NCBI GenBank assembly: GCA_002305165.1
Contig: DBQI01000065.1
Coordinates: forward strand, 16,794 to 80,793
Length of the DNA: 64,000 nucleotides
From: Armatimonadetes bacterium UBA1398
GTDB taxonomy: Bacteria > Armatimonadota > Zipacnadia > UBA1398
Direction of reading: 5' to 3'
Shown: positions 1 through 64,000 of the stretch, piece by piece
How the letters are laid out: every line of letters starts with the position of its first letter
Position numbering within the stretch: the stretch's first letter is position 1
Made by a program: the position numbers and the translations under genes
The notes under the pieces: model-generated
The model's input: the letters and a program-made list of their open reading frames with translations, nothing else
Told to the model about the DNA's origin: nothing
Database searches by the model: none

Positions 1-1693
1 GCACCACGCGACCAAGCCCCAGGGGCCGTTCCGCTATGGCCACCGCACCTGCCCTGCCCCGCAGCAGCGGGCGCCACGGCCGTCCGGGGAAACCGGACCA
101 GACGGGCGCCGGGCAGTTCGTCGGCACAGCCTGCGGGTGCTCAGTCAGGAGCCCTCGCATCGACCCGACGGGTGTCAGCGGCCCGCTGTCAAGCCGCGTG
201 TCGGGGAGCGCCGCCTCAGCCTCGCGGCGGACCCTGCTGGCGCCCCTTGGGGGCTCCAATGTCCAAGCCAGGGAGTCTCGACCGAAGGCCACGAGGGTAC
301 CTCCATCGGCAACCCACGCCAGCAACTCGTCGCGGGCTGCCGCAGTGAGGAGGGTCGGTCCTGTGCTCGGGAGGACAGCCAGACGACGTCCACGCAGCGC
401 CCCTGCCTCGACCAAGGCCTCGGAGAGAACATCAGGCAGCCCCAGGAATCGCGCCCAGTTGTACCCCCACGCATCCCTTGCGCCGCAGTTGGCTAAGGCC
501 GGGTCGTATACATGGGAGACATCGCGGTTGCGATAGCTCGGTGGACGGACCCAAGCCGTAGCCACGGAGTGGAGCATCACGACGGGGCTCGGGGGCGGTA
601 GCGCTGCCTCCTGAGCGTAACGCGCCACCTCCGCGAGCGCTCGGACTGTCTCAGTGGGCCGCGAACCAATGACCTCGGCGCTCGTCAGGTGTCCCAGATG
701 CGCGAAGTTCAGCTCTGGTGTCCCCGACAGCAGGAGATTCAGGCAGATGCGCGCCAGTTCATCGCGAGTGAACCGGTTGCCATCGTTCTCCGTGCAGACG
801 CCGGCGGCGCCGATCTGCCTTGCCGTGGCATGGGCGAGTCGCAGATCCGAGAGGCTGTGGGCGTTCGTTAGGTGCAGCACCACCCGATCAGGCTCGGTGA
901 TCGACAGGAAACACCGCGCCGAGTCCGTCCCTTGATAGGCACAACAGTCACCTACCGAGTACTTCACACCCACCTGAAACTGAGACGACGCCGTGATGCG
1001 ATCAACCTCGCCCGCCACCATCGCGGCAAGGTAGTCGGTCCTCCACTCCATGAGGTCCAGCCACGCCGTATCGACCCGAAGTGACACGAGGCCGTCCGCG
1101 GGCGTGGGGACGAAGTGGGCGCCCAAGCCCTGAACCTCGGCGTGGCTGACGCCATAGTGCGCGGACAGCCACTCGCCGAACCGCTCTCTGGCCAGAGGGT
1201 CATAGCAGAGCAGCTCTGGCGAGGACCAATCGGGGCCCATGTAGTACTCCACCTCGCCGAAGTACGAGGGCGGCGCGACATAGACGCGACCGATCCGCTC
1301 ATCTGACCCGTACCGCGCGCAGAACTCACTATGCAGCCGCGCCCACTCCGCCCTGAAGGCCGGATCGAAGGGGTTCTGGCGGTCCGCTCGGGAGGTCCCA
1401 TCGGGCCCCACAACGGGCTGCCACGGTATGGAGCGCATGTGCGGGGTGAGGGTCACCGCGACGCGGATTCCCCGCTCGGCGTACTCCACCAGGAGCGCCT
1501 CGAACGCCCCGAAGTCGAAGGGGTGAGCAGGCGACGAGGCTTCGGGGTACAGCAGGACCTCCGGCGTTGCAGCGAGATCACGCAGGATCGCCCACTGCGT
1601 CTCATCGAGGTCTTGGGGCGGTTCCACGACGATCACCCCGACCCCAGGCTCCGAGGTCCCGAAGAGCGTCAGTGCGATGAGCAGTTGAGCCAC
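1..1693 (-). CDS. GH42-like glycoside hydrolase (TIM barrel plus trimerisation/GATase1-like domain), partial: 3' end beyond window start
   Basis: Hand translation gives an open minus-strand frame from GTG at 1693 (GAGGGGA 7 nt upstream) to the window edge; absent from ORF track because there is no stop in window. Hydrophobic N-terminus AQLLIALTLFG; segment RRLAVLPSTGPTLLTAAARDELLAWVADGGTLVAF resembles the GH42 middle domain. Confidence 0.55.
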   Translation of the reverse strand, partial: MAQLLIALTLFGTSEPGVGVIVVEPPQDLDETQWAILRDLAATPEVLLYPEASSPAHPFDFGAFEALLVEYAERGIRVAVTLTPHMRSIPWQPVVGPDGTSRADRQNPFDPAFRAEWARLHSEFCARYGSDERIGRVYVAPPSYFGEVEYYMGPDWSSPELLCYDPLARERFGEWLSAHYGVSHAEVQGLGAHFVPTPADGLVSLRVDTAWLDLMEWRTDYLAAMVAGEVDRITASSQFQVGVKYSVGDCCAYQGTDSARCFLSITEPDRVVLHLTNAHSLSDLRLAHATARQIGAAGVCTENDGNRFTRDELARICLNLLLSGTPELNFAHLGHLTSAEVIGSRPTETVRALAEVARYAQEAALPPPSPVVMLHSVATAWVRPPSYRNRDVSHVYDPALANCGARDAWGYNWARFLGLPDVLSEALVEAGALRGRRLAVLPSTGPTLLTAAARDELLAWVADGGTLVAFGRDSLAWTLEPPRGASRVRREAEAALPDTRLDSGPLTPVGSMRGLLTEHPQAVPTNCPAPVWSGFPGRPWRPLLRGRAGAVAIAERPLGLGRVV

Positions 1694-1787
1694 GGCGAGA
1701 TCCCCTCAGGTGTTCCTCGCAGAGTAGTTCATGCAGGTGAAGCGCGTACACCTCCGGGAACTGTCCGTTCGCTGAGGAGGTCTCCCC

Positions 1788-2861
1788 GTGCGCAACGCCA
1801 TTCCCTGGCTGGCCGCTCTGGCCGCCATTGCTCTGCTGTTGATCGGCTGGCAACCCCGCCAGGGCCTGTCAGGCCTTCAGACGGTCCGCACGGCGTCGGA
1901 GCTCGTGGAGGCGGTGTCCGAGTGTTCTGGGCGGACCATCCTGCTGGAGCCGGGGGCGTACGTCTTGGAAGACACCCTCGATCTCAGCGGCATGAGTCAC
2001 GTGAACCTGGTGGGTTCCGGCTGGAACACCACGATCCACAAGACCGGTCCCGGTCCCGCGCTGCTGCTCGATAGCTGCCACTTCACCGTTATCAAGGACC
2101 TCATGGTCACGGGTTCCGACGGGGCGGAGGATGGCGTTGTCTATCGCGGCACGAGTAGCTCCAACATCCTCGAGCACTGCCGCCTATCCGGCTTCGCCCG
2201 CAGTGGGGTGCGCTATGAGGGCAAATCCGAGCAGCCCATGTCGTCGAACACACTCAAGGACTCCCACTTCATCGACAACCTGGGGGTTCAGCTACACTCC
2301 ATCTGGAACAACGACTTCCTCATCGTGGGCAACCAGTTCGGGCGCTGGGAGGAGGCGCCCCAGGTCGGATGCTGGCTCGAACACTCGTCGGCTGGGAGTT
2401 ACACGCTCAACTATCACTGGGACAACGACATCGCCTTCCGGCTCGGCCCCGGTTCAGACTACAACCGCATTGAGAACAACCGGTTCGAGGAGAGCCGTAC
2501 CCACGGCATCCTCATCGGCGACCCCGTCGAGCCGAACCAGTGGAACCGGTTCAACACCATCACGGGCAACACGATTCACACGAACTCCAAGACGAACTGG
2601 CGCGAGTATGCCGCCGTGATCGCCTATGACGCCCACGACACGATCTTCAACTCCAACCAGGTCTTCAGTTGGTACCCGCCGGATACCCAGCATAGCGAGG
2701 GGTTGGTTCTGGAGCGCGGCAGCTTCGACTGGCTCGTGACCGGAAACATCCTCCGGCACCAGAGCGGGCTGGCGATCCGCGCGCAGTCCGATCACGGCCA
2801 TCTGATCAAGGACAACCTCGTCGACACGGAGCCATGGGGTGAGGATGACGCCGATCGGTAA
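1788..2861 (+). CDS. secreted right-handed parallel beta-helix repeat protein (pectate-lyase-like fold)
   Basis: GTG start with GAGGAGG 6 nt upstream; signal-peptide-like N-terminus; recurring beta-helix motifs IVGNQFG, ITGNTIHTN, VTGNILRHQ. Confidence 0.6.
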   Translation: MRNAIPWLAALAAIALLLIGWQPRQGLSGLQTVRTASELVEAVSECSGRTILLEPGAYVLEDTLDLSGMSHVNLVGSGWNTTIHKTGPGPALLLDSCHFTVIKDLMVTGSDGAEDGVVYRGTSSSNILEHCRLSGFARSGVRYEGKSEQPMSSNTLKDSHFIDNLGVQLHSIWNNDFLIVGNQFGRWEEAPQVGCWLEHSSAGSYTLNYHWDNDIAFRLGPGSDYNRIENNRFEESRTHGILIGDPVEPNQWNRFNTITGNTIHTNSKTNWREYAAVIAYDAHDTIFNSNQVFSWYPPDTQHSEGLVLERGSFDWLVTGNILRHQSGLAIRAQSDHGHLIKDNLVDTEPWGEDDADR

Positions 2862-2864
2862 CCC

Positions 2865-3917
2865 TCAACCCCGCGCGGCCTCTTCGATCGCCTCAAAGAA
2901 GGCCACGATGTTGGGCCAGGGCACATCGGGCTCGACCACGTGTGTCGGCGCGAGGAATAACCCGCCCGAGGCGCCGACCTCGTCGATGAGCCGGTGAACG
3001 GCTCGCTTCACTTCGTTTGGGGAGCCGAAGGGGAGGGTGCTCTGGGTTCCTACGCAGCCCCAGAAGGCGAGGGAGTCGCCATACTCCGCCCGCAGTTCGA
3101 AGGGATCCATGCACTCCGGCTGCACCGGGTTGAGCACATCGATCCCCGCCTCCATCAAGCCTGGGATGATGGCTCTCACATCGCCATCGGTGTGGTACCA
3201 GATGTGGATATCCGGGTTCACCGCCCTCGCGGCATCAGCCGCGCGCTTGAGCCGCGGGAAGAGCCACTCACGCCACATCGAGGGGCTCATCATGAGGCGA
3301 TCCTGCATCCCCACATCGTCACCCAGCTGGAGCACATCGGCGCCCGCGCGGGCGATGCCCTCGGCACAGCGCACCACCTGCTCGGTGATACGGTCCAGCA
3401 GGAAGGCGGCCATCTCCTCGCGCTCGATGAAGTCCAGCATCAGCTCCTTCATCCCGCGGACCTGCCACGCAACCTCCCAGATGTGGCCGGCGAACCCGCC
3501 CACGGCGAAGCCCGCCTCATGGTGGGCGCGAGCGACCTCCCCGGCCGCGTCCGGCACGGTGTAGCTAGGCCACGGGTACTCCTCATACTGACCCAGCGAG
3601 TTGAATCGCTGAGCCGGAAAGCGGAGGCCCCAGAAGTGGTAGAAGTTCGCGGGTACGCGCGCCGTGCCATAGTCATCGATGGTGGTGCCCTCGGGGAGGT
3701 CCTGATCGGCATAGTAGCGGCTGAAGTCCGCTGTCTCGCTCGTTCGCTCGGGCCCGATGTGGCGCATCTCCATGCCGAAGTAGGTGGCGGGATCGCTGCT
3801 GCCGGTCTCCCGCCGGAACCGCTCGAACGCAGCCGGCGTGAAGCCCATCTCCTTCGGGAAGGCTCCTGGGTGCTGGTGGCGCAGGGTCATCAGTACGCGC
3901 TCGCGCGGCGTGGGCAT
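2865..3917 (-). CDS. uroporphyrinogen decarboxylase (URO-D) family protein, MtaA/CmuA-like rather than canonical HemE
   Basis: 354-aa track ORF; start moved to first ATG (M5). URO-D-like TIM-barrel length and composition; lacks the HemE N-terminal MRQAGR-type motif. Confidence 0.5.
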   Translation of the reverse strand: MPTPRERVLMTLRHQHPGAFPKEMGFTPAAFERFRRETGSSDPATYFGMEMRHIGPERTSETADFSRYYADQDLPEGTTIDDYGTARVPANFYHFWGLRFPAQRFNSLGQYEEYPWPSYTVPDAAGEVARAHHEAGFAVGGFAGHIWEVAWQVRGMKELMLDFIEREEMAAFLLDRITEQVVRCAEGIARAGADVLQLGDDVGMQDRLMMSPSMWREWLFPRLKRAADAARAVNPDIHIWYHTDGDVRAIIPGLMEAGIDVLNPVQPECMDPFELRAEYGDSLAFWGCVGTQSTLPFGSPNEVKRAVHRLIDEVGASGGLFLAPTHVVEPDVPWPNIVAFFEAIEEAARG

Positions 3918-3939
3918 GCTCGGCGGCACTCCTCGATAG

Positions 3940-4530
3940 CTAAGGGGCGACTTGCAGGGCGGCCAGCACCTGCTTGAACTCGGGCTGAAGGTGTTCCCAT
4001 TGGCTGATGAGCGACTGGAATGTGACGATGACGACTTGTCCGCTCGACCTCAGGAAGTAGAGTTGCATGACCTGCAGCTTCTGCTGGTCGCGTTCGTACT
4101 GGAAGACGATCTTCGCCACCGGCGGCGTCTGAGTGGTCATGATCTGCTCTGCTATGATCACCATGCTTGGGTTGGCCTGCACCAAGCTGTTGCGCTCGGC
4201 CGTGGCGTAGGCTTCGAGCGTAGGCTGCGAGGACTCGTGGAGGGTTACCGTGACGCTGGGCCGGAATGGCTCAGTGTGGTTGGTCCTCACATACTGGTAC
4301 GCCACCCCGGCCCTGGGGTTCGGGACGAGCTGCCAGCCGGCCACCTCGCGCACGCTCACCTGCGGCGCAGTCGGGTCCACTGCGGGTGCGGCAGGCTGTG
4401 GCGATACCACCTGTGGAGGCGTCGCGGGCACGGCCTCGGGCTCGGGCCGGTCCCTGCCACAGCCCGACATGAGGGCCGGGACGGAGAGCGCTAGCCAGAT
4501 TGTCAGCCTGCATCGCGTCATGCGAATCAT
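3940..4530 (-). CDS. hypothetical lipoprotein
   Basis: Track ORF 3940..4725 trimmed to internal ATG giving MIRMTRCRLTIWLALSVPALMSGC (signal peptide plus lipobox-like MSGC); Pro-rich linker then globular domain. Confidence 0.45.
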   Translation of the reverse strand: MIRMTRCRLTIWLALSVPALMSGCGRDRPEPEAVPATPPQVVSPQPAAPAVDPTAPQVSVREVAGWQLVPNPRAGVAYQYVRTNHTEPFRPSVTVTLHESSQPTLEAYATAERNSLVQANPSMVIIAEQIMTTQTPPVAKIVFQYERDQQKLQVMQLYFLRSSGQVVIVTFQSLISQWEHLQPEFKQVLAALQVAP

Positions 4531-4743
4531 CGAGTCGCCGCTTTCCCTCTTGTGTCGCCGTGGCACGCAACTGGATTCAATCTCGGGCGCTCGCTCCCTT
4601 CTGCGGGACCGGATTCGGCACGACGGCGATGGCGCCGCGGCAATCGCGCGAGTGGCCTTGGAAGGGAAAACGCATGGGTTAGGCATAGATGAAGGATGTT
4701 GGTCATTGCCAGGAGATGCGCTCACCGTCCCGGGGGCAACCCG

Positions 4744-4774
4744 TTGACAGGCGAGCCGAACGGCGTGTTATGTT
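4744..4774 (+). promoter_or_regulatory. candidate sigma70-like promoter (TTGACA, 18-19 nt spacer, TTATGT/TATGTT) upstream of FHA operon
   Basis: Perfect TTGACA at 4744..4749 and AT-rich hexamer about 18 nt downstream, in the 304-bp divergent intergenic region before the GTG at 4835. Confidence 0.3.
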
Positions 4775-4834
4775 AGGCATCTCCAAGAGGAGTGCGGGGG
4801 TCTCCCGCGGCGGTGTGATAGGGAGCTAGGGTTC

Positions 4835-6043
4835 GTGCGTCGTTCTCTTCCCAACCTGGTTCGTGTGTTCGGGATTGTCTGGTGCGGTCTCACTCTTCTC
4901 TGCCATTCCGCATCGGCTGCGCCCGAGCCCGAGAAGCAGGATGTCACCCTCAACGAGGTCATCGCCAGCCCCTCCCACTACCGGGACGCCGATATGTCGC
5001 TTGAGGGACTGGTGGGCGATGCACGGCTTGCCCGGGGTCCCGAAGGTCGCACGTGTTCCTTCGCCCTGGTCAGTCCTAACAGCAATATGGGCCTCGCCAT
5101 ACTAGGCGCTGACGCGCCGGAAACAGGCCTGTACGTGCGTGTGGAGGGTCCTCTGCGGCTCGATCCGCGGCTGAACACCCCGTACATCGAGTCACCCCGG
5201 GTAACTGTCCTCCACGAGCTGCCCCTGTGGCTGCGTCCCGCTGACCATCAGAGCCTTGCCGCCCTCGGCGCCATCCTGTGCGCCATGGCCGCATGCCTTC
5301 TCCTCGTCAGCATCCGCCGACCCTCCAGCGTGGCGCCGTCTCCAGAGCGCTTCAGTGCTCTGATCTCGACCGCCGTCTTGCCTCCGCGCGCTGAGACCCC
5401 GGCCCCGGCGACCGTCGCCGAGTACGTCGCGCCCGCCCCGGACACCTCGATCGGTGACGAGGGTTGCGAGCCGGGAGCATCTGACGACGATACGCCACTA
5501 ACGGGGGAGACCGTGTCCTTGGATCCGGAAGCTCTGGTGGCCGGGTCCGAGGGGCCGGCTCCATCCGGTCCTGCGGAGGGCGTGCCGGCCCGGGAAACCT
5601 CGACCGGTGACGAGAGTCCTGAGCCGACAGCATCGAGCGATGCGGCGCCCACGGCGGAGGCCGAGTCCGAAGAGCCCCCGACTGTGCCCGATGGGGACGC
5701 GTCCGTACCCATCGTCGGTATGGTACTGGAGGTCGTCGCGGGACCCGACCGGGGCAGGGTTTTCGAGGCGCGTGGCCCTAGAGTCACGATCGGCCGTTCG
5801 GAGGATCGCGACGTGCCCTTGACCGACGAGTTGGTCGCGCGCCATCAGGCGACCCTTACGCGCTCCAATGGGGTGGTGCTGCTCAGCTCTGAGGTTCCGG
5901 GCGCCGTAGTGTGTCTCAACTCCCGCCCGGTGCGCCAAGCGGAGATCGCGGCCCATGATGTCATTCGCATGGGATGCTCCGAGCTGCGCCTGATCGCCTC
6001 GCCATCAGCAGCGGAGCTAGGCCCTTCGGTACCCGCGCAATGA
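4835..6043 (+). CDS. membrane-anchored FHA domain protein (signal peptide, periplasmic domain, TM helix, acidic/Pro-rich linker, C-terminal FHA)
   Basis: C-terminal FHA signature RVTIGRSEDRDVPLTDELVARHQATL...NSRPV; internal hydrophobic helix LAALGAILCAMAACLLLVSI; stop overlaps next start (ATGA). Confidence 0.65.
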   Translation: MRRSLPNLVRVFGIVWCGLTLLCHSASAAPEPEKQDVTLNEVIASPSHYRDADMSLEGLVGDARLARGPEGRTCSFALVSPNSNMGLAILGADAPETGLYVRVEGPLRLDPRLNTPYIESPRVTVLHELPLWLRPADHQSLAALGAILCAMAACLLLVSIRRPSSVAPSPERFSALISTAVLPPRAETPAPATVAEYVAPAPDTSIGDEGCEPGASDDDTPLTGETVSLDPEALVAGSEGPAPSGPAEGVPARETSTGDESPEPTASSDAAPTAEAESEEPPTVPDGDASVPIVGMVLEVVAGPDRGRVFEARGPRVTIGRSEDRDVPLTDELVARHQATLTRSNGVVLLSSEVPGAVVCLNSRPVRQAEIAAHDVIRMGCSELRLIASPSAAELGPSVPAQ

Positions 6044-7275
6044 GCGATGACGTCCAGACCACTCCCGCCGAGGTCCCTGCCCTACCTGCCACACGCCCGG
6101 TGCGCGTTGGGTGCGCGGCGGCGCAGCCGGATGGGCTTGACCCCTGCCAAGCCGCCGTCGTCTGCGAGTGTCCCGCCGGAGGCGAGGTCCACTACGCCGC
6201 TGCGGCCTGCGTCATCGATGGCTCCCTCTCCCAGTCCAGAGGTGACATCGCGGCCTCCCTAGTTGCAGACCAGCTTGAGTCGGCACTCCAGTCTGGGCGA
6301 GCCCCCACCATTGGGGCGGGATTGGTGATGGCTCTGCACGATGCCGCAGAGGCCTTGAAGCGCCGCGCTAAGCTGCCTCACGACCCCGCGGACCTGAAGT
6401 GCAGTGCTGGTGTCGCGGTGCTGGATGACGGCAACTGGACCTTCGTTGAGGTCGGCGGCGCCCATGTGTTCCTGGAGCGAGGCCGGGCCGTCGGTCCGGT
6501 CTTCCGACAGGGACAGGCTGCCGATCCTCCTCTAGGCGATGAGGACTCCGCGCCCAGAGTCACGACGGCACGCGCTCTCCCGGGTGATCAGGCGCTGCTG
6601 CTGGGTGGCTACACCGCGGGCAGTCTCGACCTCGCCCGAGCTGCCCAGTCTCTCCGAGCTGCGCCCGATCTTGGGGAGGGCTGCAAGGCACTCGCCCGGG
6701 AGGCCCTCTCGACCCACCACACACCCCAGGCTCTGGCGTCCATCGTCCTGGATCGTCGGCCGCGTCGAGCACGATCTGTCGTGTTCCCCCTGCTATTCTC
6801 ACTCGCTTTCGTGGTGGCGGCCCTCGGGTTCGCCTTCCTTGCCTGGACGGGAGGACCGACGAGACCGATCATCCCGCCCGAGGCGCGAAGTGCGAACCTG
6901 CTGCCCATCGCTGAGGAACCCCAAGGCGCCGGCGTCGATGTCGGCGGGGCTCCCGGCCTGGTGGATATCGATCTCCCCGACGTCGAGGCCGTGCCGCGCG
7001 ATTCAGGCCGCGTCAAGGTGATCGGCGAGCCCGGACTCTGTTTCGAGGTCCTCGACCTGGCAACGGGCGAGTCCGTGTTGGAGGGCGAGATCCGCGAGGG
7101 ACAGGACTCCTACATCAGCCAGGGCATTCCCGCTCCAGGTCAATACTCTGTGACGGTATGGGAGTCGGCAGAGAAGAAGGAGGCCCGCATGGAGGGGCTC
7201 GAGTTCCATCTGGAACGGGACGCAATCAGGATTGTCGATTCCCGCAGAGGACACGAGCACGAGCCAGCGCGATAG
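6040..7275 (+). CDS. PP2C-like (possibly degenerate) membrane protein with extracytoplasmic C-terminal domain
   Basis: Start set at ATG 6040 overlapping the FHA stop. N-terminal region shows PP2C-like blocks (HYAAAACVIDGSLSQSRGD, AGVAVLDDGNWTFVEVGGAHVF, GDQALLLGGYTAG); TM helix VVFPLLFSLAFVVAALGFAFLAW. Confidence 0.5.
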   Translation: MSDDVQTTPAEVPALPATRPVRVGCAAAQPDGLDPCQAAVVCECPAGGEVHYAAAACVIDGSLSQSRGDIAASLVADQLESALQSGRAPTIGAGLVMALHDAAEALKRRAKLPHDPADLKCSAGVAVLDDGNWTFVEVGGAHVFLERGRAVGPVFRQGQAADPPLGDEDSAPRVTTARALPGDQALLLGGYTAGSLDLARAAQSLRAAPDLGEGCKALAREALSTHHTPQALASIVLDRRPRRARSVVFPLLFSLAFVVAALGFAFLAWTGGPTRPIIPPEARSANLLPIAEEPQGAGVDVGGAPGLVDIDLPDVEAVPRDSGRVKVIGEPGLCFEVLDLATGESVLEGEIREGQDSYISQGIPAPGQYSVTVWESAEKKEARMEGLEFHLERDAIRIVDSRRGHEHEPAR

Positions 7276-7355
7276 CAGGTCATCGCCTCGCCATAGGGAA
7301 CTGCGGGACGGCTCGGGCGCACCTTCACGCACCATGGAGAGGACTCCCGGAACCA

Positions 7356-7613
7356 ATGGAAGACACCCCTGAACTGAGGAGCCAGCTACGCGAGCTTGTC
7401 GTAGAGCGCCTCGCACTTGATGTTGACCCAACCGAACTCGACGACTCCGCCAACCTCATGGATGTCTACGGAGCCGACTCGGTAGGCCTCTTCTGGATCG
7501 TTGTGGGGCTGGATGAGGATCTCGGCGTGCAGGTCGGCGAGGACGAGTTCGATCTGGAGCGGTTCAGCAGCATCGAGAACCTAGCGAAGTTCCTCTCCGA
7601 GCGCGAGGCATAG
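7356..7613 (+). CDS. acyl carrier protein-like (phosphopantetheine-binding)
   Basis: 85-aa acidic protein from internal ATG of track ORF 7158..7613, GGAGAGG about 15 nt upstream; GADSVGL resembles the ACP DSL phosphopantetheine attachment motif. Confidence 0.6.
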   Translation: MEDTPELRSQLRELVVERLALDVDPTELDDSANLMDVYGADSVGLFWIVVGLDEDLGVQVGEDEFDLERFSSIENLAKFLSEREA

Positions 7614-7639
7614 CCCTCGCACCCACGGGGCGACCTGCC

Positions 7640-8452
7640 ATGGAGAGCTACCAGTTCATCCCTTCGGGCAGCGAGGAGATCCTCACGGCCTACCATGCCG
7701 CCGTCGACGGATCGCCGCCCGTCCGCTGCGCCGTTCTGGTGGCTCCTCTCCACGAGGAGAAGAAGGCCGCCCACCGTCCCCTGGTGGACCTGGCCCGCGC
7801 GCTCGCGAACAGAGGTTGCGCCTGCCTGCGGTTCGATCCACGGGGCACGGGCGACAGCCCCGGCGTGGCGGATGACCTCTGCTTCAGCACGCTCCGACAG
7901 GATCTGACGGTCGCCATCGACCAAGCCCGCACCCTCTCCGGTCTGGAGAAGGTCAGCCTTCTGGGGGTTAGGCTGGGCGCCGATCTCGTGGCACTCGAAG
8001 GGCTCGCGGGCACTGAGGTGGATCACACCCTACTGTGCGTGCCTCTCATCAGCGGCGAGCGCTACCTGCGGGAGGTACGGATACGCGGGAGGATTCGAGG
8101 CGCGATGACCACCGCGGAGGGCGGCGAGGAGGCCTCCGGCCGGTCGGCAGGGTTGGACTACGGTGGGCACTATGTCTCCCCCGAGCTGATCGCCGACCTG
8201 GAGGCCCACGATCTGATGGTTGACGAGTCCCCCCTAGCGGCGCGGGTCACCTGCATAGACATCCGAGGCAGGGATAGCATGACGGCCCCCCTGTCGGCCC
8301 TCGTTGCGAGGCTGCAGAGCCGAGGCGCCAGCGTCGATGCGCGGGTGGTGCTGGACGAGCCTTTCTGGAACGCACTGGGGCCCATCGTCCCTCGCGCGTT
8401 CATTCAGGCTGTGGTCGAGATCCTCACCGGTCGAGAGGACGAGGCCCGATGA
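7640..8452 (+). CDS. alpha/beta-fold hydrolase
   Basis: 270 aa; alpha/beta hydrolase-like layout; stop overlaps next start (ATGA at 8449..8452). Confidence 0.55.
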   Translation: MESYQFIPSGSEEILTAYHAAVDGSPPVRCAVLVAPLHEEKKAAHRPLVDLARALANRGCACLRFDPRGTGDSPGVADDLCFSTLRQDLTVAIDQARTLSGLEKVSLLGVRLGADLVALEGLAGTEVDHTLLCVPLISGERYLREVRIRGRIRGAMTTAEGGEEASGRSAGLDYGGHYVSPELIADLEAHDLMVDESPLAARVTCIDIRGRDSMTAPLSALVARLQSRGASVDARVVLDEPFWNALGPIVPRAFIQAVVEILTGREDEAR

Positions 8453-9297
8453 GCCTGTCGGAGCGCTTCATCGAGTTCGTCGGCGAGAGCGGCGGGGTGC
8501 TCCGCGGCATTCTGCACGAGCCTGTCGAGGCGAGGGACCTGCCACCTGTCATCATGTTCTCAGGCTGGGGCGGCACACGGTATGGGCCCAACCGAATACT
8601 GCTCGAGGCGGCGCGGGATCTGGCCACAGATGGTCGCGCGGTTCTCCGGGTCGACTTCCGAGGTCGGGGAGACTCCGACGGATTTGTGGACGAGCATGAC
8701 CTTCGGTCCCACATCATCGACGGCAGGACCATGGTCGCCTGGTCGCGACGGAACCTGGCGGATCGCCCGCCGGTGCTTCTGGGCATCTGCTCGGGGGGCG
8801 AGGTCGCGGTCGGCTGCATCTTCGACGGCTTGGATGTTGACTCAGTCTGCCTCTGGTCGGCGCCCGTCTTCGCGGCCCAGGCCACGACCGAGAGGGTCGC
8901 CACGAAGCGAGCCTCCTACCTCAGGGAGTACGGGCGGAAGCTCTTCCGAGGTGAGACCTGGCGGAAGCTCATCGCTGGCGAGGTGCGGTTCGATATCATC
9001 CGGCGGGTGCTCGGCAAGGCAGGTGTGCACGTGAAGTCCGAGGACGAGCCGGCGGAGTTGTCGGCGCAGTCGGACTTCCCCGCGCGATGCGAGGCCGCGC
9101 TGCTCATCTACGGCACAGCGGACCCGATCGCCGCAGAGGCGATCCAGGCGTACCAGGCTCTCTTCAGCCGCGCAGGATGTTCCACTGAACTCCGCCATAT
9201 CGAGGGTGCCAACCACGGGTTCTATGCCCTCGACTGGAAGCGTGAGGTGATCGAGAGCACCAGGGGCTGGCTGGCCGGTCGGGGTACCGCCTCATGA
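8449..9297 (+). CDS. alpha/beta-fold hydrolase
   Basis: 282 aa; nucleophile-elbow-like GICSGG and C-terminal GANHGF (catalytic His candidate); coupled to flanking genes by ATGA overlaps. Confidence 0.55.
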
Positions 9298-10397
9298 GGC
9301 GCATCCTCTTTGTCAGCCATGTGGGGGAGTTGGGGGGCGCGGAGCACTCCCTCGTTACGTTGGTCTCGTGCCTCGATCAGGGCCGCTACGACGCCCACGT
9401 TGCCCTGTCCACCATCGACTCCCCGTTGGGACGCGCGCTGTTAGAGCGGGGCGCTGAGACCCACGCCATCCCATCGCTGCGTCCGCTCCGCCGGCGCGAC
9501 CCGTTCATGCCGATCACCCTCATCCGAGGCCAGCGCGCGTTGTCCGCCCTGGCACGGAGGCTGAGGCCGGACGTCATTCACGCGAACAGCGACGTGTCGA
9601 TGGCGTACGCGGCCGGACTCTACACGGAATCAGGCTCGGGGCGAACCCCCTGGCGGATCGTCTGGCACCTTCGCGACATGCGAGGCGCGGGATACTGGGT
9701 CCGCCACCTTCGCGATCACTCTCACGCGCGCATCGCAGTGAGCCGAGCGGTGCTCGATCATCACGGCCTACACGCCTGCGAGCGGTCGCGAGTCATCTAT
9801 AACGGAGTCGACCTGTCACGCTTCCGACCGGGTCTATCGGGGGCGTCCATCCGACGCGAGCTGGCGATTGGCGCGGACCGTGTGCTGTGCCTCTGCGTGG
9901 CTCAGGCGGTCCCATGGAAGAACCTGGACACATTCGCCGGGCTCTCCGGTGAGGGGTACGAACGGCTGCTCATCGCCTATCCTCCCCCGGGAGGCAGGCC
10001 CATGGCCTGTCCCGCTTCTGGACCGGGGCTGCAAGTGGTCGGCTACCGCGACGATATGCCCGAGGTGTACGCGGCCGCGGACGTGCTCGTCCATCCGGCC
10101 ATCGGCGAGGCCTTCGGCCGCACGGTGGTCGAGGCCATGGCGTGCGGAGTGCCGGTGGTCGCCTACCGCCATGGAGGACCCGCGGAGACGATCGTGCATG
10201 GAGTGAGCGGCCTGCTCGTCGACCCGAAGGAACCGGAGGCCTTGGAGTGTGCCGTGGATCGTCTCGTGGCCGACGCTGACCTCCGGGGCCGCCTCGCTGT
10301 CGGTGCGGCCGAGCGGGCCCAGGCGTTTTCCTCCGAGAGTCACGCGGCCCAGGTGGAAGCGTTCTACGAGGATCTCATCGAGGGGGGAGCGGGGTGA
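9294..10397 (+). CDS. GT4 family glycosyltransferase (GT-B fold)
   Basis: C-terminal retaining-GT4 signature [25 protein letters not shown]; GTGA overlap with next gene. Confidence 0.8.
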
Positions 10398-11512
10398 GGG
10401 TCGGCATCGACTGCTCGGTCCTTCACGGACGCTTCTCCGGTGTGGAGAAGGCCGTCCGTGGGCTGATCGGAGGGCTGGCCGAGACCCAGGGCGAGCAGGA
10501 GCTGGTCCTCCTCTGTGGGCGCAAGCCGCCGCTCGATCTCCCGTTGCCATCGGGCATGGTGTGGCACTGCAGCGACTTCGACCCAGCCAACAGACTCCGC
10601 CGCATCGCCTTCCAACAGTGGGAGCTGCCCCGACTGGCCAAGCGCCTGGGCCTCGACGTGCTACACGGACCGGCCTATATAACGCCTGTTCACGCCCGCT
10701 TCCCGACTCTAGTGAGCGTGTACGACCTGATGGTCTTCCTCTATCCCGACCTCTGCGCACGAGCCAACCGTGTGCACTATCGCCTGGTCATGCCGCGCTG
10801 CGTGCCACGTTGCGAGCGGGTCCTCGTGCCTAGCGCCATCGTGGGGTCCTCGGTCGTGGAGACGCTCAGGGTGGATCCGGCTCGTGTCCGAGTGTCGCAC
10901 CTTGGCCTGGACCCCATCTTCGCGAGGTCCCCAGACGCGGAGGAGGTCGCCTCCCTCCGGGACCGACTGAACTTGCCCGAGCGGTTCCTCCTGTTCGTCG
11001 GCAATCTGGAGCCCAAGAAGGGCCTCGATGTCCTCGTCCGCGCGCTGGGTAGGCTCCGCGAGGGCCCGCCCCTCGTTATCGCGGGCAAGCGCGCTTGGGG
11101 CGTGGGCGGACTCGATGAGCTGATCGCCTCTGAGGGCATCCAAGACCGCGTTACGTTCACGGGGTACGTGCCCGATGAGGATCTCCCCGCCCTGTACGCG
11201 GCGGCCCGCTGGTTCGTGTTCCCCTCCATCTACGAAGGCTTCGGCCTGCCGCCCCTGGAGGCTATGGCATCTGGAACACCAGTGATCGCCTCCGATGGTG
11301 GCGCGCTCCCGGAGACCACCGGCGATGCCTGCGTCCGCGTCGAGGCGGGCAGCGTAGAGGAGCTCGCGGAGGCGATATCGGCTTCCTGGGGCGACGATGC
11401 CCTACGCGAGAGCCTGTCACGTGCCGGCGTCGTGCAGGCGAGCCGGTTCTCCTGGAGAAACCACGCTCTGGACGCGCGGCAGCTCTACGCGGAGGTGCGC
11501 CATGGACCCTAG
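10394..11512 (+). CDS. GT4 family glycosyltransferase
   Basis: GTG start overlapping previous stop; signature [22 protein letters not shown]. Confidence 0.8.
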
Positions 11513-12704
11513 CGCGCGGATCGCCTATGTGCTTGGCTCGTTCCCGAGCCCATCGGAGACGTTCATCCTGACAGAGATGTCTCTGCTGCGAGAGCGGGAC
11601 ATTGAGCCACTCGTCGTCGCACTCGAGCGTGGCCCCGATGTGGGCGACGACCGCGTCGCGGCTCTTGAGGCTGCGGCTCGCTACCGTCCCGCGCGATGGG
11701 TCTGCGTCCTGCAGAGCCTGCTCTACGGCATCGGCGGGGATGCCCGCGCCCGACTCCACGGCGCCGCAGCGGCGCGGTTCGCGGAGCAGCTGGCCCCTCT
11801 GACCCCGACGCATGTACACGCTCACTTCATGGGGGCGCCAACCCTCGTAGGCCACGCCATGGCCCGCATGATGGGGCTCAGCTTCACCTTCAGTTGCCAC
11901 GCCTCCGATGTCTTCACGGCCGGCGACCCCACTCCCGAGGAGCATGCGGCCGTCTATGACGCCCACGCAATCATCGCATGCTCCGAGTACCTCCGGAAGC
12001 ACCTCATCGAGCGCAGGGGGTACCCCCGCGAGAAGGTCATCACCATCCACCATGGCATCGATCTGAGTCGAGTGCCGGAGCGCGCGGCTCCGACCGATTC
12101 CACCGAGCCGGTCTTGGTGGCCGTAGGCCGACTGGTTCCCAAGAAGGGCTTCGATGTGCTGCTGCGCGCGGCCGCGCCGATGCTGAAACAGGATCGGATC
12201 GCCCTGCGGATCGCAGGGGAGGGCCCTGAAGGAACGCGGCTTAGAGCCCTTGCCGTCGATCTCGGCGTGTTGGACCGGGTGGAGTTCCTCGGCCGGCTCA
12301 CGTGGGAGGACACCCTGCGGACGATAGCCGAGTCCAGCGCACTCATCGCGCCCTCAGTGACGGCCGAGGACGGCGACATGGACGGGATCCCCAACGTCCT
12401 CCTGGAGGCTGGCGCGTTGGGAGTGCCGGTCATCGCGAGCCGGCTGTCCGGCATCCCCGAGCTCGTCGAGGACGGCAAGACCGGGCTGCTCACAGCCTCC
12501 GGGGATGAAGGGGCGCTTGGCAAGGCGCTCCGCCGCGTCGCGGACAGCGCGGACCTTCGGGCGCAGCTCGGAGGAGCCTCTCGCGAACGGATCCGCCGCG
12601 AGTGGAGCGCAGCCGACTCCGTAGGCCAGATCGCTGGCTTGTTCCGCGAGGCAGCGGCTCACACGACTGTGCCGGTCGAAGGCATCGAAGGGGCGCGTGC
12701 GTGA
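11502..12704 (+). CDS. GT4 family glycosyltransferase
   Basis: Start set at ATG 11502 (M36 of track ORF 11397..12704), 11-nt overlap with previous gene; signature GIPNVLLEAGALGVPVIASRLSGIPELV. Confidence 0.75.
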   Translation: MDPSARIAYVLGSFPSPSETFILTEMSLLRERDIEPLVVALERGPDVGDDRVAALEAAARYRPARWVCVLQSLLYGIGGDARARLHGAAAARFAEQLAPLTPTHVHAHFMGAPTLVGHAMARMMGLSFTFSCHASDVFTAGDPTPEEHAAVYDAHAIIACSEYLRKHLIERRGYPREKVITIHHGIDLSRVPERAAPTDSTEPVLVAVGRLVPKKGFDVLLRAAAPMLKQDRIALRIAGEGPEGTRLRALAVDLGVLDRVEFLGRLTWEDTLRTIAESSALIAPSVTAEDGDMDGIPNVLLEAGALGVPVIASRLSGIPELVEDGKTGLLTASGDEGALGKALRRVADSADLRAQLGGASRERIRREWSAADSVGQIAGLFREAAAHTTVPVEGIEGARA

Positions 12705-13642
12705 CCGCATCCCCGAGCGCCGCGAGGATACTCGTTGCCGATGACGACGCGCAGCTTTGCGACGCCCTCGTCCAGCTTCTCGGCGTTGCCGGCCACTCGG
12801 TTCAGACCGCTGGCGACGGGTATGCCTGCATCGAGGCCATCCGGGCTTTCGAGCCCGATGTGCTGATCCTCGATCTCTCCATGCCGAACCTGGATGGTTA
12901 CGGCGTCATCCGCGAGATGGAGGTTCTCGATCTCGCGAGCCAGCCGCCCGATGTCATCGTCCTGACTGGGCACGCCGGCGTCTCGGAGGGGGCACGGGCC
13001 ATTCGCTCGGGGGCCATCGGCTTCCTCACCAAGCCGGCGCGGAGCGTCGAGCTCCTCACCCTCATCGATCGCGCGGTGGCGGCCCGACGGGCCCTCGACC
13101 AGAAGCTCAGCGCCTTCAGCGAGTCTCGCAAGCACTGGGAGTGTTCGGTGGCTTGCCAAAGACGCAACATACGCCACGTTGTGAACCACATCGCGGCGGA
13201 GATCGAGGTCACGGGCCTGATCCCGCCCCGAGGCATACGGCGGATCCTCATGGCGGCCGACGAGGCGATCACCAACGCGGTCGTCCACGGAGGCCTGGAA
13301 GTCGGGTCGCTGATCAAAGAACGGGCCGATTCCCTCGGCTTCGAGCAGGCCTGCGCCATTCGGGAGGCCCAGGCTGGGCACGGTGACCGTCGGGTGACTG
13401 TCGCCCTGGACATCAACCCTGACGAGTTGGTCATCACTATCCAGGACCAGGGCCCCGGGTTCGATGTGTCGGACCTGCCCGATCCGAGCGATCCGGACGC
13501 GCTATTCAGGGCGAGCGGCCGTGGTATCATCATCATGCAGTCCCTGCTTGATGAGGTCCGGTTCGAGGACGCCGGCAGACGAACCATCATGGTTCAGCGA
13601 GCGCGTGGTACCATAGAGGCGTCAGCCAAGCAGGTGATGTGA
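12701..13642 (+). CDS. response regulator receiver (REC) domain fused to RsbW/SpoIIAB-like HATPase_c domain
   Basis: GTG 12701 overlaps previous stop (GTGA). REC motifs ILVADDD, LILDLSMPNLDG, LTKPA; C-terminal GHKL-type ATPase-like region; no HisKA or DNA-binding domain seen. Confidence 0.6.
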   Translation: MTASPSAARILVADDDAQLCDALVQLLGVAGHSVQTAGDGYACIEAIRAFEPDVLILDLSMPNLDGYGVIREMEVLDLASQPPDVIVLTGHAGVSEGARAIRSGAIGFLTKPARSVELLTLIDRAVAARRALDQKLSAFSESRKHWECSVACQRRNIRHVVNHIAAEIEVTGLIPPRGIRRILMAADEAITNAVVHGGLEVGSLIKERADSLGFEQACAIREAQAGHGDRRVTVALDINPDELVITIQDQGPGFDVSDLPDPSDPDALFRASGRGIIIMQSLLDEVRFEDAGRRTIMVQRARGTIEASAKQVM

Positions 13643-13748
13643 GTGCGAACGTCAAACATAGAGTGCGCTGAACGGTCGAGGCTCGGGATTCGTTTCCGAA
13701 TCGGCCGTGTGTTGTTTTGCGCCCGTGCTACGGGAAGGATTGGCCACT

Positions 13749-14534
13749 ATGCGTAGGCTAGCGGGACTTTGCGCTTCCATCATCGGCGTCGGAGCCCTCG
13801 TGGGCGTACTGCTCGCGCAGGGTCCGGCGGACGATGTCGCCCGGGCTCAAACGGGGATGCCCGCGGCCCCAAGTGCTCCGGGAGCGGCGGGGACCGGCGC
13901 GATGATGGGCGGCGGCATGATGGGTGGCGGGATGATGGGCATGGGTGGCGCGGCTGCCACCGATGCGGCGCCCGCCGCGCCTACCGTTACGGTCACCCGG
14001 CAGGTGAAGGACGATCTGGCCGAGGGCGACGACGTGGTTGTCGATGTCGTCAACGGCGCCACCCTGCAGCTTCAGAATGGCGTCGACGGCCAGGTCTTCG
14101 TGCGCCTCGATGGAGTCGTTCTGCCACGCGAGTCCGTTCGGCTGCGCTCGGACTGGACCAAGGTCGAGGGCACGGGGGATCCCTGGGACTGGCGCCGTTT
14201 TGATGGCGCGCTCTACAAGGACGCCACCATCCCCGACATTGAGACCTACCGCAAGGGGGAGGACGAGCTTCGGGCCTTCGTGATGGACACCGTCGTCAAC
14301 CGGACCGTCACGGTGGAGAAGGTCGGCGACTTCCTCCAAGCCAACGGCAAGACGATCCCTGCCGTGAAGATCACCTACACCCGCCCCGAGATCCTCATAG
14401 GGCAGGACACGGGCCCCTTCGACCTCAATGCCGAGGTCATCGCGAAGACCAAAGCCTTGGGCCTCTGGAACTGCATGTGGGACCGCGGGAAGCCGAAGGC
14501 ATTCGACTGCAGCACGCAGAGATGGGCCAACTAG
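13749..14534 (+). CDS. secreted protein with Met/Gly-rich repeat (MMGGGMMGGGMMGMGG)
   Basis: Start at internal ATG giving signal peptide MRRLAGLCASIIGVGALVGVLLAQG; Met/Gly repeat then globular C-terminal domain with two Cys. Confidence 0.5.
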   Translation: MRRLAGLCASIIGVGALVGVLLAQGPADDVARAQTGMPAAPSAPGAAGTGAMMGGGMMGGGMMGMGGAAATDAAPAAPTVTVTRQVKDDLAEGDDVVVDVVNGATLQLQNGVDGQVFVRLDGVVLPRESVRLRSDWTKVEGTGDPWDWRRFDGALYKDATIPDIETYRKGEDELRAFVMDTVVNRTVTVEKVGDFLQANGKTIPAVKITYTRPEILIGQDTGPFDLNAEVIAKTKALGLWNCMWDRGKPKAFDCSTQRWAN

Positions 14535-14560
14535 GCGGGTTAGCCAGACGGTCTAGTCCT

Positions 14561-14591
14561 AGAGGGGGCAGCTCCTAGAGCTGCCCCCTCT
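14561..14591. terminator. GC-rich hairpin between convergent genes (candidate bidirectional terminator)
   Basis: Perfect inverted repeat AGAGGGGGCAGCTC / GAGCTGCCCCCTCT with a 3-nt loop; no U-tract. Confidence 0.4.
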
Positions 14592-17166
14592 AACGTACCG
14601 GTCTCTGATCTGTGCGCTCAACCCTCACGGCCCCCGCCGCCTGGGCCTCGCGGTAGACATCCCTCGTTATGCGGTAGGGCAACGGGTCTGGAACCCCAGT
14701 GATCGAAAGGGGCCTGGGCGCGACCATAGCCGCCAGATGGGGCAGGTCCACGACAGACAGGATGTGGGGAGCCCGAGGCCCTGAGCGCCCCGCGGAGTAG
14801 GTCGGCCCGAGTTCGCGCACGTCCACGGCCTGGATGTTCGTGTCCATCGCCGCGGCGATCAGCGCCAGAACCCCGGCATCAGACCACGCGAGCAGCGAGA
14901 CTCGGGCCGGGTCGACCCCTGGCTGGGCGCGCAACCAGGCTACAGCGGCCAACATGTCGCGAGCGCCCTCCACGGCGGCGGGGCAGCCGAGGATCACCCC
15001 GTTCATGTTCAGCGTCTGCTTCGGGCCGGCCCCGGCGCACTCACCCATCCAGCGCGGATCCAACAGGAGCACGCGGCCTCCGCCCGCTACGACGCGGTGC
15101 AGCTCGCGGCGCGAACTCGACCAAGCCAAGCGCTTGCCCTCAGGATGCACGACAACCACCGCCGGTCCGGGGTCAGTGGATCCCTCGGGCTCGATCAGCA
15201 TCGCCGGAATGCTGAAGTCCGGATCGACGGCCAGGCTGAGCATCCTGGTTCGGAGCCCCACGACCTGGCCCTCGGTCACCTGGGTGGACCCGGGGACGGA
15301 CGGCGGGGCGAGCATGCCGCGTGACCACGCCAGCAGCTTGCCTCGCACCTGCTCGTTACACGCCTGGATCGTTCCGAGTGAGCGCAGTCGGGTGTACTGC
15401 TCGCCTCGACGCAGGTCGAACTCGCGCGCTATCGCCGCCAGCCCATCGGACTCAGGAGGGCTGTCCAGCGCGCTGAGCTCCTCGACCGTGGGGACTGGCA
15501 CGTCAAGCTCAGCCACTGGGCCGGCGTCGGGAAGCTCCCTGAGCCACCGATCCATGAACTGGTAGGTCTCCTCTCGCATGGCCTGGTTGTAGTCGTGGCC
15601 GGACTCGTGATGGGTGGCCCAGAGCTTCTCCTGAGCCCCGTAGAGCCCATAGACAGCCTGGACCTGGGGGAGATCCTCTGCGGGGAAGGTCGCCGTCCAG
15701 TCGCCCGTCACGGTGATGATGAGCGCCGGATCCGGCGCCATCCGGGCCGCCATCTCCGGAGCGTCGGTGTCCGCAGCCACCCCGGGCACATGATTGCAGT
15801 CGCAGTGGACCTCGTAGGGGTCCAGGATGGTGCGGAACTTGGACACCATGCAGACGGGAACTGCCGCCCTGAGCCGATCATCGACCGCCATGAGGTAGAA
15901 GGTCTGCTGGGCCCCTCCGGATACGCCGGCGCTGCCTATCCTATCGGGGTCAACGAAGGGGAGGGATTGCAGCAGGTCGATGGCGCGGATGTTGTTCCAC
16001 GTCATGACGGTCTGGGGCATGATCCCCCGCTCCCAGTCGTAGAGATGCACGCTGTCGGGAGCCAGGCAGACGTACCCCCGGAGCGCCAGGTTCACGAGGC
16101 GGGCCTGCACAATGGGGTGGCGGTTCCCGTTCTCCCAATGGCCGTGGGGGTTCAGCACGGCGCAAGCTCTGCCCTCGATATGGTCGGGCCGATAGAGGTA
16201 CCCTGCCGCCCAGTAGCCCGGCCAGGACTCCCAGTAGAGGCGCTGGACGGTGTAGCCCTCCCGCTCCATGCGGCGCCCCCAGTGGACATTCACCGGCCCA
16301 CGGCTGGGCAGCGGCCATAGGCCCAGGTCATCCAGCACTCTCTCGCGGATCTCATCGCGTCGCGCTTTCCACGCAGTCAGGTCTGCGGGCCTCCAGGGTC
16401 TAGGCTGGGCGATCCGCGTTAGGTAGGATGCGTACTGGTCTCGCATGGACTGGGGTGACAGAACCTCCATTGCCTGTGCCTCCCTAACTGCGGCCAACAC
16501 CTCGGGCGGTGTGCCGCGCCAGATGCTCAGGTTGTCGAGATCGCCCACATAGGGCTGGTGGGTGTCCAGGTTGTTGCCGGCACGGAGTTGTACTTCGGAG
16601 GGGCCCCCGGGGCCGGGCTGAGCGAGGGCTCGCAGTTCGCCGTCGATCTCCACCCACGCGAGCGCCAACTCGGCGTCGTGGCCCGCGCGGACACGGTGCC
16701 ATTCACCGTCGTTCACCGCGCCTGCGCTTCCCAGCTTCACCCGGCGCCACGACCACAGCTCGAAGGACAGGTGCCCGGGATCGCGGCCGATCACGACGCT
16801 CCAACTGACCTCACCCCCGGGTGCCGTCTTCGTCATCAGCAGTGTTGCGAAGCTCCGCTGCACGGTGCGCATGAGGAACTCGATCGTGAAGCTACTCTCG
16901 CTGTCGAATGCCCAGGCCGAGGATCCCGGCCACGTGATGGCTTCCGAGCCTTCGGAGAAGCTCAGCCAGCGGTTCTGCCCTTCACCGGCCCGGAGACCAT
17001 CGGCCACTGGGACTTCCACGGCCAGGGCCCCGTCACCAACGGCCGGGCCAGATTGCTCGTCGAAGCCCCAGGAAGCCACCAGATCCATCTGAGCCTGCCC
17101 CGACGACGCCAGCAGCGCCCCTACCATGGCAAGGCCGGCCCAGTGCGAACGATACACTCCCATCAC
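14590..17166 (-). CDS. secreted LamG/concanavalin-like lectin domain plus alpha/beta-hydrolase (esterase/peptidase-like) protein
   Basis: 858 aa; signal peptide; N-terminal LamG-like segment (FTIEFLMRT...GEWHRV); C-terminal hydrolase with nucleophile elbow GVSGGAQQT. Confidence 0.55.
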   Translation of the reverse strand: MMGVYRSHWAGLAMVGALLASSGQAQMDLVASWGFDEQSGPAVGDGALAVEVPVADGLRAGEGQNRWLSFSEGSEAITWPGSSAWAFDSESSFTIEFLMRTVQRSFATLLMTKTAPGGEVSWSVVIGRDPGHLSFELWSWRRVKLGSAGAVNDGEWHRVRAGHDAELALAWVEIDGELRALAQPGPGGPSEVQLRAGNNLDTHQPYVGDLDNLSIWRGTPPEVLAAVREAQAMEVLSPQSMRDQYASYLTRIAQPRPWRPADLTAWKARRDEIRERVLDDLGLWPLPSRGPVNVHWGRRMEREGYTVQRLYWESWPGYWAAGYLYRPDHIEGRACAVLNPHGHWENGNRHPIVQARLVNLALRGYVCLAPDSVHLYDWERGIMPQTVMTWNNIRAIDLLQSLPFVDPDRIGSAGVSGGAQQTFYLMAVDDRLRAAVPVCMVSKFRTILDPYEVHCDCNHVPGVAADTDAPEMAARMAPDPALIITVTGDWTATFPAEDLPQVQAVYGLYGAQEKLWATHHESGHDYNQAMREETYQFMDRWLRELPDAGPVAELDVPVPTVEELSALDSPPESDGLAAIAREFDLRRGEQYTRLRSLGTIQACNEQVRGKLLAWSRGMLAPPSVPGSTQVTEGQVVGLRTRMLSLAVDPDFSIPAMLIEPEGSTDPGPAVVVVHPEGKRLAWSSSRRELHRVVAGGGRVLLLDPRWMGECAGAGPKQTLNMNGVILGCPAAVEGARDMLAAVAWLRAQPGVDPARVSLLAWSDAGVLALIAAAMDTNIQAVDVRELGPTYSAGRSGPRAPHILSVVDLPHLAAMVAPRPLSITGVPDPLPYRITRDVYREAQAAGAVRVERTDQRPVR

Positions 17167-17177
17167 CCTCCTCGGGG

Positions 17178-19298
17178 CTATGGGAGGCCGAGGTCACGCA
17201 GAGGCTTCAGCGCCGCCTCGGCCCGCTCGTCTTGCCCCAGCGAGCGGTAACACTCCGCCAAACGCAGTCGTTCTTCCTTCTCCGCGGGAGGAACACGGAA
17301 GGCGAACGCCTGCTCGAAAGCCTCGATGGCGCCTCGGGCGTCGCCCGCCTCGTAGAGGGCGTTCCCGAGGGCTTTGTTCAGAGGTCCCAGCACCGTGATG
17401 TCCCAGACGCGCCGCCGGTGTCGTTCGAGGAGCCGCGCTGCCGACTCGGGCTGGCCCAGCGCGCGGCGGATTCGCGACTCCTGGATCACAAGCCTGTCGT
17501 GATGCGGCGCGATCTCCCGACCGAGAGTGATGAGCCCGAAGGCCCCCCACGGATCGCCATAGAGGAGCCGCTCGTCGCTCAGTTCCAGCAGTGGCGCCAT
17601 CGCCATCTCGCGGACGCCACGGTCCGTTGGGTGCTCCGCCATGCACCACCGCGCCCAAGCGAGACACTCCCGGACCAGCGCCTCATATGTGGCGGGGTCC
17701 TCCTCGGCCAGATTCACGGGATGGGCGGTGACTTGGCTGACCCAGCCTCGTGTCTCAAGGTGCGCCCCGGCCGCCTCGTACCAACGCGCCCCCGCGGAGA
17801 ACACCCCGCCAGCCCGCACTGCCAGGCTAGCCAGGTGGCGCTCGCGCTCCAGGAAGACCTGCTGGAAGGACCCCTCGACCTCTTCCTGGCTGGCGCCCAT
17901 CCACTCCTGCACGTAGCGGTACGAGTTGTCATCCAGTTCGGGGGCGAGCCAGACCCGTTGCTCGGTGCTCTGCTCCACATTGCGGCAGTAGTAGAGCGGG
18001 AAGATCCGATGGTCGCCGACGACATGCTCATCACCGCAGATGAGATCCGTTGCGGGATTGCCTAACGCGGCGATAGCCCGGTCGGCGTAGTAAGCGGCCA
18101 TCCACTCGGTGCTCCGATCCACCTCCCTGTAAGTGCGCGGCGTCTCGGCGAGCAGCCAGGCCAGAAGGACTGACAGGATGATCGCCACCGCCTTCCTCCC
18201 CCGCTCCTGGGCATCACCGAGGAGGAAGGCGATCCCGTGCAGGCCGGCCCCCGCCAGCCCAACTATCCCGAGGTAGGCGGGGATGAAGAACACCTCCTGG
18301 TCCATCGCCGTGTAGTTCCAGAAGAAGCCGAGGGAGGCCACCGCTAGCCACGCGAAAGGCGCCAGGCGCGTCCCCGCCGGACGCCACCCCACGACGTACC
18401 CGCCGAGGGCAAGCGCCCAGACGGGAAGCGACAGCTCCGCTGCTAGGCGGTGCCAGTCTCCCCTGAGCATCGTCCCCCAGAGAGGCGGCTGGGCGCCCCA
18501 CATGAACCGGCGGTAGGGGCCTGCTGAGATGGTGAACTTGAAGTCAGCCCAGGTCTTCGGCTTCGCCCAGCAGTACGCGGCTCCCTGATCCAGGTGGGGC
18601 CACGCCCCAGCCCGCAGCGGGAGATGCAGCCATACCAACTGAGACAGCAGGTACCCGCCCACGAAGGCTCCCAGCACGCTCCATCTCAGCCATAGGCGTC
18701 GAGGCTGTCCGATGAACAACGGCAGCAGCCCCAGTTGAAGGAGCGCGTTGAAGGGCCGGTGGGTGACGGCGAGCCCCAGGAGCAGTCCCAGCCCCAGCGC
18801 CCACCACCAGCGCACCGCTTGGCCCGCTTCCAGCCCTCTCCGCATCCGCAGCGCCCCCGCCAGCCCTGCCGTCAGGAGGGCTATGTCGAGGGTGTACACC
18901 TCGGTCAGGGTGGCCTGGTCCCAGACTACAGGGGTCAGGCAGAAGGCCCACGTGAGGAGCAGGGCGGTGACGTCGTGGCGGACCAGCTCGCGTAGTGAGA
19001 TGAACAGGAATAGGCCCGCGAAGCCCAGCCAGATGGCTGAGAGCAGGTTGGCGCTCGCCGCCAGGGAGGCGAGGGGCACGACCTGGCTCCAGCCCCAGGT
19101 CAGGAGCACCCACAATGGGTAGCCGGGCGCATGGGCGATGCCTCGCTGCCCCACGGCGGACAGCAGTTCGCCCGCGTCCCCGAAGGTGATCGATGGCGCC
19201 ACGGTCCAGACCACTACTGCCAGCACACCGAGGGACGAGAGAGCGCCACATACCGGGCAGCTTACGGCGGCGAGGTTAGTGGTCAGGGGACGCTGCAT
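17178..19298 (-). CDS. DUF2723-like multi-pass membrane protein (putative GT-C/PMT-like glycosyltransferase) with C-terminal TPR-like repeats
   Basis: 706 aa; N-terminal about 400 aa of hydrophobic helices with FGDAGELL motif; soluble C-terminal helical repeat region. Confidence 0.55.
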   Translation of the reverse strand: MQRPLTTNLAAVSCPVCGALSSLGVLAVVVWTVAPSITFGDAGELLSAVGQRGIAHAPGYPLWVLLTWGWSQVVPLASLAASANLLSAIWLGFAGLFLFISLRELVRHDVTALLLTWAFCLTPVVWDQATLTEVYTLDIALLTAGLAGALRMRRGLEAGQAVRWWWALGLGLLLGLAVTHRPFNALLQLGLLPLFIGQPRRLWLRWSVLGAFVGGYLLSQLVWLHLPLRAGAWPHLDQGAAYCWAKPKTWADFKFTISAGPYRRFMWGAQPPLWGTMLRGDWHRLAAELSLPVWALALGGYVVGWRPAGTRLAPFAWLAVASLGFFWNYTAMDQEVFFIPAYLGIVGLAGAGLHGIAFLLGDAQERGRKAVAIILSVLLAWLLAETPRTYREVDRSTEWMAAYYADRAIAALGNPATDLICGDEHVVGDHRIFPLYYCRNVEQSTEQRVWLAPELDDNSYRYVQEWMGASQEEVEGSFQQVFLERERHLASLAVRAGGVFSAGARWYEAAGAHLETRGWVSQVTAHPVNLAEEDPATYEALVRECLAWARWCMAEHPTDRGVREMAMAPLLELSDERLLYGDPWGAFGLITLGREIAPHHDRLVIQESRIRRALGQPESAARLLERHRRRVWDITVLGPLNKALGNALYEAGDARGAIEAFEQAFAFRVPPAEKEERLRLAECYRSLGQDERAEAALKPLRDLGLP

Positions 19299-19655
19299 AC
19301 CGGAGAGGGATCAGCCACCCAGCCCGCGACCCGCGGGCAGCTTAGTACTGCCGCTTCGCGCGCGTTGAGAGCAGGTTGCCGAGCCCAGGAAGTCGCCTCC
19401 TTGGCCATGGGTCGTGGTGTGCCACATCACGGTTCGGTGCCCGCACACTGTCGTCACGCAGGTCTGCGCACAAGGTTCCGCACTGTTGCGGAAGCTTTGT
19501 GTCGTCTTCCCCGCATGAGTGCGCTGACCTGCCGCGCAGCTCTGTCGGAGGACGGCGCGCAGGCTGCGGGAATACCGAAAGCAACGGTGCAGGCACGCTC
19601 GGAGGCCCGTCGGGTCCTAAAGAGACGTGTCATCCGCTGGTTCGGAGGAGTGTCG

Positions 19656-20321
19656 ATGAGTAAGTCCACCCGCCGGCAGGTTGTCGCCGCCCTCATCGCC
19701 GCAGCGGCATCCCTCGCAGGCTGCACCAAGGGCGACAAAGGTTCCGGCGCAGCGGCCCCAGTATCGGAGGCTTCCAAGGGCCAGGATCCCGTCCTTGCCA
19801 CCCTCGGGGCCGCGCAGAAGGCCGAGCACGCCCTGCTCCTCTCCTTCGAGACCTACGCCACCGCCACCCAGCGTGATGACCCGAGCTTCAGCGTGCTCTA
19901 TCGCGCTCTGGCCCGGAGTTGTGAGGTGCGCCTTGAGGCCCTCACCGAGGCCATCGTCGCAAAGGGAGGCGCGGTGCCCGAGTCCCCAGCGAGCGCGAGC
20001 GCAAGCACACTCGCCGGGGATCTCCAGAAGGCCATCGCGGACGTGGGGGATCTCTCCTCCAACCTCTACCCCGAACTGCGCTCGAACGCGGTCAAGGCCA
20101 AGGATACGGCGGCGGTCCAGGTCCTCGCCTATGGTGTGCAGGTCCTTCCCGAGATGGAGAGCCTCCTGCAGGCAGGGGCCGAGGGACTGGCCTCCGGCGC
20201 CCCGCCCTCGGTACAGACCTACTATGTCTGCCCCACCTGCGGCCACGTCACCACGACCCTCGACTTCGACGAATGTCCCTACTGCTACACCATGGCGAGG
20301 GACTTCGAAGCGATTAGCTAG
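19656..20321 (+). CDS. rubrerythrin-like lipoprotein (ferritin-like domain plus C-terminal rubredoxin-like Cys4 ribbon)
   Basis: ATG at 19656 with GGAGGAG 5 nt upstream; N-terminus MSKSTRRQVVAALIAAAASLAGC (twin-Arg-like plus lipobox); C-terminus YYVCPTCGH...ECPYCY. Confidence 0.5.
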   Translation: MSKSTRRQVVAALIAAAASLAGCTKGDKGSGAAAPVSEASKGQDPVLATLGAAQKAEHALLLSFETYATATQRDDPSFSVLYRALARSCEVRLEALTEAIVAKGGAVPESPASASASTLAGDLQKAIADVGDLSSNLYPELRSNAVKAKDTAAVQVLAYGVQVLPEMESLLQAGAEGLASGAPPSVQTYYVCPTCGHVTTTLDFDECPYCYTMARDFEAIS

Positions 20322-20440
20322 GCGCCAGCGTGATCGACCCTCCTAGATGATGCGCTTCGGGTGTCGCGGCAGCCTTGCCCGCAGGCCCTGGGCCGTGGCA
20401 TCCCGAACCTGCCTGGTCCTGACACGGAAGGAGTCCTCCC

Positions 20441-22420
20441 ATGATTCTCCCCATGCGACAGATCCACCTCGATTTCCACACCTCCGAGAAGATCGCGGGG
20501 ATCGGCGCCGATTTCGACGCTGACCGCTTCGCGGACACCCTCAAGCGCGCCCACGTGAACTCCGTCACCCTCTTCTCCCGCTGCCACCACGGCTGGATCT
20601 ACCATGACACCAAGTTCACCGAGGCTCGACATCCGCACCTTGAGTGCGACCTGCTTCCCCTACAGATGGAGGCCTGCCGCGCTCGGGGCATCCAGACGCC
20701 CGTCTACATCACCGTCGGACTGGATGAGCGCGTCGCGCGGGAGCATCCTGAGTGGCGAGAACTCCACGCGGGCGGACTCACAGGCGCGGGGCCCCTCGAT
20801 GCCGGCTGGCGTCCCCTCTGCTTCAGCACGCCCTACCTCGACTTCGTGCTCGAGCAGACGCGGGAGGCGCTGGAGCGGTACCACCCCGAGGGCCTCTTCT
20901 TCGACATCATGCACCAGGGGCCGTGCTGCTGCGCCTGGTGTCTGGCAGGCATGGAGGCCGATGGCCTCGACCCCACCGACCCAGCGACGAGGGCTACCTT
21001 CGCCGCCGGCGTCCTGAGACGGGCGAAGGAGCGGCTCCACGGCGTCGTGCGCGAGGCGGGGCCCGATGTCCGCTGCTTCTTCAACGCCGGCCACATCGAT
21101 CCGGCCATCCGCGACTCCCTGGACCTCTACTCGCACCTCGAGATCGAGTCCCTCCCCACGGGGGGATGGGGCTACATGCACTTCCCGGTGACGGTGCGCT
21201 ACGCGCGGGGACTCAACCGTGAGTGTCTCGCCATGACCGGCAAGTTCCACGCGACCTGGGGCCACTTCAGCTCCTTCAAGAACCCCATTGCCCTGGAGTA
21301 TGAGGCCCTCGTCGGGCCCGCCAATGGCGCCGCCGTATCGATCGGCGACCAGCTCCATCCGCGTGGGGCCCTCTGTGAGGAGACCTACGATCGCATCGGG
21401 CGCGTGTACGCGATGGTGGAGGAGCGCGAGCCCTGGTATCTCGACGCCGAGCCGGTCACGGAGATCGCCCTCTTCAACACCGAAGCATGTGAGCCGATCC
21501 CGGGCATCGGCCTCGAGAAGGCGGTCACGGGGGCGACTCGCATCCTCATGGAGGGCCACCACCAGTTCGACATCGTCGATGGCGACATGGACTGGACCCC
21601 CTACTCGGTCCTCGTCCTCCCCGACAAGGTGGCGCTCGATGGCCCCCTTGCCGCGAAGGTTCGGGCCTTTGTCGACGCCGGCGGGCGTGTGCTGGCCACC
21701 CACCGGTCGGGGGAGGCCGCCGGCGGCGAGGCTCGCTTCGCCCTACCGGAGTGGCCGGTCGATGCCATTGGCGCTCAGCCCCTACATCCCGACTTCATCC
21801 TAGCCTTAGAGCCTCTCGCCAGGGGGCTGCCGGGGGTGCCCTTCGTCGCTTATGAACCGGGCCTCGAGGTTGCCGCCCGGCCTGGCTCCGAGGTGCTAGC
21901 GGAGGCCTACTCGCCCTACTTCGAGCGGACCTATGCGCACTTCTGCTCCCACGCCCACTCGCCAGTGGCGGGCAAGGCAGCGTACCCGTCCGCCGTGCGC
22001 AAGGGCGGCATCATCTACCTCTCTCACCCCCACTGCTCGGCTTACGTGACGCACGGCCAGACAGAAGACGCCCAGATCGTCCGCAATGCCCTCGATCTGC
22101 TGCTCCCCTCGCCCCTGGTGCGGGCTGGAGCGCCCTCGACGTGCCACATCACCATTACGCGCCAGCTCGAGCGCGGGCGCTGGATCGTTCACCTGCTCCA
22201 CTACATCCCCGAGCGGAGAGCAGAGGGCCGGGACCTCATACAGGACGTCATTCCCCTTCACGCCGTACCGCTCAGCATCCGGACTCCGGTCCCGCCATCG
22301 GCCTGCACCCTCGTGCCCTCGGGAGAAGCGGTGGAGTTCACTTGGCACGGCGGAAGGGTGGAGCTCACCCTATCGAAGATCCGTGGCAATCAGATGGTCG
22401 CGCTGGAGGGCGTCTGCTAA
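20441..22420 (+). CDS. GH42-like glycoside hydrolase (TIM barrel plus trimerisation/GATase1-like domain)
   Basis: 659 aa; GGAAGGAG RBS upstream; middle domain motif YSVLVLPDKVALDGPLAAKVRAFVDAGGRVLATH; no signal peptide. Confidence 0.55.
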   Translation: MILPMRQIHLDFHTSEKIAGIGADFDADRFADTLKRAHVNSVTLFSRCHHGWIYHDTKFTEARHPHLECDLLPLQMEACRARGIQTPVYITVGLDERVAREHPEWRELHAGGLTGAGPLDAGWRPLCFSTPYLDFVLEQTREALERYHPEGLFFDIMHQGPCCCAWCLAGMEADGLDPTDPATRATFAAGVLRRAKERLHGVVREAGPDVRCFFNAGHIDPAIRDSLDLYSHLEIESLPTGGWGYMHFPVTVRYARGLNRECLAMTGKFHATWGHFSSFKNPIALEYEALVGPANGAAVSIGDQLHPRGALCEETYDRIGRVYAMVEEREPWYLDAEPVTEIALFNTEACEPIPGIGLEKAVTGATRILMEGHHQFDIVDGDMDWTPYSVLVLPDKVALDGPLAAKVRAFVDAGGRVLATHRSGEAAGGEARFALPEWPVDAIGAQPLHPDFILALEPLARGLPGVPFVAYEPGLEVAARPGSEVLAEAYSPYFERTYAHFCSHAHSPVAGKAAYPSAVRKGGIIYLSHPHCSAYVTHGQTEDAQIVRNALDLLLPSPLVRAGAPSTCHITITRQLERGRWIVHLLHYIPERRAEGRDLIQDVIPLHAVPLSIRTPVPPSACTLVPSGEAVEFTWHGGRVELTLSKIRGNQMVALEGVC

Positions 22421-22569
22421 CAGATGCCAAGAGCGCAGTCACATTTCAGTCCGGTCCGCGGCACGGCGGGCAAATACGACAAGGTAACGGAAGCGTGGCC
22501 CTCAGTCGTCATGCACGGGGCAGAGCCCACAGATGGCGACAGGGCGTGTTCCGCAAGGAGGAAACATTG

Positions 22570-22881
22570 ATGTCCAGGTACGCTCTTATTGCGCTCGTGC
22601 TCGCAGTGGTTGTTGCGTCTTGCCTCGTCGTGGCGAGCTGCTCCAAGCCCGCTGAGGATGTTCCGCCCATCGCCGTCTCCCCCCCCAAGCCCGCGCCGCC
22701 TCCGTCGCCGGCTGAGGAAGCCACGGAGTCGACCGACGCTGCCACCGAGTCTGCTGACGCCGTCACCGAGTCCGCCGCTGCCACGGAGTCCGCTGAGCCG
22801 GCTGACAACGCCGCGCCCGCGGATGACGCGGAGGCCGCCGCCCCGGCTGACGCCGCCGCCGAGGAGCCTGCCACCGAGTAG
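22570..22881 (+). CDS. small acidic repeat lipoprotein
   Basis: ATG 22570 with AGGAGGA RBS; signal peptide plus lipobox (LVVASCS); Pro-rich stretch then A-T-E-S acidic repeats. Confidence 0.5.
   Translation: MSRYALIALVLAVVVASCLVVASCSKPAEDVPPIAVSPPKPAPPPSPAEEATESTDAATESADAVTESAAATESAEPADNAAPADDAEAAAPADAAAEEPATE
22720..22800 (+). repeat. imperfect 18-21 nt tandem repeats encoding ATES(A/T)DA units
   Basis: Four consecutive units GCCAC(G/C)GAGTC...GC within the small lipoprotein gene. Confidence 0.45.
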
Positions 22882-22899
22882 GCAAGCGGTTCGGTACAT

Positions 22900-22938
22900 G
22901 ACAGAGAGCGGGCTGGCTGAGCCAGCCCGCTCTCTGTC
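22900..22938. terminator. 18-bp perfect-stem hairpin between convergent genes (candidate bidirectional terminator)
   Basis: GACAGAGAGCGGGCTGGC - TGA - GCCAGCCCGCTCTCTGTC, 19 nt after the stop at 22881 and 14 nt before the stop of the minus gene at 22952. Confidence 0.5.
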
Positions 22939-22951
22939 TACTGGAACAGAC

Positions 22952-23992
22952 CTACTCGCTCACGACGCAGCGAAAGCCCGTCAACGGCATATAGCGTGCG
23001 ACCAAGTCGGGCTCTACATACCCTCTGAAGGGGATCATGGCAAACTGGGGGTTATTCGACGCCTCGGTCGCTCCGTACGAGCCGCCCCGAAGGATCAGGC
23101 GCTCGGGGTGCCCGGTCCACATGCCGAGGACCCACTCCCGCACGTTGCCCGCCATGTCGAACACGCCGTAGGGCGACTCGTCGCGCTCATAACTCATCAC
23201 GGGCCGAGGCTCGCCAACGAGGGTACCCGTGTTCGCGTCTCCCTGCTCGAAGCGGTCCCCCCAGGGGAAGAGTCGGGCGTCCGCATCGCCACGCGCAGCC
23301 TTCTCCCACTGATCCTCCGTTGGCAGCCTCTTCCGCGCCCAGCGCGCGTAGGCGTCGGCATCGCTGAGGGTGACGTGGGTCACCGGGTCATCCTCACGGC
23401 CGGCCGGGGGCGCGTTTCCCCCCCAGTGCGACGGCGGCTCGTAGCCGGTCTCCTCAACGAACGCGGCGTACTGCCTGTTCGTCACCTCGTGAACGTCGAT
23501 CCAGAAGCCTGGTAGCTCCACCCGACGGGTGGGGTTCATGTCCTGAGCCCGGGGGTCTTGGTAGTCGGCGGGGTAGCCCGCCTCGAACGGCCCTGCGGGC
23601 ACCCAGACCATGACCGCGCCATCGGGCGTCGCCACCGCGAAGCCCGGGTCCATGATCTGCGCCTCTTGGTCGGGCAGGGGGATCGCGCCTACTGGGAGGG
23701 GGTGCGGTGTGATGAGCCGCACCGGCCGCACCACGGCCGTTTCGCCCTCCACCAGTTCAACCTCGCGGGTGGCCTCGTTGTACGCCTCCATGCTGAGTGT
23801 GAGGGTTACCGTTCGCCTCTCGGCGCCCTGGAGATCGATGTCCCTCTGGAGCGGCGTGTTGCCGATCTCCTCGCCATCCAGCGTCACGAGGGCGCCTGGC
23901 GGGATGGACTCGACCTCCAGACGCGCCGAAGCCACGGCGGGCGCCGATACCAGAACGACCGCCAGCCAGAGGAGGCCGTGATGGAGTCGCAT
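22952..23992 (-). CDS. secreted PEGA domain plus FGE-sulfatase-fold (SUMF1/EgtB/PvdO family) protein
   Basis: Start set at ATG 23992 (AGGAGG 8 nt upstream; track starts at GTG 24001). PEGA-like LEVESIPPGALVTLDGEEIGNTPL; FGE-like WVPAGPF..., RVELPGFWIDVHEVTNRQY, LRGGSYG, GFRCV. Confidence 0.65.
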   Translation of the reverse strand: MRLHHGLLWLAVVLVSAPAVASARLEVESIPPGALVTLDGEEIGNTPLQRDIDLQGAERRTVTLTLSMEAYNEATREVELVEGETAVVRPVRLITPHPLPVGAIPLPDQEAQIMDPGFAVATPDGAVMVWVPAGPFEAGYPADYQDPRAQDMNPTRRVELPGFWIDVHEVTNRQYAAFVEETGYEPPSHWGGNAPPAGREDDPVTHVTLSDADAYARWARKRLPTEDQWEKAARGDADARLFPWGDRFEQGDANTGTLVGEPRPVMSYERDESPYGVFDMAGNVREWVLGMWTGHPERLILRGGSYGATEASNNPQFAMIPFRGYVEPDLVARYMPLTGFRCVVSE

Positions 23993-24045
23993 TGCCTCCA
24001 CCTCCTATCTCTAGCCTCTCAGACGCGGCGACGACCCGGTTGGCT

Positions 24046-24588
24046 TCATTCCTTGTCCGTGGGGCCGCTCGGGACGCCTGGAACGCTCCTCGGGGAGCGG
24101 AACTCCTGGCTGAACTGGGACTCCAGCGCGGCCTTGCTCTGGGCAACGGTGGAGGCCGCGCGGTTCACCTCTTGCTCGATGCGCGCGAAGAGAGCCGCGC
24201 TCCAAGCCTGAATGTCCGCCCGACGGGACGCAGCCTCGTGTTCAGCGCTCCGAACGATCTCGTCCGCGCGCTGCTTGGCCGCGTGAACGACCGCCTCTTG
24301 CGAGAGCATCTCCTCGACCTGCTCACGGGCCTCACGGAGCTCCTGACCGGCCGCCGCGTGGGCCTGATCGATGATATCGCGCGCCTGCTCCTGGGCTTGC
24401 CGCAGGATGCGGTCTCTCTCCGACGTGATCTCCGCGGCCTCCGCGATGGATCGGGGCAGGTCATGCCGGATGGCGTTGATGAGGCGGTGGAAGTCCTCCT
24501 CGCTCACATACCGTCGCCCGAACCACGGCACGGAGGAGCCACCCTCGATCAGGTCCTCAAGCTCATTCAGAAGTCGATCAATGTCCAT
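24046..24588 (-). CDS. hypothetical coiled-coil protein
   Basis: 180-aa Glu/Arg/Ala-rich helical protein, 12 nt downstream of coaD on the same strand; no catalytic motif recognised. Confidence 0.4.
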   Translation of the reverse strand: MDIDRLLNELEDLIEGGSSVPWFGRRYVSEEDFHRLINAIRHDLPRSIAEAAEITSERDRILRQAQEQARDIIDQAHAAAGQELREAREQVEEMLSQEAVVHAAKQRADEIVRSAEHEAASRRADIQAWSAALFARIEQEVNRAASTVAQSKAALESQFSQEFRSPRSVPGVPSGPTDKE

Positions 24589-24600
24589 GGAGATATCTCC

Positions 24601-25083
24601 TCACTCGCCGAGCAGTCGCGCTCGAAGCCGCTCTTCCACTCCCGGCGGAACGAGCCCCGTCACGCTTCCCCCCAACTGGACGACCTCGCGAATGGCGCTC
24701 GAACTCAAGAAGGCGTACGCGACATCGGTGGGGATGAACAGCGTGTCGATCCCGCTATCCAGGAACCGGTTCGTGTGCGCCTGCAGGAACTCGTTCTCGA
24801 AATCCGAGACCGCTCGAAGGCCTTTGATGATCACCTGGGCGCCCATGCGGCGCGCGTGCTCCACCAGCAAGCCCGAGAAGGACTCGACACGAACATTGGG
24901 GAGATCGGCGCAAGCACTGGCCAGCATCTCCGCCCGCTCCTCGATTGAGAACAACGGCTCCTTCTGCGGATTGCGCACGACGGAGGCGACGACCTCGTCG
25001 AAGATGCGGGCCCCTCGACCGATGATATCGAGGTGCCCGTTCGTCACGGGATCGAAGCTGCCGGGGTAGAGAGCCCGGGCCAC
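24601..25083 (-). CDS. coaD: phosphopantetheine adenylyltransferase
   Basis: N-terminal YPGSFDPVTNGHLDII nucleotidyltransferase motif; 160 aa; follows rsmD. Confidence 0.85.
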   Translation of the reverse strand: MARALYPGSFDPVTNGHLDIIGRGARIFDEVVASVVRNPQKEPLFSIEERAEMLASACADLPNVRVESFSGLLVEHARRMGAQVIIKGLRAVSDFENEFLQAHTNRFLDSGIDTLFIPTDVAYAFLSSSAIREVVQLGGSVTGLVPPGVEERLRARLLGE

Positions 25084-25099
25084 GATGGATCACTCCCGC

Positions 25100-25693
25100 C
25101 TAAGCCGTGCCTCGGGTATCCGCCTGCGGCTCCGAAGCGACGCGCTCGAATATGGCCACGTGAGCGCGCCCATACCGCCTGGCACGCAGACAATGGTAAA
25201 TGTTCAGAGGGGGAACGGGCATGTCCTCTCCATCCGCCTCGAACACGACCCGCCCGCCGGGGGCGATCCGGTCCGCCCGAACGCCCAGCGCTTCCGCGAT
25301 CGCGGCCAACACATCGGAGCCATAGGGCGGATCGGCGAATACCAGGTCGTAAGGAGCTATGGGCGCGCTCGCCAGCAGCCATGCCGCCGCATCGGCGCGG
25401 TGCACCGCCGACCGGTCCGTGAGGCCCAGAGCCTCTAGGTTCCCGCGGATGGCCGCGCAGGCCGGTGCCGCGCGGTCGACCAGATCAACCCACCCAGCCC
25501 CGCGGCTAAGTGCCTCTATACCCATCGCTCCGCTACCGGCGCAGAGGTCCAGCGCCCGGCAATGAGGCGGCAGCGGGCCAAGCATGTTGAAGATCGCCTC
25601 GCGCGTCCGATCGGAGGTCGGACGCGTGTCCTCGCCCCGAGGCGCACGGAGTGTACGACCTCGGTGGAATCCACCCACCACGCGTATCGGCAT
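25100..25693 (-). CDS. rsmD: 16S rRNA (guanine966-N2)-methyltransferase
   Basis: Start at internal ATG (M46 of track ORF 25100..25828); MLGP...LDLCAGSGAMGIEALSRGA SAM-binding and DLVFADPPYG motifs. Confidence 0.75.
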   Translation of the reverse strand: MPIRVVGGFHRGRTLRAPRGEDTRPTSDRTREAIFNMLGPLPPHCRALDLCAGSGAMGIEALSRGAGWVDLVDRAAPACAAIRGNLEALGLTDRSAVHRADAAAWLLASAPIAPYDLVFADPPYGSDVLAAIAEALGVRADRIAPGGRVVFEADGEDMPVPPLNIYHCLRARRYGRAHVAIFERVASEPQADTRGTA

Positions 25694-25830
25694 GAACGAC
25701 CCCCTGACGCGCCCGAGTGTAATCCAACCGCGGCCGCGGCGCCAACGACGGGCACGCTCGACTGAACCGCAGCCGGTGGGCTCTTGTTGACATTGGTAGG
25801 TCATTGCGGTTGGATTGCGAATGGACACGA

Positions 25831-25842
25831 GTGCTATAGCAC
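25831..25842. promoter_or_regulatory. 12-bp perfect palindrome GTGCTATAGCAC in divergent intergenic region
   Basis: Self-complementary 12-mer between the rsmD start (25693, minus) and the secreted protein start (25894, plus). Confidence 0.25.
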
Positions 25843-25893
25843 CGGACTAGCGCTTCCGGTGCCTTCTGTTGTGACAGTGGGGAGGGCCTCCTG

Positions 25894-27252
25894 ATGATGC
25901 GCAACCGATGGGCAGCGACGGCTGTGGCGTTGCTGCTGCTGAGCACTGCGGCTCTGGCCGCGGCGACGCCGGATCTGGAGGGCTGGGTCGAGACCGATCG
26001 CGCCAGCTATCGAGTGGGCGAGCCGGTCCGCGTCGCTTTCTGCATCCGAAACAACGGCCCCGAGGATGTCGACCTTGTGGTCGCCGGTCCCGAGGCACAG
26101 CTCCGCGTAGGAGCTCTGGGCGTTCTGGAGACCCCGAGCCGCTCTGCGGACCGGCCGGAGGAGATCCTTATTCGCCGTGGCGAGACGACCGTCTACCGGT
26201 TCGACATCGACCCTTCGGACCTGGACATTCCCGCTGGTACTCATCAGATCGTCGGCGCCCTGCAGCCTCTGGTGGGCGCGCCTATCCAGGCTGTCGGCCA
26301 GTTCGTAGTCTGCCAGCTGCCTGACTACCTCAAGGTCGCCGACGTGCTCGCGGCTCCCCATGTGTGGGCCGACGGCGATGTCGTCGAGCTCCGCGGCGAG
26401 TACCGCGGCAACCGCGCCCGCCCCTTCCGCCCCCTCGACGGTGTCGAGGCGCCCTGGGCCACGGACTGGATCCTGGGCGACGAGACGGGCGAGATCTACA
26501 TCCACAACGCCCCCTCCAAGGAGCACTACAACGACTGGACCTGGCACATCGACGACCCGTATGTTGCCCCGAAGACCGACGTGGGGACCATTTCCTCGCC
26601 CGTGCTCCTCTACAACCCGCCCGAGGTGGGCGATAAGGCCGAGTTCCTCCACCCCGAATGGACCTACGGCAAGCGCGTCATCGTTCGCGGCCACGTCATC
26701 ACCCATGACAGCGGCCTCGTCACCGTCGCTCCGGTGGAGATCTTCAAGTGGCAGACAGACCGAGGCGCCTTCTGCGTGCTCGAGACCGAAGGACCGCCGC
26801 AGACCGAGGCGGGCCCCAGCCAGATGCTCCTGCGGATGATCGTCAAGAACGACACCGCGTTCCCACTCATCCTCGCCCACGCGAGCGGCTTCAGATACGA
26901 CTTCGTTGTCGAGCGCGACGGCGAGGAGGTGTGGCGCTGGTCCCGGCATCAGGGCATGTCCGAGGGGCTCTCCTGGATGACCGTGAGCGACGACTCGTGG
27001 AAGCCTGGCCCGAACTCACCACTCGTCGACCGCTCGGTGACCACTGTGACGCCCCATGAGGGGAACCGCGCCTCGGGCCGGAGCACCGTGCCACCCGACA
27101 ACGCCCTGGTCTACACCGCGTACTGGCCCCTGGTGGACAATGATGGCCGGCCCGTTGAGCCGGGCGTCTACCAGATCTCCGGCTTCATCAGCCACCGCGT
27201 GTTCACCTATCCCGTTCCTGTCGTCGTTGGGCATGCGGCTGCCCTGCCCTAG
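25894..27252 (+). CDS. secreted protein with BsuPI-like (intracellular proteinase inhibitor-like) beta-sandwich domain
   Basis: ATG with GGGGAGGG 7 nt upstream; signal peptide; C-terminal segment ASGFRYDFVVERDGEEVWRWSRHQG resembles BsuPI. Confidence 0.45.
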   Translation: MMRNRWAATAVALLLLSTAALAAATPDLEGWVETDRASYRVGEPVRVAFCIRNNGPEDVDLVVAGPEAQLRVGALGVLETPSRSADRPEEILIRRGETTVYRFDIDPSDLDIPAGTHQIVGALQPLVGAPIQAVGQFVVCQLPDYLKVADVLAAPHVWADGDVVELRGEYRGNRARPFRPLDGVEAPWATDWILGDETGEIYIHNAPSKEHYNDWTWHIDDPYVAPKTDVGTISSPVLLYNPPEVGDKAEFLHPEWTYGKRVIVRGHVITHDSGLVTVAPVEIFKWQTDRGAFCVLETEGPPQTEAGPSQMLLRMIVKNDTAFPLILAHASGFRYDFVVERDGEEVWRWSRHQGMSEGLSWMTVSDDSWKPGPNSPLVDRSVTTVTPHEGNRASGRSTVPPDNALVYTAYWPLVDNDGRPVEPGVYQISGFISHRVFTYPVPVVVGHAAALP

Positions 27253-27381
27253 CTGGTCGCGGCTCGAGGGGAGGATTCCCCACGGACCGATACAAGATGC
27301 CGATAGCGGGTGGACCCGTCCTCTGGCGCGGGTGCCGTCCTGGTTCGCTTCGTCTGGCGAAGACTTGGGGCGTCTGATCCA

Positions 27382-29253
27382 ATGAGTGAAGAGCGCGAAG
27401 TGCTCAAACGGGTAGCGGATGGGCGCAGCGACCCGGGCATCCTGGCCCGAGAGGCTGGCCGTGCGGACGAGGACTCCCTGTGCATCCGGGAGTTCGACGG
27501 AGACCGAGGCGCCCTCTATGCGGTCGCCGACGGGCTGAGCGGCAGGAACGCCGGCAGCGTCGCTAGCGCCCAGGCGGTTGGCCTGCTCGAGGAGGCTTTG
27601 GAGGCGTACGCCCGCCACGGCGAGGCGCTCCTCCAGCAGCTCGGTCCGGCCCTCCCCGACCTCAGGGCCTACATCGACTACGTCGCCGTGCGGATCGACG
27701 CCCAGTTGCGCGCCAACGCCGAGGCGAATCCCAGCCTGGCGGGGATGGCGACGAGCCTTACGGCGGCCTACGTGGATGGCCGGGACCTCCTCATCGCCCA
27801 TGTCGGCGACTCCCGCGCCTACCGCGCCCGCGCCACGGAGTCTGGGCTGCAGCAGCTCACCATCGACGATGCCCCCGTGGATGACGAGGAGTTCGATCCC
27901 CCTCCCTCCAAGGCCCTGGGCGACGCCGACGAGCAGCCACTGCGCATCGATCAGTACCGCGCGGAGGATGGAGACATCCTCCTGCTTTGCACTGACGGGC
28001 TGTGGCGCGAGGTCGACTGTGCGCTCATGGAACGCATCCTGAAGGGGTCCCCGCGCCCCTCGATGGCCGTCGAGAGGCTCATCCGCGCGGGGAACCAGGC
28101 TGGCGGACGTGGCAACATGGCCGCCGTCGTCGTTCACATCGGCGAGGTTGACCTGACCGACGACGAGGCCCTGGATTCGGCCTTCCCCGTCGGCGGCGCC
28201 GCCCCCAAGCAGGCTCCCGTGGAGCCCCCCGCAGAGACGCAACCAGAGCCCGAGCCCGAACCGCCGGTGGAGGAGCCTGCCGCCGAGGCCCCCGAGAACA
28301 CGCCCCCCCCGGAGGAGCCGGCCATTGAGGAGCCGGCCCCCGAGGCTACCGAGGAGGCCCCGAGGGAGGAGCCGGGACCGGTCATACCGGGTCCGCCAGC
28401 AGGTGGCTATGCGGCCGTCCCCGAGGTCGTGGGCCGGGCAACCTACCCGCGCCCCGCGGAGATACCCGACGACGCCCTGCGTCCCCGGCGCGAGACGGCG
28501 GCGGGCGAGGCTAGGTCCAGCGACTCGGCCCTGTTCCTCCTGGGGCTTGTGTCGGGCATCGCCTTCATGCTCGTCATCGGCGGCATTTTCTGGGGCCTTA
28601 AGGCGTGGGCCGGGAAGCCCACCGAAGCGCCGCGAGCCACTGCCACGAGCACCGATCACGTCGACTATGAGGAGATTGTGACCCATCCCGTCAGCTTCTG
28701 GGCCAAGCCTCTGGGGCCGGGGGGGCGGCCGTGCATGATCCTCACCAAGAGTCTCCACGAGGAGACGGGCGAGGAGTCGTGGGAGGAACTGCCTCGCCTT
28801 CAGGGCAATGAGAGCGGCCCATCGGGCTCTGTCAGCCTCTTCCGCCAGGGCGACGCGCTTCACATGTTCCTGGATGTGCAGTTCATCGCGTCCGAGGCCG
28901 GCCTGCCACGCGACTGCCTGCTCTCCCTCAAGGTCATGCCCGACGAGGGCAACCGGACCCAGACCGTCATCACCGCGGGCCCTGACGCCGGCGAGCAGCG
29001 GGACGGGCACATCGAGGTCATCAGCATCCGCCCCGGGAGCGTGAGCCTGGTACCACAGGATCCCGACGAGCGGCTGATCGCGGGCGGCAAGGCCGAGGCG
29101 ACGATGGGCGGCCAAGTCAACGCGTCGGGCTATTACGTGCAGCACTTCGACAAGGTGCCCTTGGGCACGTACCTCGCCAAGAAGGGCAGCAGCGAGCGGA
29201 TCGTCGAGATCACGGCCGCCAAGCGACGGGTGACAGTCACCTTCACCGAGTGA
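27382..29253 (+). CDS. membrane-anchored PP2C-family Ser/Thr protein phosphatase with extracytoplasmic C-terminal domain
   Basis: Start at ATG 27382 (internal to track ORF 27310..29253). PP2C motifs LYAVADGLSG, GMATSLTAAYV, AHVGDSRAY, LLLCTDGLW; Pro/Glu-rich linker; TM helix LFLLGLVSGIAFMLVIGGIFWGL. Confidence 0.75.
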   Translation: MSEEREVLKRVADGRSDPGILAREAGRADEDSLCIREFDGDRGALYAVADGLSGRNAGSVASAQAVGLLEEALEAYARHGEALLQQLGPALPDLRAYIDYVAVRIDAQLRANAEANPSLAGMATSLTAAYVDGRDLLIAHVGDSRAYRARATESGLQQLTIDDAPVDDEEFDPPPSKALGDADEQPLRIDQYRAEDGDILLLCTDGLWREVDCALMERILKGSPRPSMAVERLIRAGNQAGGRGNMAAVVVHIGEVDLTDDEALDSAFPVGGAAPKQAPVEPPAETQPEPEPEPPVEEPAAEAPENTPPPEEPAIEEPAPEATEEAPREEPGPVIPGPPAGGYAAVPEVVGRATYPRPAEIPDDALRPRRETAAGEARSSDSALFLLGLVSGIAFMLVIGGIFWGLKAWAGKPTEAPRATATSTDHVDYEEIVTHPVSFWAKPLGPGGRPCMILTKSLHEETGEESWEELPRLQGNESGPSGSVSLFRQGDALHMFLDVQFIASEAGLPRDCLLSLKVMPDEGNRTQTVITAGPDAGEQRDGHIEVISIRPGSVSLVPQDPDERLIAGGKAEATMGGQVNASGYYVQHFDKVPLGTYLAKKGSSERIVEITAAKRRVTVTFTE

Positions 29254-30556
29254 CGAGCCAGCCGTCGCCGGATTCCGGCGCCGCCAGTCGCCCCAAGCGC
29301 TCCAGGGGCGGCATGGCGGCGAGGGCCGACAGGGCCCCATCGATGCCAACCCGAGGCGCCAGCGCGTCGGTGGCCTGCCGGCTCATCCAGACACGGTGGA
29401 ACAGCGTGTAGCAGCCCTCGGCGTGGAACTCGCCGAGCGGCCAGACGCCACGGGCCGCGATGACCCTGCCGCCGCCCACGTCCAGGGCGTAGAAGATGAG
29501 CTCATCGTCGCTGAAACCGGCGCTGAAAGCGCTTCCATAGGGGTTGGAGGCGGCGAGAACCACCTCCGCCCCGGAGTCCTCGATCCGGCTCCGCACCTCG
29601 TCCTCCAGGGCCCCGGCGCCCGGGGCAGCCCGCTCAGGCGGTGGGCCGACGAAGACGCGGATCGCCTCACTGAGCGCCCCATCCGCGCCGCTACCGCCAG
29701 GCCCGCGCAGGATCAGATACCCATCCTGGCGCTGACCGGCGGCGTCCCGCACCACCTCAGCCGTCCAGTCGGCGGGCATCCACAGCGTCACCTGCGCCCC
29801 CGGCACCCCAGCCGGTCGCCAAGCGGCCGAGGACCCGGTAGGCTCTCGGCCCCCCAGGGCGACCTGGAGCGGCAGTTCGAGGTCGAGGAGGCCGGCGGCC
29901 TGGCGTGCCGCAGCGGCCCACGGCGGGTCCGCCGGGCCATTCGGCGAGTCGAACTGGCCTGCCACGGTGGCAGCGAGTCGGGCGCTACGGGCGAGCAGAC
30001 GCTCGCCGTCCGGCATCTCGAGGATGCGCCGCCCAGCCACCATAAGGCGCTCGGGGCTCACGGGCTCCTCCAGAGCGATGGACACCCCGAAACCGGCCGC
30101 CTGGAGCCGCGCCGCCGCCCAGAGCAGATCGAGCACTCGGCGGCCGGTGATGGGCTCATCGCCGGGGAGGTCCAGAGGTTCCAGGCAGGCGCGGAAGCTC
30201 CGCAGCCACGCCCCCAGCGGTCCTGGGTCGCGTTCGCCGGAGGTCTCCAGGGCCTGCCGCACGGTGTCCTGGGCGCCGGCCGAGTCGGCGGAGCCGCTGC
30301 CGGCGAGGCGCTGCACCGAGTCCACAAGCGCCGCAAGGTCATTCCGGGACTCCGGCCGCCGGTTCCACTCGTCGTCGACGGCGAGCCGCAGGCTCTGCAT
30401 CTCACGCGGCCCAAGGCGCTCGCCGTAGGCGAACTGCACCAGGGAGGCCACCGCCGGCGCGATGCCCTCGGGCGGCCCCTGCGCCTCGACGGTCTGGATA
30501 AGGGCCATCAGCAGGGCCCCGAGGGTGGCCGAGCGGCGGATGGCACGCGCCGTCAC
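29243..30556 (-). CDS. hypothetical secreted protein
   Basis: 437 aa with signal peptide MTARAIRRSATLGALLMALIQTVEAQG; preferred over antisense ORF 29396..30739 on composition; 3' end overlaps the PP2C 3' end by 11 nt. Confidence 0.4.
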   Translation of the reverse strand: MTARAIRRSATLGALLMALIQTVEAQGPPEGIAPAVASLVQFAYGERLGPREMQSLRLAVDDEWNRRPESRNDLAALVDSVQRLAGSGSADSAGAQDTVRQALETSGERDPGPLGAWLRSFRACLEPLDLPGDEPITGRRVLDLLWAAARLQAAGFGVSIALEEPVSPERLMVAGRRILEMPDGERLLARSARLAATVAGQFDSPNGPADPPWAAAARQAAGLLDLELPLQVALGGREPTGSSAAWRPAGVPGAQVTLWMPADWTAEVVRDAAGQRQDGYLILRGPGGSGADGALSEAIRVFVGPPPERAAPGAGALEDEVRSRIEDSGAEVVLAASNPYGSAFSAGFSDDELIFYALDVGGGRVIAARGVWPLGEFHAEGCYTLFHRVWMSRQATDALAPRVGIDGALSALAAMPPLERLGRLAAPESGDGWLVTR

Positions 30557-30999
30557 GGCCTGGGCAACCTTCCGAAGGCCCGCAGGATGGTCGCATGGAG
30601 CCGGTGGACCCCCAGGGCGCCAGGCATCGTGAGCAGGGGGCAGCGTTCCTCGATGACCTCCAGGCCGCGCTCCCGGGCCAGCCGCGCCGCCGCGCCGCTG
30701 TCGCCCCGCGTGTCGATCCAGACGCGCTTCACGCCATGATCGGCGAGGTCGGCGATCGCCGCCTCCGCCGACGCCGGCTCGATGACGAGCAGCGCGGCTT
30801 CGGGCGTGGAGTCCAGGGCGTCGAGGGACACAGCCACCGGCTCTCCCTTGAGCGTGCCGCCGCGCGTGTCGACGACGTGGACGGTCTTGCCCTGACTGCG
30901 CAGGGTCCGCACAAACTCGGGGATCAACCAGCGTCCCTTGGCCAGCGCGCCGTACACGACGAACTCGCGAACATCCCAGAAGCTGTACTCCAGGGGCAT
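30553..30999 (-). CDS. CoA-binding domain protein (YccU-like)
   Basis: 148 aa; layout FVVYGAL...KGRW...GKTVHVVDTRG...VKRVWIDTRGDSGAAARLARERGLEVIEERCPL matches small CoA-binding Rossmann proteins. Confidence 0.55.
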   Translation of the reverse strand: MPLEYSFWDVREFVVYGALAKGRWLIPEFVRTLRSQGKTVHVVDTRGGTLKGEPVAVSLDALDSTPEAALLVIEPASAEAAIADLADHGVKRVWIDTRGDSGAAARLARERGLEVIEERCPLLTMPGALGVHRLHATILRAFGRLPRP

Positions 31000-31020
31000 C
31001 GGCGGCCTCCCCGGTCGACG

Positions 31021-31644
31021 TTAGCTGGCCGGAGTGCCCGCCCAGAGCGCGCCACGCTGGAGCATGGACGCGAAGACCTCGTGCCGGCAGGCCTTGGCGT
31101 CGTGGCCCAGGGCGAGGTAGAAGACGCGGCCCTGGCCCCAGCTCTTCGTCCAGGCGACGGGCATGGCCCCGCCCTTCCAGAGGGCGGAGGCGACGACGTG
31201 GACGCGCGGGTCGTAGTCGGTGATGTACTGCTCATCCTCGACCACGAACTCCTCGAGGCCCTTGGTGATGGGGTGCTCGGGGTCGGTCACGCTGACCTGG
31301 TACTGGCGGTAGGCCGGGTGGGTGATGAAGTAGCCGCCGACCATGGCTTGGTACTCCGGGCAGCCACGGAAGGAGTCGGCGGCCGAGTGGATGCCCACAT
31401 AGCCCTTGCCCCGGGCGAGCCACTCCAGGAGGCCGTTCTTCTGGGCCGTGGAGATCTCGCCGACGGTGTAGTAGAAGACGATCAGCTCGTAGGGGTCCAA
31501 GCCCGATTCGAGGACAGTGAGGTCTTCGTTGACCCGGGTGATGTCGAAGGCGCTGTCGGCACGGAGGATCTTCTCGATCTCGGCGCCACAGCCTTTCCAG
31601 TCGTGTATCTCTCCGCCGGTGAATAGAAGGGTCTTGATGGCCAC
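31021..31644 (-). CDS. ThuA-like (trehalose-utilisation, class I glutamine amidotransferase-like) protein
   Basis: Start at GTG 31644 (CTGGAGG RBS) inside track ORF 31021..31851, giving VAIKTLLFTGGEIHDWKGCG; upstream 69 codons are Arg-rich and unlikely coding. Confidence 0.55.
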   Translation of the reverse strand: MAIKTLLFTGGEIHDWKGCGAEIEKILRADSAFDITRVNEDLTVLESGLDPYELIVFYYTVGEISTAQKNGLLEWLARGKGYVGIHSAADSFRGCPEYQAMVGGYFITHPAYRQYQVSVTDPEHPITKGLEEFVVEDEQYITDYDPRVHVVASALWKGGAMPVAWTKSWGQGRVFYLALGHDAKACRHEVFASMLQRGALWAGTPAS

Positions 31645-31831
31645 GGTGGGCGCCTCCAGGGGGTGAGTTGGGAGTGACGCCGACGGCCGCGCACCCCGTC
31701 GACACAGGAGCCTTCGTCGGGGAGCGCCCCGCCACCTGCCGCGGATTGGCCGCCCACGGCCTCTCCTCGTACACAGAGAAGGCGCGCTCATGGGAGCGCG
31801 CCCCACGGCCCTGGGCGGTTGCCCTGCGAGG

Positions 31832-31993
31832 TTACGGAGCGGCGACAACACCGGTCGTGTTGTCGTATATCCAGTCCTCGTTCGTCACCCGCACTCCGCA
31901 CCCGAACCCAGCGGGGGGGGGGGCGAGCATGGCAATGACGACGATCATGATCTCGATGAGCGTGACCCCCTGGTGCCTCGGCGCTGCTCTCAC
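31832..31993 (-). CDS. short prepilin-like peptide (N-terminal methylation-motif helix only)
   Basis: Hand translation: GTG 31993 with GGAGGG RBS, 53 codons, QGVTLIEIMIVVIAMLAPPPAGFGCG...; below the ORF-track length cutoff; contains a C11 tract. Confidence 0.35.
   Translation of the reverse strand: MRAAPRHQGVTLIEIMIVVIAMLAPPPAGFGCGVRVTNEDWIYDNTTGVVAAP
31913..31923. repeat. G11 homopolymer (C11 on coding strand) inside the short pilin-like ORF
   Basis: Eleven consecutive G read directly in the plus strand; encodes PPP in the minus-strand ORF. Confidence 0.8.
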
Positions 31994-32031
31994 TGCTGTC
32001 CCTCCCTCACCAGAGGGCAGCGTATCCCGGG

Positions 32032-32451
32032 CTACGGCGCTGTGTGCTTCGACCAGAGAGCATCAGTGCGGTCAGCGTCTACAACGTGGTTCTCGCAGTA
32101 GGCTTCTCCCGCATGATCGCTCGTATCATCGTCCTCGATCACGTAGGTGGCTTGGCACCAGGGACACAGCGGCGTCTTGGTGCGGCCGAGGGAGGGCTTC
32201 TTGTGGTTGTCAGCAGTGTCAGTATCGGCAGCTATCACATCGTCGACGGACGTCGGCCACTTCCCCGTGTCGTTGTGGTACTTGACCGCGGCATACGTGA
32301 TCGCGGACGTATCAGTGACGTAGCGCGTGTGCTTCGCCCGGTCGCTCGCGTTACGGACGGCGAGGCCGACGATCAGGGCCAGAATCGCGACGATCAGGAC
32401 TATGATCATCATCTCAATGAGCGTGAAGCCTCTGCGATTGCTCTTCCTCAC
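32032..32451 (-). CDS. type IV pilin-like / pseudopilin (prepilin-type N-terminal cleavage/methylation domain)
   Basis: GTG start with GAGGAGG RBS; N-terminus RKSNRRGFTLIEMMIIVLIVAILALI; C-terminal domain with Cys pair. Confidence 0.7.
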   Translation of the reverse strand: MRKSNRRGFTLIEMMIIVLIVAILALIVGLAVRNASDRAKHTRYVTDTSAITYAAVKYHNDTGKWPTSVDDVIAADTDTADNHKKPSLGRTKTPLCPWCQATYVIEDDDTSDHAGEAYCENHVVDADRTDALWSKHTAP

Positions 32452-32621
32452 TTCCGGTACCTCCTCTTTCCCTCCCTACTCCCCATACGGCGTGTCAACT
32501 CTGTTCCCTACTCTCTATCGGTCCCCGGCTTCGAGGGTCCTATGCCACACCCCGGCATCGATCTCTCACGGCAAACGTATGAGTACGGTTCCTACGCGAT
32601 TTCTGTTTCGGGCGCTCGGCG

Positions 32622-33485
32622 CTAGGGCATACGGTCGCGCGCCTTGTCGATCTCGCCTTCCTGGTAGTCGCCGGCCTGCCGGTCCGTCTCCGGCCAGGCC
32701 GTCACGAAGAAGGCAATGCCGGGATAGAGGGCGTCGTAGTCACCCTTGAGGATCTTCGCGCGGGCTCCCAGAGTCGATGCCTCGGTGACCTCCAAGTCCG
32801 CGACCCACTCGCTGTTGTCCCACACCGCGAGGCGCGTGCCCACGCGCAGGCCCTCATCCGACCCCACGTTGAGCCGGATGCGGTCCTTGTCGAAGGGGAT
32901 GGAGATAGTGCCGCGCACCGTGAGGGCCGTCGTGAGGCGCTGTACGGCGGCGTAGGCCGCTTCGTGGATCGCCTTCTCCACCAAGCCCCGCTCCCCGAGG
33001 GCCTCGCCGTTCTGGTCCGCCCGACCGCGGACCTGGAAGGTCGTCACATCCATGCGCGCTCGGCGGTCCAGCATCCGCATCCTGAGCGCGCAGACGCCCT
33101 GGTCCGTGTGGTCGATGTAGAGCAGCCCGGCGATGCGCACGGACACGGCGAGGTCCGCGCCCACGGCCTCAGCGATGGCGTGCAGCTGCTCCGCCTCGAA
33201 GGGCGGCATCAGGCCGAGGGCATCCACCGCCTCCACGACAGCCTCGGGGCTGACGATCTGAATGGACCCCACATCGGCCATGGCGTCGAGCAGCCCCACG
33301 GCCGCGGCGGTCGCCATCCCGCCCTGGGAGTAGTGGGAGCCATCCGTCACGTCCACCAGGGCGACCCGGGTGGTGGGGATCGGGGCCGCCACGCGCTCGA
33401 TCTCGTCCGCCAAGGCGGGGTAGCTCAGGACCGCGGCCAGCAGAGCGAGGCCCAACAGCGGCAGCCAGGCGTGGCGCCTGGGCAT
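32622..33485 (-). CDS. hypothetical secreted protein
   Basis: Start at internal ATG giving signal peptide MPRRHAWLPLLGLALLAAVLSYPALA; no recognisable catalytic motif. Confidence 0.4.
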   Translation of the reverse strand: MPRRHAWLPLLGLALLAAVLSYPALADEIERVAAPIPTTRVALVDVTDGSHYSQGGMATAAAVGLLDAMADVGSIQIVSPEAVVEAVDALGLMPPFEAEQLHAIAEAVGADLAVSVRIAGLLYIDHTDQGVCALRMRMLDRRARMDVTTFQVRGRADQNGEALGERGLVEKAIHEAAYAAVQRLTTALTVRGTISIPFDKDRIRLNVGSDEGLRVGTRLAVWDNSEWVADLEVTEASTLGARAKILKGDYDALYPGIAFFVTAWPETDRQAGDYQEGEIDKARDRMP

Positions 33486-33727
33486 GGAAGTCGTCGGTTC
33501 AAGCGCTTTCATCGCTAGATCTCCTCCATCACACTTGCGTCATGTGTCGACGCCCGAGGGCGCGAGAGAGAGTCGTACAGACGGATGGAGTGGCTCTCTG
33601 ACCGAGCCACCGATTCACCAACGCTCCCCATATAGCTAGAGTTTACTCTGCGAGGGCCCGAAATGGGTTTGTTTCGAAGGATTTGCCATCTGAAGGCCTC
33701 GCCCGCCGCCGGGAGAACACCCAGCAC

Positions 33728-34210
33728 GTGGACAGAGAGCCCCCCTCGGATCTTACCCTCCGCTGCGCGAGCCCGGAGGACACGCGTCGCTTGGCCGCTC
33801 GCCTCGCACCCGCCCTGGCGGGGGGCGAGTGGCTGCTCCTGCGGGGCCCCCTCGGGGCGGGCAAGACGACCTTCGTGCGCGGCCTCGCCGCCGCCCTAGG
33901 TTGGGAGGGCACGGTGCGCAGCCCCACTTTCAACCTCGTGGCCGCCTACCCCACCCGCCCGCGCCTCATCCATGTGGACCTCTACCGCCTGGAGCAGCCC
34001 GCGGCCGTAGAGGACCTGGGCATCGACGACCTTGCCGGAGAGGAACCCGCCGTCGTGGCCGTGGAGTGGCCGGATCTGCTCACCGACCGCCCCTCGCGAG
34101 AGCCGGTATTGCGGATTGACATCGAGCCTTCTGGCGATCTGCGGCTCATCACCCTTCACCCACTCACCCCGCCCGCCGCCCGGCTCCTCGAGGCGGTGAG
34201 AGAGGGGTGA
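33728..34210 (+). CDS. tsaE: tRNA threonylcarbamoyladenosine biosynthesis ATPase TsaE
   Basis: P-loop LLRGPLGAGKTTFVRGLA followed by SPTFNLV and HVDLYRL; start tentatively at GTG 33728; stop overlaps tsaB start (GTGA). Confidence 0.7.
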   Translation: MDREPPSDLTLRCASPEDTRRLAARLAPALAGGEWLLLRGPLGAGKTTFVRGLAAALGWEGTVRSPTFNLVAAYPTRPRLIHVDLYRLEQPAAVEDLGIDDLAGEEPAVVAVEWPDLLTDRPSREPVLRIDIEPSGDLRLITLHPLTPPAARLLEAVREG

Positions 34211-35402
34211 TCCTGGCCCTGAGCACCACGACGGAGGTCGCGTCCATCGCCCTGGCAACGGGCGACCGGATCGTGCAGACGCGGTTCGAGAGCCGCCGGG
34301 AGCTGGCTCGGACCCTCATGTCACGGATCGACCGCCTCTGCCTCGACGCCGGCGTTGGCCCGGGCAGCCTTACGGCCATCGCCGTGGACCGCGGCCCGGG
34401 GTCCTTCACGGGGGCGCGGATCGGTGTCGCCACCGCGCGCGCCCTCGCCTCGGCCCTCGGCCTGGCCATCCGGACCGAGACCTCGCTGGCGCTCCTGTGC
34501 CGGGCCGCGCGCCACACCGCGCCCAGTTGCGGCCCCCACCGGCTGGTGCTCGCGGCCGTGGAATCCAAGGCGGACGAGATGTTCGTCATGCCCTTCAGCT
34601 GGCTGGGGGCCGAGGCGTCCGCGCCCATCCCCCTCGCCTTCGAGGACGCGCCCGAGTTCGCGCGGCGACACGCGGGCGCCCTGCTCGTCGGCGCGCCGTG
34701 GCGCAACCCGGCCGTTCCCCGGTCGCTCACCAACTGGAGCGAGCCCGCGGGCCGGGACTGGGACTACCCCGATGCCGCCACCCTTGCCACCAGCGCGACG
34801 GGGGAGCTGCCGCCGGAGCGCGTGGAGCCCCTCTACGTTCGGGTCTCCCAGCCCCAGGCCGCCGAGGGCCAGGGGCCCCGCCGCTGGCGTCCGGGCGACG
34901 TGTTCGTCCGGCCCCTGCGCGGGGACGACGTGGAGGATATCGTCGCCATGGAGCGGCAGTGCTTCATCACCCCGTGGCCCCGGGGCGACCTGGTGGCCGA
35001 TATCCGCCGGCGCAGCGGGTCGTACTACATCATCGCCGAGGACTCGGACGGCTCGCCGGTGGGCTATGCCGTGGTCTGGTTCGTGTTCGACCGGGGGCAT
35101 GTCGCCTCCGTCGCAGTGCTCCCCGAGTGGCGGCGGAAGGGCGTGGCGAAGCGGCTCATGCTCGAGCTCTTCGCCGCCTGCGTCGCACGGGGGATGCGAA
35201 CGGTCAGCCTCGAGTACCGCGCCTCGAACCGCGCTGCCGCGCAGCTCTATGAGGAGCTGGGGTTCCAGGTGGACGGATACCGGCACAACTACTATACGGA
35301 CACGGGCGAGGACGCCGTGTCGATGATCCTGCCCGACCTCCTCGCGGCCGACGTGCGGCAGCGCCTCCGGAGGATCCGCATCACCCTGGAGGCGGGCCAC
35401 TG

Positions 35403-35403
<1 letters not shown>
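34207..35403 (+). CDS. tsaB: TsaB (YeaZ)-like domain fused to RimI-type GNAT N-acetyltransferase
   Basis: N-terminal MILALSTTTEVASIALA...GPGSFTGARIGVA (TsaB); C-terminal GNAT core with acetyl-CoA loop RRKGVAKRLM and YRASNRAAAQLYEELGF (RimI-like). Confidence 0.75.
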
Positions 35404-36419
<1,016 letters not shown>

Positions 36420-36495
36420 CCGGAGCGGCCCTCCTGACGGAGAGAGTATACTGGCCTCTTATCCCCGGGATGGGCGGCCGGAGAGGATACCCACT

Positions 36496-37275
36496 GTGGC
36501 GAAGCTCAAGATCGGTGTCATGCTCGAGTCCTTCCGCAAGCCTCTGAGGGAGGCCCTCGACCTCGCCGTGGCCGTTGGCGCGTCGGGGTGCCAGATCTAC
36601 GTAACCTCGGGCAAGATGCACCCCGATGCTATGGGCCCCCGGCAGCGCGAGGAGTTTCGCGAGCTCGTGGTCTCGAAGGGGCTGGAGATCAGCGCCCTGT
36701 GTGGGGAGATGGGCGGGTACACCGACCCACGCCGCACCGAGGAGTTCGTGACCGCCACCAAGGCGTTCATGGATCTCGCCGTGGATCTCGGCCCCCGCAT
36801 CCTGACAGCGCACATCGGCGCGGTCGGCGACTCGCCCGCGAACCCGGCTTGGCGCGCCGTCGCCTCGGTCCTGGAGCAAGTCGGCCAGCATGGCGACGAG
36901 ATCGGATGCGTCTTCGCGTGTGAGACGGGCATGGAGGAGCCGGAGCTGCTTCGGGGCTTCATCGAGTCCCTGGACACCCATTCGATCCGTATCAACTACG
37001 ACCCCGCGAACCTGGTCATGGCGGGTTACGACCCCATCGGCGGCCTGAAGCACCTGGGCGACCTGGTGGTGCATACCCACGCCAAGGACGGCGTACGCGG
37101 CCCCGACGGCCGGGTCGAGGAGGTCGCTCTGGGCAAGGGGCAGGTGCCCTTCGCCGAGTACGTTGCCGGGCTGCGGGCCGTGGGCTATGACGGGTACTAC
37201 ACCATCGAGCGCGAGGTTGGCGATGACCCCATGGCGGACATCGAGATGGCCGCATCCTATCTGGCGAGCTTGTAG
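36496..37275 (+). CDS. sugar phosphate isomerase/epimerase (xylose isomerase-like TIM barrel)
   Basis: Start at GTG 36496 (GGAGAGG upstream) inside track ORF 36370..37275; TIM-barrel pattern with conserved His/Asp/Glu positions (HIGA, HTHAKDG, YTIERE). Confidence 0.6.
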   Translation: MAKLKIGVMLESFRKPLREALDLAVAVGASGCQIYVTSGKMHPDAMGPRQREEFRELVVSKGLEISALCGEMGGYTDPRRTEEFVTATKAFMDLAVDLGPRILTAHIGAVGDSPANPAWRAVASVLEQVGQHGDEIGCVFACETGMEEPELLRGFIESLDTHSIRINYDPANLVMAGYDPIGGLKHLGDLVVHTHAKDGVRGPDGRVEEVALGKGQVPFAEYVAGLRAVGYDGYYTIEREVGDDPMADIEMAASYLASL

Positions 37276-37293
37276 CCGCCGAGCCCCAGGGAA

Positions 37294-38331
37294 GTGGCTG
37301 TCCTGCGACCCATCGAACTCGGCCTGACCATCGGGCGCCTGGAGCCCGGCCCTCGCGACGCGATCACCGATGTCCGGGGAGTCCGGGTCGGGCACTGCAC
37401 CCTGATCGACCCCGATCGGCGGCTCCGGACCGGCGTCACCATCATCCAACCATGCGATGACCCGTGGACCGAGCGGCCCATCGCGGCCTGCGACGTGCTC
37501 AACGGCTTCGGCAAGTCCGTCGGGTTGCCTCAGCTCGCGGAGCTCGGCGAGTTGGAGACGCCCATCGGTCTCACGAACACCCTCGCCGTCTGGACCGTGG
37601 CGCGACGGCTCGCGGAGCTCACGGCACGGAGGGATCCTCGGATCTGGTCCGTAAACCCCGTTGTTGGCGAGTGCAATGACGGGGCGCTGAGCGACATCGC
37701 CGCCTTCCCCATCACGGATAGCCACGTGGACGCGGCCTTGGATGCCGCCAGCGACGAGGTGGCGGAGGGCGACGTCGGCGCCGGCGCGGGAACCCGGGCG
37801 TGGGGCTACAAGGCGGGCATCGGAACTGCCTCGCGCGTGGCGGCCAGCGGAGCCGGCCGTTACGTGGTCGGGGTTCTGACGCTGCCGAACACGGGCCGCC
37901 GAGAGGACTTGCGGATCGGCGGCTTCCCCGTCGGAGCCCTGATGCTGGGCCCTCCGACTGCCCCCGAGGGGAAGTCCGGCTCCATCATGATGGTGCTCGC
38001 CACCGATGCGCCGGTGGATGCCCGTCAGCTCCGACGGCTCGCCAAGCGCTGCGCCCTCGGCCTGGCGCGGGTCGGCGGAACCGCGAGTCACGGGAGCGGC
38101 GACTTCACGATCACTTTCGCGCCTCGGCGGGAGGAGCGGCTGCGTGACGGCGAGCTGACGCCGTTGTTCGAGGCCGCCGTGGAGGCGACGGAGGCGGCGA
38201 TCATTCACGGCCTGTTCGCATCGAGGGACGCTGTAGACCGAGAGGGGGCGCCCGTGCCGGCGCTCCCCGCCAGGGAGGTTGTCGCACGGGTGCATGCGGC
38301 TCGCGCGGCGCTGATGGGAGATAGGATATGA
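37294..38331 (+). CDS. DmpA/S58-family aminopeptidase-like protein
   Basis: 345 aa; Gly-rich motifs (GYKAGIGTAS, GTASHGSGDF) resembling DmpA/OAT-type hydrolases; ATGA overlap with next gene. Confidence 0.55.
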   Translation: MAVLRPIELGLTIGRLEPGPRDAITDVRGVRVGHCTLIDPDRRLRTGVTIIQPCDDPWTERPIAACDVLNGFGKSVGLPQLAELGELETPIGLTNTLAVWTVARRLAELTARRDPRIWSVNPVVGECNDGALSDIAAFPITDSHVDAALDAASDEVAEGDVGAGAGTRAWGYKAGIGTASRVAASGAGRYVVGVLTLPNTGRREDLRIGGFPVGALMLGPPTAPEGKSGSIMMVLATDAPVDARQLRRLAKRCALGLARVGGTASHGSGDFTITFAPRREERLRDGELTPLFEAAVEATEAAIIHGLFASRDAVDREGAPVPALPAREVVARVHAARAALMGDRI

Positions 38332-39071
38332 GCCAGTCCGAGACATGGAAGACCGTGGGCATCCTGGGGGGCATGGGCGCCGAGGCGGGCGTCGAGCTCG
38401 CCCACCGGCTGATCACCCTCAGCGGCGCCCGCACGGACGCGGAGCAGATCCCGTGCCTGCTCTACACGAACCCGTGCATCCCCGACCGCACGGCGAACCT
38501 CCTCTATGGCGGGCCATCGCCGACCGAGGAACTCGTCCGCTCCCTCCAGGTGCTCATCGACTCGGGCGCGGAACTGCTCTGCATCCCGTGCAACACGGCC
38601 CACATCTGGCACGAGACCCTCAGTGAGCGGGTGGATGTGCCCATCGTGCACATGATCCGGACGATGGCCGCGAACCATGACCGCAGCCTCGGCGAACGCG
38701 TCGGCGTGCTCTGCACCACCGGCCTCGTCCGGTTCGGGCTCTACCAGTCGGCCTGCGCGGAGCACGGTCTCGAGGCGCTCATGCCCACGGAGGATGAACT
38801 GGAACAGTACGTCATGCGGGCCATCTACGGCAGCCTGGACGAGGGGCTCGTCGGCCTCAAGGGCAGCAACAAGGGTGAGACCATCGTGGGGCTGATGTGG
38901 GAGGCGGCCCAGCGGCTGATCGCCCGGGGGGCGAGCGCCCTGTGGCTCGCGTGCACGGAGATCAGCCTCATCAAGGAGGAGCTCACCGCCCTGAGCCCCG
39001 TGCCCGTTGTCGATGCCATGGACTCCCTGGCCGAGGAACTCGTGCGGCAGGCGCGAAGGGCACGTGCATAG
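38328..39071 (+). CDS. Asp/Glu/hydantoin racemase family protein
   Basis: Two racemase Cys motifs: LLCIPCNTAH and ALWLACTEIS. Confidence 0.65.
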   Translation: MSQSETWKTVGILGGMGAEAGVELAHRLITLSGARTDAEQIPCLLYTNPCIPDRTANLLYGGPSPTEELVRSLQVLIDSGAELLCIPCNTAHIWHETLSERVDVPIVHMIRTMAANHDRSLGERVGVLCTTGLVRFGLYQSACAEHGLEALMPTEDELEQYVMRAIYGSLDEGLVGLKGSNKGETIVGLMWEAAQRLIARGASALWLACTEISLIKEELTALSPVPVVDAMDSLAEELVRQARRARA

Positions 39072-39084
39072 ACGGGAGGCCGCC

Positions 39085-40011
39085 ATGATGACCACTGCTT
39101 TGGCGCTGTTGGCCGCCACACTCGCGGCGCAGCCGGACGAGGCTCCGACGATGGTGCGCACCGAGGACATCCACATGCGCGACCCCTGGATCATGCCTCA
39201 CGAGGATCGGTACGTGCTGATCGGCACGACGGGCGACGCGTGGGGAGTCGAGGGCGGTGGGTTCGCCGTCTTCACGTCGACGGACCTGCGCGAGTGGACG
39301 CCCCATGGTCAAGCGCTGGAGCTGGACGATCCGCCGACATGGGCGGCCTACCAGTTCTGGGCGCCGGAGATGGTGGAGCGAAACGGCCGCTTCTATCTCT
39401 TCTACTCCGGGAACTCGGACCACACCCGCCGCGGCACGGGCGTCGCCACGGCCGACGGCCCGCTCGGGCCCTTCCGCAACCTCTCGAACCGCCCCATCAC
39501 GCCTCTGGAGTGGGAGTGCCTCGATGGCCACCTCTTCCGGGACCTGGATGGCGCCGAGTACCTGATCTACGTCCACGAATGGGTGCAGTGCACCATCGGC
39601 GAGATGTGGATCCAGCCCATCGCGGAGGACTACACCGCCCTCGTAGGCGAGTCCACCCTGCTGTTCAAGGGAGGCGATGCCGCCTGGTCCAACGAGGTGA
39701 TCGACGGCCCCATGATGGTGGTGCGCGACGGGAGGTACCATCTCTTCTGGTCGAGCTTCAATCCGCACACCACGGAGGGCGGGGCCTATTGCGTGGGCGT
39801 CGCGACCTCGGACTCGCTCCTCGGACCGTACGTGCAGTCCGAAACGCCCCTCGTCGTGGGCGACGGCGGCCACAACTGCGTCTTCGAGGGGCCAGAGGGC
39901 AGGCTGTACACGTGTTTCCATGCGCCGAACCGCTCGCCCGATGAGCGCGTCCGCATCCACGAACTGCTATACGAGCATGGCGCGTGGCGCCTGGGACCCG
40001 CGGTCGAGTAG
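39085..40011 (+). CDS. glycoside hydrolase family 43 protein, secreted
   Basis: Start at ATG 39085 (GGGAGG RBS) inside track ORF 39007..40011; signal peptide MMTTALALLAATLAAQ; GH43-like blocks DPWIMPHEDRYVLIGT, FWAPEMVERNGRFYLFYS. Confidence 0.7.
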   Translation: MMTTALALLAATLAAQPDEAPTMVRTEDIHMRDPWIMPHEDRYVLIGTTGDAWGVEGGGFAVFTSTDLREWTPHGQALELDDPPTWAAYQFWAPEMVERNGRFYLFYSGNSDHTRRGTGVATADGPLGPFRNLSNRPITPLEWECLDGHLFRDLDGAEYLIYVHEWVQCTIGEMWIQPIAEDYTALVGESTLLFKGGDAAWSNEVIDGPMMVVRDGRYHLFWSSFNPHTTEGGAYCVGVATSDSLLGPYVQSETPLVVGDGGHNCVFEGPEGRLYTCFHAPNRSPDERVRIHELLYEHGAWRLGPAVE

Positions 40012-40031
40012 GGCCCCAGGGCCGAGACGCG

Positions 40032-41606
<1,575 letters not shown>

Positions 41607-41721
41607 GCGCAACCCTCCAAATCCGATCGTCGATCGCTCTTACGTCCTAAAACGCAGTACCTATAAGAACGCAATCTGGACCTCAGCGCAAGTCCCTGCC
41701 GGCATCCTGTGCGCCCCCAAG

Positions 41722-41737
41722 GCGCTATGCTACAATC
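41722..41737 (+). promoter_or_regulatory. 16-nt motif GCTATGCTACAATCGC containing an extended -10-like TGcTACAAT
   Basis: AT-rich element in GC-rich intergenic DNA, 18 nt upstream of the first ATG of the MFS gene; near-identical copy at 53784..53799. Confidence 0.3.
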
Positions 41738-41754
41738 GCCCGACGCCCGATCTC

Positions 41755-43050
41755 ATGGGGGAGCGAAGCGCTGTGCCAACCGAGCCAGGTATGCCGGAAC
41801 CGCACCCACGGCGCGTGCATAGCGCGCGCCGGACGCGCCGCAACTTCCCCCTTATGTTTATCGATGCCCTGGGCTGGCCCCTCGGGTGGACGTTCATGTC
41901 ACCTGAGACGATACTCCCTGCCTTCGTCCTCCGCCTGACCGACTCGCCGATGGCCGTCTCCATGATACGCGTTGTCTACGCCGTCGGCATGTGGTTGCCG
42001 ATTCTCTACGCGCCGAACCTGATCCGGCGGGTGAAATGGCGTGGCAAGTATGTCGCCATCGTGGGGATGGTCGAGCGGGCGCCCATGCTGGTCATCGGCC
42101 TCACCGCGCCGCTTCTGGCCGCTTCGAACCCGTCGGCAATGCTCGTGGTCTTCTTCGCATGCTGGCTGGTGCGGTCCGTATCGGAGGGGTTGAACCTCTC
42201 CGCTTACGCATCCCTCCTGGATGAGAGCATCCCGGAGACCTACCGCGGCCGGCTCTGGGGCGTCTCCACAGGCATCAGCGCCGTTCTGGCGTTGCCCATC
42301 GGCTTCTGGACGGCGCACTACCTGGCGACGCGCGGCTTCCCCCAGGGCTACGCGGACCTGTTCATCATCGGCTTCGTCATCCTGGCCGTGACCATCATCC
42401 CGCTCTGGTGGGTGCGCGAGGTTCGCGGAGGGAGACATGTGCCGGACGGCGGACGGGTGGGACTCGGCTCTCTGCGCCTGCTCCGGACTGATGAGACCTT
42501 CCGGCGCTTCACCGCTATGTCCCTCGCCATCGCCTTCATCGACATGGCGGTGCCCTTCTACGCCGTCCACGCCCTCCGGACGTTCTCCCTGCCCGAATCC
42601 AGCATGGGACTGCTCGCGGGAGCGCAGGCGGCCGCCGCCTCGGTCGGATCCATCGCCCTCGGCATCGTCAGCGACCGGATCGGCTTCCGTGGGCCTCTGC
42701 GTGGGGCGCTCATCCTGGGGTTCATGGCTCCCCTGGCCGCCTTCCTTGCCCCCGCGCCCTGGGCCATGTACCCGACCTTCGCCCTCCTCGGAGCGGCGCT
42801 GACAACCATCGTGATGTGCCGCTACAACATGCTGCTGGAGATCTGTCCCCGCGGCCGAGTGCCCGAGTATTCCGGAGTCTTCTACACCGTTCTGCAGCCC
42901 GCGTTCGCCCTGGCGCCCTTTTTGGGTAGTCTGGTCGCGCAGTACGTGGGTCTGAGGGCCGTGTTCATCCCCTCCATGGCCGCGGCCCTCGTGGCCCTTG
43001 CCCTACTCCGCCATGTGCCCGAGCCTCGGAGGACAGCGCCGGCGCCCTGA
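41755..43050 (+). CDS. MFS-type transporter
   Basis: About 12 hydrophobic helices; start uncertain (ATG 41755, GTG 41773 with GGGGGAG upstream, or ATG 41791); track start 41563 rejected because it would overlap the divergent pckA start. Confidence 0.65.
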   Translation: MGERSAVPTEPGMPEPHPRRVHSARRTRRNFPLMFIDALGWPLGWTFMSPETILPAFVLRLTDSPMAVSMIRVVYAVGMWLPILYAPNLIRRVKWRGKYVAIVGMVERAPMLVIGLTAPLLAASNPSAMLVVFFACWLVRSVSEGLNLSAYASLLDESIPETYRGRLWGVSTGISAVLALPIGFWTAHYLATRGFPQGYADLFIIGFVILAVTIIPLWWVREVRGGRHVPDGGRVGLGSLRLLRTDETFRRFTAMSLAIAFIDMAVPFYAVHALRTFSLPESSMGLLAGAQAAAASVGSIALGIVSDRIGFRGPLRGALILGFMAPLAAFLAPAPWAMYPTFALLGAALTTIVMCRYNMLLEICPRGRVPEYSGVFYTVLQPAFALAPFLGSLVAQYVGLRAVFIPSMAAALVALALLRHVPEPRRTAPAP

Positions 43051-43078
43051 GGGCGACGAGAGGATCAAGGAGCGCAAC

Positions 43079-43879
43079 ATGCCCAAGTACGACGTTCTCG
43101 CCATAGACATCGACGGCACCCTGCTCAACACGAACCACGAGATCCCGCCGGCTCATCTCGAGGCCGTCCGCGAGGCAGACGCCGCAGGGGTGCGCATCGT
43201 CCTCGCCTCGGGACGCATGCTACCCTCGGTGACCGTTGTCGGGGAGCAGATGGGGATCCGGCCCGGGCCCTGCGTGGGCTACAACGGGGGCCGGGTCTGC
43301 TCCGCTGAGACGGGGGAGGTCCTGTTCCACGAGCCCGTCCCCGCCGACCTGGCCCAGGAGCTGGTGCGTCGCTTCACCGATCTGGGGATGCACATCAACT
43401 ACTACCTCGATGATGTGCTCTACGTGGATCACATCGAGCAGTGGGGCAATCTCTACTCATACCGGACCGGCTCGCAGCAGGTGCCCGTTGGGCCGCTCCG
43501 GCAGTTCGACGGGCGAACGCCCACCAAGATCCTCATCATCGACGACCCCGAGCGCATCAAGGGGATCTGCCCCGAGTTCCAGAGGGAGTTCGGGGATCGG
43601 CTCTATGTCACCATCACCACGCCCGAGTACCTCGAGTTCATGAACAAGGCCGTGGATAAGGCCACGGGCGTGGCGGAGGCGGTGGCCTCGCTAGGAGTGC
43701 CTCGGGAGTGGACCGCCGCCGTGGGCGACGCCCTGAACGACCAGCCCATGATCGAATGGGCGGGCCTGGGCTGCGCCATGGGCAACGCCGACCCGCCCGT
43801 GCTCGCCGCCGCCGACGTCGTCGCCCCCAGCAACGACGAGGACGGCCTCGCGTGGTTCATCAGGGAGTATGTGCTATAG
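43079..43879 (+). CDS. Cof-type HAD-IIB family hydrolase (sugar phosphatase-like)
   Basis: Start at ATG 43079 (AAGGAG 7 nt upstream); HAD motif I LAIDIDGTLL and motif IV AVGDALND. Confidence 0.75.
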   Translation: MPKYDVLAIDIDGTLLNTNHEIPPAHLEAVREADAAGVRIVLASGRMLPSVTVVGEQMGIRPGPCVGYNGGRVCSAETGEVLFHEPVPADLAQELVRRFTDLGMHINYYLDDVLYVDHIEQWGNLYSYRTGSQQVPVGPLRQFDGRTPTKILIIDDPERIKGICPEFQREFGDRLYVTITTPEYLEFMNKAVDKATGVAEAVASLGVPREWTAAVGDALNDQPMIEWAGLGCAMGNADPPVLAAADVVAPSNDEDGLAWFIREYVL

Positions 43880-43912
43880 GGTTGCCCCTTGGAACCCCAT
43901 ATGCGCCTCGCG

Positions 43913-46900
43913 TCAGTGCTCCACCGCGGGCCAGTAGCGCGCCTCGTCGAAGTGCGGGCTCTTCCCCTCGGTGTGGCAGGTGAGGCATGTCTCCACCGTG
44001 AGCGGTTCGAGGATCTCGTGCCCCGTCTCCGTGGGCGGCCCGACCCGGTGGCAGGCGACACAGGTCACGTCCGGCAGCCGAGCCGCCTCGGGAACCAGGG
44101 GCGCAGCGGAGTGGCAGCTCCAGCAGTCGGGGTCGAACTCGCGGTCGAGGTCTCGCAGGGTCTGGGCCGCCCGGGCATGGGAAGTCGCCTGCCACTGTTC
44201 GAGCTGCTCGGCATGGCATGCCCCGCAGGTCTCTGGCTGGGCGGACTCGTCCGTCGCGGCCGCGAGGATGAGGTCTCGCTGCCCGGCTTGAACTCGCTCC
44301 TGGTACTCGGCGATGAGGCCGGCAACCTCGGGGCTATCGAGGATCTGCTCGTCCATGGGGATGAGATGGGGCTCGGCCGCGATGGGTCGCCCCTCGCCAT
44401 CGAGCCGCAGGGTGATCCGCCCCACCCACTCGCCGTTACGCCCCGGGGCCACGATGTGGGTGTCCCCCACCCTGTCAGGCACCTGTAGCGACATCCCCTC
44501 ATGGCCGCACACGATCACATCGATGCCCGGCACATCCTCCGCGAGGCGTCGCGCGTCCTCCAGCATCCCGTGGAAGAGCACCACGATGACCGAAGCCGAT
44601 GGCTTCAGGGACGCGATCTCTCGGCGGGCCGCCTCGGTGGCATCGGTGATCTCGGCCCCCTTAGGCGCCGCCGTATCCCCGAAGGCGAAGACGCGGGGCG
44701 ACGTAACGGCGACGACACCGACGCGAACGCCGCGCCGCTCAATGAGCTTCGAGCGCGGCTCAGCGGAGCCCACGGCCACGTTGGCGGCCACATAGGGCAA
44801 AGGCGAGCCCTGGATCAAGGCCGCTAGCACGTCGACGCTGTAGGTGAAATCCTGGTCGCCGATGGCGATCGCGTCATACTCCATCGCCGCGTAAGCCCTC
44901 TGCAGGTACTCGAACTTGGTCCACTCAGGAGTCTCGGAGAACACGTCGCCGCTATCCACAAGGATGGAGGCGGGATACATGTCGCGCAGCTCGGCGAGGG
45001 CGCCCGCTTGCCGGCTCAACCCACCGTAAGGGTTGCCTGGGCAGCGGCAGGCCTCGAGCTGGCCGTTCGTGCTGCCGGTATAGAGGATCGTCAGCGAGGT
45101 GGGGGCCAAGCCGATGCGGTCGGCGACGGCGAGGGCCGCCTCCTGGCCGGCGATATCCGCGACTTCCCGGTTCTCGTAGAGGAGCAGACACTCGCCGTAC
45201 ACCCCAAGCTCAGCCTGAACCTGGGCGTCGGCGTAGAGGGCGTCCATCAGCGCCCTATCGCTCGTGGCCCTCTCGCGGATCTCATCGGGCTCCAGGCCCG
45301 CGCGGCGGAGGGGCACATCCCAGTAGCTGCTGTTCGCAGCCTCGATGCGGCTCCTGAGGTAGGTCGCCATGGCCTGACGGTGATCGCGCCAGATCACGGC
45401 TTGGCGGGCCGCCTCCTCAATCTCGGCAACCCCGCCCTGGGCCGCCAGGTTCCCCTCGGCCGTGATCGCCAGGGCCGGGTGAAGCTCCAGGGAGTAAGCG
45501 GCCCCCCCACCCGCGCGCTCGAGCAGCTCGAGCACCGTCGCGACCGACTCCTGAGCGGCTGCGTCGGAGCAGCGGTAGTAGATGTCCAGGCGGTCGGGTT
45601 GCCGCTCGCGACCGACCATGAGGCCGGACACGGTGTTCTCGGGCCGGACCATGTAGTGGGTCCCGGTCTTCACGAGGCCACTGACGATCTGGTCCAGGTT
45701 GGGTCTCTGCTCGAGCTGCTCCGCAGGCAGGAAGAAGGCCGGCAGCCACTGGACGCCGCCCAGCTCGGCGAGGGCCTGGCCCTCCTCGCTCGCATACGTG
45801 ACCTCCCGCGGCTGGAGGCCGGGGAGCAGGCCTCCAAGGTCGCTGACCAAGGCGCGGTGGCTGGTGAGCGAGGCGTCCTCGGAGCCCACGACGATCAGCT
45901 CCAGCGGCGTCGGGTCGGTGAACTCGCAGCGCGCGTCACCCGTGCCGGCGTCGCGGCAGTAGCCGAGCTGCCCTGGCCGGCGGCAGTCGCTGTGGGAGGC
46001 GCACTCGGGCACCCCCGCGCAGGCCTCGCCGCGGAGGGCCTCGGGTAGGGTCCAACAGAGCGTTCGCAGGAGCGCGGGAGTTGCGTTGGCGCTCTCGTAC
46101 TCGACGTTGTTGAGGTAGAGGGTCGGCGTTCCGGGGATCATGAACCGCCGCGCGCGATCCGCATGGGCCAGGAGCATGGTGGCCACCTCGTCGGAGCCCG
46201 CGAGTTCCATGACCGCTCCGGGATCGAGCCCCTGGGCCTGCAGCACGGTGTCCGCCTCGACGGACGGCTGGAGGGCACGGAGGGAGGCGTAGCGCGCGAC
46301 AGCATCCCGGCCGTAGAGGACCTGAATGGCGAGTTCGCGCCTCGCCTCGACGATCGCCGGGGGACCGAAGGTGGAGTAGAATTGACCCGCTTCGGCGTCG
46401 AAGTGAACCACATGCCAGCGCCGGAGCTCCACGCGCCCCTCGCCGAAGAGCCGCAGCGCCTCGCGCAGTTGGGGCTCCATCTCGACGCAGTAGCCGCAGC
46501 CCCACGCCGTGTAGTAGTCGAGCACGAGGCGCGGCGCGTCGATGGTGTCCTTGCGCTGCAGCCACTCCTCGACCCGCTGGGCCTGAGCGGGGTCATCGGG
46601 CACGCTCGGGTCGAGGGGAATCTCGCGGAGGCGGTACTCGGCCATCGCTCTGCCGTCGACCTTCAGATCGAGCTGCGATAGCGCTCGCGCCTCGAGGTTG
46701 AACTCCCCGATGAGAGCGTCGCCCACCCTATCGATCAGTCCCCCTGGGCGGCGGTAGTGAGCGTTGATGAAGATGTCCACGCCCGGCACGGACTCTGCGA
46801 GGAGTCGGGTCCGGTCACTGCCCAGATGGGAGAGCACGACGACGAGGTCGACCTGGTCTCTCATCTCCTGCACAACCCGTGACACGCCCTCTATCGGGTC

Positions 46901-47482
46901 ACCCACCTGGGCCCACAGGCCCTGGCGCGGATCGCCGAGGGCGTAGAGGTCCTGGGGCGTGGCCGCAGTGACGCCGATGCTGACGCCACCGACCTCGGTG
47001 ATGAGGTACCGCTCCACCCCGGAGGCGGCCGCCGGTTCCTCTCCCATGTTGGCGGAAAGGAAGGGCGCAGCGCCGATCTCAGCGGCCCGGCGCAGGAACT
47101 CGGGCCCCCACTGAAGCTCCTCATCGCCCACGGCGTAGGCTGCGTACCCCATGTCGGCGCAGGCCGCCAGATGGACCTCGGTCCGCTCTCGGTCGACGAC
47201 GGGCCCCTCCGTGTACTCGTCGTAGGCGGTTCCGCCGAACTGGCCTCCCGCGTCCAACACGAGGGTGGGAGTGAACCCGTCGCGCCTCACCCGGTCCAGC
47301 GCATGCGCGCGGCGGGCGATGCCTCCGTCCTTGCTCACCACACACTCGCACGGCGTGACCAGGGAGTGCGTCTCGCCCGTGTACACGATGGTGATGTCCT
47401 TGACCTCAGCAGTGGAGCGCACCGAGAGGGTTAGCAGGAGCAAGCAGAGCGCAGGTGGCAGCGCCGCGCGGGTACGACTCAT
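43913..47482 (-). CDS. secreted multidomain redox protein: two metallophosphatase-like domains, DsbA-like thioredoxin domain (CGYC), Cys-rich segment, C-terminal tetrahaem c-type cytochrome domain
   Basis: 1189 aa; signal peptide; calcineurin-like blocks (ITIVYTGETH...DVDLVVVLSHLG...VDIFINAH and LTILYTGSTNG...VIVVLFHG...IDVIVCGHEG); thioredoxin CxxC plus GTPTLYLNN; four CxxCH (CGACH, CWSCH, CVACH, CLTCH). Confidence 0.6.
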   Translation of the reverse strand: MSRTRAALPPALCLLLLTLSVRSTAEVKDITIVYTGETHSLVTPCECVVSKDGGIARRAHALDRVRRDGFTPTLVLDAGGQFGGTAYDEYTEGPVVDRERTEVHLAACADMGYAAYAVGDEELQWGPEFLRRAAEIGAAPFLSANMGEEPAAASGVERYLITEVGGVSIGVTAATPQDLYALGDPRQGLWAQVGDPIEGVSRVVQEMRDQVDLVVVLSHLGSDRTRLLAESVPGVDIFINAHYRRPGGLIDRVGDALIGEFNLEARALSQLDLKVDGRAMAEYRLREIPLDPSVPDDPAQAQRVEEWLQRKDTIDAPRLVLDYYTAWGCGYCVEMEPQLREALRLFGEGRVELRRWHVVHFDAEAGQFYSTFGPPAIVEARRELAIQVLYGRDAVARYASLRALQPSVEADTVLQAQGLDPGAVMELAGSDEVATMLLAHADRARRFMIPGTPTLYLNNVEYESANATPALLRTLCWTLPEALRGEACAGVPECASHSDCRRPGQLGYCRDAGTGDARCEFTDPTPLELIVVGSEDASLTSHRALVSDLGGLLPGLQPREVTYASEEGQALAELGGVQWLPAFFLPAEQLEQRPNLDQIVSGLVKTGTHYMVRPENTVSGLMVGRERQPDRLDIYYRCSDAAAQESVATVLELLERAGGGAAYSLELHPALAITAEGNLAAQGGVAEIEEAARQAVIWRDHRQAMATYLRSRIEAANSSYWDVPLRRAGLEPDEIRERATSDRALMDALYADAQVQAELGVYGECLLLYENREVADIAGQEAALAVADRIGLAPTSLTILYTGSTNGQLEACRCPGNPYGGLSRQAGALAELRDMYPASILVDSGDVFSETPEWTKFEYLQRAYAAMEYDAIAIGDQDFTYSVDVLAALIQGSPLPYVAANVAVGSAEPRSKLIERRGVRVGVVAVTSPRVFAFGDTAAPKGAEITDATEAARREIASLKPSASVIVVLFHGMLEDARRLAEDVPGIDVIVCGHEGMSLQVPDRVGDTHIVAPGRNGEWVGRITLRLDGEGRPIAAEPHLIPMDEQILDSPEVAGLIAEYQERVQAGQRDLILAAATDESAQPETCGACHAEQLEQWQATSHARAAQTLRDLDREFDPDCWSCHSAAPLVPEAARLPDVTCVACHRVGPPTETGHEILEPLTVETCLTCHTEGKSPHFDEARYWPAVEH

Positions 47483-47515
47483 GCGGGTGGTCCTTTGGCC
47501 CCGACGGCGTCGGGT

Positions 47516-48853
47516 TTATCGGGGATCCGCGCAGCAGCGGAACCCAACATGATCAGCGTTCAGGACCGGGTGCTTCGGTCCTCCTGTGGTGCAGTCGAAG
47601 CGGTCGAGCCTTTGGTCGCGGAAGGAGGCGCCCCGGTGATCGACGGTCGTCTCCTCCGACCCCCAGTTGCTGCCGATCCACTCGGCCACATTGCCGATCA
47701 TGTCGTAGAGCCCATAGCCGCTCACGCAGTAGGGGCGGGAACCCAGGCGCTCGGCATGGGCGTCCTCGCCCATCATGACGCCGATGTTGCAGGCGCCCAG
47801 CACCGGCCTGTTGCCGTAGGAGAACTGCAGGCCATCGGGCCCGCGGCACCCAGCCTCCCACTCGTCGGGCTCACAAAGCCGCTTGTCTTTCTGGCGGCAC
47901 CAGCCGGAGGCGCCGAACTGATTGATGTCAGCCATGGGCTTGGCCCCGGGAAGGTTCGGGGCCTCGAAGACGTCGATGCAGACACGGCCCTCGACCAGCC
48001 GCATCCCCGCTGGGCACCGAGGTTCGGGCGGCATGCTCTTCATGACCATCGCGTCACTGGGTTCGCCGCCGAGGAGCGTTGGGGTCTGCGCCTCGCCCCC
48101 GCCCCCTTGGTAGACCCGCTCGGCCGTCGATTTGGTGAAGCCAACCAGCTCCTTGACCGTCACGGTCGCATCGGGCGGATCCGTATCCGCGAAGCCCGTG
48201 ACGCAGTTCGTGAGGCAGAACCCGAGAAGGGGCCGAGCGAGGCCAGCCTCATTGAGCTTCTGCCCCGGCGAGACGGCGGATAGAACGAGGCTGCTCGCCG
48301 CCAGGGGTTCGAGCACATCGCCCGGCACGGCCAGGTCCTCGGGCGTCCCCTCGGCCCTGAAGGCATCCCACGGCGAGGCGTCGAGCATGACCAGCTTCTT
48401 GGTGGCGGGTATCGCGGCCACGTAGTCGGCAAGCTGCCGGACGGTGATGGCCGTGTTCGGCAGGTCCGCGAGGTCCGCGTTGTACGGGCAGAGGTACAGC
48501 TCAAGCTGCCCATCCTCCCCCACGGAGGCCACCAGGGTGAGGCAAAGGTAGATGAAAACCTCATCCTCAGCGGCCGCCGACTGGCAGAACTCCAGGGCGC
48601 CAACGAGGTTCGACAGGCTGGCCTGTCCGCCGGCGAGGGCCCCGACGCGATCCATGGGGACCGCGCCGATCTCGGGGTTCGCGAACCGTTCCGCGACGAG
48701 GAAGGCGTAGGTCTCGCCCTCGGTCCGGCCCGGGATGTTGAAGTCGCGGTACTCGTTCACCCCCGCACACACCGCAAACCGCTGGGCCTCCTGCCCGGTT
48801 GCCCCGGCGACGAGCGTTCCGAGTATGATGGGGAACAGCCATGCGCGACTCAT
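47516..48853 (-). CDS. secreted caspase-like (peptidase C14 fold) domain fused to FGE-sulfatase-fold domain
   Basis: Start at ATG 48853 (AGGAAGG RBS) giving signal peptide MSRAWLFPIILGTLVAGATG; caspase-like FAVCAGVNEY...KKLVMLDASPW; C-terminal FGE-like YDMIGNVAEW, HRGASF, VGFRCC. Confidence 0.55.
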   Translation of the reverse strand: MSRAWLFPIILGTLVAGATGQEAQRFAVCAGVNEYRDFNIPGRTEGETYAFLVAERFANPEIGAVPMDRVGALAGGQASLSNLVGALEFCQSAAAEDEVFIYLCLTLVASVGEDGQLELYLCPYNADLADLPNTAITVRQLADYVAAIPATKKLVMLDASPWDAFRAEGTPEDLAVPGDVLEPLAASSLVLSAVSPGQKLNEAGLARPLLGFCLTNCVTGFADTDPPDATVTVKELVGFTKSTAERVYQGGGGEAQTPTLLGGEPSDAMVMKSMPPEPRCPAGMRLVEGRVCIDVFEAPNLPGAKPMADINQFGASGWCRQKDKRLCEPDEWEAGCRGPDGLQFSYGNRPVLGACNIGVMMGEDAHAERLGSRPYCVSGYGLYDMIGNVAEWIGSNWGSEETTVDHRGASFRDQRLDRFDCTTGGPKHPVLNADHVGFRCCADPR

Positions 48854-48907
48854 CGGCCACTCACCTTCCTCGGACGGCGCACTGAAGGGCAACCGCCGCC
48901 CGAACGT

Positions 48908-49939
48908 ATGGATGCTTGGGAAGCAGGGGCGATTCGTTTGGCGATAGGCAGCCGCTCCAGGTCGTGGTTACGCGTTGGCTCACTGGTTGGGCTTGTCATC
49001 ACCGCACCGCTCCTGATCCTTGCGGCCATCCGACTCTACGGCTCCTACGCTGGTCAGAAGACCGTCGCACACCGCGAGGTATGCCTCGACAATCTGCGGG
49101 TCATCGGGGGAGCGCTTCGCGCTTACTCCCTGGATCACGATGACCGCCTTCCTCCCGCGGCGACCTGGGAGGATCTCCTCCTAGAGGACACGGGAGACCC
49201 CCGGGTGTTCCTCTGTCCCGCCGCGCCCGAGGGCGCGGAAACGGGGTACGCCTACTACGCCGCCCTCTCCCAAGGCTCCCTCGCCTCCCTGGCGACCCCG
49301 GCCGACGTCCCCATGGCGTACGACTCGCCGAAGGGGACGTGGAACGCCCGCGATAGCCGGCCGGAGTTCCCCTCGCCTCCCCGCCACGGGGACCGAAACC
49401 ATGCCGTAATGGCCGACGGGTCCGCACGGAGCCTCGCCCCCTTCGACGTCTGGGTGGAGGCGCGGTTCCAGGAGGACGGGCCGGGCGGGCCAGGCGACAC
49501 GAAGGCCCTGCCGGGGTTCTCCGGACCCAGCATCCTCTTCCAGACGGACGAGCCTGTCGCCTTCCGCACCGAGCATGGTATCGAGTGGTCCGCCGAGCGC
49601 CTGCCCACGGGGTACGCTTTCCGCGGTCCCGAGGGCTCTCGCGCGTCGACCACCCTGGTGATGGCTGACGCGGAGGCCGGGCTGCCCGCTCTCGCGCCCG
49701 CGGCGACGATCGTGCGCCAGTTCGAGGTGAACCTCGCGCCCGAACCCGGCGCTTTCCCTGCTACAGCCGAGGTCACCGAAGTGACGGAGTCGGGCCTGCG
49801 GAGCCTACGGGTGACGGTCCAGTCCGAGCCCCCGCTCAAGGCGCTCATCACCGTCCCCGAGGATGCGGGTGATGAGGCGCTGGCCGAGGCGTGCCTCCCG
49901 CTGACGGCCCTGCGCTGGATCGAGAAGATACCTCAGTAG
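48908..49939 (+). CDS. H-X9-DG domain (DUF1559-type) pseudopilin-like protein
   Basis: N-terminal hydrophobic helix then CLDNLRVIGGALRAYSLDHDDRLPP and the H-X9-DG motif HGDRNHAVMADGSARSL. Confidence 0.5.
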   Translation: MDAWEAGAIRLAIGSRSRSWLRVGSLVGLVITAPLLILAAIRLYGSYAGQKTVAHREVCLDNLRVIGGALRAYSLDHDDRLPPAATWEDLLLEDTGDPRVFLCPAAPEGAETGYAYYAALSQGSLASLATPADVPMAYDSPKGTWNARDSRPEFPSPPRHGDRNHAVMADGSARSLAPFDVWVEARFQEDGPGGPGDTKALPGFSGPSILFQTDEPVAFRTEHGIEWSAERLPTGYAFRGPEGSRASTTLVMADAEAGLPALAPAATIVRQFEVNLAPEPGAFPATAEVTEVTESGLRSLRVTVQSEPPLKALITVPEDAGDEALAEACLPLTALRWIEKIPQ

Positions 49940-49993
49940 CCAGTATAATGGCCGTGGCGCCGTGCTCGGCTGCCACCCAAGGAGGGCGCGCCC

Positions 49994-50665
49994 ATGAACC
50001 GCTGGCTGATCGGATCCTTCGCCATCGTGGCACTGGCGCCCTCGGCGCTCGCCCAGGCCGAGCCCTTGCCCGATGTGCCCAGGGAGCACCCGGCGTCCTG
50101 GGCCGTCGCCACCCTCTGGCGCGCCGACGTGATCAGGGGCTCCAATGACGGGCTCTTCCACGGCGACGAGCGCATCAGCGAACTTGAGGCCATCGCCCTC
50201 GCCGCCCGGCTTAGCGCGGCGCTGAACAACGTGGCCGTCATCCGAGCCGACTGGTCGATGGACCGGTATCTGGCGCGGTTCTGGCATGAGGAGTACCCCG
50301 CTCGCGGCGGTGTGCCCTTGCCCGCGGGCCACTGGGCGGCCCTGGAGTGGAGCTACCTGGCGCGCATCACGCCGGCTGAGGTGGAGCTGCTCGACGCCTG
50401 GCCCGAACCGCTGCCGACCCGCTACGAAGCCGCCATCGCGGCGGCCACGGTGCTGCGCGAGGCGCGCAAGGCCATCCGCGGTCGGCTTGTGAGCGACTAC
50501 GCCGGGGGTATGCTGCCCGACTCCGCCGTCAATGACACCATGCCCATGGACTACGTGCCCTGGTCGGACCATGGCAGCGGCCACGGGCCAGATCACGGAC
50601 CGGCGGCGCCCATGCAGGGCGTCATACCGTTCGGTCCGCCCCCCTCTATGGCGGCCCCTGAGTAG
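49994..50665 (+). CDS. SLH (S-layer homology) domain protein
   Basis: Signal peptide MNRWLIGSFAIVALAPSALAQA; SLH-like DVPREHPASWAVATLWRADVIRGSNDGLFHGDERISELEAIALAARL. Confidence 0.55.
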   Translation: MNRWLIGSFAIVALAPSALAQAEPLPDVPREHPASWAVATLWRADVIRGSNDGLFHGDERISELEAIALAARLSAALNNVAVIRADWSMDRYLARFWHEEYPARGGVPLPAGHWAALEWSYLARITPAEVELLDAWPEPLPTRYEAAIAAATVLREARKAIRGRLVSDYAGGMLPDSAVNDTMPMDYVPWSDHGSGHGPDHGPAAPMQGVIPFGPPPSMAAPE

Positions 50666-51536
50666 CGTCCAGCAGGGCGATCAGCGCCTCCACAGGCACG
50701 CACTCCTTGACCACCATCTGCAGCCGACGCTCCTCCTCATCGGCGTAGAGCGCCTGTGTAACGGCCGCGACGCCCACCACCGCCCCGGTCTCATCGAGCA
50801 CGGGCGCGCCGCTGGAGCCTACGGCGTACTCGGCGGTGATGGACAGGGCGGGCCGTCCATCCCGGGCCCGTGCGTAGCGGCGGGAGAGGATGCCCTCGGT
50901 GAGCGTGTACGCCCGCTGCCTGGGGTGGCTGATGACCGCGACCGGGGCGCCCACGGGCGAGCCGGACTTGAGGGGGAGGGGCTCTGTGGCTGCCTCGATA
51001 CGAACCACCGCCAGGTCCGCCTCGGGGTCGCCGCCCTCGGCCCCAACCACGGAATACACCCGGCCATCCAGCGATGACGCGCCCAGGAGCTCATAGTCCG
51101 TCTCGAGGACGTGGTGGTTCGTCACGAGCAGGCCGTCGTCGGTGACGGCGAAGGCAGTCGCGATGCGCACATGCCACCGCTCGCAGTTGGGGCAGAGGTA
51201 CCGTCCGCCCAAGAGGTAGACGCTCGGAGCGCATCGGGCGTAGAGCTCCGGCAGGTCCAGGGACTCGTCCGTCGGCGCTGGAAGGCGCTCGACCGTCACG
51301 TGGCCCGACGCGCCAGCGAGGAGCTCCTCGCGACTCGCCCCGATCCCGCGCTCGGCCAAGGAGGCGAGCTCCCGACTCAGCCGCTCCTGGACCGCCACGT
51401 CCTCCACGTCCACCGGGTGCTGCAGGCAGAGGGTGTCCGCTGACAGCGGATCGGGGCACGGATGGCGAGGCAGAAGCGGCAGCGTGGCGAGGGCGCCGAG
51501 GACGAGGCCGAGCAGCGCCCCTAGCAGGAACCGCAC
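50646..51536 (-). CDS. trypsin-like serine protease (S1 family)
   Basis: Catalytic triad contexts TNHHV (His), DLAVVRI (Asp), GSSGAPV (Ser); start tentatively at GTG 51536 (AAGGGGG upstream) rather than track TTG 51575; 3' end overlaps SLH gene by 20 nt. Confidence 0.65.
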   Translation of the reverse strand: MRFLLGALLGLVLGALATLPLLPRHPCPDPLSADTLCLQHPVDVEDVAVQERLSRELASLAERGIGASREELLAGASGHVTVERLPAPTDESLDLPELYARCAPSVYLLGGRYLCPNCERWHVRIATAFAVTDDGLLVTNHHVLETDYELLGASSLDGRVYSVVGAEGGDPEADLAVVRIEAATEPLPLKSGSPVGAPVAVISHPRQRAYTLTEGILSRRYARARDGRPALSITAEYAVGSSGAPVLDETGAVVGVAAVTQALYADEEERRLQMVVKECVPVEALIALLDATQGPP

Positions 51537-51550
51537 TGGGTGCACCCCCT

Positions 51551-52705
51551 TCACGCGAGCTGCTGCTTCACCCAAGCCTCCAGGCCATTGGTGGACTCAG
51601 CGAAGCTCTCCGCCGTGGCGACGACCGCCGGGTGATCTCGGAAGGTCTCGGGGTCCTCCCCCTCCTCATAGCCCGCGCGGAAGTAGGGGACTCGGAGCAG
51701 GGTATCCAGGACCTCCTTCGGCACGGCTGCAGGCTGCGTGGGCAACTCCTCCCCGTCGTACTCCTCCAGCCAGGATTCGATGATGTTCGGGAAGATGGTC
51801 AGCACCACGGGCTGGGCGCAGATCTTCTCCAGGTGCCAGATCCTGACCCGACCGTCTACCACGGGTCCCACGCGCATCGAGGCGGCGAGCATCTTGCTCT
51901 CGTAACCCCGCTCGGCGTAGAGGGCGACGGCCTTGTTGAAGATCGCGGGGCCGGACCAGCGGCGGAGCTCATCGGTCAGCTCGACCCCGACGGACCGCGC
52001 GGACTCATCGAAGGCCGGATGGTCCTCGAACCGCCCCAGCATCATCGTGCAGACGGAGCGCCATCCCGAGAGGTCCACCCCCGCCTGTCGCGCGAGGGCC
52101 AAGCCCGTCTTGACCGCCTCCGCCACGGCGACGATCTGGCTGATGGTGAAGACGAGGGTCGCGTTGGTGGGGATGCCGAGAGCCGTGAGGAGGGTGATGC
52201 CATGGATGCCCTCCTTGACGCCAGGCATCTTGATCATCACGTTCGGGCTCATGGCATGGAGGCCGATGCCCATGGAGACCATCGCCGCCGTGCTCTTGAG
52301 CTCACGCGGATCGACTTGGCCGGACAGGTAGCCCAGGGCCTTCCCCGAGTTCTCGTAGATCCCTCTGAAGCGCTCGGCGCCCTCCCTCACCACGCTCTCG
52401 TAGAGCTTCCACATGGCCTCGGCTGGATCGGAGGCCTGGCCGCCCGTCATCTCCCGCAACCTGGCCGCCCATCGGCTCGGGTCGTACTCCACCGCCTGGG
52501 CGGTCAAGGGCGGGTTGGTCGTGCAGCCCACCAGTACCTCCTCCACCCCCTCGAGCCGCTCGCTGCAGCGGTCAGCGTCGGTCCGCCCCTCGTGGGCGGC
52601 GATGACCTCGGACTTCCACGCGTCAAGGATCAGCGGCGAGGAGTCGAACCAGACCTCGAGCTCGGGATGGGTGGCGGCTAGCGCGGCCAGCGGGTTGGTT
52701 GCCAT
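51551..52705 (-). CDS. tal: transaldolase
   Basis: 384 aa; VGCTTNPPL (transaldolase TTNP motif) and Schiff-base Lys region MIKMPGV. Confidence 0.7.
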   Translation of the reverse strand: MATNPLAALAATHPELEVWFDSSPLILDAWKSEVIAAHEGRTDADRCSERLEGVEEVLVGCTTNPPLTAQAVEYDPSRWAARLREMTGGQASDPAEAMWKLYESVVREGAERFRGIYENSGKALGYLSGQVDPRELKSTAAMVSMGIGLHAMSPNVMIKMPGVKEGIHGITLLTALGIPTNATLVFTISQIVAVAEAVKTGLALARQAGVDLSGWRSVCTMMLGRFEDHPAFDESARSVGVELTDELRRWSGPAIFNKAVALYAERGYESKMLAASMRVGPVVDGRVRIWHLEKICAQPVVLTIFPNIIESWLEEYDGEELPTQPAAVPKEVLDTLLRVPYFRAGYEEGEDPETFRDHPAVVATAESFAESTNGLEAWVKQQLA

Positions 52706-52746
52706 GGCATGGGTCCTCTCGTGGATCGGCCCGACCGAATGGGGCC

Positions 52747-53766
52747 CTAGGGGTCAGTATTGCCCGCCGAGGGCCGCCAGGCCTCCTCGGGAACGGGTCC
52801 GCGCGCCAGTGGCCCGTACTGGTAGGCCAGCATGAGGATCCCGGAGATGATCCCGACCCAGACCTTAGGCCATGCCGGGAGTGGCGCGGGGGTCACAAAG
52901 CCCTCGATGAGCGCCGCTACCACGAAGAGGAGCACGGTGCCGAGCATCACCGTCGCGGCCTCGGGCGCCGCCCGCTTGAGAGCTTCCCAGCGCGTGAACC
53001 GCCCAGGGGCGATGATCGCCCAGCCCAGCCGCAGGCCCGAGGCTCCCGCGAGAACGATCGCCCACAGCTCCACGACGCCGTGGGGCACGATGAGCGAATA
53101 GTACGGTAGGACATTCCCGTAGTGGTGCATCCCTCCGCTCAGTCCGCCCACCATCAGGCCGTTCTGGAGCAGGGCGTAGAGGGTATAGACCCCCGCCAGG
53201 ACGCCCCCCGCGAAGGCGGTGAAGCCCACCTTGATGTTGTTCTGCATGATGAATGCCGATAGCGGAGCCATGATCCCCGTCGGCAGTTGGTTGCCCTGAT
53301 AGTCGGGCATACCGCCCGGGCCGATGGCGCCGGCGAACTGCGCCGGAACGAATAGACGCGCCAGCGTAGGGTCGCTGTAGCTCAGGATGAACGCGAACAG
53401 CCCGCTGCCGAAGAAGACGAGGGAGGCGACGAGGACGTACGGCCAGAGCTTGCGCACCGTGCGCGGATACGTGTCAGTGAGGAAGGCGCCCACTCGACGC
53501 CACTGCACGCCGGTGGGGACGCGGTAGACCGCGTTGTGAGAGCGGACCACGAGGCCATTCAGGTAGGCGACGATATCCGGGTCGGACGCGCCGCCCTGAG
53601 CCTGGGCGAGGTGGCTGGACACCCGTCGGTGCAGCCGGCTGAGTTCCGCTAACTCCGCGCCCGACAGGGCTTTCAGGCCGCCCTGGTCAACCTTATCCAG
53701 GAGCGCGGCCAAGCGGTGCCAGTCTCGCTGTCGTCGATCAACCCTGGAATTGAAGGGGGTCGCCAC
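52747..53766 (-). CDS. SpoIIM/DUF95-family integral membrane protein
   Basis: 339 aa; cytoplasmic N-terminal segment then multiple hydrophobic helices. Confidence 0.5.
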   Translation of the reverse strand: MATPFNSRVDRRQRDWHRLAALLDKVDQGGLKALSGAELAELSRLHRRVSSHLAQAQGGASDPDIVAYLNGLVVRSHNAVYRVPTGVQWRRVGAFLTDTYPRTVRKLWPYVLVASLVFFGSGLFAFILSYSDPTLARLFVPAQFAGAIGPGGMPDYQGNQLPTGIMAPLSAFIMQNNIKVGFTAFAGGVLAGVYTLYALLQNGLMVGGLSGGMHHYGNVLPYYSLIVPHGVVELWAIVLAGASGLRLGWAIIAPGRFTRWEALKRAAPEAATVMLGTVLLFVVAALIEGFVTPAPLPAWPKVWVGIISGILMLAYQYGPLARGPVPEEAWRPSAGNTDP

Positions 53767-53783
53767 TCGACACCACCTACGCG

Positions 53784-53799
53784 GCTATGCTACATTCGC
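53784..53799 (+). promoter_or_regulatory. second copy of the 16-nt motif (GCTATGCTACATTCGC)
   Basis: 15/16 identical to 41722..41737; in a 65-bp divergent intergenic region, 32 nt upstream of ATG 53832 (RBS AGAGGTGA). Confidence 0.3.
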
Positions 53800-53831
53800 A
53801 ATGCACGGTTCGACCCTGCAAGAGGTGACCC

Positions 53832-54074
53832 ATGCCCGATCAGACCAGCCTAACCCTGCCCGAGCCATCGGGTTTCCACGAGGTGGCTAAGACGGTCCTC
53901 AAGGCCGTTGGTGACATCTCCTCCGGTGTGAGCCGCGTCGCCTCCGATACCATCGTCGCCGCGGTCAAGGAAGCCTACATGACCGGCTACCGCGATGGCT
54001 ACCGGGACGCTCTGCGGCGAGCCGGCTCCGCCCTGGATGGCGTCCCCGCGCAGGAGACGCCCTCCGAGTCCTAG
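53832..54074 (+). CDS. small hypothetical protein (80 aa)
   Basis: Clean composition, AGAGGTGA RBS, preceded by the conserved 16-nt motif. Confidence 0.4.
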   Translation: MPDQTSLTLPEPSGFHEVAKTVLKAVGDISSGVSRVASDTIVAAVKEAYMTGYRDGYRDALRRAGSALDGVPAQETPSES

Positions 54075-55451
54075 TCACCGCCCCGGGCGGTACGTGTCCG
54101 CGCCCTTGCCCGTATCTGGCCGCTCGTCGGCGGCCCTTGGACCGAGCCGCTCCTGCACCTTGCGGTCGAAGTACTCGATCAGCAGGTGCTTGGCGTGGGT
54201 CACGAACTCATCGTCCGGGTACTCCGCCACCAAGGTCACCAGCAGATCCGCCGCGCGCTGGTAGCCCGCCTGCTCGGTGACCTCGTAGCCTCCCGCCGGC
54301 TTACGCACGATGGACGTGCCCAAGTAGAGCGAGCCCGCGTAGAAGAGCACTTCGGGACGGTGCCGCCCGTCCAGATCCTCCTCCAGGTATCGCTCGAAGG
54401 CCCGACGCGCCGTCTCCGCCTCTCCTGCGAAGAGGGCCGCGATGCCAGCCCGAGCGACCGCTTCCTCGCGATCGCGGCCACGGAGCGGCCCCTCGCTCGC
54501 GCGCGCGTAGAGGGCGGCGGCGCGCGGCCAGTTCTCTCCCTGGTAGAAGGCCTTGGCGGCCGCCAGAGCCTCCGCCGTGTCGGCCGGTTCCGCCGCCACA
54601 GCGCCCCGCAGCGCGTCCAGCGTGGGGATGAGCAGCGGCGACGTGCCCAGGTTGTAGAGGATGGCCAGGAACTCGCCGTCGCGCTCGAGGACCACCGGGT
54701 CATACTCCGTGGCAGGTCCGAACCGGATCGCCTCGGCCTCCGCGCGAGTCGGGTTCCGTGCCGTGCAGCCATCGAAGACCTGAGCCAGTACTGCGGCTGA
54801 GTCGTTCAGTTCGCCCGTCGCTCGCAGGGCGAAGGCGTAGAGATACCACACGTGGGGCGCCTCGATGCCTTGGCGGACCAGCGGCGCGAGGGCCTCCGCC
54901 GCTCGGTCGTAACGGCCCACGTCGTAGAACAGGGTGCCGAGACGCTCGCGCTGGGCGTCGTTGAGATCGGTGCGGGCACGGAGGCTCTTGATCTCGTGGG
55001 CCTGGGCCGTTACCAGCGCGTACACCGCCGGCTCGAAGCACGCGCCCAAGGTAGCCAGGACCGTTTCGTCCGTGTCCACCCACGCGAAGGTGGGGTAGAC
55101 CGCCTTGAGCCCGAGCCGGTTGAACACGGAGAGGTCGTCCCGGACGCTCACTCCGACGCACACCATCTGCTCGAAGGTCTCCAGAACCACGGGGTTCGTG
55201 AACATCGTCGCCTCGAGGCGGTCGCTCAGGGGGGAGCGCTCGGTCCGGTACTGGACATCCTCCACGCGCTGGGCGCCCGAGACCTGGGACTCGTATTCCT
55301 TGAAGAGGTAGACGAGGGTGATCTTGCCCTGCTCCTTGGCGAGGCCGAGCGCCGAGTCCAGGTCACCAGCCACGAAGACGGGCGGCAAGGCCGAAGCGCC
55401 GCTCACCCCCAGCGCCAGAATCAGGCAAGCAAGTGCCAAGCTGCGAGCCAT
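54075..55451 (-). CDS. secreted helical-repeat (TPR-like) protein
   Basis: Start at internal ATG giving signal peptide MARSLALACLILALGVSGASA; Ala/Leu/Arg-rich helical repeats. Confidence 0.45.
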   Translation of the reverse strand: MARSLALACLILALGVSGASALPPVFVAGDLDSALGLAKEQGKITLVYLFKEYESQVSGAQRVEDVQYRTERSPLSDRLEATMFTNPVVLETFEQMVCVGVSVRDDLSVFNRLGLKAVYPTFAWVDTDETVLATLGACFEPAVYALVTAQAHEIKSLRARTDLNDAQRERLGTLFYDVGRYDRAAEALAPLVRQGIEAPHVWYLYAFALRATGELNDSAAVLAQVFDGCTARNPTRAEAEAIRFGPATEYDPVVLERDGEFLAILYNLGTSPLLIPTLDALRGAVAAEPADTAEALAAAKAFYQGENWPRAAALYARASEGPLRGRDREEAVARAGIAALFAGEAETARRAFERYLEEDLDGRHRPEVLFYAGSLYLGTSIVRKPAGGYEVTEQAGYQRAADLLVTLVAEYPDDEFVTHAKHLLIEYFDRKVQERLGPRAADERPDTGKGADTYRPGR

Positions 55452-55633
55452 GCTGGGCCGCTCCCTTCCATGCGGGGTGTCTCGAGCGCTACTCGGAAGC
55501 TCCTTCGCGCGAGTCGCGGGGCGCGCCGCTCCCTGGAGGGCTGGCGGAACGACCCGGCGCCTGTCACGAAGGGGGTATCGAGCGCCACTCTCGAGCACCA
55601 CCCATTGGGCGTTCCGGGGACACGTACGTTTCG

Positions 55634-56602
55634 TCAGTAGGTGGTGCCGCTGAAGGCGAGACTGGCGCCCCCCAGCATCCCCGCCTCGTCTCCGAGTTGG
55701 CCGAGGACCACCGGTGGCGGGGGCTCCGAGCCGACTGTTGCCGCGACGCGGAGCTCCTCCTCGATACGCGCACGCAAGGGCTCGCCCGCCTGTGCCACCC
55801 CGCCCGCGATGACGAACAACGCGGGATCGACGAGATTGGCGAGATCCGCCAGGGCCGCCGCCAGCATGCGACCGACCTCGCCCACGATCACCGTGCCCAA
55901 CGAGTCGCCCTTTTCCGCGGCCTCGAAGACGTGCCTCGACTCGATCCGCTCCAGGTCCCCCTCGGCCAGTTCCGAAATGAGGGACTCGAAGCCCGCCGCG
56001 ATGCGCATCCGCGCGCGTTCGGCGATAGCCCAGGCGGACACGTACATCTCCAAGCAGCCCACACGGCCGCAGTTGCAGAGCCGCCCGTTCACGTCAACCG
56101 TCAGATGGCCCAGCTCGCCCGCTGCGCCCCTAGAGCCGCGCCGGATCGCCCCATCCAGGAACACACATCCGCCGACGCCGGAGCCCAGCGCCATGCAGAC
56201 GAAGTCGTTATAGCCCCGAGCGGCGCCGAAGGCGTGCTCCCCCATGGAGATGACGTTCACGTCGTTATCCACGAAAGTGGCAAGGCCAAGCGCGGCTTCG
56301 AGGTTCTCCTTGATGCGCGTGCCCCACCAGCCCACGATGTTGGAGCTCGCCGAGAGAACCACGCCGTTCTTCGCGTCTATGATGCCCGGACTGCCGATCC
56401 CCACCCCGGCCACTTCGCTCGCCTGCACGGGCCCGTGCTCGATACAGTGTTGGATGAGCGCGACGATGTTGGCGACGACGTGCTCGCTGCCGCGCTTGCC
56501 CTCGGTGGGCCGCTTCTCACTGTAGACGATGCGGCCATCCTCGGTCACGATGCCGGCTCGGAGGTTCGTTGCTCCGAGATCAATACCCACCGCGTAGCTC
56601 AA
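55634..56602 (-). CDS. ROK-family sugar kinase (glucokinase-like)
   Basis: GIDLGATNLR ATP-binding start and ROK zinc motif CNCGRVGCLE; start set at TTG 56602 (GAAGGGAGG 8 nt upstream) rather than track GTG 56653. Confidence 0.75.
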   Translation of the reverse strand: MSYAVGIDLGATNLRAGIVTEDGRIVYSEKRPTEGKRGSEHVVANIVALIQHCIEHGPVQASEVAGVGIGSPGIIDAKNGVVLSASSNIVGWWGTRIKENLEAALGLATFVDNDVNVISMGEHAFGAARGYNDFVCMALGSGVGGCVFLDGAIRRGSRGAAGELGHLTVDVNGRLCNCGRVGCLEMYVSAWAIAERARMRIAAGFESLISELAEGDLERIESRHVFEAAEKGDSLGTVIVGEVGRMLAAALADLANLVDPALFVIAGGVAQAGEPLRARIEEELRVAATVGSEPPPPVVLGQLGDEAGMLGGASLAFSGTTY

Positions 56603-56653
56603 ACCAGCGGCCTCCCTTCGGGCTGCCCGCGCGGGGCTGCAGTGTGCTCTCAC

Positions 56654-56659
56654 ATTATA
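56654..56659 (-). promoter_or_regulatory. TATAAT -10 hexamer (minus-strand orientation) upstream of ROK kinase gene
   Basis: Perfect TATAAT on the minus strand, about 50 nt upstream of the proposed TTG start. Confidence 0.3.
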
Positions 56660-56734
56660 CCGAAGGTGCCCAGTTCCTGCGGATCTGGCCCGATGCCTCG
56701 CTTGCGGGTTATCATAGATCCCGTGGAGGCGAGC

Positions 56735-57043
56735 ATGGAGCGCGTGGAGCTGGTCGAGCAGGCCATCGTCATCGGGTCCGTCGCGACCCTCTGGCCGTGG
56801 ATCTTCGGCTATCGGGAGCCCTGGTACCAGTGGGGCGCTCTGAGCCTCGTCGCCCTCACTCTGGTCGTCATCACCGTGCGTAAGTGGCGCCGCATGAACC
56901 AGGCCTTCGATGACGCGAAGGATGCCTGGGGCGACCAGGGGGCGCCATCGCTGGGCGGGATGCCTCTCGCGCCGCCCATGACGAAGCCGCCCCGGGGTGG
57001 GACCGGGGAGAAGAGCGGCAGCAGCAAGCCGGGCCGCAGGTAG
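56735..57043 (+). CDS. small membrane protein (102 aa)
   Basis: Only the 3' 309 nt of track ORF 55433..57043 retained; ATG with GGAGG 5 nt upstream; two hydrophobic helices then Pro/Gly/Lys-rich tail. Confidence 0.4.
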   Translation: MERVELVEQAIVIGSVATLWPWIFGYREPWYQWGALSLVALTLVVITVRKWRRMNQAFDDAKDAWGDQGAPSLGGMPLAPPMTKPPRGGTGEKSGSSKPGRR

Positions 57044-57192
57044 CCGAGGGTCGCGCGCCGGCTGCGCGCTGGCCGGGCAGGCTCATCGTCACGACCTCGC
57101 CCGTCCGACTCCCCACGCCCCGAAGCGCTCACCCTAGAACACCGCTCCATCCTCTCCATCCTCCGGCGCCAATCACCCCTTCAATGAGCGCC

Positions 57193-58296
57193 TCACGATG
57201 GACCGTCGTGGATCAACACGGCCTTGCTGACTTCGCGCGCCGCGACGGCCTCCAAGGCCTCGTTCGCCTCCTCGAACCGGAAGCGGCCGTCCACCAAGCG
57301 CTCGAACGTCTCGGGCTGGCCCTCCACGAGCCGCACGGCTTCCAGGAGATGGCGCATATCGCTCACCCAGATGCCCTGCAGCCGAACGTTTCGCCGCGCG
57401 ATGTCGTGGAAGAAGTCGATCTCCAGCCCCCCTCGCGGTTCCGCCACGCCGCAGGACACGTAGGCGCCCCCGGTCCGAAGCCACTTCAAGCCCTCGGCGA
57501 TGGCGGCCTGGTCGCCGGCGGCCTCGTAGACCGCGTCGGCGCCCTCGCCCCCGGTAAGCTCTAGGATCTCTTCCAGCCGCTCCGCCACCGTAGTCTCGCG
57601 GCGATTGATGGTGTGGGTCGCTCCCAGCTCCTCACACAGCCGCAGCCGGCTCGCCGTGCCGCCCACCACGATGATCGTCTCAGCGCCCGAGGCCTTCGCG
57701 AAAGCGGCGCAGTAGGCCCCGATCGGCCCCGGGCCCTGGATGACCACCCGCGAGCCGAAGCCCGGCCGCACCTCCTCGAAGCAATGGGCGGCCGTCGCAC
57801 CCGAGCACCCGGCAGTGACGGCGACCACGGGTGAGAGGTCATCATCCAGGCAGAGGGTCTGTACGTTGCGGGCGAGGAGCACATGGCTGGAGTAGCATCC
57901 CACCAGGTGCGGTGGGTCCTGGCACGAGCGGGTGATCCCATAGACCCAGCGGTGAGGGCAGAGGGCGGGCTGACGGAGCACGACGCACGTGCGGCACGCC
58001 ATGCAACTCACCCCTCGGTTGAAGGCGATGCGGTCGCCCTCGGCGAGCTTGGCGCCCTGGACGTCACGCGCCTCTCCACCCGTCGCGACCACCCGGCCGA
58101 CGCCCTCATGGCCGGGGATGAGCGGCAGCGGCACCCGCGGGTCCAACCCTTGCCACTGATGCACATCGGAGCCGCACACGCCGGAAACCTCGAGGCGCAG
58201 GAGCACCTCCCCGGGGCCGGGATCCGGCAGTGGGTAGCGCCGATCGTGCAGGGCCTCGCCGAACTTGGTCAACACATGGGCATAGGCTTCGCTCAA
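57193..58296 (-). CDS. zinc-dependent alcohol dehydrogenase (MDR superfamily)
   Basis: Catalytic Zn motif GVCGSDVH, structural-Zn Cys cluster (CMACRTCV...C), Rossmann VIQGPGPIG; TTG start overlapping upstream stop (TTGA). Confidence 0.8.
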   Translation of the reverse strand: MSEAYAHVLTKFGEALHDRRYPLPDPGPGEVLLRLEVSGVCGSDVHQWQGLDPRVPLPLIPGHEGVGRVVATGGEARDVQGAKLAEGDRIAFNRGVSCMACRTCVVLRQPALCPHRWVYGITRSCQDPPHLVGCYSSHVLLARNVQTLCLDDDLSPVVAVTAGCSGATAAHCFEEVRPGFGSRVVIQGPGPIGAYCAAFAKASGAETIIVVGGTASRLRLCEELGATHTINRRETTVAERLEEILELTGGEGADAVYEAAGDQAAIAEGLKWLRTGGAYVSCGVAEPRGGLEIDFFHDIARRNVRLQGIWVSDMRHLLEAVRLVEGQPETFERLVDGRFRFEEANEALEAVAAREVSKAVLIHDGPS

Positions 58297-59546
58297 GACC
58301 GATCACCCGTTCCCTCCAGCGGCGCGAGCCGTCCGAGGCTGTCCCTCCTCCAGGCTCTTCGCCCCAGTACTGTCATCCACGGCTTGAGCAGCACCGGCAC
58401 GCCCAGGTAGGGGCAGTTGGAGGAGCGCGAGTGGATCCACTCAGGCCGAACCGTGGTCTCGCCGAACTCGAAGAGCGCCAACCGCGCCTCCGCCCCCACC
58501 TCGATCTTCGGCCCCTCCGCGCCCAGGACGGACCACGGGCCATCGGTCCACAGTTCCACCGCCCGCAGCCACGCGTCGGGGTCCGCGGCCTTGTCCCAGA
58601 GGGCCTTGTGGGAGACGCTCATCATGCAGCCCATCCCGAGCATCCCGGGCGGGGCTTGGTCGAAGGGCCTCGACTTCTCGGAGTCGGTGTGGGGCGCGTG
58701 GTCGCTCACCAGAGCATCGACCTCGCCGTCGATGGCGTGTTGGAGCAGAGCCTCCGTGTCCCGGCGCGTCTTCAGCCTGGGCGCGACCTTGCCTTGGGCG
58801 CCCAGCCGCTCGATGTCGTCTTCGGTCAGCAGCAGGTGATGGGGGCAGATCTCCCAGGTGATGGGCGCCCCGTCCTCCCGCGCATCGAGGATGATCCCCG
58901 CGCCCTCCGCCGTGCTCACATGGGAGATGTGGACGCGAGCGCCCGTCGCCGCCGCCAAGCGGCAGGCCCGCTCCACGGCGATGGGCTCATTGGGCAGCCC
59001 GTCGGGACCCGGCAGCTCGAAGTGGCCCGCGAAGGTGATCCCGACCTCGGCGCACTGAGCGAGGCACTCCCGCAGGAGCCCCTCGTCGCTGATGGTGAAG
59101 CCGTCGTCGGAGATCATCGCCGCGCCGGCGTCGCGTAGGGCCCGGTAGTCGGAGAGCTGGCTGCTCCCCCTGCCCTTCACCGCCGCCGCCACGGGCATGA
59201 CCTTCACGCCCCGGCCCACCTCCGTGGCGCGGCGGATGATGTGATCGATGGTGGCGGGCTCGAAGGCCAGGGGCTCCGTGTTCGGCATGCAGCAGAGGGC
59301 GCCGACGCCGCCCGCGATAGCGTCCCGGCAGCCTGTCTCGATGTCCTCCTTGTGCTCCTGCCCCGGCTCGCGGAGATGGACGTGGAGATCCAGCAGGGCG
59401 GGGGTGATCCACTTACCGGTGCAGTCCACCACGCGGTCGCCCGGCTGGGGCGCGTGGCGGCCGATGCTCGCGATGACCCCATCCTCGATGACGATGGTCC
59501 GATCCATGCCCGCGGACAGAGGCTCGTGCAGAACCAGTCGGCTCAC
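58293..59546 (-). CDS. pyrC: dihydroorotase-like cyclic amidohydrolase
   Basis: Metal-binding DLHVHLREPG plus downstream His/Asp positions (HISHVS, DHAPH); GTG start with GGGGGGA RBS. Confidence 0.7.
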   Translation of the reverse strand: MSRLVLHEPLSAGMDRTIVIEDGVIASIGRHAPQPGDRVVDCTGKWITPALLDLHVHLREPGQEHKEDIETGCRDAIAGGVGALCCMPNTEPLAFEPATIDHIIRRATEVGRGVKVMPVAAAVKGRGSSQLSDYRALRDAGAAMISDDGFTISDEGLLRECLAQCAEVGITFAGHFELPGPDGLPNEPIAVERACRLAAATGARVHISHVSTAEGAGIILDAREDGAPITWEICPHHLLLTEDDIERLGAQGKVAPRLKTRRDTEALLQHAIDGEVDALVSDHAPHTDSEKSRPFDQAPPGMLGMGCMMSVSHKALWDKAADPDAWLRAVELWTDGPWSVLGAEGPKIEVGAEARLALFEFGETTVRPEWIHSRSSNCPYLGVPVLLKPWMTVLGRRAWRRDSLGRLAPLEGTGDRS

Positions 59547-59817
59547 CGATCATCCCCCCGATACAGCGGCGCGCGGGAGGTCACTGCGAGCCCCCCTGAA
59601 AAGACGAAGCGCCTGACTCGTCGGCCGAGCGGGCGCGTGGTGGCGTGTTGGGGCACAACCTGCCGAGCATCATTTCAACCCTTCGCGACGCTCCTCCCGA
59701 ACCCTTCCCATTCCGCACTGTATCCGGTACCCTCTCATGGGCTTGGGGCCACGCGCTGTGGGCCGCGAGAGCCCGATTCCCGGCGCCCCCAGGGGGGCGT
59801 TCCGAGAGGAGCGCGCC

Positions 59818-60810
59818 ATGCGTCCGGAGCGGATTGAGCAGCTCATCCACTTCTACAGGGACATGTTGCGTATCCGGTACTTCGAGGAGAAGATCCTCAA
59901 CCACATGCTCCCGAACCGGCTCTTCCGTGGCTCATCGCACCTGTGCATCGGCCAGGAGGCCGTGTCGGTGGGCGCGGTTCACGCGATGGAGGAGGAGGAC
60001 TACCTCTTCACCACCCATCGCAACCACGGCCACACTCTTGCCCGGGGCATGGACCTGGAGGGGGCCTTCGCGGAGATCATGGGCCGGACCACGGGCGTGT
60101 GCCGCGGCAGGGGCGGCAGCATGCACCTCGCCGACGCCAGCCTTGGGATACTGGGCGCCAACCCGGTCGTCGGCTCCAACATCCCCATGGCCACGGGGGC
60201 CGCGCTGGCCCTCAAGATGCAGGGCCGCAAGGGCATCGTCGTCTGCTTCTTCGGCGAGGGCGCCATGAACACCGGGGCATGCCACGAGGCCTTCAACATG
60301 GCCGCCCTCTGGGATCTGCCCGTCGTCTTCGTCTGCGAGAACAACAAGTACGCCATCTCCGTGGCCGAGGACATCTCCATGTCCGACCACGAGCTCCAGG
60401 ACCGCGCCGTGGGATACGGCATGGAGAGCTACCGCCTGGATGGCATGAACGTCCTGGAGGTCTACGACTTCTGCTCGGCGACCTTCGGCAGGACCCGGCG
60501 CACGAGCCGGCCCGCCCTCCTCGTCTTCGACACCTACCGCTTCGTGGGCCACCACACCTCGGACAGCGAGCGGTACCGGCCCAAGGACGAAGCCATCGAG
60601 GTCTTCCGCGAGAAGGACCCCATCCACTTCGTGGAGCGCGAGTTCCTCGAGGACTGCCACGTCGACCCCGAGCAGGCAGTGGACATCCGAATCGACATCA
60701 AGCAGGAAGTGGAGTCGGCCTTCGAGCGCGCCTTGGAGGCGCCCTGGCCCGACCCCGCGACCTTGACCCAGGGCCTGTGGGCCGAGTCGGAGGTGACCTG
60801 CGGTGACTGA
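59818..60810 (+). CDS. TPP-dependent 2-oxoacid dehydrogenase E1 component, alpha subunit
   Basis: Start at ATG 59818 (M28 of track ORF 59737..60810); TPP-binding motif GEGAMNTGACHEAFN and HNHGH-type region. Confidence 0.75.
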   Translation: MRPERIEQLIHFYRDMLRIRYFEEKILNHMLPNRLFRGSSHLCIGQEAVSVGAVHAMEEEDYLFTTHRNHGHTLARGMDLEGAFAEIMGRTTGVCRGRGGSMHLADASLGILGANPVVGSNIPMATGAALALKMQGRKGIVVCFFGEGAMNTGACHEAFNMAALWDLPVVFVCENNKYAISVAEDISMSDHELQDRAVGYGMESYRLDGMNVLEVYDFCSATFGRTRRTSRPALLVFDTYRFVGHHTSDSERYRPKDEAIEVFREKDPIHFVEREFLEDCHVDPEQAVDIRIDIKQEVESAFERALEAPWPDPATLTQGLWAESEVTCGD

Positions 60811-61789
60811 TCGCGGGCGAGAGGTGGTCTTCGCGCAAGCCATTCGCACGGCCCTCCGGGAGGAGATGCAGCGCGACGAGTCCGTCATCCTATGGGGCCA
60901 GGACATCGGCGTCTACGGTGGCGTCTACGGCGCTACAACGGGCCTCCAGCGGGAGTTCGGCGAGGACCGCGTGCGGGACGCCCCCATCTCGGAGATGGCC
61001 ATCGCCGGCGTCGCCGTCGGGGCGGCGCTCCTCGGGATGAGGCCGGTCGTCGAGATCATGTACGCCGACTTCCTCATGCACGCCGCCGACGCCATCGCGA
61101 ACCAGGCGGCGAAGTGGCGCTTCATGAGCGGCGGGCAGTTCAAGGTGCCCGCGGTCTTCCGCTCGCCCGCTGGCGGCGGCTCCGGCTACGCGGCCCAGCA
61201 CTCCCAGAATATCGAGTCGTGGTTCTGCCACATCCCGGGGCTGAAGGTCGTCTGCCCCTGCATGCCCCGCGACGCTCGAGGCCTGCTCAAGAGCGCCATC
61301 CGCGACGACAACCCCGTCGTCTTCCTCGAGCACAAGAGCCACTACACCTACCGCGGGCCCATGCCCAAAGAGGAGGAGCTCCTGCCCCTCGGCAAGGCCG
61401 ACGTGAAGCGCGAGGGCACGGACGTCACCTTGGTCTCCTGGTCCCGCAACCTCCTCTGGGCACTGGAGGCGGCTGACAAGCTCCGGGAGGAGGGGGTCAG
61501 CATCGAGGTCATCGACCCCATGACGCTCTTCCCCCTGGACCTAGACACGATCCTCGAGTCCCTCGCCAAGACCGGCCGGCTGGTCGTCTCGCACGAGGCC
61601 CACGCCTTCTGCGGCGTCGGGGCCGAGATCATCGCCCAGGTGGTCGAGGGCCACATGGACCTCCTGAAGGCGGCGCCCAAGCGGGTGTCCGCTGTGGCAT
61701 GTCCCCTGCCCTACTCCGAGCCCCTGGAGAAGGCCGCCCTGCCCGACGCCGATGACATCGCCGCGGCGGTCCGGCAGGTGGTTCGGTAG
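60803..61789 (+). CDS. 2-oxoacid dehydrogenase E1 component, beta subunit
   Basis: GTG overlapping alpha-subunit stop by 8 nt; transketolase-like pyrimidine-binding and C-terminal domains (ISEMAIAGVAVGAALLGMRPVVE). Confidence 0.75.
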   Translation: MTDRGREVVFAQAIRTALREEMQRDESVILWGQDIGVYGGVYGATTGLQREFGEDRVRDAPISEMAIAGVAVGAALLGMRPVVEIMYADFLMHAADAIANQAAKWRFMSGGQFKVPAVFRSPAGGGSGYAAQHSQNIESWFCHIPGLKVVCPCMPRDARGLLKSAIRDDNPVVFLEHKSHYTYRGPMPKEEELLPLGKADVKREGTDVTLVSWSRNLLWALEAADKLREEGVSIEVIDPMTLFPLDLDTILESLAKTGRLVVSHEAHAFCGVGAEIIAQVVEGHMDLLKAAPKRVSAVACPLPYSEPLEKAALPDADDIAAAVRQVVR

Positions 61790-61794
61790 CGAGC

Positions 61795-61825
61795 GCCGGC
61801 CCCCGAGCCCTCCTCGGGGGCCGGC
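61795..61825. terminator. 13-bp GC stem hairpin between convergent genes (candidate bidirectional terminator)
   Basis: GCCGGCCCCCGAG - CCCTC - CTCGGGGGCCGGC, 5 nt after the E1 beta stop and 10 nt before the stop of the minus gene at 61835. Confidence 0.45.
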
Positions 61826-61834
61826 ATTGCCGCC

Positions 61835-62749
61835 TTACTCGGAGCGGCCGTTGCGGCGCAGGTGGCGCAGCCACACCAGGCCCGCGACCAGTAGCAGCCC
61901 CACCGCGGGGATGCCAAGCGTCGATGCCCACCGTGCCCAGCCGCCACCCGCCGCGCCGGCCGGCCGCAGGGAGGTTGTGATGCCCTCGCTGACAACCTCG
62001 CCCGAGACGGCGTCCACGCACACCACTGCCGTCCCCGGCGCTATCACGCCCTCCTGGCTTGCGGATGGCGAGGCCAGGCGCAGCACGTAATCGAACCGGT
62101 CGTACCACTGCACGAGGGGGCAGTCATCGGGCGAGGCGAGGACCAGCGTCTCGTCCTCTAGATGCTCGCGCGCCGTGGCAAGGGCTTGCTCCAGCGTCAC
62201 CACGGGCTGCCGGGGCGAGGCCCCCTCCGGCGGACACGTGGTCCCCCATGTTGTGATCGCCCCGTCTTGACGCACGGTGGCCAGCACATCGGGCGTCAGG
62301 CCCTTGCGCGGCGGGTCGCCGACCAGCCGACCGGTGCCCGCAACCTGACCGTGCCCGGACTCGAAGGGTCTCCGCCACTCCCAGGTGTCGATGCCTGCGG
62401 CCATGTCACCCAGCACTCGTTGGGTGAGCTCCTTCACGGATTCCAGCGCCTGCTCCTCGGTGACCCTGGTCTGCCGCTCTGGAGCATACAGGTCGACCGC
62501 ACTCACGAGGATCCACCGATCCGCGTTCACGCTGTAGGATCGTTGGGGCTCATCGAGGCTGAACCGAACGGCGGTGAACACTCCCGAGGCATCCCACTTC
62601 ACCTTGGCGTCGCTCACATCCACGCCTGTAGCCTCAAACACAACGTCGATCGCTCGAGCTAGATCGGTATCCCTGGCGTCACCGGGGTCGGCGACGGCGG
62701 CGCCGTAGGCGACCCCCACGAGAACGGCGATCATCACCCGCAGTAGCAT
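61835..62749 (-). CDS. PepSY-like secreted protein with C-terminal TM anchor and basic tail (paralogue 1)
   Basis: Signal peptide MLLRVMIAVLVGVAYGAAVA; PepSY-like VTLEQALATAREHL...VVCVDAVSGEVVSEG; C-terminus GIPAVGLLLVAGLVWLRHLRRNGRSE; GAGGAAAGGGG RBS. Confidence 0.5.
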   Translation of the reverse strand: MLLRVMIAVLVGVAYGAAVADPGDARDTDLARAIDVVFEATGVDVSDAKVKWDASGVFTAVRFSLDEPQRSYSVNADRWILVSAVDLYAPERQTRVTEEQALESVKELTQRVLGDMAAGIDTWEWRRPFESGHGQVAGTGRLVGDPPRKGLTPDVLATVRQDGAITTWGTTCPPEGASPRQPVVTLEQALATAREHLEDETLVLASPDDCPLVQWYDRFDYVLRLASPSASQEGVIAPGTAVVCVDAVSGEVVSEGITTSLRPAGAAGGGWARWASTLGIPAVGLLLVAGLVWLRHLRRNGRSE

Positions 62750-62854
62750 GGTGGCACAACCCCTTTCCTCATCTTACGACACGCGGCGAGACGGGATGCC
62801 GCGGCCCGGCAACGCTTGCGCAGCTTTCGGGCCGGGCGCCTCTCCTTAGGCCGC

Positions 62855-63715
62855 TCAGTTCAGCCTCCGCCTCAGCAGGAAGAGGCCGAAGGCGATGGCG
62901 CACAACAGGACGATCCCGCCGTAGAGCGCCCACGGCGGGGAGGTGGTGGCGGGCTCAGCGGCCGCGACGGGCGGCGACGGGGGGGAAGCGGAGCCGGTGG
63001 GCTCCTGCGGGAGTGAGGCCTTCGATACACTCATCACCTCACCCGTGGAGGCGTTGATGCGGACCAAGTAGCGGTCTCCCACCTTGTCACGCAGTTCGAT
63101 GGACCATCTCGCAGCATCGCGGACCTGGCTGAGCGATGGCTCACCCACTACCGCAGCGGCTTCGTCTCCCACGGCGTTCTGAGCAGCGGCAATGGCTTCC
63201 TCGCGACTCACCTCGACCGGCATGGGCGGTGACGGCGCTGGCTCGTCTATGGTGAACGACGTCACCCTGCCTTCGGTACTGCTCACCCGGGCCAGAACGG
63301 AGTGTGACAGCCCCGATCGAGGGGGGGTGCCACGCTTCGGGCCCTCGCCACGGATGACTATGGCGTCACCCGCTCGACCAACCACCGTCCAAGCTAGGTC
63401 GTCCGCCGCAACGGGAACATGGCGACGAGCCTCCTCGCTAACCAGCGCGATGGCCTCGTCCTCATTGCAGGGGCGAGGATCGCCGCTGACGGGCGGGATC
63501 TCGCTCCACCCTAGAAAGGCGCCGGTGGCTAGGTCAACCCGGTACTGGCGTGTGCCGCCGGTGTAGATCCCGATGCGCCGGCCGCCGTCCAGCTCCACCT
63601 CAGGGAGCGGCGCCAGAGAGCCGCCAGCGTGTTCCTCAGCGATCAGCCGGGCCTCTTCGATGGTGACCGGCCCAGCCGGCAGAGCAAGGCTCAAAGCGAG
63701 CAGCAGTGCGAGCAT
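62855..63715 (-). CDS. PepSY-like secreted protein with C-terminal TM anchor and basic tail (paralogue 2)
   Basis: Start at internal ATG (GGAGAGGAG RBS) giving signal peptide MLALLLALSLALPAGP; two PepSY-like units (VTIEEARLIAEEH..., VSREEAIAAAQNA...LVRINASTGEVMSV); C-terminus PPWALYGGIVLLCAIAFGLFLLRRRLN. Confidence 0.55.
   Translation of the reverse strand: MLALLLALSLALPAGPVTIEEARLIAEEHAGGSLAPLPEVELDGGRRIGIYTGGTRQYRVDLATGAFLGWSEIPPVSGDPRPCNEDEAIALVSEEARRHVPVAADDLAWTVVGRAGDAIVIRGEGPKRGTPPRSGLSHSVLARVSSTEGRVTSFTIDEPAPSPPMPVEVSREEAIAAAQNAVGDEAAAVVGEPSLSQVRDAARWSIELRDKVGDRYLVRINASTGEVMSVSKASLPQEPTGSASPPSPPVAAAEPATTSPPWALYGGIVLLCAIAFGLFLLRRRLN
62861..62961. repeat. 101-nt segment about 95% identical to 63748..63848 (3' ends of PepSY paralogues 2 and 3)
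   Basis: Direct comparison shows about 5 mismatches in 101 nt; encodes the shared C-terminal anchor. Confidence 0.75.
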
Positions 63716-63741
63716 CCCGGGTTCTCCTCTCCGGCTCGGAG

Positions 63742-64000
63742 CTACGTCAGCCTCCGCCTCAGCAGGAAGAGGCCGAGGGCGATGGCGCACAGCAAGACGA
63801 TCCCGCCGTAGAGCGCCCACGGCGCGGAGGTGGAGGCGGGCTCGGCGGTTGGACTGGCGGACGGGGCCAGAGGAGGCGCGAGACTGGCCGGAGAGACGCA
63901 CACGAGGGCCCCCGTCACGGCATCGATGTCGTACTCGGAGTACCGACAGGCCGCCTCAGAGAACAGGGCGAGCGTCCATATCGGCCGCCCTCGGTGGCGC
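63742..64000 (-). CDS. PepSY-like paralogue 3, partial (5' end beyond window end)
   Basis: Hand translation of open minus-strand frame to stop TAG (63742..63744): ...TAEPASTSAPWALYGGIVLLCAIALGLFLLRRRLT; absent from ORF track because the start lies outside the window. Confidence 0.45.
   Translation of the reverse strand, partial: RHRGRPIWTLALFSEAACRYSEYDIDAVTGALVCVSPASLAPPLAPSASPTAEPASTSAPWALYGGIVLLCAIALGLFLLRRRLT
63748..63848. repeat. second copy of the 101-nt PepSY C-terminal repeat
   Basis: See 62861..62961. Confidence 0.75.

What the first reader, a model, noticed from the sequence alone, without database searches (positions are those of the whole stretch)
19656..20321. Rubrerythrin-like protein predicted to be an exported (twin-arginine-like) lipoprotein
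The product ends with a rubredoxin-like Cys4 ribbon (YYVCPTCGH...ECPYCY) after a helical ferritin-like region, but unlike cytoplasmic rubrerythrins it starts with MSKSTRRQVVAALIAAAASLAGC, i.e. an RR motif, hydrophobic core and lipobox. A metal-cofactor protein exported folded and lipid-anchored would be an unusual extracytoplasmic peroxide/iron-handling protein.
Basis: partly seen in the sequence, partly recalled or inferred. Interest (0 to 1): 0.5.

Follow-up and report, generated by a model that had tools for sequence, protein, structure and literature searches.

The report
Exported rubrerythrin-like lipoprotein lacking di-iron site
This gene encodes a membrane-tethered, probably exported copy of the normally cytoplasmic peroxide-detoxifying protein rubrerythrin that has lost its iron-based catalytic centre but kept its small four-cysteine metal domain, so it is a repurposed relative and not a peroxidase.

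The parts
19644..19649 (+). Shine-Dalgarno-like GGAGGA, 6 nt before the ATG
   Evidence: Read directly from the sequence. The L004 orthologue has GGAGG at the same distance from its TTG start.
19656..20321 (+). CDS of the 221-aa rubrerythrin-like lipoprotein precursor, stop codon included
   Evidence: GC3 is 0.82 and dN/dS is 0.16-0.39. Five to six orthologues exist.
19656..19724 (+). Signal peptide, aa 1-23. The twin-arginine motif T5-R6-R7-Q-V-V has its RR codons at 19671-19676. An Ala-rich h-region follows, then the lipobox L20-A21-G22-C23 at 19713-19724.
   Evidence: RR and Cys23 are invariant in all six orthologues. AF2 models residues 6-20 as an isolated helix. RR-bearing relatives have less hydrophobic h-regions than the others, as expected for genuine Tat signals.
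19725..19787 (+). Disordered tether of the mature lipoprotein, aa 24-44
   Evidence: pLDDT is 53-60 with no secondary structure. Mean pairwise identity among orthologues is only 30%.
19788..20192 (+). Ferritin-like four-helix bundle, aa 45-179, with helices 45-70, 76-102, 119-147 and 151-179. The former di-iron ligand codons are E57 19824-19826, C89 19920-19922, R92 19929-19931, V130 20043-20045, L133 20052-20054, L164 20145-20147 and M167 20154-20156.
20220..20318 (+). Rubredoxin-like Cys4 knuckle, aa 189-221. The Cys codons are C192 20229-20231, C195 20238-20240, C207 20274-20276 and C210 20283-20285. The CxxC-x11-CxxC spacing matches nigerythrin.
   Evidence: Pfam RUBY_RBDX scores below threshold (13.7 bits against 26.5). 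This is the most conserved region of the family: 23 of 33 residues are invariant and mean identity is 79%.
19299..19655 (+). 358-nt leader/intergenic region, with blocks conserved in the 56%-identical L004 orthologue locus and a hairpin at 19476-19493
   Evidence: fold z-score -2.3. No Rfam family matches. Its function is unknown.

Best explanation
The gene encodes a lipid-anchored, extracytoplasmic nigerythrin-type rubrerythrin homologue that has lost its di-iron catalytic centre.

Shown:
- The fold is nigerythrin-like, a four-helix bundle plus a Cys4 knuckle in the same mutual arrangement as in nigerythrin.
- Six of the seven di-iron ligand positions are replaced. The Fe1 side becomes Glu57/Cys89/Arg92. 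The Fe2 side becomes Val130/Leu133/Leu164/Met167.
- The Cys4 knuckle is intact and is the most conserved region.
- The N-terminus carries an invariant RR motif and a lipobox, followed by a disordered tether.

Inferred:
- The protein folds and loads one metal ion (Fe or Zn) on the Cys4 site in the cytoplasm.
- It is translocated by Tat, acylated on Cys23 by Lgt and cleaved by signal peptidase II.
- It then hangs from a membrane into the periplasm-like space.

It cannot reduce peroxide or oxidise iron the way rubrerythrin does. Its function must run through the Cys4 domain. The most likely role is a membrane-tethered one-electron (rubredoxin-like) carrier or redox module. The bundle would be kept as a metal-free scaffold, plugged by a Glu57-Arg92 pair and hydrophobic side chains.

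My confidence by step: fold and family about 0.9, loss of di-iron chemistry about 0.9, extracytoplasmic lipoprotein about 0.75, Tat route about 0.6, electron-carrier role about 0.3.
For: - Ligand loss: hhalign of the family against 31 intact exported relatives (probability 99.9%, E 3e-33) and an independent MAFFT alignment give the same mapping, E/C,R/V,L/L,M. Cys89, Arg92 and Leu133 are invariant in the family.
- Selection: dN/dS is 0.16-0.39.
- Signal: RR at residues 6-7 and Cys at residue 23 occur in all six orthologues, including a mis-called one. The motif fits the TatP pattern RR.[FGAVML][LITMVF], which I recalled from memory. RR-bearing relatives have less hydrophobic h-regions (median 2.32 against 2.73, p 0.0017).
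- Tether: low pLDDT and 30% identity.
- Cys4 domain: 79% identity against 56-59% for the bundle.
- Relatives: 119 of 139 nearest cluster representatives carry signal-like N-termini. This makes export a property of the whole clade and not a one-off artefact.
Against: - No signal-peptide predictor was available and no tat, lgt or lsp genes could be checked. The window holds no TatA-like motif.
- The signal is short for a Tat signal at 23 residues, and basic n-regions also occur in Sec lipoproteins.
- Nothing shows whether the Cys4 site binds Fe or Zn.
- The gene neighbourhood gives no functional support. The neighbours are a TMEM260-like glycosyltransferase and a GHL6 hydrolase.
- DUF2231, the membrane partner typical of exported relatives, is absent from the 64-kb window and from all family loci.
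- The model coordinates could not be inspected, so the Glu57-Arg92 plug is inferred only from homology to the Fe1 site of rubrerythrin.
Confidence: 0.5

Rival explanations
1. It is a non-redox pseudoenzyme. The Cys4 knuckle binds structural zinc, and the protein serves as a periplasmic scaffold, binding protein or signalling accessory tethered to the membrane.
For: The catalytic ligands are lost but the fold is kept under purifying selection. The former metal cavity is filled with hydrophobic residues. In the most divergent orthologue locus a GAF-HATPase kinase gene lies 26 nt upstream. Exported relatives are usually encoded next to two-component systems.
Against: The CPxCG/CPxC knuckles and their spacing are those of iron-binding nigerythrin. 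The kinase in L001 is soluble and cytoplasmic and is absent from this window. A twin-arginine route is most easily explained by a cofactor loaded before export.
Confidence: 0.28
2. This is the first reader's reading: a functional extracytoplasmic rubrerythrin that reduces peroxide or handles iron at a di-iron site.
For: The fold and Cys4 domain are those of nigerythrin. Many signal-bearing relatives do keep all seven ligands (44 of 119), so exported catalytic rubrerythrins probably exist.
Against: In this family only 1 of 7 ligand positions is retained. Both His positions and four of the five Glu positions are gone in all members, and two alignment methods agree. No Pfam Rubrerythrin hit appears at E up to 10.
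Confidence: 0.04
3. It is a thiol-based peroxide-reactive protein. The vacated Fe1 half-site (Glu57, Cys89, Arg92) forms a Cys-Arg-Glu centre analogous to Ohr/OsmC or peroxiredoxin active sites, and the Cys4 centre acts as the electron entry point.
For: The three residues occupy positions whose side chains converge on Fe1 in rubrerythrin (mapping; the geometry comes from the published structures, recalled from memory). Cys89 and Arg92 are invariant in the family. Cys at this position is unique among 139 relatives.
Against: No coordinates could be inspected. An Arg-Glu pair is also the simplest way to plug an empty metal site. His-to-Arg at this position recurs in other degenerate relatives that lack the Cys. 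There is no resolving Cys outside the Cys4 knuckle.
Confidence: 0.07
4. The protein is exported as a lipoprotein through Sec and not Tat. The RR pair is simply the basic n-region.
For: The signal is short at 23 residues. Most signal-bearing relatives lack RR (107 of 121). The query's own h-region hydrophobicity (2.75) is near the non-RR median.
Against: RR sits at a fixed distance from the lipobox in all six orthologues while neighbouring residues vary. The motif context [T/N]RR[Q/E]-hydrophobic-hydrophobic matches the Tat consensus. Across the clade, RR-bearers have less hydrophobic h-regions.
Confidence: 0.25
5. The protein is not exported at all. The N-terminal segment is a chance hydrophobic stretch or a mis-called start, and the protein is cytoplasmic like classical rubrerythrins.
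For: Classical rubrerythrin and nigerythrin are cytoplasmic (PMC545781). No predictor or experiment was available here.
Against: There is no alternative in-frame Met before residue 167, and the RBS fits ATG 19656. The n-h-lipobox architecture is conserved in all orthologues. Even if uncleaved, the positive-inside rule would put the folded domains outside. 86% of the nearest relatives share an N-terminal signal-like extension.
Confidence: 0.07

Closest known systems
Nigerythrin of Desulfovibrio vulgaris (PDB 1YUX/1YUZ/1YV1; NCBIfam NF045783)
   Different: Identity is only 19-20%. Nigerythrin is cytoplasmic with no signal peptide and has all seven di-iron ligands and peroxidase activity. This protein keeps 1 of 7 ligands and carries a Tat-type lipoprotein signal and tether. 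It scores 40 bits against an equivalog cut-off of 340.
Classical rubrerythrin (Pfam PF02915 + PF21349; NCBIfam NF045767; PDB 1RYT, 1NNQ)
   Same: It shares the ferritin-like four-helix bundle followed by a rubredoxin-like Cys4 domain, and the conserved 'xYP' motif in helix C.
   Different: There is no PF02915 hit, and the PF21349 hit is below threshold. The E-x-x-H/E-x-x-E/E-x-x-H ligands are lost. The predicted location is extracytoplasmic.
Uncharacterised signal-peptide-bearing rubrerythrin-family proteins, annotated 'rubrerythrin family protein', 'ferritin family protein' or 'hypothetical protein' (Bacteroidota, Ignavibacteria, Sumerlaeota, Hydrogenedentota, Planctomycetota, Armatimonadota, cyanobacteria)
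   Same: These are the nearest relatives in sequence space (E 1e-18 to 1e-8 to the family profile). They are about 200-250 aa with an N-terminal signal or lipoprotein signal, a tether, a bundle and a Cys-rich knuckle. Many also have eroded di-iron sites (53 of 119 with 4 or fewer ligands), and some have RR signals.
   Different: Identity is at most about 33%. Most use Sec-type signals. 37 of 46 genome loci have a DUF2231 membrane-protein gene within 4 kb, often with an OmpR-type two-component system. None of this is present here. Cys at the E53 position is unique to this family.
Tat-dependent lipoproteins (described in Streptomyces and haloarchaea; from memory, not tested here)
   Same: They combine a twin-arginine n-region with a lipobox in one short signal peptide.
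   Different: This is a class defined by export route and not a homologous family. I know of no rubrerythrin-like member.
Sulerythrin / symerythrin (rubrerythrin-like proteins lacking the rubredoxin domain)
   Same: They are divergent members of the same superfamily and are detected with the clade profile.
   Different: They kept the di-iron site and lost the Cys4 domain. This protein did the reverse.

Membership tests
Rubrerythrin family (PF02915/PF21349; NF045767) | [quoted passage not shown] | tested here: met
Rubrerythrin family (PF02915/PF21349; NF045767) | Seven di-iron ligands: E, E-x-x-H, E-x-x-E, E-x-x-H | tested here: not met
   The positions map to E57, C89/R92, V130/L133 and L164/M167, so 1 of 7 is kept. 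hhalign and MAFFT agree, and all family members have the same or an equivalent pattern.
Rubrerythrin family (PF02915/PF21349; NF045767) | Four Cys of the Fe(Cys)4 site | tested here: met
   C192, C195, C207 and C210 are invariant. Metal identity is not testable here.
Rubrerythrin family (PF02915/PF21349; NF045767) | Score above curated model thresholds | tested here: not met
   No PF02915 hit at E up to 10. PF21349 scores 13.7 bits against a cut-off of 26.5. No NF045767 hit.
Nigerythrin equivalog (NF045783) | Whole-protein score of at least 340 bits | tested here: not met
   40 bits, E 4.5e-10, aligned over residues 46-219. It is a homologue and not an equivalog.
Rubrerythrin family | Peroxidase activity with reduced rubredoxin or NADH | not testable with these tools
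   This needs purified protein. Activity is predicted to be absent from the ligand loss.
Twin-arginine (Tat) signal peptides | Z-R-R-x-hydrophobic-hydrophobic motif at the n/h boundary | tested here: met
   The motif is T-R-R-Q-V-V here and TRRQVL, TRREVL, TRREAM, NRRQIL and NRRQVL in the orthologues.
Twin-arginine (Tat) signal peptides | Moderately hydrophobic h-region, less hydrophobic than Sec signals | tested here: inconclusive
   The family's best 10-residue windows score 1.98-2.75. RR-bearing relatives have a median of 2.32 against 2.73 for the others (p 0.0017), but the query itself is at 2.75.
Twin-arginine (Tat) signal peptides | tatA/tatC present in the genome, and export dependent on RR | not testable with these tools
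   Only 64 kb of the genome is available, and it holds no TatA-like motif. An experiment is needed.
Bacterial lipoproteins | Lipobox [LVI][ASTVI][GAS]C at the end of the h-region | tested here: met
   L20-A21-G22-C23 here; VAGC, ISGC and LAGC in the orthologues, always with Cys at position 23.
Bacterial lipoproteins | Acylation by Lgt and cleavage by LspA | not testable with these tools
   This needs labelling or globomycin experiments, or the whole genome.
Exported rubrerythrin-DUF2231 gene clusters (uncharacterised, seen in relatives) | DUF2231 (PF09990) membrane-protein gene within a few kb | tested here: not met
   An HMM built from the relatives' DUF2231 proteins finds nothing in the 64-kb window or in family loci. 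It finds one in 37 of 46 signal-bearing relatives' loci.

The most novel reading that the evidence does not exclude
The rubrerythrin scaffold has been converted from a di-iron peroxidase into a metal-free, thiol-based peroxide-reactive protein working outside the cytoplasm. Glu57, the family-unique Cys89 and Arg92 sit at the three former Fe1-ligand positions and form an Ohr/peroxiredoxin-like Cys-Arg-Glu centre. The retained Fe(Cys)4 knuckle re-reduces it, and the folded, metal-loaded protein is delivered by Tat and lipid-anchored.
Probability: 0.07. Interest if true: 0.8.

Novelty: new variant of a known kind. Interest (0 to 1): 0.45.

Why it matters
Rubrerythrins are textbook cytoplasmic peroxide reductases of anaerobes and microaerophiles.

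- **An extracytoplasmic branch.** This gene, and the relatives found while checking it, point to a large and essentially undescribed exported branch of the family. Some members keep an intact di-iron site and are candidate periplasmic peroxidases. They are usually encoded with a DUF2231 membrane protein and a two-component system.
- **A clean example of active-site loss.** Other members, like this one, have shed the catalytic site but keep the Cys4 centre. This family is a clear, selectable case of that loss combined with a switch to a twin-arginine lipoprotein signal.
- **What testing it would give.** It would show whether a rubredoxin-type centre operates outside the cytoplasm. It would suggest a function for DUF2231. 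It would also show how a metalloenzyme scaffold is re-used once its metal site is gone.

On its own the gene is a narrow-range hypothetical protein with no informative neighbours, which limits its immediate value.

Tried and rejected
- **Gene neighbourhood as a functional clue.** The TMEM260-like GT-C enzyme, the AXE1-like protein, the GHL6 hydrolase and the PEGA-FGE protein are syntenic in close relatives but not functionally suggestive.
- **A partner histidine kinase.** A GAF-HATPase gene sits upstream of the orthologue only in L001/L007. It is soluble and has no homologue in the window.
- **Partners and paralogues in the window.** I searched for DUF2231, a TatA motif and an intact rubrerythrin paralogue and found none.
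- **The 358-nt leader.** There is no Rfam family and no sigma-70-like promoter. The fold signal is modest (z -2.3), and with only two divergent sequences covariation could not be tested.
- **AlphaFold-database fold search.** The library was unavailable.
- **Literature.** No paper contains the phrases 'periplasmic', 'exported', 'secreted', 'extracellular' or 'extracytoplasmic rubrerythrin', or 'rubrerythrin-like lipoprotein'. Broader searches on rubrerythrin with signal peptide/periplasmic, twin-arginine, or lipoprotein/exported found nothing relevant. The main rubrerythrin phylogenomics paper does not mention signals, periplasm or membranes. DUF2231 appears in one database paper only.
- **Alternative frames.** ORFs at 19681-20346 (+) and 19617-20246 (-) were rejected as high-GC shadow ORFs, given the homology, GC3 and structure support for the reported frame.
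- **Phylogenetic origin.** The nearest non-family relatives at 27-33% identity mix degenerate and intact proteins, so the ancestor state is unresolved.

Full report
**1. Observation**

A GGAGGA sequence ends 6 nt before the ATG. The product starts MSKSTRRQVVAALIAAAASLAGC and ends with YYVCPTCGH...ECPYCY.

The frame is coding. GC3 is 0.82 in a 68% GC window. dN/dS against five orthologues is 0.16-0.39, with synonymous sites saturated for the distant pairs. Two long overlapping ORFs in other frames are the usual shadow ORFs of high-GC DNA.

**2. Family and fold**

- Pfam gives only a sub-threshold hit of the C-terminus to the rubrerythrin rubredoxin-like domain (13.7 bits against a cut-off of 26.5). 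It gives no hit to the Rubrerythrin bundle model.
- NCBIfam's nigerythrin model aligns end to end (residues 46-219, E 4.5e-10), but at 40 bits against an equivalog cut-off of 340.
- The best solved relative by sequence is D. vulgaris nigerythrin (E 3.6e-6).
- An AlphaFold2 model built on a 75-sequence alignment is confident (pLDDT 89.5, pTM 0.80). It has an isolated N-terminal helix (6-20), a disordered stretch (21-44), four long helices (45-179) and a small C-terminal knuckle.

The protein is therefore a true homologue of the rubrerythrin/nigerythrin family with both domains in the nigerythrin arrangement.

**3. The di-iron site is gone**

I aligned the family against 31 signal-bearing relatives that keep all ligands (hhalign, probability 99.9%, E 3e-33, 183 columns). 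Both give the same mapping:

| Rubrerythrin ligand | This protein |
|---|---|
| E20 | Glu57 |
| E53 | Cys89 |
| H56 | Arg92 |
| E94 | Val130 |
| E97 | Leu133 |
| E128 | Leu164 |
| H131 | Met167 |

Only one ligand of seven is kept, and all family members show the same or an equivalent pattern (ECRVLLM, ECRVLLL, ECRALWA). Cys89, Arg92 and Leu133 are invariant.

The bundle still clearly belongs to the rubrerythrin family and not to an unrelated one. The Fe2 half of the cavity has become hydrophobic. The Fe1 half has become a Glu/Cys/Arg cluster.

**4. The Cys4 knuckle is the functional core**

All four cysteines are invariant. The spacing CxxC-x11-CxxC and the flanking 'DF..CP.C' context are those of nigerythrin. 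Among four orthologues spanning 50-75% identity, conservation by region is as follows:

| Region | Mean pairwise identity |
|---|---|
| Cys4 knuckle (23 of 33 residues invariant) | 79% |
| Helical pairs | 56-59% |
| Tether | 30% |

Whatever the protein does, selection acts hardest on the Cys4 domain.

**5. The export signal**

No signal-peptide predictor was available, so the case rests on sequence logic and conservation.

- Six orthologues were examined: the window, P0001/L005, L081, L004, L001 and the Armatimonadia MAG locus L007.
- All of them have [T/N]-R-R-[Q/E] followed by two hydrophobic residues at positions 5-10.
- All have an Ala/Leu-rich h-region and a lipobox (LAGC, VAGC or ISGC) with the Cys at position 23.
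- The other n-region residues and the tether vary freely.
- One database entry (P0002) seemed to lack the RR. Its gene call is truncated, and a GTG 30 nt upstream restores TRREVL.
- Among relatives, RR-bearing signals have less hydrophobic h-regions than the rest (median 2.32 against 2.73, Mann-Whitney p 0.0017). That is a known trait of genuine Tat signals, although the query itself (2.75) sits near the non-RR median.
- Even if the signal were not cleaved, the positive-inside rule would put the folded domains outside the cytoplasm.

I rate an extracytoplasmic lipoprotein at about 0.75 and the Tat route at about 0.6. tat, lgt and lsp genes could not be checked. The window contains no TatA-like motif, which says little for 64 kb of a genome.

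**6. How rare is the family, and what are its relatives?**

A word-indexed search of 5.8 billion proteins found only four relatives at 50-98% identity. One of them is called 'rubrerythrin' by JGI. NCBI calls the Armatimonadia orthologue MBD3174476.1 a hypothetical protein. The closest genome hit is an Armatimonadia MAG at 49% identity with shared synteny, so the window is probably from Armatimonadota.

An exhaustive HMMER search of 1.84 billion cluster representatives with the family profile found one family representative (E 2e-112). After a large gap it found 490 more distant proteins. I analysed the 139 non-fragment single-domain proteins among the best 150 with simple hydrophobicity, lipobox and RR heuristics:

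- 119 have a signal-like N-terminal extension.
- Of these 119, 44 keep 7 of 7 ligands, 22 keep 5-6 and 53 keep 4 or fewer.
- RR motifs occur in 12 of the 119, and 10 of those 12 have 4 or fewer ligands (Fisher p 0.005, crude and not corrected for phylogeny).

The profile included the signal region and is itself degenerate, which biases the ranking somewhat. However, many matches begin only at profile position 35-50 and those proteins still carry signals.

The intact signal-bearing proteins hit both NCBIfam nigerythrin and rubrerythrin models, but far below the equivalog cut-offs (for example 133 against 340 bits). No solved structure belongs to this exported branch.

I found no open-access paper that describes exported rubrerythrins. 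[quoted passage not shown] The main phylogenomic study of rubrerythrins never mentions signals, periplasm or membranes (PMC5114695).

**7. Context**

Around this gene the conserved neighbours are a divergently transcribed TMEM260-like GT-C glycosyltransferase with TPR repeats, an AXE1/S9-like hydrolase and a downstream GHL6-family hydrolase. None suggests a function. In the most divergent orthologue loci a soluble GAF-HATPase kinase gene is inserted 26 nt upstream. It has no homologue in the window.

The more distant signal-bearing relatives have a very consistent context.

- **Bacteroidota and Ignavibacteria:** the gene order is DUF2231 membrane protein, OmpR-type response regulator, HAMP/HisKA kinase, then one or two lipoprotein rubrerythrins.
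- **A Hydrogenedentota contig:** a degenerate relative is followed 69 nt later by DUF2231.
- **Locus L088:** a canonical Tat-signal degenerate relative (SRRDFIKLG) is followed by a signal-less intact rubrerythrin, a DUF2231 gene and an ECF sigma/anti-sigma pair.

An HMM of these DUF2231 proteins finds one within 4 kb of 37 of 46 signal-bearing loci. It finds one in only 4 of 25 other loci, and several of those four are mis-called starts or Tat-type signals my threshold missed. The difference is significant (Fisher p 1.6e-7, not phylogeny-corrected). The HMM finds none in the 64-kb window or in any family locus. The present family has therefore lost both the di-iron site and the DUF2231 linkage.

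**8. Mechanism**

Shown:
- A nigerythrin fold.
- Loss of six of seven di-iron ligands.
- An intact and highly conserved Cys4 knuckle.
- A conserved RR-lipobox signal.
- A disordered tether.
- Purifying selection.

Inferred:
- Cytoplasmic folding and loading of a single metal on the Cys4 site.
- Tat translocation.
- Lipidation at Cys23 and cleavage.
- Display on the extracytoplasmic face of a membrane.

The protein cannot perform rubrerythrin's di-iron peroxidase or ferroxidase chemistry. My preferred reading (about 0.3 for this last step) is a membrane-tethered rubredoxin-like one-electron module, with the bundle kept as a metal-free scaffold. Three points support it: the knuckle is of the iron-binding nigerythrin type, it is the most conserved part, and a Tat route is what one expects for a centre that must be assembled before export.

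A zinc-containing non-redox scaffold or signalling accessory is nearly as likely (0.28). A more adventurous reading is that Glu57-Cys89-Arg92 form a thiol-based peroxide-reactive centre of the Ohr/peroxiredoxin type. Invariant Cys89 and Arg92, and the uniqueness of that Cys among 139 relatives, keep this open. His-to-Arg at the same position recurs in other degenerate relatives without the Cys, which favours a simple salt-bridge plug. I could not inspect model coordinates (probability about 0.07).

**9. Verdict**

The protein is a rubrerythrin homologue with a conserved twin-arginine lipoprotein signal, but it is not a peroxide or iron-handling enzyme of the rubrerythrin type. It fails membership of the rubrerythrin and nigerythrin functional families on ligands and model thresholds, while clearly descending from them.

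I class it as a new variant of a known kind. It is a narrow, probably Armatimonadota-specific, di-iron-less offshoot of a large exported rubrerythrin branch for which I found no published description. Interest is moderate at 0.45. The gene itself has no informative context. It does, however, point to an extracytoplasmic rubrerythrin/DUF2231 system that appears unstudied and is readily testable.

Noticed in passing
L008-L080 (genome-contig loci), e.g. L011 6365-10672, L019 7152-10579, L066 405-3800: A conserved gene cluster appears across Bacteroidota and Ignavibacteria, and in part in Sumerlaeota and Opitutia. Its order is DUF2231 membrane protein, OmpR-type response regulator, HAMP/HisKA histidine kinase, then one or two signal- or lipoprotein-bearing rubrerythrins with all seven di-iron ligands. 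DUF2231 lies within 4 kb of 37 of 46 signal-bearing loci against 4 of 25 others. It looks like an undescribed extracytoplasmic rubrerythrin system.
   Followed up: partly
L016, L019, L031, L048, L066 and about 35 other Bacteroidota/Ignavibacteria loci (C-termini of the rubrerythrin-like genes): In these exported rubrerythrins the fourth Cys of the knuckle is replaced. The motif is 'YYVCPTCGNTY...RCGISMT', that is CxxC...CxxS, a Cys3-Ser (or Cys3 plus Met) variant of the rubredoxin-like site.
   Followed up: no
L088 5001-8421: A degenerate rubrerythrin-like protein with a textbook Tat signal (MKYSRRDFIKLG...) is followed by a signal-less 179-aa rubrerythrin with intact ligands. A DUF2231 gene and an ECF sigma/zf-HC2 anti-sigma pair come next. 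The layout suggests a cytoplasmic and a periplasmic rubrerythrin-type protein on either side of a membrane partner.
   Followed up: partly
P0005 (1338 aa) and P0006 (1957 aa), from the representative search: These are giant secreted proteins made of six and eight tandem, apparently intact rubrerythrin repeats (bundle plus Cys4 each) behind a signal peptide. P0006 ends in SLH-like cell-wall-anchoring repeats.
   Followed up: no
window 19299-19655 (and L004 2008-2319): The 358-nt region upstream of the gene keeps several conserved blocks (for example GTGCG.T.ACCTGCC, CGGAGGAC, CACGGTGC) in a locus whose protein is only 56% identical. It contains a terminator-like hairpin at 19476-19493 and folds somewhat better than shuffles (z -2.3). 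There is no Rfam match and no sigma-70-like promoter.
   Followed up: partly
L001 4374-5651 and the same position in L007/L002/L003: In the most divergent orthologue loci a soluble GAF-HATPase_c kinase-like gene (425 aa, no HisKA domain detected) is inserted 26 nt upstream of the rubrerythrin-like gene. It is absent from the window.
   Followed up: partly
L081 639-1304 (protein P0002): The database gene call for this orthologue is truncated at an internal Met. A GTG 30 nt upstream restores the TRREVL twin-arginine motif.
   Followed up: yes
L085 4352-5666 and L086/L087 3778-6586: Other degenerate relatives sit in different contexts. One lies 11 nt after a sirohaem-synthase-like (CysG-type) gene, downstream of a GAF-sigma54 activator (Phycisphaerae). 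Another lies between a divergent lgt (lipoprotein diacylglyceryl transferase) and a GerE-type response regulator (Planctomycetota-like).
   Followed up: no
window 17178-19298 (-), 14590-17166 (-), 20441-22420 (+), 22952-24001 (-): The neighbours are a TMEM260-like GT-C glycosyltransferase with C-terminal TPRs, an 858-aa secreted Laminin_G/AXE1/S9-like hydrolase, a GHL6/GH42M-like hydrolase without a signal, and a PEGA-domain formylglycine-generating-enzyme-like protein. The first three are syntenic with the orthologue loci.
   Followed up: partly
window 29243-30556 (-): This is the only other ORF in the window with a possible twin-arginine-type N-terminus (MTARAIRRSATLGALLMALIQTVEAQ...). I did not characterise it.
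   Followed up: no
window 12602-13642 (+): A response-regulator receiver domain is fused to an HATPase_c_2 (RsbW/anti-sigma-kinase-like) domain. The same protein is present in the L005 relative.
   Followed up: no

Follow-up and report, generated by a model that had tools for sequence, protein, structure and literature searches.

A conserved pairing of a secreted BsuPI-domain protein with a PstP-like membrane PP2C protein carrying a substituted metal ligand in Armatimonadota

Background

Membrane PP2Cs with ectodomains are already known, as exemplified by PstP (Rv0018c) of Mycobacterium tuberculosis, the gene for which is embedded in the FhaA/FhaB-RodA-PbpA-PknA-PknB operon. The present locus comes from the Armatimonadota, a phylum with few cultured members. 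In PstP, according to the available part of PMC3052367, a cytoplasmic PP2C domain of 237 aa is joined through a juxtamembrane linker and one TM helix to an ectodomain of 191 aa. In the same part of that source, the engineered variant PstP D229G is reported to lose >90% of its activity on pNPP and to retain some activity on the natural substrate PknB. For activity, every known PPM phosphatase depends at minimum on the metal ions M1 and M2 (PMC12002173). The secreted protein encoded next to the PP2C gene analysed here carries a domain of the BsuPI (IPI) family, and protease-inhibitor activity is disputed even for the founder of that family, which MEROPS has removed, as stated in the available portion of PMC3901451.

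The window (the whole stretch of 64,000 nucleotides that was analysed) contains a PP2C gene placed between two genes for secreted-looking proteins. Its gene models, predicted domain structures, active-site residues and genomic neighbourhoods in related loci are described below.

Results and discussion

Gene models of the locus

The three ORFs delineated by the earlier note proved to be real: gene A (25894..27252, + strand), encoding a secreted 452-aa partner protein recognised by a signal-peptide-like N-terminus and a BsuPI match; the PP2C gene (27382..29253, + strand); and gene C (29243..30556, - strand), encoding a secreted-looking 437-aa orphan. The codon-position GC pattern of all three is that of coding sequence (GC3 0.85-0.87), and this pattern, together with the homologues of the annotated frames, ruled out the opposite-strand ORFs 27016..29349(-) and 29396..30739(+). 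The start of the PP2C gene was placed by family alignment at the ATG at 27382, which is common to all 13 homologues, a finding that ruled out an upstream GTG at 27310. Immediately upstream of gene C lies a CoA_binding_2 gene (30553..30999, - strand; Pfam CoA_binding_2 E 9e-15, synteny with the loci L001, L006 and L012), which is context and lies outside the PP2C module.

Conservation and distribution of the gene pair

A relative of gene A is situated directly upstream of the PP2C gene, on the same strand, in 11/11 distinct loci (the window, L001/2, L003/4/8, L006, L007, L009, L010, L011, L012, L014/15 and L016). Of the three genes previously taken together as a unit, linkage of this kind joins just the BsuPI-like gene to the PP2C gene. 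The pair persists despite differing flanking genes: the near clade has RsmD/CoaD and CoA-binding/ThuA, L003 has ParA-like and YggS-SepF-ProC-DivIVA, and L016 has aldo-keto reductases. About 13 homologue clusters were found in the A family and about 13 in the PP2C family; for at least seven A clusters the longest contig is of the same size as that of a PP2C cluster, and three more match contigs of PP2C-bearing loci. The two-gene cassette is so far found only in Armatimonadia/Armatimonadota MAGs, to which the four matching genome contigs with a named source belong, and on metagenome contigs.

The two genes are separated by a spacer of 129 nt in the window (27253..27381, + strand) and by 47-177 nt across the loci. 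The spacer carries the motif ACAAGAT at 27292..27298, which is kept in the near clade (four near-clade spacers aligned, three of them distinct, the L011 and L012 rows being identical), and a GGGG run ~13 nt before the PP2C ATG. A scan of the spacers of ten loci revealed a terminator-like hairpin and T-run in the distant locus L003; because of this spacer and of the variable spacing, co-transcription of the two genes is not assured. In a scan of 25000..32500, promoter and terminator elements did not exceed their counts in shuffled sequence, and neither the A-PP2C spacer nor the 3' overlap described below contained such a site.

These data bear upon an unlikely alternative, according to which the PP2C protein is an ordinary, fully active PstP/Stp1-type phosphatase with an ectodomain that only anchors or localises it, and protein A, an envelope protein unrelated to it, has remained a neighbour through shared ancestry. 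The occurrence of terminator-like and promoter-like elements between A and PP2C in some loci is consistent with it. However, such inertia explains poorly both an adjacency that survives complete turnover of the flanking genes and the matching and very small distributions of the two families.

Domain organisation of the PP2C protein

Membership of the PP2C protein in the PPM/PP2C superfamily is indicated by scores above the gathering threshold for both Pfam PP2C_2 (PF13672; E 1.6e-12, 47.8 bits vs a cutoff of 24) and Pfam PP2C (PF00481; E 6.4e-06, 26.5 bits vs a cutoff of 20.3), in the region aa 29-208. The catalytic-type domain (aa 1-265; 27382..28176, + strand), predicted to be cytoplasmic, was delineated from the Pfam/NCBIfam matches, the family alignment and alignment to tPphA (2j82) and to the PstP structures 1txo/2cm1, the latter being the best PDB sequence matches (E 3e-12). 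The translation and the family alignment place next a juxtamembrane linker (aa ~266-378; 28177..28515, + strand) that is of low complexity, rich in Pro, Glu and Ala, variable in length and poorly conserved (mean pairwise identity 0.26). The linker is followed by a single transmembrane helix (aa ~381-405, LFLLGLVSGIAFMLVIGGIFWGL; 28522..28596, + strand) and a putative extracytoplasmic domain (28672..29244, + strand).

The helix is the only hydrophobic segment above 1.5 in the protein (Kyte-Doolittle 19-residue maximum 2.52) and a TM segment occurs at the equivalent place in 14/14 family members, none of which has an N-terminal signal-like segment; the N-terminus itself is not hydrophobic (Kyte-Doolittle of at most 0.75 in the first 60 windows). 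An N-in/C-out topology is predicted because no signal peptide precedes the 380-aa folded domain; the positive-inside rule was uninformative, the charges flanking the helix being about equal on both sides. With no signal peptide, a single TM segment and a sizeable C-terminal domain, the protein conforms to the PstP-type architecture in this predicted orientation. The receptor-type layout proposed in the earlier note, in which a Pro/Glu-rich linker and a single TM helix join a cytoplasmic PP2C domain to an ectodomain, is thus real and family-wide, and the one conserved hydrophobic segment speaks against a wholly cytoplasmic protein.

The structure model presents the C-terminal ~218 aa as a folded, all-beta domain (mean pLDDT 80) of two beta-sandwiches, D1 (aa 431-529), which is family-specific, and D2 (aa 542-621), which is CnaB/SpaA/prealbumin-like. 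In the model, the ectodomain is a pair of generic CnaB/Ig-like sandwiches in which no ligand-binding family could be recognised, and the extracytoplasmic sensing put forward previously goes further than these folds. Its sequence gave only chance-level matches against the PDB and no Pfam match, its model returned nothing at E<=1e-3 in a Foldseek search of the PDB, and in a profile search no more than about 11 clusters carried the ectodomain with both its domains. Neither similarity of the ectodomain to that of PstP nor an FHA/kinase operon context was detected by the PDB, Pfam and profile searches, the motif scan of the window and the inspection of related loci. Generic beta-sandwich folds agree with an ectodomain that merely anchors an ordinary phosphatase, as does the description of the PstP ectodomain, not tied to a ligand in the available text of PMC3052367. 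The catalytic domain is also the most conserved part of the protein (identity 0.53 vs 0.28-0.31 for the ectodomain), which is in line with the same alternative.

Active site of the PP2C domain

In the alignment of 14 family members, D31, D50-G51, D143 (GDSR) and D205 (CTDGLWRE) are invariant. The M2-site ligands are present, D31 and D50-G51 aligning in 14/14 with D25 and D38-G39 of PstP. The M1-site ligand set is incomplete: D205, the equivalent of PstP D191, is present, and the motif-11 Asp (PstP D229, PPM1A D282) is replaced by Gly244 (codon 28111..28113). The residue is Gly in 15/15 family members vs Asp in 103/107 other PP2C hits. The family is further characterised by a 4-residue insertion in motif 1, by DG[LV]xxR instead of DGMGGH in motif 2 and by an invariant, family-specific Asp106, where 95% of the remaining aligned bacterial PP2C hits have Asn. 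Asp106 or Asn245 might compensate for Gly244.

The PP2C domain had been called active-looking, a description that is borne out for most metal ligands and fails for the motif-11 Asp. Since Gly replaces this Asp family-wide and every other ligand is kept, the catalytic domain is probably an attenuated or altered-metal phosphatase and not a standard Stp1/PstP enzyme; the expected effect of Gly244 is carried over from the PstP mutant, and the level of activity and the substrates are putative. The invariance of all other PP2C metal and phosphate motifs accords with the ordinary, fully active phosphatase discussed above, but the Gly in all 15 members, identical to the mutation that cripples PstP, argues against it, and so does the score of the protein against the NCBIfam Stp1 equivalog model (NF033484), 112.5 bits vs a cutoff of 230.

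It is rather improbable that the protein is instead a receptor-like pseudophosphatase, in which the PP2C domain would have lost catalysis and would serve as a membrane pSer/pThr-binding or scaffolding module like TAB1/PHLPP2, with protein A as a co-receptor. The family-wide loss of one M1-site ligand and the altered motifs 1 and 2 are compatible with this, given that PPM enzymes need both metals and that TAB1 and PHLPP2 keep one metal, assigned to the M2 site (PMC12002173). However, just one metal ligand is missing, and D50 and D205, which also bind M1, are invariant; the third-metal Asp143, the phosphate-binding-type Arg and the ED pair are likewise invariant, a state more typical of a working active site, and the residual activity of PstP D229G on PknB, reported in the available part of PMC3052367, points the same way. 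A broader version of the idea appears quite doubtful. It holds that the protein is a receptor-like pseudo- or strongly attenuated PP2C fixed in a "D229G" state, acting either as a pThr-binding/scaffolding module or as a phosphatase active only once a partner provides the absent ligand, and controlled from outside through co-receptor A docked on the ectodomain. If true, it would be a two-component-like device for signalling across the envelope, of which no bacterial example has yet been described.

The secreted partner protein A

Protein A begins with a putative signal peptide (aa 1-~24), and both proteins flanking the PP2C do look secreted, as had been claimed. It models as an Ig/CARDB-like beta-sandwich (aa 28-140; 25975..26313, + strand), a YgiW-type OB fold (aa 147-290; 26332..26763, + strand) that contains a disordered insertion (213-251), and an Ig-like domain of the IPI/BsuPI type (aa 292-445; 26767..27228, + strand). 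The last of these is matched by BsuPI (PF12690) above the Pfam threshold (E 1.4e-12), with an IPI-type Ig-like fold. At the sequence level, the OB-fold stretch matched no Pfam family, and searches of the PDB with protein A gave only chance-level matches.

It is very unlikely that protein A, instead of being a ligand-binding co-receptor, is an IPI-type protease inhibitor or decoy that governs the shedding of the PP2C ectodomain by proteolysis, as a regulated-proteolysis switch. No protease gene is conserved near the A-PP2C pair, and the disputed standing of the inhibitor role of BsuPI itself also weakens the idea. Moreover, the best-conserved motifs of protein A, TDWILGDETGEIY, EVWRWSRH and PPDN, are family-specific and do not correspond to a known inhibitory loop.

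Gene C and the convergent overlap

The 3' ends of the PP2C gene and gene C overlap by 11 nt (TCACCGAGTGA; 29243..29253), as is readable directly in the sequence and as the earlier note had reported, the stop codons being at 29251..29253 for PP2C and at 29243..29245 on the minus strand for gene C. Gene C is coding: aligned homologues form three clusters (98, 49 and 46% identity), all at the same genomic position. It is present in L010, L012, L013 and L014/15 and absent from L001 and L006, where the PP2C gene is directly convergent with the CoA_binding_2 gene; no tblastn match was found in L003, where YggS follows PP2C. Searches of Pfam and NCBIfam with the single sequence, of Pfam with all four family members at E<=5, and of the PDB by sequence and by profile gave no match to gene C, which is a lineage-specific orphan of the near sub-clade only.

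It is highly improbable that A, PP2C and gene C form one functional unit in which the 3' overlap couples PP2C and C through antisense effects or transcriptional interference. In the near sub-clade, gene C is always tail-to-tail with PP2C, the identical 11-nt overlap recurs in L010, L013 and L014/15, and the junction has no terminator-like site, all of which would suit such a unit. However, L001, L006 and L003 keep the A-PP2C pair without gene C, and L012 has a 4-nt gap and no overlap. The GTG start of gene C overlaps the CoA_binding_2 stop codon (30553..30556), and gene C follows ThuA in L013/L014; gene C is therefore the distal gene of the minus-strand ThuA/CoA-binding operon. Gene C and the 11-nt overlap thus reflect tail-to-tail packing with a neighbouring operon and are not parts of the module.

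Kinases and other phosphatase-like genes in the window

A six-frame scan of the 64-kb window revealed no Hanks-kinase motif, and no kinase or conserved FHA partner adjoins the A-PP2C pair in any related locus examined. An FHA/PP2C-like pair had been noted at 4835..7275; the FHA gene (4835..6043) is confirmed, but the match of the 5974..7275 product to PP2C_2 is sub-threshold (20.6 bits vs a cutoff of 24), and this product, which has one TM segment, lacks most of the catalytic motifs as read by eye. The possibility that this pair is a paralogue of the A/PP2C pair found no support (hhalign E 0.15 and 0.3).

Proposed role of the cassette and its significance

The best explanation overall, to which we give an even chance, is that the A-PP2C cassette couples the state of the envelope to cytoplasmic Ser/Thr phospho-signalling. 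Protein A would be exported by the Sec pathway and offer three beta-rich binding-type modules, and the PP2C protein, bitopic and PstP-like in layout, would act on or bind pSer/pThr proteins at the inner face of the membrane. In the cell envelope, protein A may be the partner of the ectodomain, which would function in docking or positioning, and it is this pairing that would convey envelope state to the cytoplasm. A physical interaction between protein A and the ectodomain is suggested by the adjacency of their genes, the sole link between them.

The clade offers a naturally simplified case, in which an ectodomain-bearing PP2C is always accompanied by one specific secreted protein; this constant pairing makes protein A a concrete candidate partner for the ectodomain. 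The fixed replacement of Asp by Gly at a ligand whose mutation cripples PstP constitutes a natural experiment on the dispensable parts of the PPM active site, and the family may reveal whether bacteria, like eukaryotes, have evolved PP2C pseudoenzymes. The family also adds signalling content to the Armatimonadota. As long as neither the partner interaction nor the altered catalysis is confirmed, practical impact would be modest.

Comparison with known systems

Among the IPI/BsuPI proteins (PF12690; PDB 3isy), protein A differs in being a three-domain protein with an OB fold, in the long disordered insertion inside its BsuPI domain and in lacking any association with a subtilisin gene; the architectures and contexts given in the available part of PMC3901451 do not include linkage to PP2C. 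Unlike the YgiW/BOF periplasmic OB-fold proteins (PDB 1nnx), protein A contains its OB fold as one of several domains, interrupted by ~40 disordered residues. The PP2C protein resembles TAB1 and PHLPP2 in combining the PP2C fold with an incomplete metal-ligand set kept across a clade (PMC12002173); those proteins, however, are eukaryotic and soluble and have lost several ligands, with a single metal in the M2 site, whereas the present family has lost one M1 ligand. With the Stp1/IreP/PrpC family (NF033484), many members of which are soluble or have other C-terminal domains, it shares the catalytic fold and most motifs, namely RxD-G, ED, DG, GDSR and CxDG, but canonical members have GGxDN and no ectodomain of the present type.

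The closest likeness is to PstP, with which the family shares an N-terminal PP2C domain of ~240-265 aa, a linker, a single TM helix and a C-terminal extracytoplasmic domain of ~190-220 aa. It departs from PstP in the Gly found in every member at the position of Asp229, in the motif 1 insertion and the altered motif 2, and in the long Pro/Glu linker, which is not among the PstP features described in the available text of PMC3052367. Its PP2C is, in addition, paired with a dedicated secreted BsuPI/OB protein and has no adjoining kinase. The membrane protein of the A-PP2C family is thus a variation on the known PstP-type membrane PP2C architecture.

Gene models at the locus

Three open reading frames are present where the earlier note had placed them, namely gene A for a secreted protein (25894..27252, + strand, 452 aa), the gene of the membrane phosphatase-family protein PP2C (27382..29253, + strand, 623 aa) and the convergent gene C (29243..30556, - strand, 437 aa). 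The window has a GC content of ~68%, and the three genes show GC3 values of 0.85-0.87 with a codon-position GC pattern as in real genes of the host genome. In the alignment of all 14 PP2C sequences (window and 13 relatives) the start coincides with the ATG at 27382, and this start codon is therefore settled. The secretion and BsuPI-like nature claimed for A are borne out by a classical signal-peptide-like N-terminus and a Pfam match to BsuPI.

C, also claimed to be coding, is a genuine gene: its homologues show 98, 49 and 46% identity, and it has no Pfam, NCBIfam or PDB relative, profile search included. It is limited to the loci closest to the window (L010, L012, L013 and L014/15); L001 and L006 are without it, PP2C there being directly convergent with CoA_binding_2 and ThuA, and tblastn found no match to C in L003, where YggS comes after PP2C. 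C is the distal gene of the CoA_binding_2/ThuA minus-strand unit, since its GTG start overlaps the CoA_binding_2 stop in the window (30553..30556) and it comes after ThuA across a gap of ~23 nt in L013 and L014. The 11-nt overlap of the PP2C and C 3' ends (TCACCGAGTGA, 29243..29253) is directly visible in the sequence, as claimed, and recurs in L010, L013 and L014/15, while L012 has a 4-nt gap. We read the overlap as ordinary tail-to-tail packing; gene C and the overlap, both highlighted earlier, are incidental. The neighbouring ThuA frame (31021..31851, - strand) is listed with a GTG start and 276 aa, ~70 aa more than the 207-209 aa of its homologues in L001, L010, L013 and L014; its true start probably lies downstream of the listed GTG.

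Family and architecture of the PP2C protein

PP2C matches the Pfam families PP2C_2 and PP2C above threshold and scores 112 bits against the NCBIfam Stp1/IreP model, below its cutoff of 230. The sequence shows a Pro/Glu-rich linker ahead of a single strongly hydrophobic segment (aa ~381-405), with 218 residues C-terminal to the segment, in agreement with the linker, single transmembrane helix and C-terminal domain of ~200 aa described earlier. A hydrophobicity scan revealed no signal-like segment at the N-terminus; we infer an N-in/C-out topology because no signal sequence precedes the folded domain of 380 residues, the flank charges of the helix being non-discriminating under the positive-inside rule.

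The family is very small. A search of 5.8 billion protein clusters yielded only 13 relatives of the full-length type (536-646 aa, ~31-98% identity), the next matches, of 87 bits at most, being generic Stp1/PrpC proteins. All members (14/14) are laid out alike, the PP2C domain being followed by a variable linker rich in Pro, by a single hydrophobic helix and by a C-terminal domain of ~200 aa. The four matching contigs among the GTDB species-representative genomes are titled Armatimonadia or Armatimonadota MAGs.

Catalytic site

The residues D31 (ED pair of motif 1), D50-G51 (motif 2), D143 (GDSR) and D205 (CTDGLWRE), which align to D25, D38-G39, D118 and D191 of Mycobacterium tuberculosis PstP, are invariant in the family. 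The earlier description of the enzyme as active-looking holds for these ligands and not for motif 11, the last metal-ligand motif, where Gly244 (GGRGN) replaces PstP D229, equivalent to PPM1A D282 of the motif GGxDN. A motif count gave this Gly in 15/15 family members, two of them distant and recovered by the ectodomain profile alone, and Asp in 103 of 107 other PP2C hits (the remaining 4 did not match the counting pattern). One of the catalytic features that define active PPMs is thus lacking in the family. Three further features are family-specific: motif 1 has four inserted residues separating its conserved Arg from the ED pair, motif 2 reads DG[LV]xxR instead of DGMGGH, and position 106 is invariably Asp, against Asn in 95% of the other aligned bacterial PP2C hits.

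The substitution is the same as that engineered in PstP D229G, for which Sajid et al. describe a loss of >90% of the activity on pNPP and of most activity on PknB, with more retained than in D38G (PMC3052367). The M1 and M2 metals are stated to be the minimum requirement of every known PPM phosphatase, and the pseudophosphatases TAB1 and PHLPP2 to retain just one metal, located in the M2 site (PMC12002173). A pseudophosphatase is a live alternative. The retention of all other ligands argues against a fully dead enzyme, as does the conservation of the catalytic domain, which exceeds that of the rest of the protein (mean pairwise identity 0.53 vs 0.26-0.31). Our reading is that of a putative attenuated or altered-metal phosphatase.

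Linkage of A and PP2C

The main new fact is the strict pairing of PP2C with a secreted protein made of binding-type modules. Gene tables and tblastn show that, wherever a distinct locus offers enough sequence, PP2C is directly preceded by an A homologue on its own strand (window, L001/2, L003/4/8, L006, L007, L009, L010, L011, L012, L014/15 and L016). The adjacency persists although the surroundings differ completely between locus groups: RsmD-CoaD-PEGA/FGE upstream and CoA_binding_2-ThuA downstream in the near clade, a ParA-like gene upstream and YggS-SepF-ProC-DivIVA downstream in L003, and an aldo-keto reductase and an alcohol dehydrogenase upstream in L016. The A family, with 13 clusters, is as small as the PP2C family. 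At least seven A and PP2C clusters share longest-contig sizes (80124, 10948, 12845, 8699, 22065, 5415 and 3708), and three further A-cluster contig sizes (15055, 16686 and 11071) match the PP2C-bearing L006, L009 and L012; roughly one-to-one co-occurrence of the two genes therefore follows. Such gene linkage suggests that A may dock on, or work with, the PP2C ectodomain in the envelope.

Co-transcription of the pair is not assured. The spacer varies from 47 to 177 nt across loci, and the heptamer ACAAGAT (27292..27298 in the window) is conserved in the otherwise variable spacers of the window, L010, L011/L012 and L014; it could be a promoter or regulatory element of the PP2C gene. A scan of the spacers of the more distant L001, L006, L007, L009, L003 and L016 did not find it. 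A strong terminator-like hairpin followed by a T-run (CCCGGAGCGCTTAGTATGCTCCGGGTTTTATTTTT) lies in the spacer of L003, a distant Armatimonadia MAG (7824..8000), so that the two genes, though still adjacent, may be transcribed separately there. The YggS-SepF-ProC-DivIVA genes come after PP2C, and on its strand, in this one lineage, and their presence there hints weakly at a connection with cell division or the envelope. A motif scan found no Hanks-kinase motif in the window, and no kinase or FHA gene is conserved beside the pair in the related loci examined.

Structure of the ectodomain and of protein A

The ectodomain model, built with a 13-sequence alignment (mean pLDDT 80), is all-beta, with two sandwiches at aa 431-529 and 542-621. 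Foldseek against PDB gave no match at E<=1e-3, and no ligand-binding family was recognisable. In sequence-profile comparison the second sandwich matched repeats of giant adhesin-like proteins, of which one inspected example (P0143) bears SpaA and Cna_B Pfam domains. When an ectodomain-only profile was run in a full HMMER search of 1.84 billion representatives, the whole two-domain unit was found in only ~11 clusters, comprising the PP2C family and P0145. This metagenomic protein (572 aa) has a signal-like N-terminus and a profile match in its C-terminal region at aa 397-569 (E 5e-13), but neither a visible PP2C domain nor any match to Pfam; the ectodomain therefore exists also outside the PP2C context.

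The model of A (mean pLDDT 70) has three domains, of which the N-terminal Ig/CARDB-like sandwich (aa 28-140) is missing from some orthologues. Its best-conserved motifs in the alignment (GEYRG, TDWILGDETGEIY, NDT, EVWRWSRH, PPDN and SHRVFTYPV) are all family-specific. BsuPI proteins are described as often secreted, multidomain and cell-surface-associated, with an uncertain inhibitor role (PMC3901451).

Other genes of the window

A second pair of frames, at 4835..7275, parallels the A/PP2C pair in layout, the hhalign similarity between the pairs being non-significant (E 0.15 and 0.3). The first (4835..6043, 402 aa) begins with a signal-like N-terminus and an ectodomain of ~110 aa; beyond its transmembrane helix (aa 138-163) an acidic/Pro linker leads to an FHA domain at the C-terminus. 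The second (5974..7275, 433 aa) has a PP2C_2-like N-domain, a helix at aa 265-295 and a C-terminal tail of ~135 aa. The latter had been counted as a second membrane PP2C-type protein; the helix is there, but the PP2C_2 match is sub-threshold (20.6 bits vs 24), and inspection by eye found no ED pair, GDSR Asp, motif-8 Asp or DN motif in the N-domain.

A conserved minus-strand block (22952..25828), transcribed divergently from A, encodes RsmD (25100..25828), CoaD (24601..25083), a coiled-coil-like protein of 180 aa (24046..24588) that reaches no family threshold, and a secreted protein with PEGA and FGE-sulfatase domains (22952..24001); synteny of the block extends to L001, L011 and L014 and, in part, to L012. 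A type IV pilin-like or pseudopilin gene with an N_methyl motif (32032..32451, - strand) and a TMEM260-like O-mannosyltransferase/TPR gene (17178..19298, - strand) are found close to the locus, and both have relatives in the vicinity of the PP2C pair in L012 and L014.

Comparison with known systems

The layout resembles that of M. tuberculosis PstP, with a cytoplasmic PP2C domain, a juxtamembrane linker, one transmembrane helix and an ectodomain, given as 191 aa for PstP (PMC3052367). By analogy, PP2C would work like a PstP-type membrane phosphatase. It is an orthologue of neither PstP nor Stp1, because the equivalog threshold is not reached, the ectodomain is unrelated in sequence and the operon context is different. 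The protein is best filed as representing a PP2C clade that is restricted to Armatimonadia, has Gly fixed at motif 11, bears an ectodomain of two tandem beta-sandwiches and comes with a secreted BsuPI/OB protein as its dedicated partner. Its architecture is a known one; two clean, testable questions arise from the obligate partner and from the natural "D229G" state.

Follow-up and report, generated by a model that had tools for sequence, protein, structure and literature searches.

The short open reading frame (ORF) at 31832..31993 on the minus strand of the window (the whole stretch of 64,000 nucleotides analyzed here, from Armatimonadetes bacterium UBA1398) is best explained as the pseudogene of pilin2, the second member of a conserved pilin1-pilin2 gene pair, and its 11-nt C tract appears to have arisen inside this remnant and to be neutrally polymorphic rather than to form a contingency locus; we put the probability of this reading at about 0.88. 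The ORF is homologous to both ends of intact pilin2 genes found at the syntenic position in relatives and differs from them by deletions, the orthologues lack the tract, and three tract alleles, each with its own linked SNPs, occur within the species. As far as the sequences can tell, every testable hallmark of a pseudogene seems to be present.

The Short ORF and Its Pilin-Type N-Terminus

The features of the locus are as follows.

31832..31993, minus strand: putative pilin2 pseudogene, remnant of a second pilin gene (ORF and translation, profile, protein and DNA alignments)
32000..32008, minus strand: Shine-Dalgarno-like GAGGGAGGG, read in the sequence, 6 nt 5' of the GTG
32032..32451, minus strand: pilin1, an intact GspG-like prepilin of 139 aa (PF07963, 33.6 bits; TIGR01710, 45.1 bits, below its cutoff)
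31021..31644, minus strand: ThuA-domain gene that ends the locus and serves as synteny anchor (PF06283, 147.8 bits)

The ORF has a GTG start and 53 codons and begins 38 nt past the stop of the 139-codon pilin1 gene; its product, MRAAPRHQGVTLIEIMIVVIAMLAPPPAGFGCGVRVTNEDWIYDNTTGVVAAP, is split at the cleavage site into MRAAPRHQG and VTLIEIMIVVIAMLAPPPAGFGCGVRVTNEDWIYDNTTGVVAAP. The preliminary description of this DNA had noted a 53-codon ORF with its own ribosome-binding site (RBS) just downstream of the prepilin gene, and both the start signals and the position agree with it. GAGGGAGGG shows no difference among all strains of the species and is a carry-over from the ancestral pilin2. The pilin-type N-terminal helix that had been proposed is also recognized by NCBIfam TIGR02532 (17.8 bits, above the cutoff of 16.3), and Pfam PF07963 gives 19.2 bits (E 8.9e-4), slightly below its gathering score of 21.2.

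The N-terminus carries a short basic leader with Gly at -1 and Glu at +5 (MRAAPRHQG/VTLIE, the slash marking the cleavage site), but position +1 is Val and not Phe or Met. The uninterrupted hydrophobic alpha1-N helix of about 20 residues is missing, a 2-codon deletion leaving 15 hydrophobic residues followed by PPP, and so is the C-terminal globular domain (alpha1-C plus beta-sheet, T2SSG-like in orthologues); PF08334 matches the pilin2 of one relative, L015 (26.5 bits), and not the short ORF. The ORF therefore fails two of the three defining pilin features, namely the intact alpha1-N helix and the globular domain. Since pilin1 and the short ORF have the only two pilin-type N-termini in the window, the short ORF fills the pilin2 slot. 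A word-indexed homology search for a wider family of the 53-aa ORF returned only the ORF itself and a 52-aa allele from the same species.

Intact Second Pilin Genes in Related Lineages

Elsewhere, homologues of pilin1 (54-60% identity) stand first in a gene pair of the same kind and led us to syntenic loci; in the collection searched, 51 blocks contain the identical pilin1 protein. In six related lineages, pilin1 is directly followed by an intact second pilin gene, 111-119 codons long. The gene order in L014, L015, L016, and L017 is TsaE (divergent), a 295-aa protein, pilin1, and pilin2, and their intact pilin2 products have 116-118 aa and match PF07963 at 34.7 to 39.2 bits, that of L015 also matching PF08334 as given above. 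The order in L042 is the same as in the window (294-aa protein, pilin1, pilin2, ThuA, and CoA-binding protein), with an intact pilin2 of 119 aa and a 184-nt spacer to ThuA, and the pilin1-pilin2 pair of L041 lies in another gene context. Comparison with orthologous loci, which the preliminary description had recommended, thus recovers an intact pilin2 at the same position in relatives, and the homology of the short ORF to an intact gene at a syntenic position is what a pseudogene should display.

The ThuA of the window is 94% identical to that of L014. Searches of genome contigs gave no matches with the 296-aa neighbor protein and, with ThuA, no same-species genome at this locus; the best ThuA match in genome contigs, in "Armatimonadia bacterium Bin_177" (86% identity), lies on a 3-kb contig without upstream sequence. 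No pilin genes were found near the more distant Armatimonadota ThuA loci (L031, L035-L037, and L039).

In L014 (6013..8358) and L015 (6071..8137) the gene after the pilin pair encodes a membrane protein of 781 aa that combines a TMEM260-like protein O-mannosyltransferase domain (PF11028, 54 bits) with TPR repeats at its C-terminus; in L014, ThuA comes next. This arrangement suggests pilin glycosylation. The TMEM260-like gene is absent at the pilin locus in the window and in L042. A window paralogue, 36% identical, lies 12.5 kb away (17190..19283, minus strand); we considered it as a relocated orthologue and rejected this, because true orthologues of more distant lineages share 52% identity. 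Loss of this gene and the pilin2 deletion as a single event was likewise rejected, because L042 lacks the TMEM260-like gene and yet has an intact pilin2. The conserved pilin1-pilin2 pair of these uncultured, Armatimonadota-like bacteria, in some lineages followed by the gene for this putative O-mannosyltransferase, may interest researchers of pilin glycosylation.

L016 (JGI 3300037832) is 99.4% identical to L015 until 84 nt past the pilin2 stop and diverges from position 1414 on, where a DDE_3 transposase region indicates an IS element directly 3' of pilin2. The IS is another sign that the spot downstream of pilin2 is prone to rearrangement.

Anatomy of the Remnant

A profile built from four intact pilin2 orthologues matches the short ORF in two pieces, at positions 2-24 and 98-116 of 117; with a whole-sequence E of 1.2e-6, the ORF ranks behind pilin1 only when all 1385 six-frame segments of the window are scored. 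Profile positions of about 25-97 are missing, so that just the last 18-19 residues of the C-terminal part remain, and the protein alignment agrees: the short ORF consists of both pilin2 ends without the middle, with the stop codon at the homologous position. The DNA alignments resolve it into these parts.

31904..31993, minus strand: segment A, with leader, Gly, Val+1, Glu+5, and shortened helix, in the ancestral frame (TIGR02532 and DNA alignment with the pilin2 of L014, L015, L017, and L042)
31884..31902, minus strand: segment B, 19 nt, ancestral codons for A-V-R-N-A-G-D (16 of 19 nt identical to L014)
31884..31888, minus strand: junction of the large internal deletion, approximate (DNA alignments)
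31832..31888, minus strand: segment C, the last 18 codons and stop, VTNEDWIYDNTTGVVAAP followed by the stop (tblastn over 31888..31835, E 0.005; profile and alignment)

The helix in segment A has a 6-nt (2-codon) deletion relative to the orthologues. Just upstream of segment B, after GGGTTCG, 1 nt is deleted, which shifts segment B out of the ancestral frame, so that it now reads G-C-G-V-R where the orthologues have A-V-R-N-A-G. The large deletion has removed about 185 nt relative to L014 pilin2, between GGTGAC and GTCAC/GTGAC, a short direct repeat. Because the GTGAC at the junction matches both ancestral sites (5' GGTGAC and 3' GTCAC/GTGAC), we infer the exact breakpoint from this microhomology, and its placement is accordingly approximate. 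The 1-nt and 185-nt losses add to a multiple of three, which brings the last 18 codons back into the ancestral frame; segment C aligns with the C-terminus of L042 pilin2, VTGNEWVYDNTTGIVTAP, including its stop. The net shortening of the short ORF is 192 nt relative to L014 and 201 nt relative to L042. A pilin gene remnant, one of the two readings offered in the preliminary description, accords well with these intact syntenic orthologues and with an internally deleted, partly frame-scrambled copy in the window, disabled by deletions of about 185, 6, and 1 nt and, in one allele (C7, below), by a further frameshift.

Signs of Relaxed Selection on the ORF

Of 20 N-terminal positions that do not vary among ten intact pilin1 and pilin2 sequences, 9 are changed in the short ORF; for example, Val replaces Phe at +1, Pro replaces a Leu, and a Leu is lost. 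Within the species it has 0 synonymous and 3 nonsynonymous SNPs, as compared with 67 synonymous and 39 nonsynonymous in the flanking genes; by our own arithmetic the chance of three nonsynonymous changes in a row is about 0.05, which is weak alone given such small counts. The ORF also has a non-triplet indel polymorphism, and the one flanking-gene indel inspected, in a PP2C-domain gene, is in frame. Small as the SNP counts are, these patterns point to relaxed selection on the short ORF.

The inspected indel lies in the PP2C-domain gene at 27310..29253 (plus strand), at about 28320..28360, in a linker of low complexity rich in Pro and Glu (with PEPEPEPPVEEPAAEAPE and PPPEEPAIEEPAPEATEE), and gives products of 616, 619, and 623 aa.

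The C Tract and Its Alleles

The tract lies in the 5' half of the ORF.

31913..31923, minus strand: C11 run (G11 on the plus strand), replacing GCTCTCATCGTC or GCCCTCGTCGTC of the orthologues

The 11-nt homopolymer described previously is, as assembled, exactly 11 C in codons 24-27 of the short ORF. It is the longest homopolymer in the 64 kb, the runners-up having 8 nt. At 68% GC, 0.59 G/C runs of at least 11 nt are expected under an i.i.d. model and 0.27 under a first-order Markov model; the runs observed in the window number 140, 23, 5, and 2 at lengths of 5, 6, 7, and 8 nt and drop about five-fold per added base. Given this steep fall-off, the 11-nt run is an empirical outlier, though not rare under the i.i.d. 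model. Its length within an ORF is that of a slippage-prone repeat. In simulated slippage, C10 gives 35 aa and C12 gives 68 aa with a nonhomologous tail, so the earlier statement that neither +1 nor -1 slippage extends the frame is essentially right in that no product is pilin-sized; over tract lengths of 7-15 the products range from 34 to 69 aa, and none contains a pilin domain. The C9 and C12 products (67 and 68 aa) were sought among 5.8 billion protein clusters, and none was found.

We gathered same-species loci from anaerobic-digester and bioreactor assemblies by exact-protein look-ups and a scan for the DNA pattern; the pattern scan of JGI metagenomes for the tract contributed just two further C7 alleles. 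Three tract alleles are found in the species.

C11: window, GCA_040364295.1, SRR31061296, SRR31066035; product 53 aa
C7: GCA_040767745.1, ERZ27268617, ERR1981057/ERZ941565, ERR1981049/ERZ941560, SRR31066034, SRR31933947, Ga0209723, UOUL01000080; product 34 aa, other frame
CCCCCCTC: SRR12762293, SRR12762290; product 52 aa, in the C11 frame and of ancestral length

The commonest allele, C7 (9 loci in at least 7 samples, with three sub-haplotypes), is frameshifted; segments A and C share a frame in the C11 and CCCCCCTC alleles only, and a full pilin is encoded by none of the three. C11 is invariably paired with G at 31894 and A at 31866. The preliminary description had suggested looking for heterogeneity in tract length and had named a uniform length as evidence to the contrary; lengths do differ between strains (C11, C7, and CCCCCCTC), a variation to be expected of a slippage-prone run in nonfunctional DNA. 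Tract length thus varies and shifts the frame, but apparently as a few fixed alleles of single origin: the recurrent, haplotype-independent length variation of a contingency locus is not seen among these three alleles. Toggled expression, as proposed earlier, is not supported, since repeated switching would not leave every allele with a set of linked SNPs of its own.

One C11 contig (L010, from SRR31061296) is a mosaic, window-type over 32021..31866 and L003-type from 31252 on; its flanks differ by 1 SNP from L003 and by 48 from the window. A recurrent origin of C11, which its C7-type flank might have indicated, was rejected, because L010 is window-type over 32021..31866 and the haplotype switches downstream. 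L010 is either a true recombinant or a chimeric metagenome contig, and it cautions against strain-level inference from these assemblies.

The data consist entirely of metagenome assemblies, which may miscall homopolymer lengths and merge strains, and long homopolymers are error-prone on several platforms. The 11-nt run might then be an error of sequencing or assembly that hides one of the shorter alleles, and the mosaic L010 lends this idea some weight. We nevertheless regard it as the least credible of the alternatives weighed here: the same C11 occurs in four assemblies from at least three data sets (the window, GCA_040364295.1, SRR31061296, and SRR31066035), always with the private linked SNPs, and the neighboring run SRR31066034 shows C7 on a different haplotype. 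An artefact of one assembly, the possibility raised in the preliminary description, does not fit a run that recurs in three others.

Origin of the Tract

The orthologues have GCTCTCATCGTC (L014, L017, and L042) or GCCCTCGTCGTC (L015) at the tract site and no homopolymer, so the tract is not kept in orthologues as that of a contingency locus should be. The corresponding sequences in the species are GCCCCCCTCGCT in L012, of the same length as the orthologues, GCCCCCCCGCT in C7, and GCCCCCCCCCCCGCT in C11. In the L012 allele, which is still of ancestral length, a T interrupts the run (C6-T-C). Position 31894 is A in the orthologues as well as in L012 and the C7 strains (CGGAAC), which makes the C11 haplotype the derived one.

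The probable course of events begins in the ancestor of the species, an uncultured bacterium of anaerobic digesters. There a deletion of about 185 nt, which slippage between short GTGAC-like repeats would best explain, took out the middle of pilin2 and with it nearly the whole globular domain. Further lesions comprise the 6-nt helix deletion, the 1-nt deletion that puts 19 bases out of frame, and many substitutions at invariant N-terminal positions. The C run would then have formed by substitution within the already dead gene (GCC CTC xTC GTC to GCC CCC CTC GCT). An L012-type allele may have given rise to C7 by losing the T, and C11 may have arisen by slippage, either from T to C plus a 3-nt expansion or from C7 plus 4 nt. 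We infer the order of these events, the slippage mechanism, and the lack of function of the short ORF from the sequences compared here. The remnant itself is best seen as ordinary gene decay.

Some features seem at odds with a pseudogene and would favor a functional mini-pilin, 44 aa long once the prepilin peptidase has cleaved it, with poly-C slippage toggling its expression or its C-terminus. The RBS, the GTG start codon, the Gly-ending leader, and Glu+5 are preserved intact; strains differ in tract length and with it in frame (34, 52, or 53 aa); and in two alleles of three (C11 and CCCCCCTC) the N-terminal remnant reads in frame into the 18 ancestral C-terminal residues, so that a product of 52-53 aa is possible. 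If C7 is ancestral to C11, the +4 expansion even restored the frame. The chance expectation is one in three for each of these two coincidences of frame. Against a mini-pilin, the product lacks a globular domain at every tract length, the frameshifted C7 is the commonest allele and is stable across three sub-haplotypes, the linked SNPs point to a single origin of each allele, and the orthologues have no tract. Moreover, the helix is 2 residues shorter and then runs into PPP, 9 of 20 invariant positions are altered, all three SNPs are nonsynonymous, and part of the ORF is read outside the ancestral frame. We consider a functional mini-pilin quite improbable. A more specific version, in which the predicted mini-pilin (N-terminal helix plus C-terminal 18 residues, 44 mature residues) would cap, poison, or prime the pilin1 fiber and the poly-C run would switch between the 53-aa and 34-aa products, is equally a long shot. 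If that version held, the locus would be a newborn contingency locus in a nonpathogen of anaerobic digesters. The phase-variable minor pilin suggested in the preliminary description is thus not supported: no tract length restores a pilin, orthologues lack the tract, and the commonest allele is frameshifted.

Comparison with Known Systems

Translational phase variation via a poly-G tract is known for Neisseria pilC (Jonsson et al. 1991, summarized in PMC5320596), where one of the frames encodes the complete functional protein and almost every strain has a different tract length, from G9 to G15 in six gonococcal genomes (PMC5320596). The short ORF resembles pilC in having an 11-nt G/C homopolymer in the 5' half of a pilus-related ORF, with a strain-dependent length that shifts the frame. 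Unlike pilC, it has no tract length that yields a protein of functional size, i.e., no ON state; the gene body is deleted, and its tract has only three single-origin alleles and is not conserved in orthologues.

The closest counterparts are the GspG-like/type IV prepilins (PF07963 N_methyl, TIGR02532, and PF08334 T2SSG) encoded by pilin2 of L014, L015, L017, L041, and L042. The short ORF shares with them the position directly after pilin1, a homologous leader, the cleavage-site Gly, Glu+5, the start of the helix, the last 18 residues, and the stop codon, whereas it lacks about 62-67 codons, essentially the whole globular domain, and has a helix 2 residues shorter followed by Pro-Pro-Pro, Val in place of Phe+1, and 19 nt out of the ancestral frame.

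The silent pilS cassettes of Neisseria lack a promoter and the conserved N-terminal region and keep the variable C-terminal domain as donor sequence. Like pilS, the short ORF is a truncated pilin copy, probably not expressed to judge from its sequence, beside an expressed pilin gene; in the reverse of pilS, it keeps the N-terminus and the RBS and lacks the variable domain. It therefore cannot donate variable sequence and is not a pilS-like cassette. Naturally short pilins, such as Geobacter PilA-N (61 aa mature) and the Flp pilins, belong to conserved families whose helix, of about 50 residues, is intact. The short ORF is similar in the small predicted mature size (44 aa), mainly N-terminal helix, but is limited to one species, frameshifted in most strains, and truncated and proline-interrupted in its helix.

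We suggest that the ORF be labeled a pilin pseudogene or remnant, and not a "hypothetical protein" or a phase-variable pilin; the case carries little weight beyond annotation. More generally, a long homopolymer beside a surface-structure gene counts as evidence for phase variation only if some repeat length restores an intact gene and the tract itself is conserved, and dead genes can newly acquire slippage-prone tracts that then vary neutrally between strains.

Spacer Hairpin and Surroundings of the Locus

The spacer between the remnant and ThuA contains one further element that differs between strains.

31762..31810, minus strand: 49-nt spacer segment with a perfect hairpin, 9-bp stem and 4-nt loop (strain comparison and fold)

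The hairpin, at 31781..31802, reads GGCGCGCTC CCAT GAGCGCGCC and is followed by TTCTCTGTGT; the fold of 31745..31835 has -51.4 kcal/mol (z -3.7), and no further copies of the hairpin occur within the window. C7 and C11 strains have the 49-nt segment, and L012/L013 strains do not. A direct repeat, GGCCGTGGG, borders it on both sides, so the L012/L013 strains probably lost it through a deletion between the two copies. Termination of the pilin1 transcript is a possible role of the hairpin. Consensus scans for promoters and terminators in this region came out empty and did not call the hairpin, and an Rfam search gave no match.

The region might alternatively be noncoding and kept as RNA, either as the 3' tail of the pilin1 transcript down to the spacer hairpin or as a leader affecting ThuA, with the C run bound by a protein or Rho. 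Its place between pilin1 and a strong hairpin, upstream of ThuA, would suit such a role, as would the lack of a sigma-70-like promoter between pilin1 and the short ORF in the consensus scan. This idea is very doubtful, somewhat more so than a mini-pilin, because the Rfam and terminator scans were negative, no specific RNA function is indicated, L012/L013 strains lack the 49 nt with the hairpin, and L042, a relative with the same gene order, lacks the tract. Decay of pilin2 remains our preferred account of the region.

Two other observations concern the pilin1 side of the locus. Between tsaE and tsaD, at 34207..35403 (plus strand), lies a gene for a 398-aa protein with TsaB-like (PF00814) and GNAT acetyltransferase (RimI-like) domains, which indicates that tsaB and rimI are fused in this lineage and in the relatives L014, L015, and L017. 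The intergenic region 5' of pilin1 (32452..32621) has the top SNP density of the locus, with 13 variable columns in 170 nt (76 per kb) as compared with 5-27 per kb in the neighboring genes, which suggests that the putative pilin1 promoter or leader region is diverging fast.

Follow-up and report, generated by a model that had tools for sequence, protein, structure and literature searches.

Two near-identical 16-nt sequences, located in separate divergent intergenic regions of a 64-kb stretch of Armatimonadetes DNA (hereafter the window, i.e., the whole 64,000 nucleotides that were analysed; 68% GC), are most likely the cores of two housekeeping promoters of the sigma70/sigmaA extended -10 type. 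Copy 1, GCTATGCTACAATCGC, occupies positions 41724..41739 and copy 2, GCTATGCTACATTCGC, positions 53784..53799, both on the plus strand. Each contains a TATGC-TACAWT core, that is, TRTGn followed by a TAnnnT hexamer, and is oriented toward the gene downstream; every sequence-level feature of a sigma70/sigmaA extended -10 promoter was found at both sites. The elements and genes concerned are listed below.

40032..41606, minus strand: pckA, ATP-dependent PEP carboxykinase (PEPCK_ATP), divergent from the MFS gene, start ATG 41606
41726..41730, plus strand: TATGC, the TRTGn extended -10 element or '-16 region' of the putative MFS promoter, with T-15 G-14 at 41728-41729
41731..41736, plus strand: TACAAT, predicted -10 hexamer of the MFS-HAD operon promoter, TA.AAT being invariant in 7 orthologues
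41773..43050, plus strand: MFS transporter gene (MFS_1), GTG start, Shine-Dalgarno sequence GGGGGAG 9 nt upstream
43013..43879, plus strand: HAD-family hydrolase gene, downstream of the MFS gene in the same operon
52747..53766, minus strand: SpoIIM-like membrane protein gene (Pfam SpoIIM), start GTG 53766
53786..53790, plus strand: TATGC, the TRTGn extended -10 element of the putative 80-aa ORF promoter, T.TG being present in 6/6 orthologue sequences
53791..53796, plus strand: TACATT, predicted -10 hexamer of the 80-aa ORF promoter
53832..54074, plus strand: 80-aa ORF, conserved in Armatimonadia, Shine-Dalgarno sequence AGAGGTG, start ATG 53832

A preliminary description of this DNA had drawn attention to the 15/16 identity of the two intergenic sequences, which is confirmed on the plus strand, and had named as their neighbours pckA, a gene for an MFS transporter, a SpoIIM-like gene and an 80-aa ORF; these are indeed PEPCK_ATP, MFS_1, SpoIIM and an ORF for which no family was found. 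Its coordinates are right for copy 2 and 2 nt off for copy 1, which had been placed at 41722..41737. The 16-mers end 33 nt (copy 1, to the MFS start GTG 41773) and 32 nt (copy 2, to the ATG at 53832) before the start codons, and the hexamers 36 and 35 nt before them. Compared with TATAAT, TACAAT matches at 5/6 positions and TACATT at 4/6, and the TG is located exactly one base 5′ of the hexamer in both copies as well as in 13/13 orthologous sequences. Within the window, the nonamer TGCTACAWT occurs at these two sites only. The earlier reading of TACAAT/TACATT as -10-like hexamers with an upstream TG in promoter position is therefore backed by position, orientation and phylogenetic footprinting.

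The likeness of the two sequences had also been regarded as unlikely to arise by chance. Genes were called with a simple codon-usage model, all intergenic segments were compared pairwise, and shuffled sequences served as the control. Taken generally, the statement does not stand, since an intergenic 15/16 pair of any kind is not rare (about 1.3 are expected per window from shuffles). It does stand for AT-rich pairs: for 16-mers with at least 8/16 A/T, shuffles give 0.027 pairs (P ~0.013), a value that is optimistic and to be read as a lower bound, as AT islands are destroyed by shuffling. The match of the two 16-mers exceeds the expectation for random sequence, modestly. Promoters of one type at both sites would account for this excess, and closeness to a common extended -10 consensus for the likeness of the 16-mers.

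A longer repeat or mobile element was considered and rejected, the 60-nt flanks being at background similarity (49/136 aligned positions matching, the motif included). Rfam and tRNA scans of the window returned no matches, so no RNA element accounts for the 16-mer. A second intergenic 15/16 pair, which is GC-rich, was also observed in the window, namely GGGCCGTGGCATCCCG at 20390..20405 (plus strand) and GGGCCGCGGCATCCCG at 62792..62807 (plus strand, reverse-complement match). Both members are sense-oriented, about 35-70 nt 5′ of gene starts at 20441 (plus strand) and 62749 (minus strand), and by eye their spacing is not that of sigma54 GG-N10-GC.

The evidence that carries the promoter assignment comes from orthologous loci. 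NCBI lists the homologues of both proteins, MFS and 80-aa, as 'Armatimonadia bacterium', their genome records are Armatimonadia/Armatimonadota MAGs, and the 80-aa protein is found unchanged on many anaerobic-digester contigs. In the closer relatives, synteny is kept at both loci (pckA divergent from MFS-HAD; TAL-SpoIIM divergent from the 80-aa ORF, with TPR converging on the latter). The footprint set comprised 13 sequences in register, the window included: seven MFS promoter sequences, with relatives at 83% (L011), 76% (L012), 59% (L023), 56% (L013) and 50% (L021 and L106) protein identity, and six 80-aa ORF promoter sequences, with relatives at 81% (L016 and L019) and 73% (L017 and L104) and a strain at 96% (L026). 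Two further MFS-locus relatives, L107 (49%) and L022 (43%), were kept outside the seven-sequence table. Contigs of the same species (L001-L010, L024-L027) were set aside as a footprint because their motif region is identical or nearly so and uninformative. A profile search of genome contigs with the MFS alignment gave four loci, the window's species not among them, and a metagenome scan with the SpoIIM-like alignment was discarded, as it returned mostly homologues at 32-42% identity from other lineages with unrelated TATAAT promoters. The sequences are given below, the 16-mer being divided into upstream flank, TGn, hexamer and downstream flank (lower case).

MFS promoter, window: GCTA TGC TACAAT cgc
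MFS promoter, L011: GGTG TGC TACAAT cgc
MFS promoter, L012: CCTA TGC TACAAT ccc
MFS promoter, L013: CGTC TGC TAGAAT gcc
MFS promoter, L021: GGAG TGC TACAAT tgc
MFS promoter, L023: GGCG TGC TACAAT gcg
MFS promoter, L106: CCAG TGC TACAAT gcc
80-aa promoter, window: GCTA TGC TACATT cgc
80-aa promoter, L016: CCTA TGT TAGATT cgc
80-aa promoter, L019: CCTG TGC TACATT cgc
80-aa promoter, L017: CGTA TGC TAAACT cat
80-aa promoter, L104: CGTG TGG TAAGTA cgc

Four positions alone, T-15, G-14, T-12 and A-11, do not vary in any of the 13 sequences, and T-7 is kept in 12/13. In the MFS family, TGCTA.AAT is invariant in all seven sequences, down to 50% protein identity, and in the relatives at 50-59% no other part of the intergenic DNA can be aligned. 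The element is absent from the two distant MFS orthologues, L022 and L107. The distance from the end of the hexamer to the start codon is 31-42 nt in all MFS orthologues and, for the 80-aa ORF, 34-45 nt in the window, L016, L017 and L019, which implies a leader of about 25-38 nt with room for a Shine-Dalgarno sequence. These data bear directly on pure coincidence between two functionless AT-containing 16-mers: some 1.3 intergenic pairs of this identity are expected per window anyway and another pair does exist, but the core recurs at the same start-codon distance in up to seven species, in intergenic DNA that is otherwise unalignable, and the probability of TGCTA[CG]AAT occurring by chance within 150 nt is estimated at ~2e-4 per species. 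Coincidence of this kind is thus extremely improbable.

Outside the sigma contacts, the sequences differ among orthologues at the GC of the left end, A-16, C-13, the C at hexamer position 3 and the CGC discriminator. Upstream flanks in the MFS family read GCTA, GGTG, CCTA, CGTC, GGAG, GGCG and CCAG, and downstream flanks across the set CGC, CCC, GCC, TGC, GCG and CAT. In the sister MAG GCA_014730065.1 (L012 and L016), the MFS and 80-aa promoters are alike at 12/16 positions, and in the pair L013/L017 (contigs from the same studies, which may or may not belong to one genome) at 10/16. A lineage-specific promoter class, as had been proposed, is not borne out by this pattern, the conserved bases being the universal sigma70/sigmaA TGn and TAnnnT with no new consensus. 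Neither the CGC discriminator nor the GC upstream flank recurs at other promoter candidates in the window, and GC../..CGC is accordingly no general preference of the lineage. One of these candidates lies at 4744..4774 on the plus strand (TTGACA, a 19-nt spacer and TG-T-TATGTT), upstream of an ORF starting at 4835 or 4865; other candidate hexamers are TATAAT at 49937 and near 56650, and TATACT at 36441.

The same positions bear on the proposed regulator binding site. In this reading, the full 16-mer would be a transcription-factor operator over the -10 element, through which the MFS-HAD operon and the 80-aa ORF would be controlled jointly in this species. The 15/16 identity does reach past the sigma contacts, with the P value given above for AT-rich 16-mers; and if both sites are taken as extended -10 promoters, the probability that the roughly 7-8 unconstrained positions still agree is estimated from base composition at ~1e-3 per pair, a figure for a match that was picked after the fact from a large scan. 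In addition, the 16-mer is unchanged in the 96%-identical strain L026, which carries five substitutions elsewhere in the surrounding 110 nt, a difference that is not significant. However, the flanks are conserved in no orthologue, the likeness falls to the 12/16 and 10/16 noted in the relatives, and there is no convincing dyad symmetry (half-site matches of 5/8 and 4/8, by eye). No third copy is present in the 64-kb window with up to three mismatches allowed, no regulator gene adjoins either site (a nearby ROK protein is kinase-sized), and no functional link between the MFS-HAD and 80-aa genes is evident. With neither symmetry nor whole-site conservation, two properties that define an operator, this explanation is very unlikely. 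We conclude that the additional identical flank bases probably have no separately conserved function and that their identity is coincidental; some unrecognised constraint shared within this species, beyond the sigma contacts, might conceivably contribute.

Recognition by an alternative sigma factor (ECF, sigma54 or sporulation-type) is likewise highly improbable. The sigma repertoire of the lineage is uncharacterised and a sigma54 gene is found on a scaffold of the species (L010), but the conserved TG-TA...T is the signature of housekeeping group 1/2 sigma factors, and inspection revealed neither GG-N10-GC (sigma54) nor a GAAC/CGTC-type ECF motif.

The roles of A-11 and T-7 in sigma70 promoters are established, and in Escherichia coli the TG is read by residues H455/E458 of sigma region 3.0. 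TGn is contacted by region 3 of sigma70 and can substitute for a poor -35 element, and T-12 is recognised as duplex DNA, A-11 and T-7 after melting (PMC2613000). By analogy, T-15/G-14 of the two window promoters would be recognised in duplex form by sigma region 3.0; T-12 would be read by sigma region 2, which would also capture A-11 and T-7 once the DNA melts. It is from the observed sequence, position, orientation and conservation pattern that we infer the sigma factor, promoter activity and start sites: transcription would begin about 7 nt past the hexamer, near 41743-41745 for the MFS promoter and 53802-53805 for the 80-aa promoter, and the MFS-HAD operon and the 80-aa ORF would each receive a leader of about 30 nt with its Shine-Dalgarno sequence inside.

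With regard to the -35 region, the two promoters appear to differ. At the MFS promoter, a consensus scan found no -35/-10 pair and the orthologue table has no conserved block at -35, which fits a TGn/-10 promoter that needs no -35; the MFS promoter would rely on its TGn. The start of the MFS gene at GTG 41773 is backed by an aligned V/M-PTEP N-terminus and a GGAGG-type Shine-Dalgarno sequence in the relatives, and the MFS and HAD genes also stay together in L011, L012 and L013. At the 80-aa locus, the promoter may additionally use the following element.

53767..53772, plus strand: TCGACA, candidate -35 element with an 18-nt spacer, its conservation confounded by the ribosome-binding region of the SpoIIM-like gene

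The consensus scan reports 53767..53796 as a full sigma70-type site (TCGACA-18-TACATT, TG present) with 0.0 expected, and CACTCGACACC, in the -35 region of this promoter, is nearly invariant among orthologues. As a clean -35 element, CACTCGACACC was nevertheless downgraded, for the block, which is GGTGGTGTCGAGTG as its reverse complement, consists of the start codon and the G-rich ribosome-binding region of the divergent SpoIIM-like gene. Gene callers differ on the length of this gene (339 vs 321 aa). The conserved N-terminal SRVDRRQRDW of the protein precedes the shorter start option, so the gene starts at GTG 53766 and its ribosome-binding site coincides in part with the -35 region of the 80-aa promoter. 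Because of this overlap with the start and ribosome-binding site of the divergent gene, the -35-like block is not independent support for the 80-aa promoter, and TCGACA is considered a possible -35 element.

Some further observations concern the surroundings of the 80-aa ORF. Its homologues were found solely on uncultured, Armatimonadia-named contigs. A convergent TPR gene (54075..55451) abuts it, with stop codons at 54074/54075, and this stop-to-stop pairing is kept in L016, L017 and L104. In L010 (GCA_900198705.1, scaffold FZPS01000148.1), a run of N at 9849..9909 lies directly 5′ of the 80-aa ORF promoter, and the DNA beyond this gap is unrelated and carries genes for phage capsid and glucosaminidase; as L010, 2.4 Mb in length, is a gap-joined scaffold, it gives no evidence for mobility of the 80-aa/TPR pair.

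It has been reported that divergent transcription from overlapping symmetric -10 elements is common in bacteria, with a preferred spacing of 18 bp between the start sites and spacings of 29, 23, 12, 10 and 7 bp enriched too (bioRxiv 10.1101/2020.01.31.928960). Both 16-mers are located between divergent genes, and ATGCTACAWT (A.nnTAnnnT) might be read as a back-to-back promoter core that also drives the divergent gene, i.e., the SpoIIM-like gene and possibly pckA. RNA polymerase might bind such a core in either direction, and the core would supplement the main promoter explanation, not replace it. At the 80-aa locus, the element in question would be the following.

53787..53792, minus strand: TAGCAT, hypothetical back-to-back -10 element, sharing TA with the plus-strand hexamer

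TAGCAT is the sole TAnnnT in the 130 nt 5′ of the called, shorter SpoIIM-like start, and these 130 nt include the 65-nt intergenic region. It stands 20 nt before GTG 53766, the implied leader of the SpoIIM-like transcript (about 13 nt) would begin at the Shine-Dalgarno sequence, and the implied separation of the start sites, about 23 bp, is among the enriched spacings (bioRxiv 10.1101/2020.01.31.928960). Conservation argues against this reading: the minus-strand T-7, which corresponds to position 4 of the 16-mer, is kept in 2/7 MFS-locus sequences and in 4/6 sequences of the 80-aa locus (or 3/5 if L026, a near-identical strain, is left out), no better than the R of TRTG alone predicts. Moreover, the minus-strand hexamer has neither TGn nor a -35 element, and pckA has a better promoter candidate of its own. 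A back-to-back core is on balance unlikely. If it exists, it is most plausible for the SpoIIM-like/80-aa ORF pair, since the intergenic region there spans only 65 nt. The broader proposition, that one RNA-polymerase site of about 10 bp serves both divergent genes and that TGn-dependent cores without a -35 element are possibly the main promoter architecture of Armatimonadota, is quite unlikely.

The candidate of pckA is the block CCTATAAGAACGCAATC at 41661..41680 in the pckA-MFS intergenic region, which is conserved in L011 and L012, reads TTGCGTTCTTATAGG on the minus strand and has the counterpart TGTTATAGC in L012. This block is probably pckA's own promoter, separate from the 16-mer. For many distant SpoIIM-like homologues (L031, L034, L036-L038, L074, L078, L091, L093 and others), a consensus TATAAT was seen 2-3 nt from the start codon (CAT) of a conserved divergent gene, so that closely packed divergent pairs recur at SpoIIM-like genes of other lineages.

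As for the use of the extended -10 element in the lineage, about 140 kb of Armatimonadia DNA contain 14 TGnTAnnnT matches in 13.9 kb of intergenic sequence vs 25 in 126 kb of genic sequence, a density about five times higher in intergenic DNA; TRTGnTAnnnT was counted 7 times in intergenic and once in genic sequence. In about 190 kb, TGnTAnAAT was found at the MFS promoter positions only. Most of the intergenic TGnTAnnnT matches are orthologous copies of the two promoters; enrichment ahead of genes reaches significance through these copies alone, and with orthologues collapsed about six independent upstream sites are left vs about four expected from shuffles. The data do not show that the extended -10 promoter is the dominant architecture in this lineage. 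A separate observation from one of the relatives concerns L016, where TGCTAAGAT at 6530..6548 lies 7 nt before an in-frame ATG of an mnmE/trmE gene; a leaderless transcript is possible there, and the called start at 6435 is probably too far upstream.

In short, the analysis yields two well-supported promoter calls and two corrected gene starts (MFS at GTG 41773 and SpoIIM-like at GTG 53766) from a lineage of uncultured Armatimonadia that is frequent in anaerobic digesters. Most likely they add two examples of a thoroughly familiar element from a phylum that has received little study, and the finding is an ordinary one. By this result, the universal rules for extended -10 promoters (TGn and TAnnnT) seem to hold in Armatimonadia, which would be of help for the annotation of MAGs and the choice of parts for heterologous expression. 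It also illustrates that a striking 15/16 match between promoters can consist of consensus plus coincidence, from which a footprint separates the 9-11 functional bases. A search of the literature turned up no relevant work on promoters in Armatimonadetes.

Several known systems may be compared with the two sites. In Gram-positive bacteria, TGn is extended to TRTG from -17 to -14 (PMC2613000), and this '-16 region' was described in Bacillus subtilis and others by Helmann 1995 and by Voskuil and Chambliss, as summarised in PMC2613000; for Mycobacterium tuberculosis promoters, PMC6212719 gives T-17G-16T-15G-14. Both window copies have TATG, and the 80-aa family has TATG or TGTG in 6/6 sequences, whereas the MFS family keeps T-17 in 4/7 and R-16 in 6/7, so that the -17/-16 extension does not appear to be uniformly required. 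With the bidirectional promoters of Warman et al. (bioRxiv 10.1101/2020.01.31.928960), the sites share A.nnTAnnnT, with -10-like hexamers on both strands, and the location between divergent genes; they differ in that the start-site separation, itself implied from sequence, is not the dominant 18-bp geometry and that the minus-strand hexamer is poorly conserved.

Close counterparts are extended -10 promoters such as E. coli galP1, lambda Pre* and cysG (PMC2613000), in which TG stands one base 5′ of a near-consensus hexamer, as it does here. Unlike these E. coli and lambda cases, the candidate promoters described here are known from sequence, and their host is an uncultured member of Armatimonadia with 68% GC. 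The MFS family also departs from the TGn/-10 class in the unusual stability of C-13 and of the C at hexamer position 3. On the other hand, the MFS promoter resembles the classical TGn/-10 class in having no recognisable -35 element (PMC2613000), and conservation at the two loci is confined to T-15, G-14, T-12, A-11 and T-7, as expected for that class.
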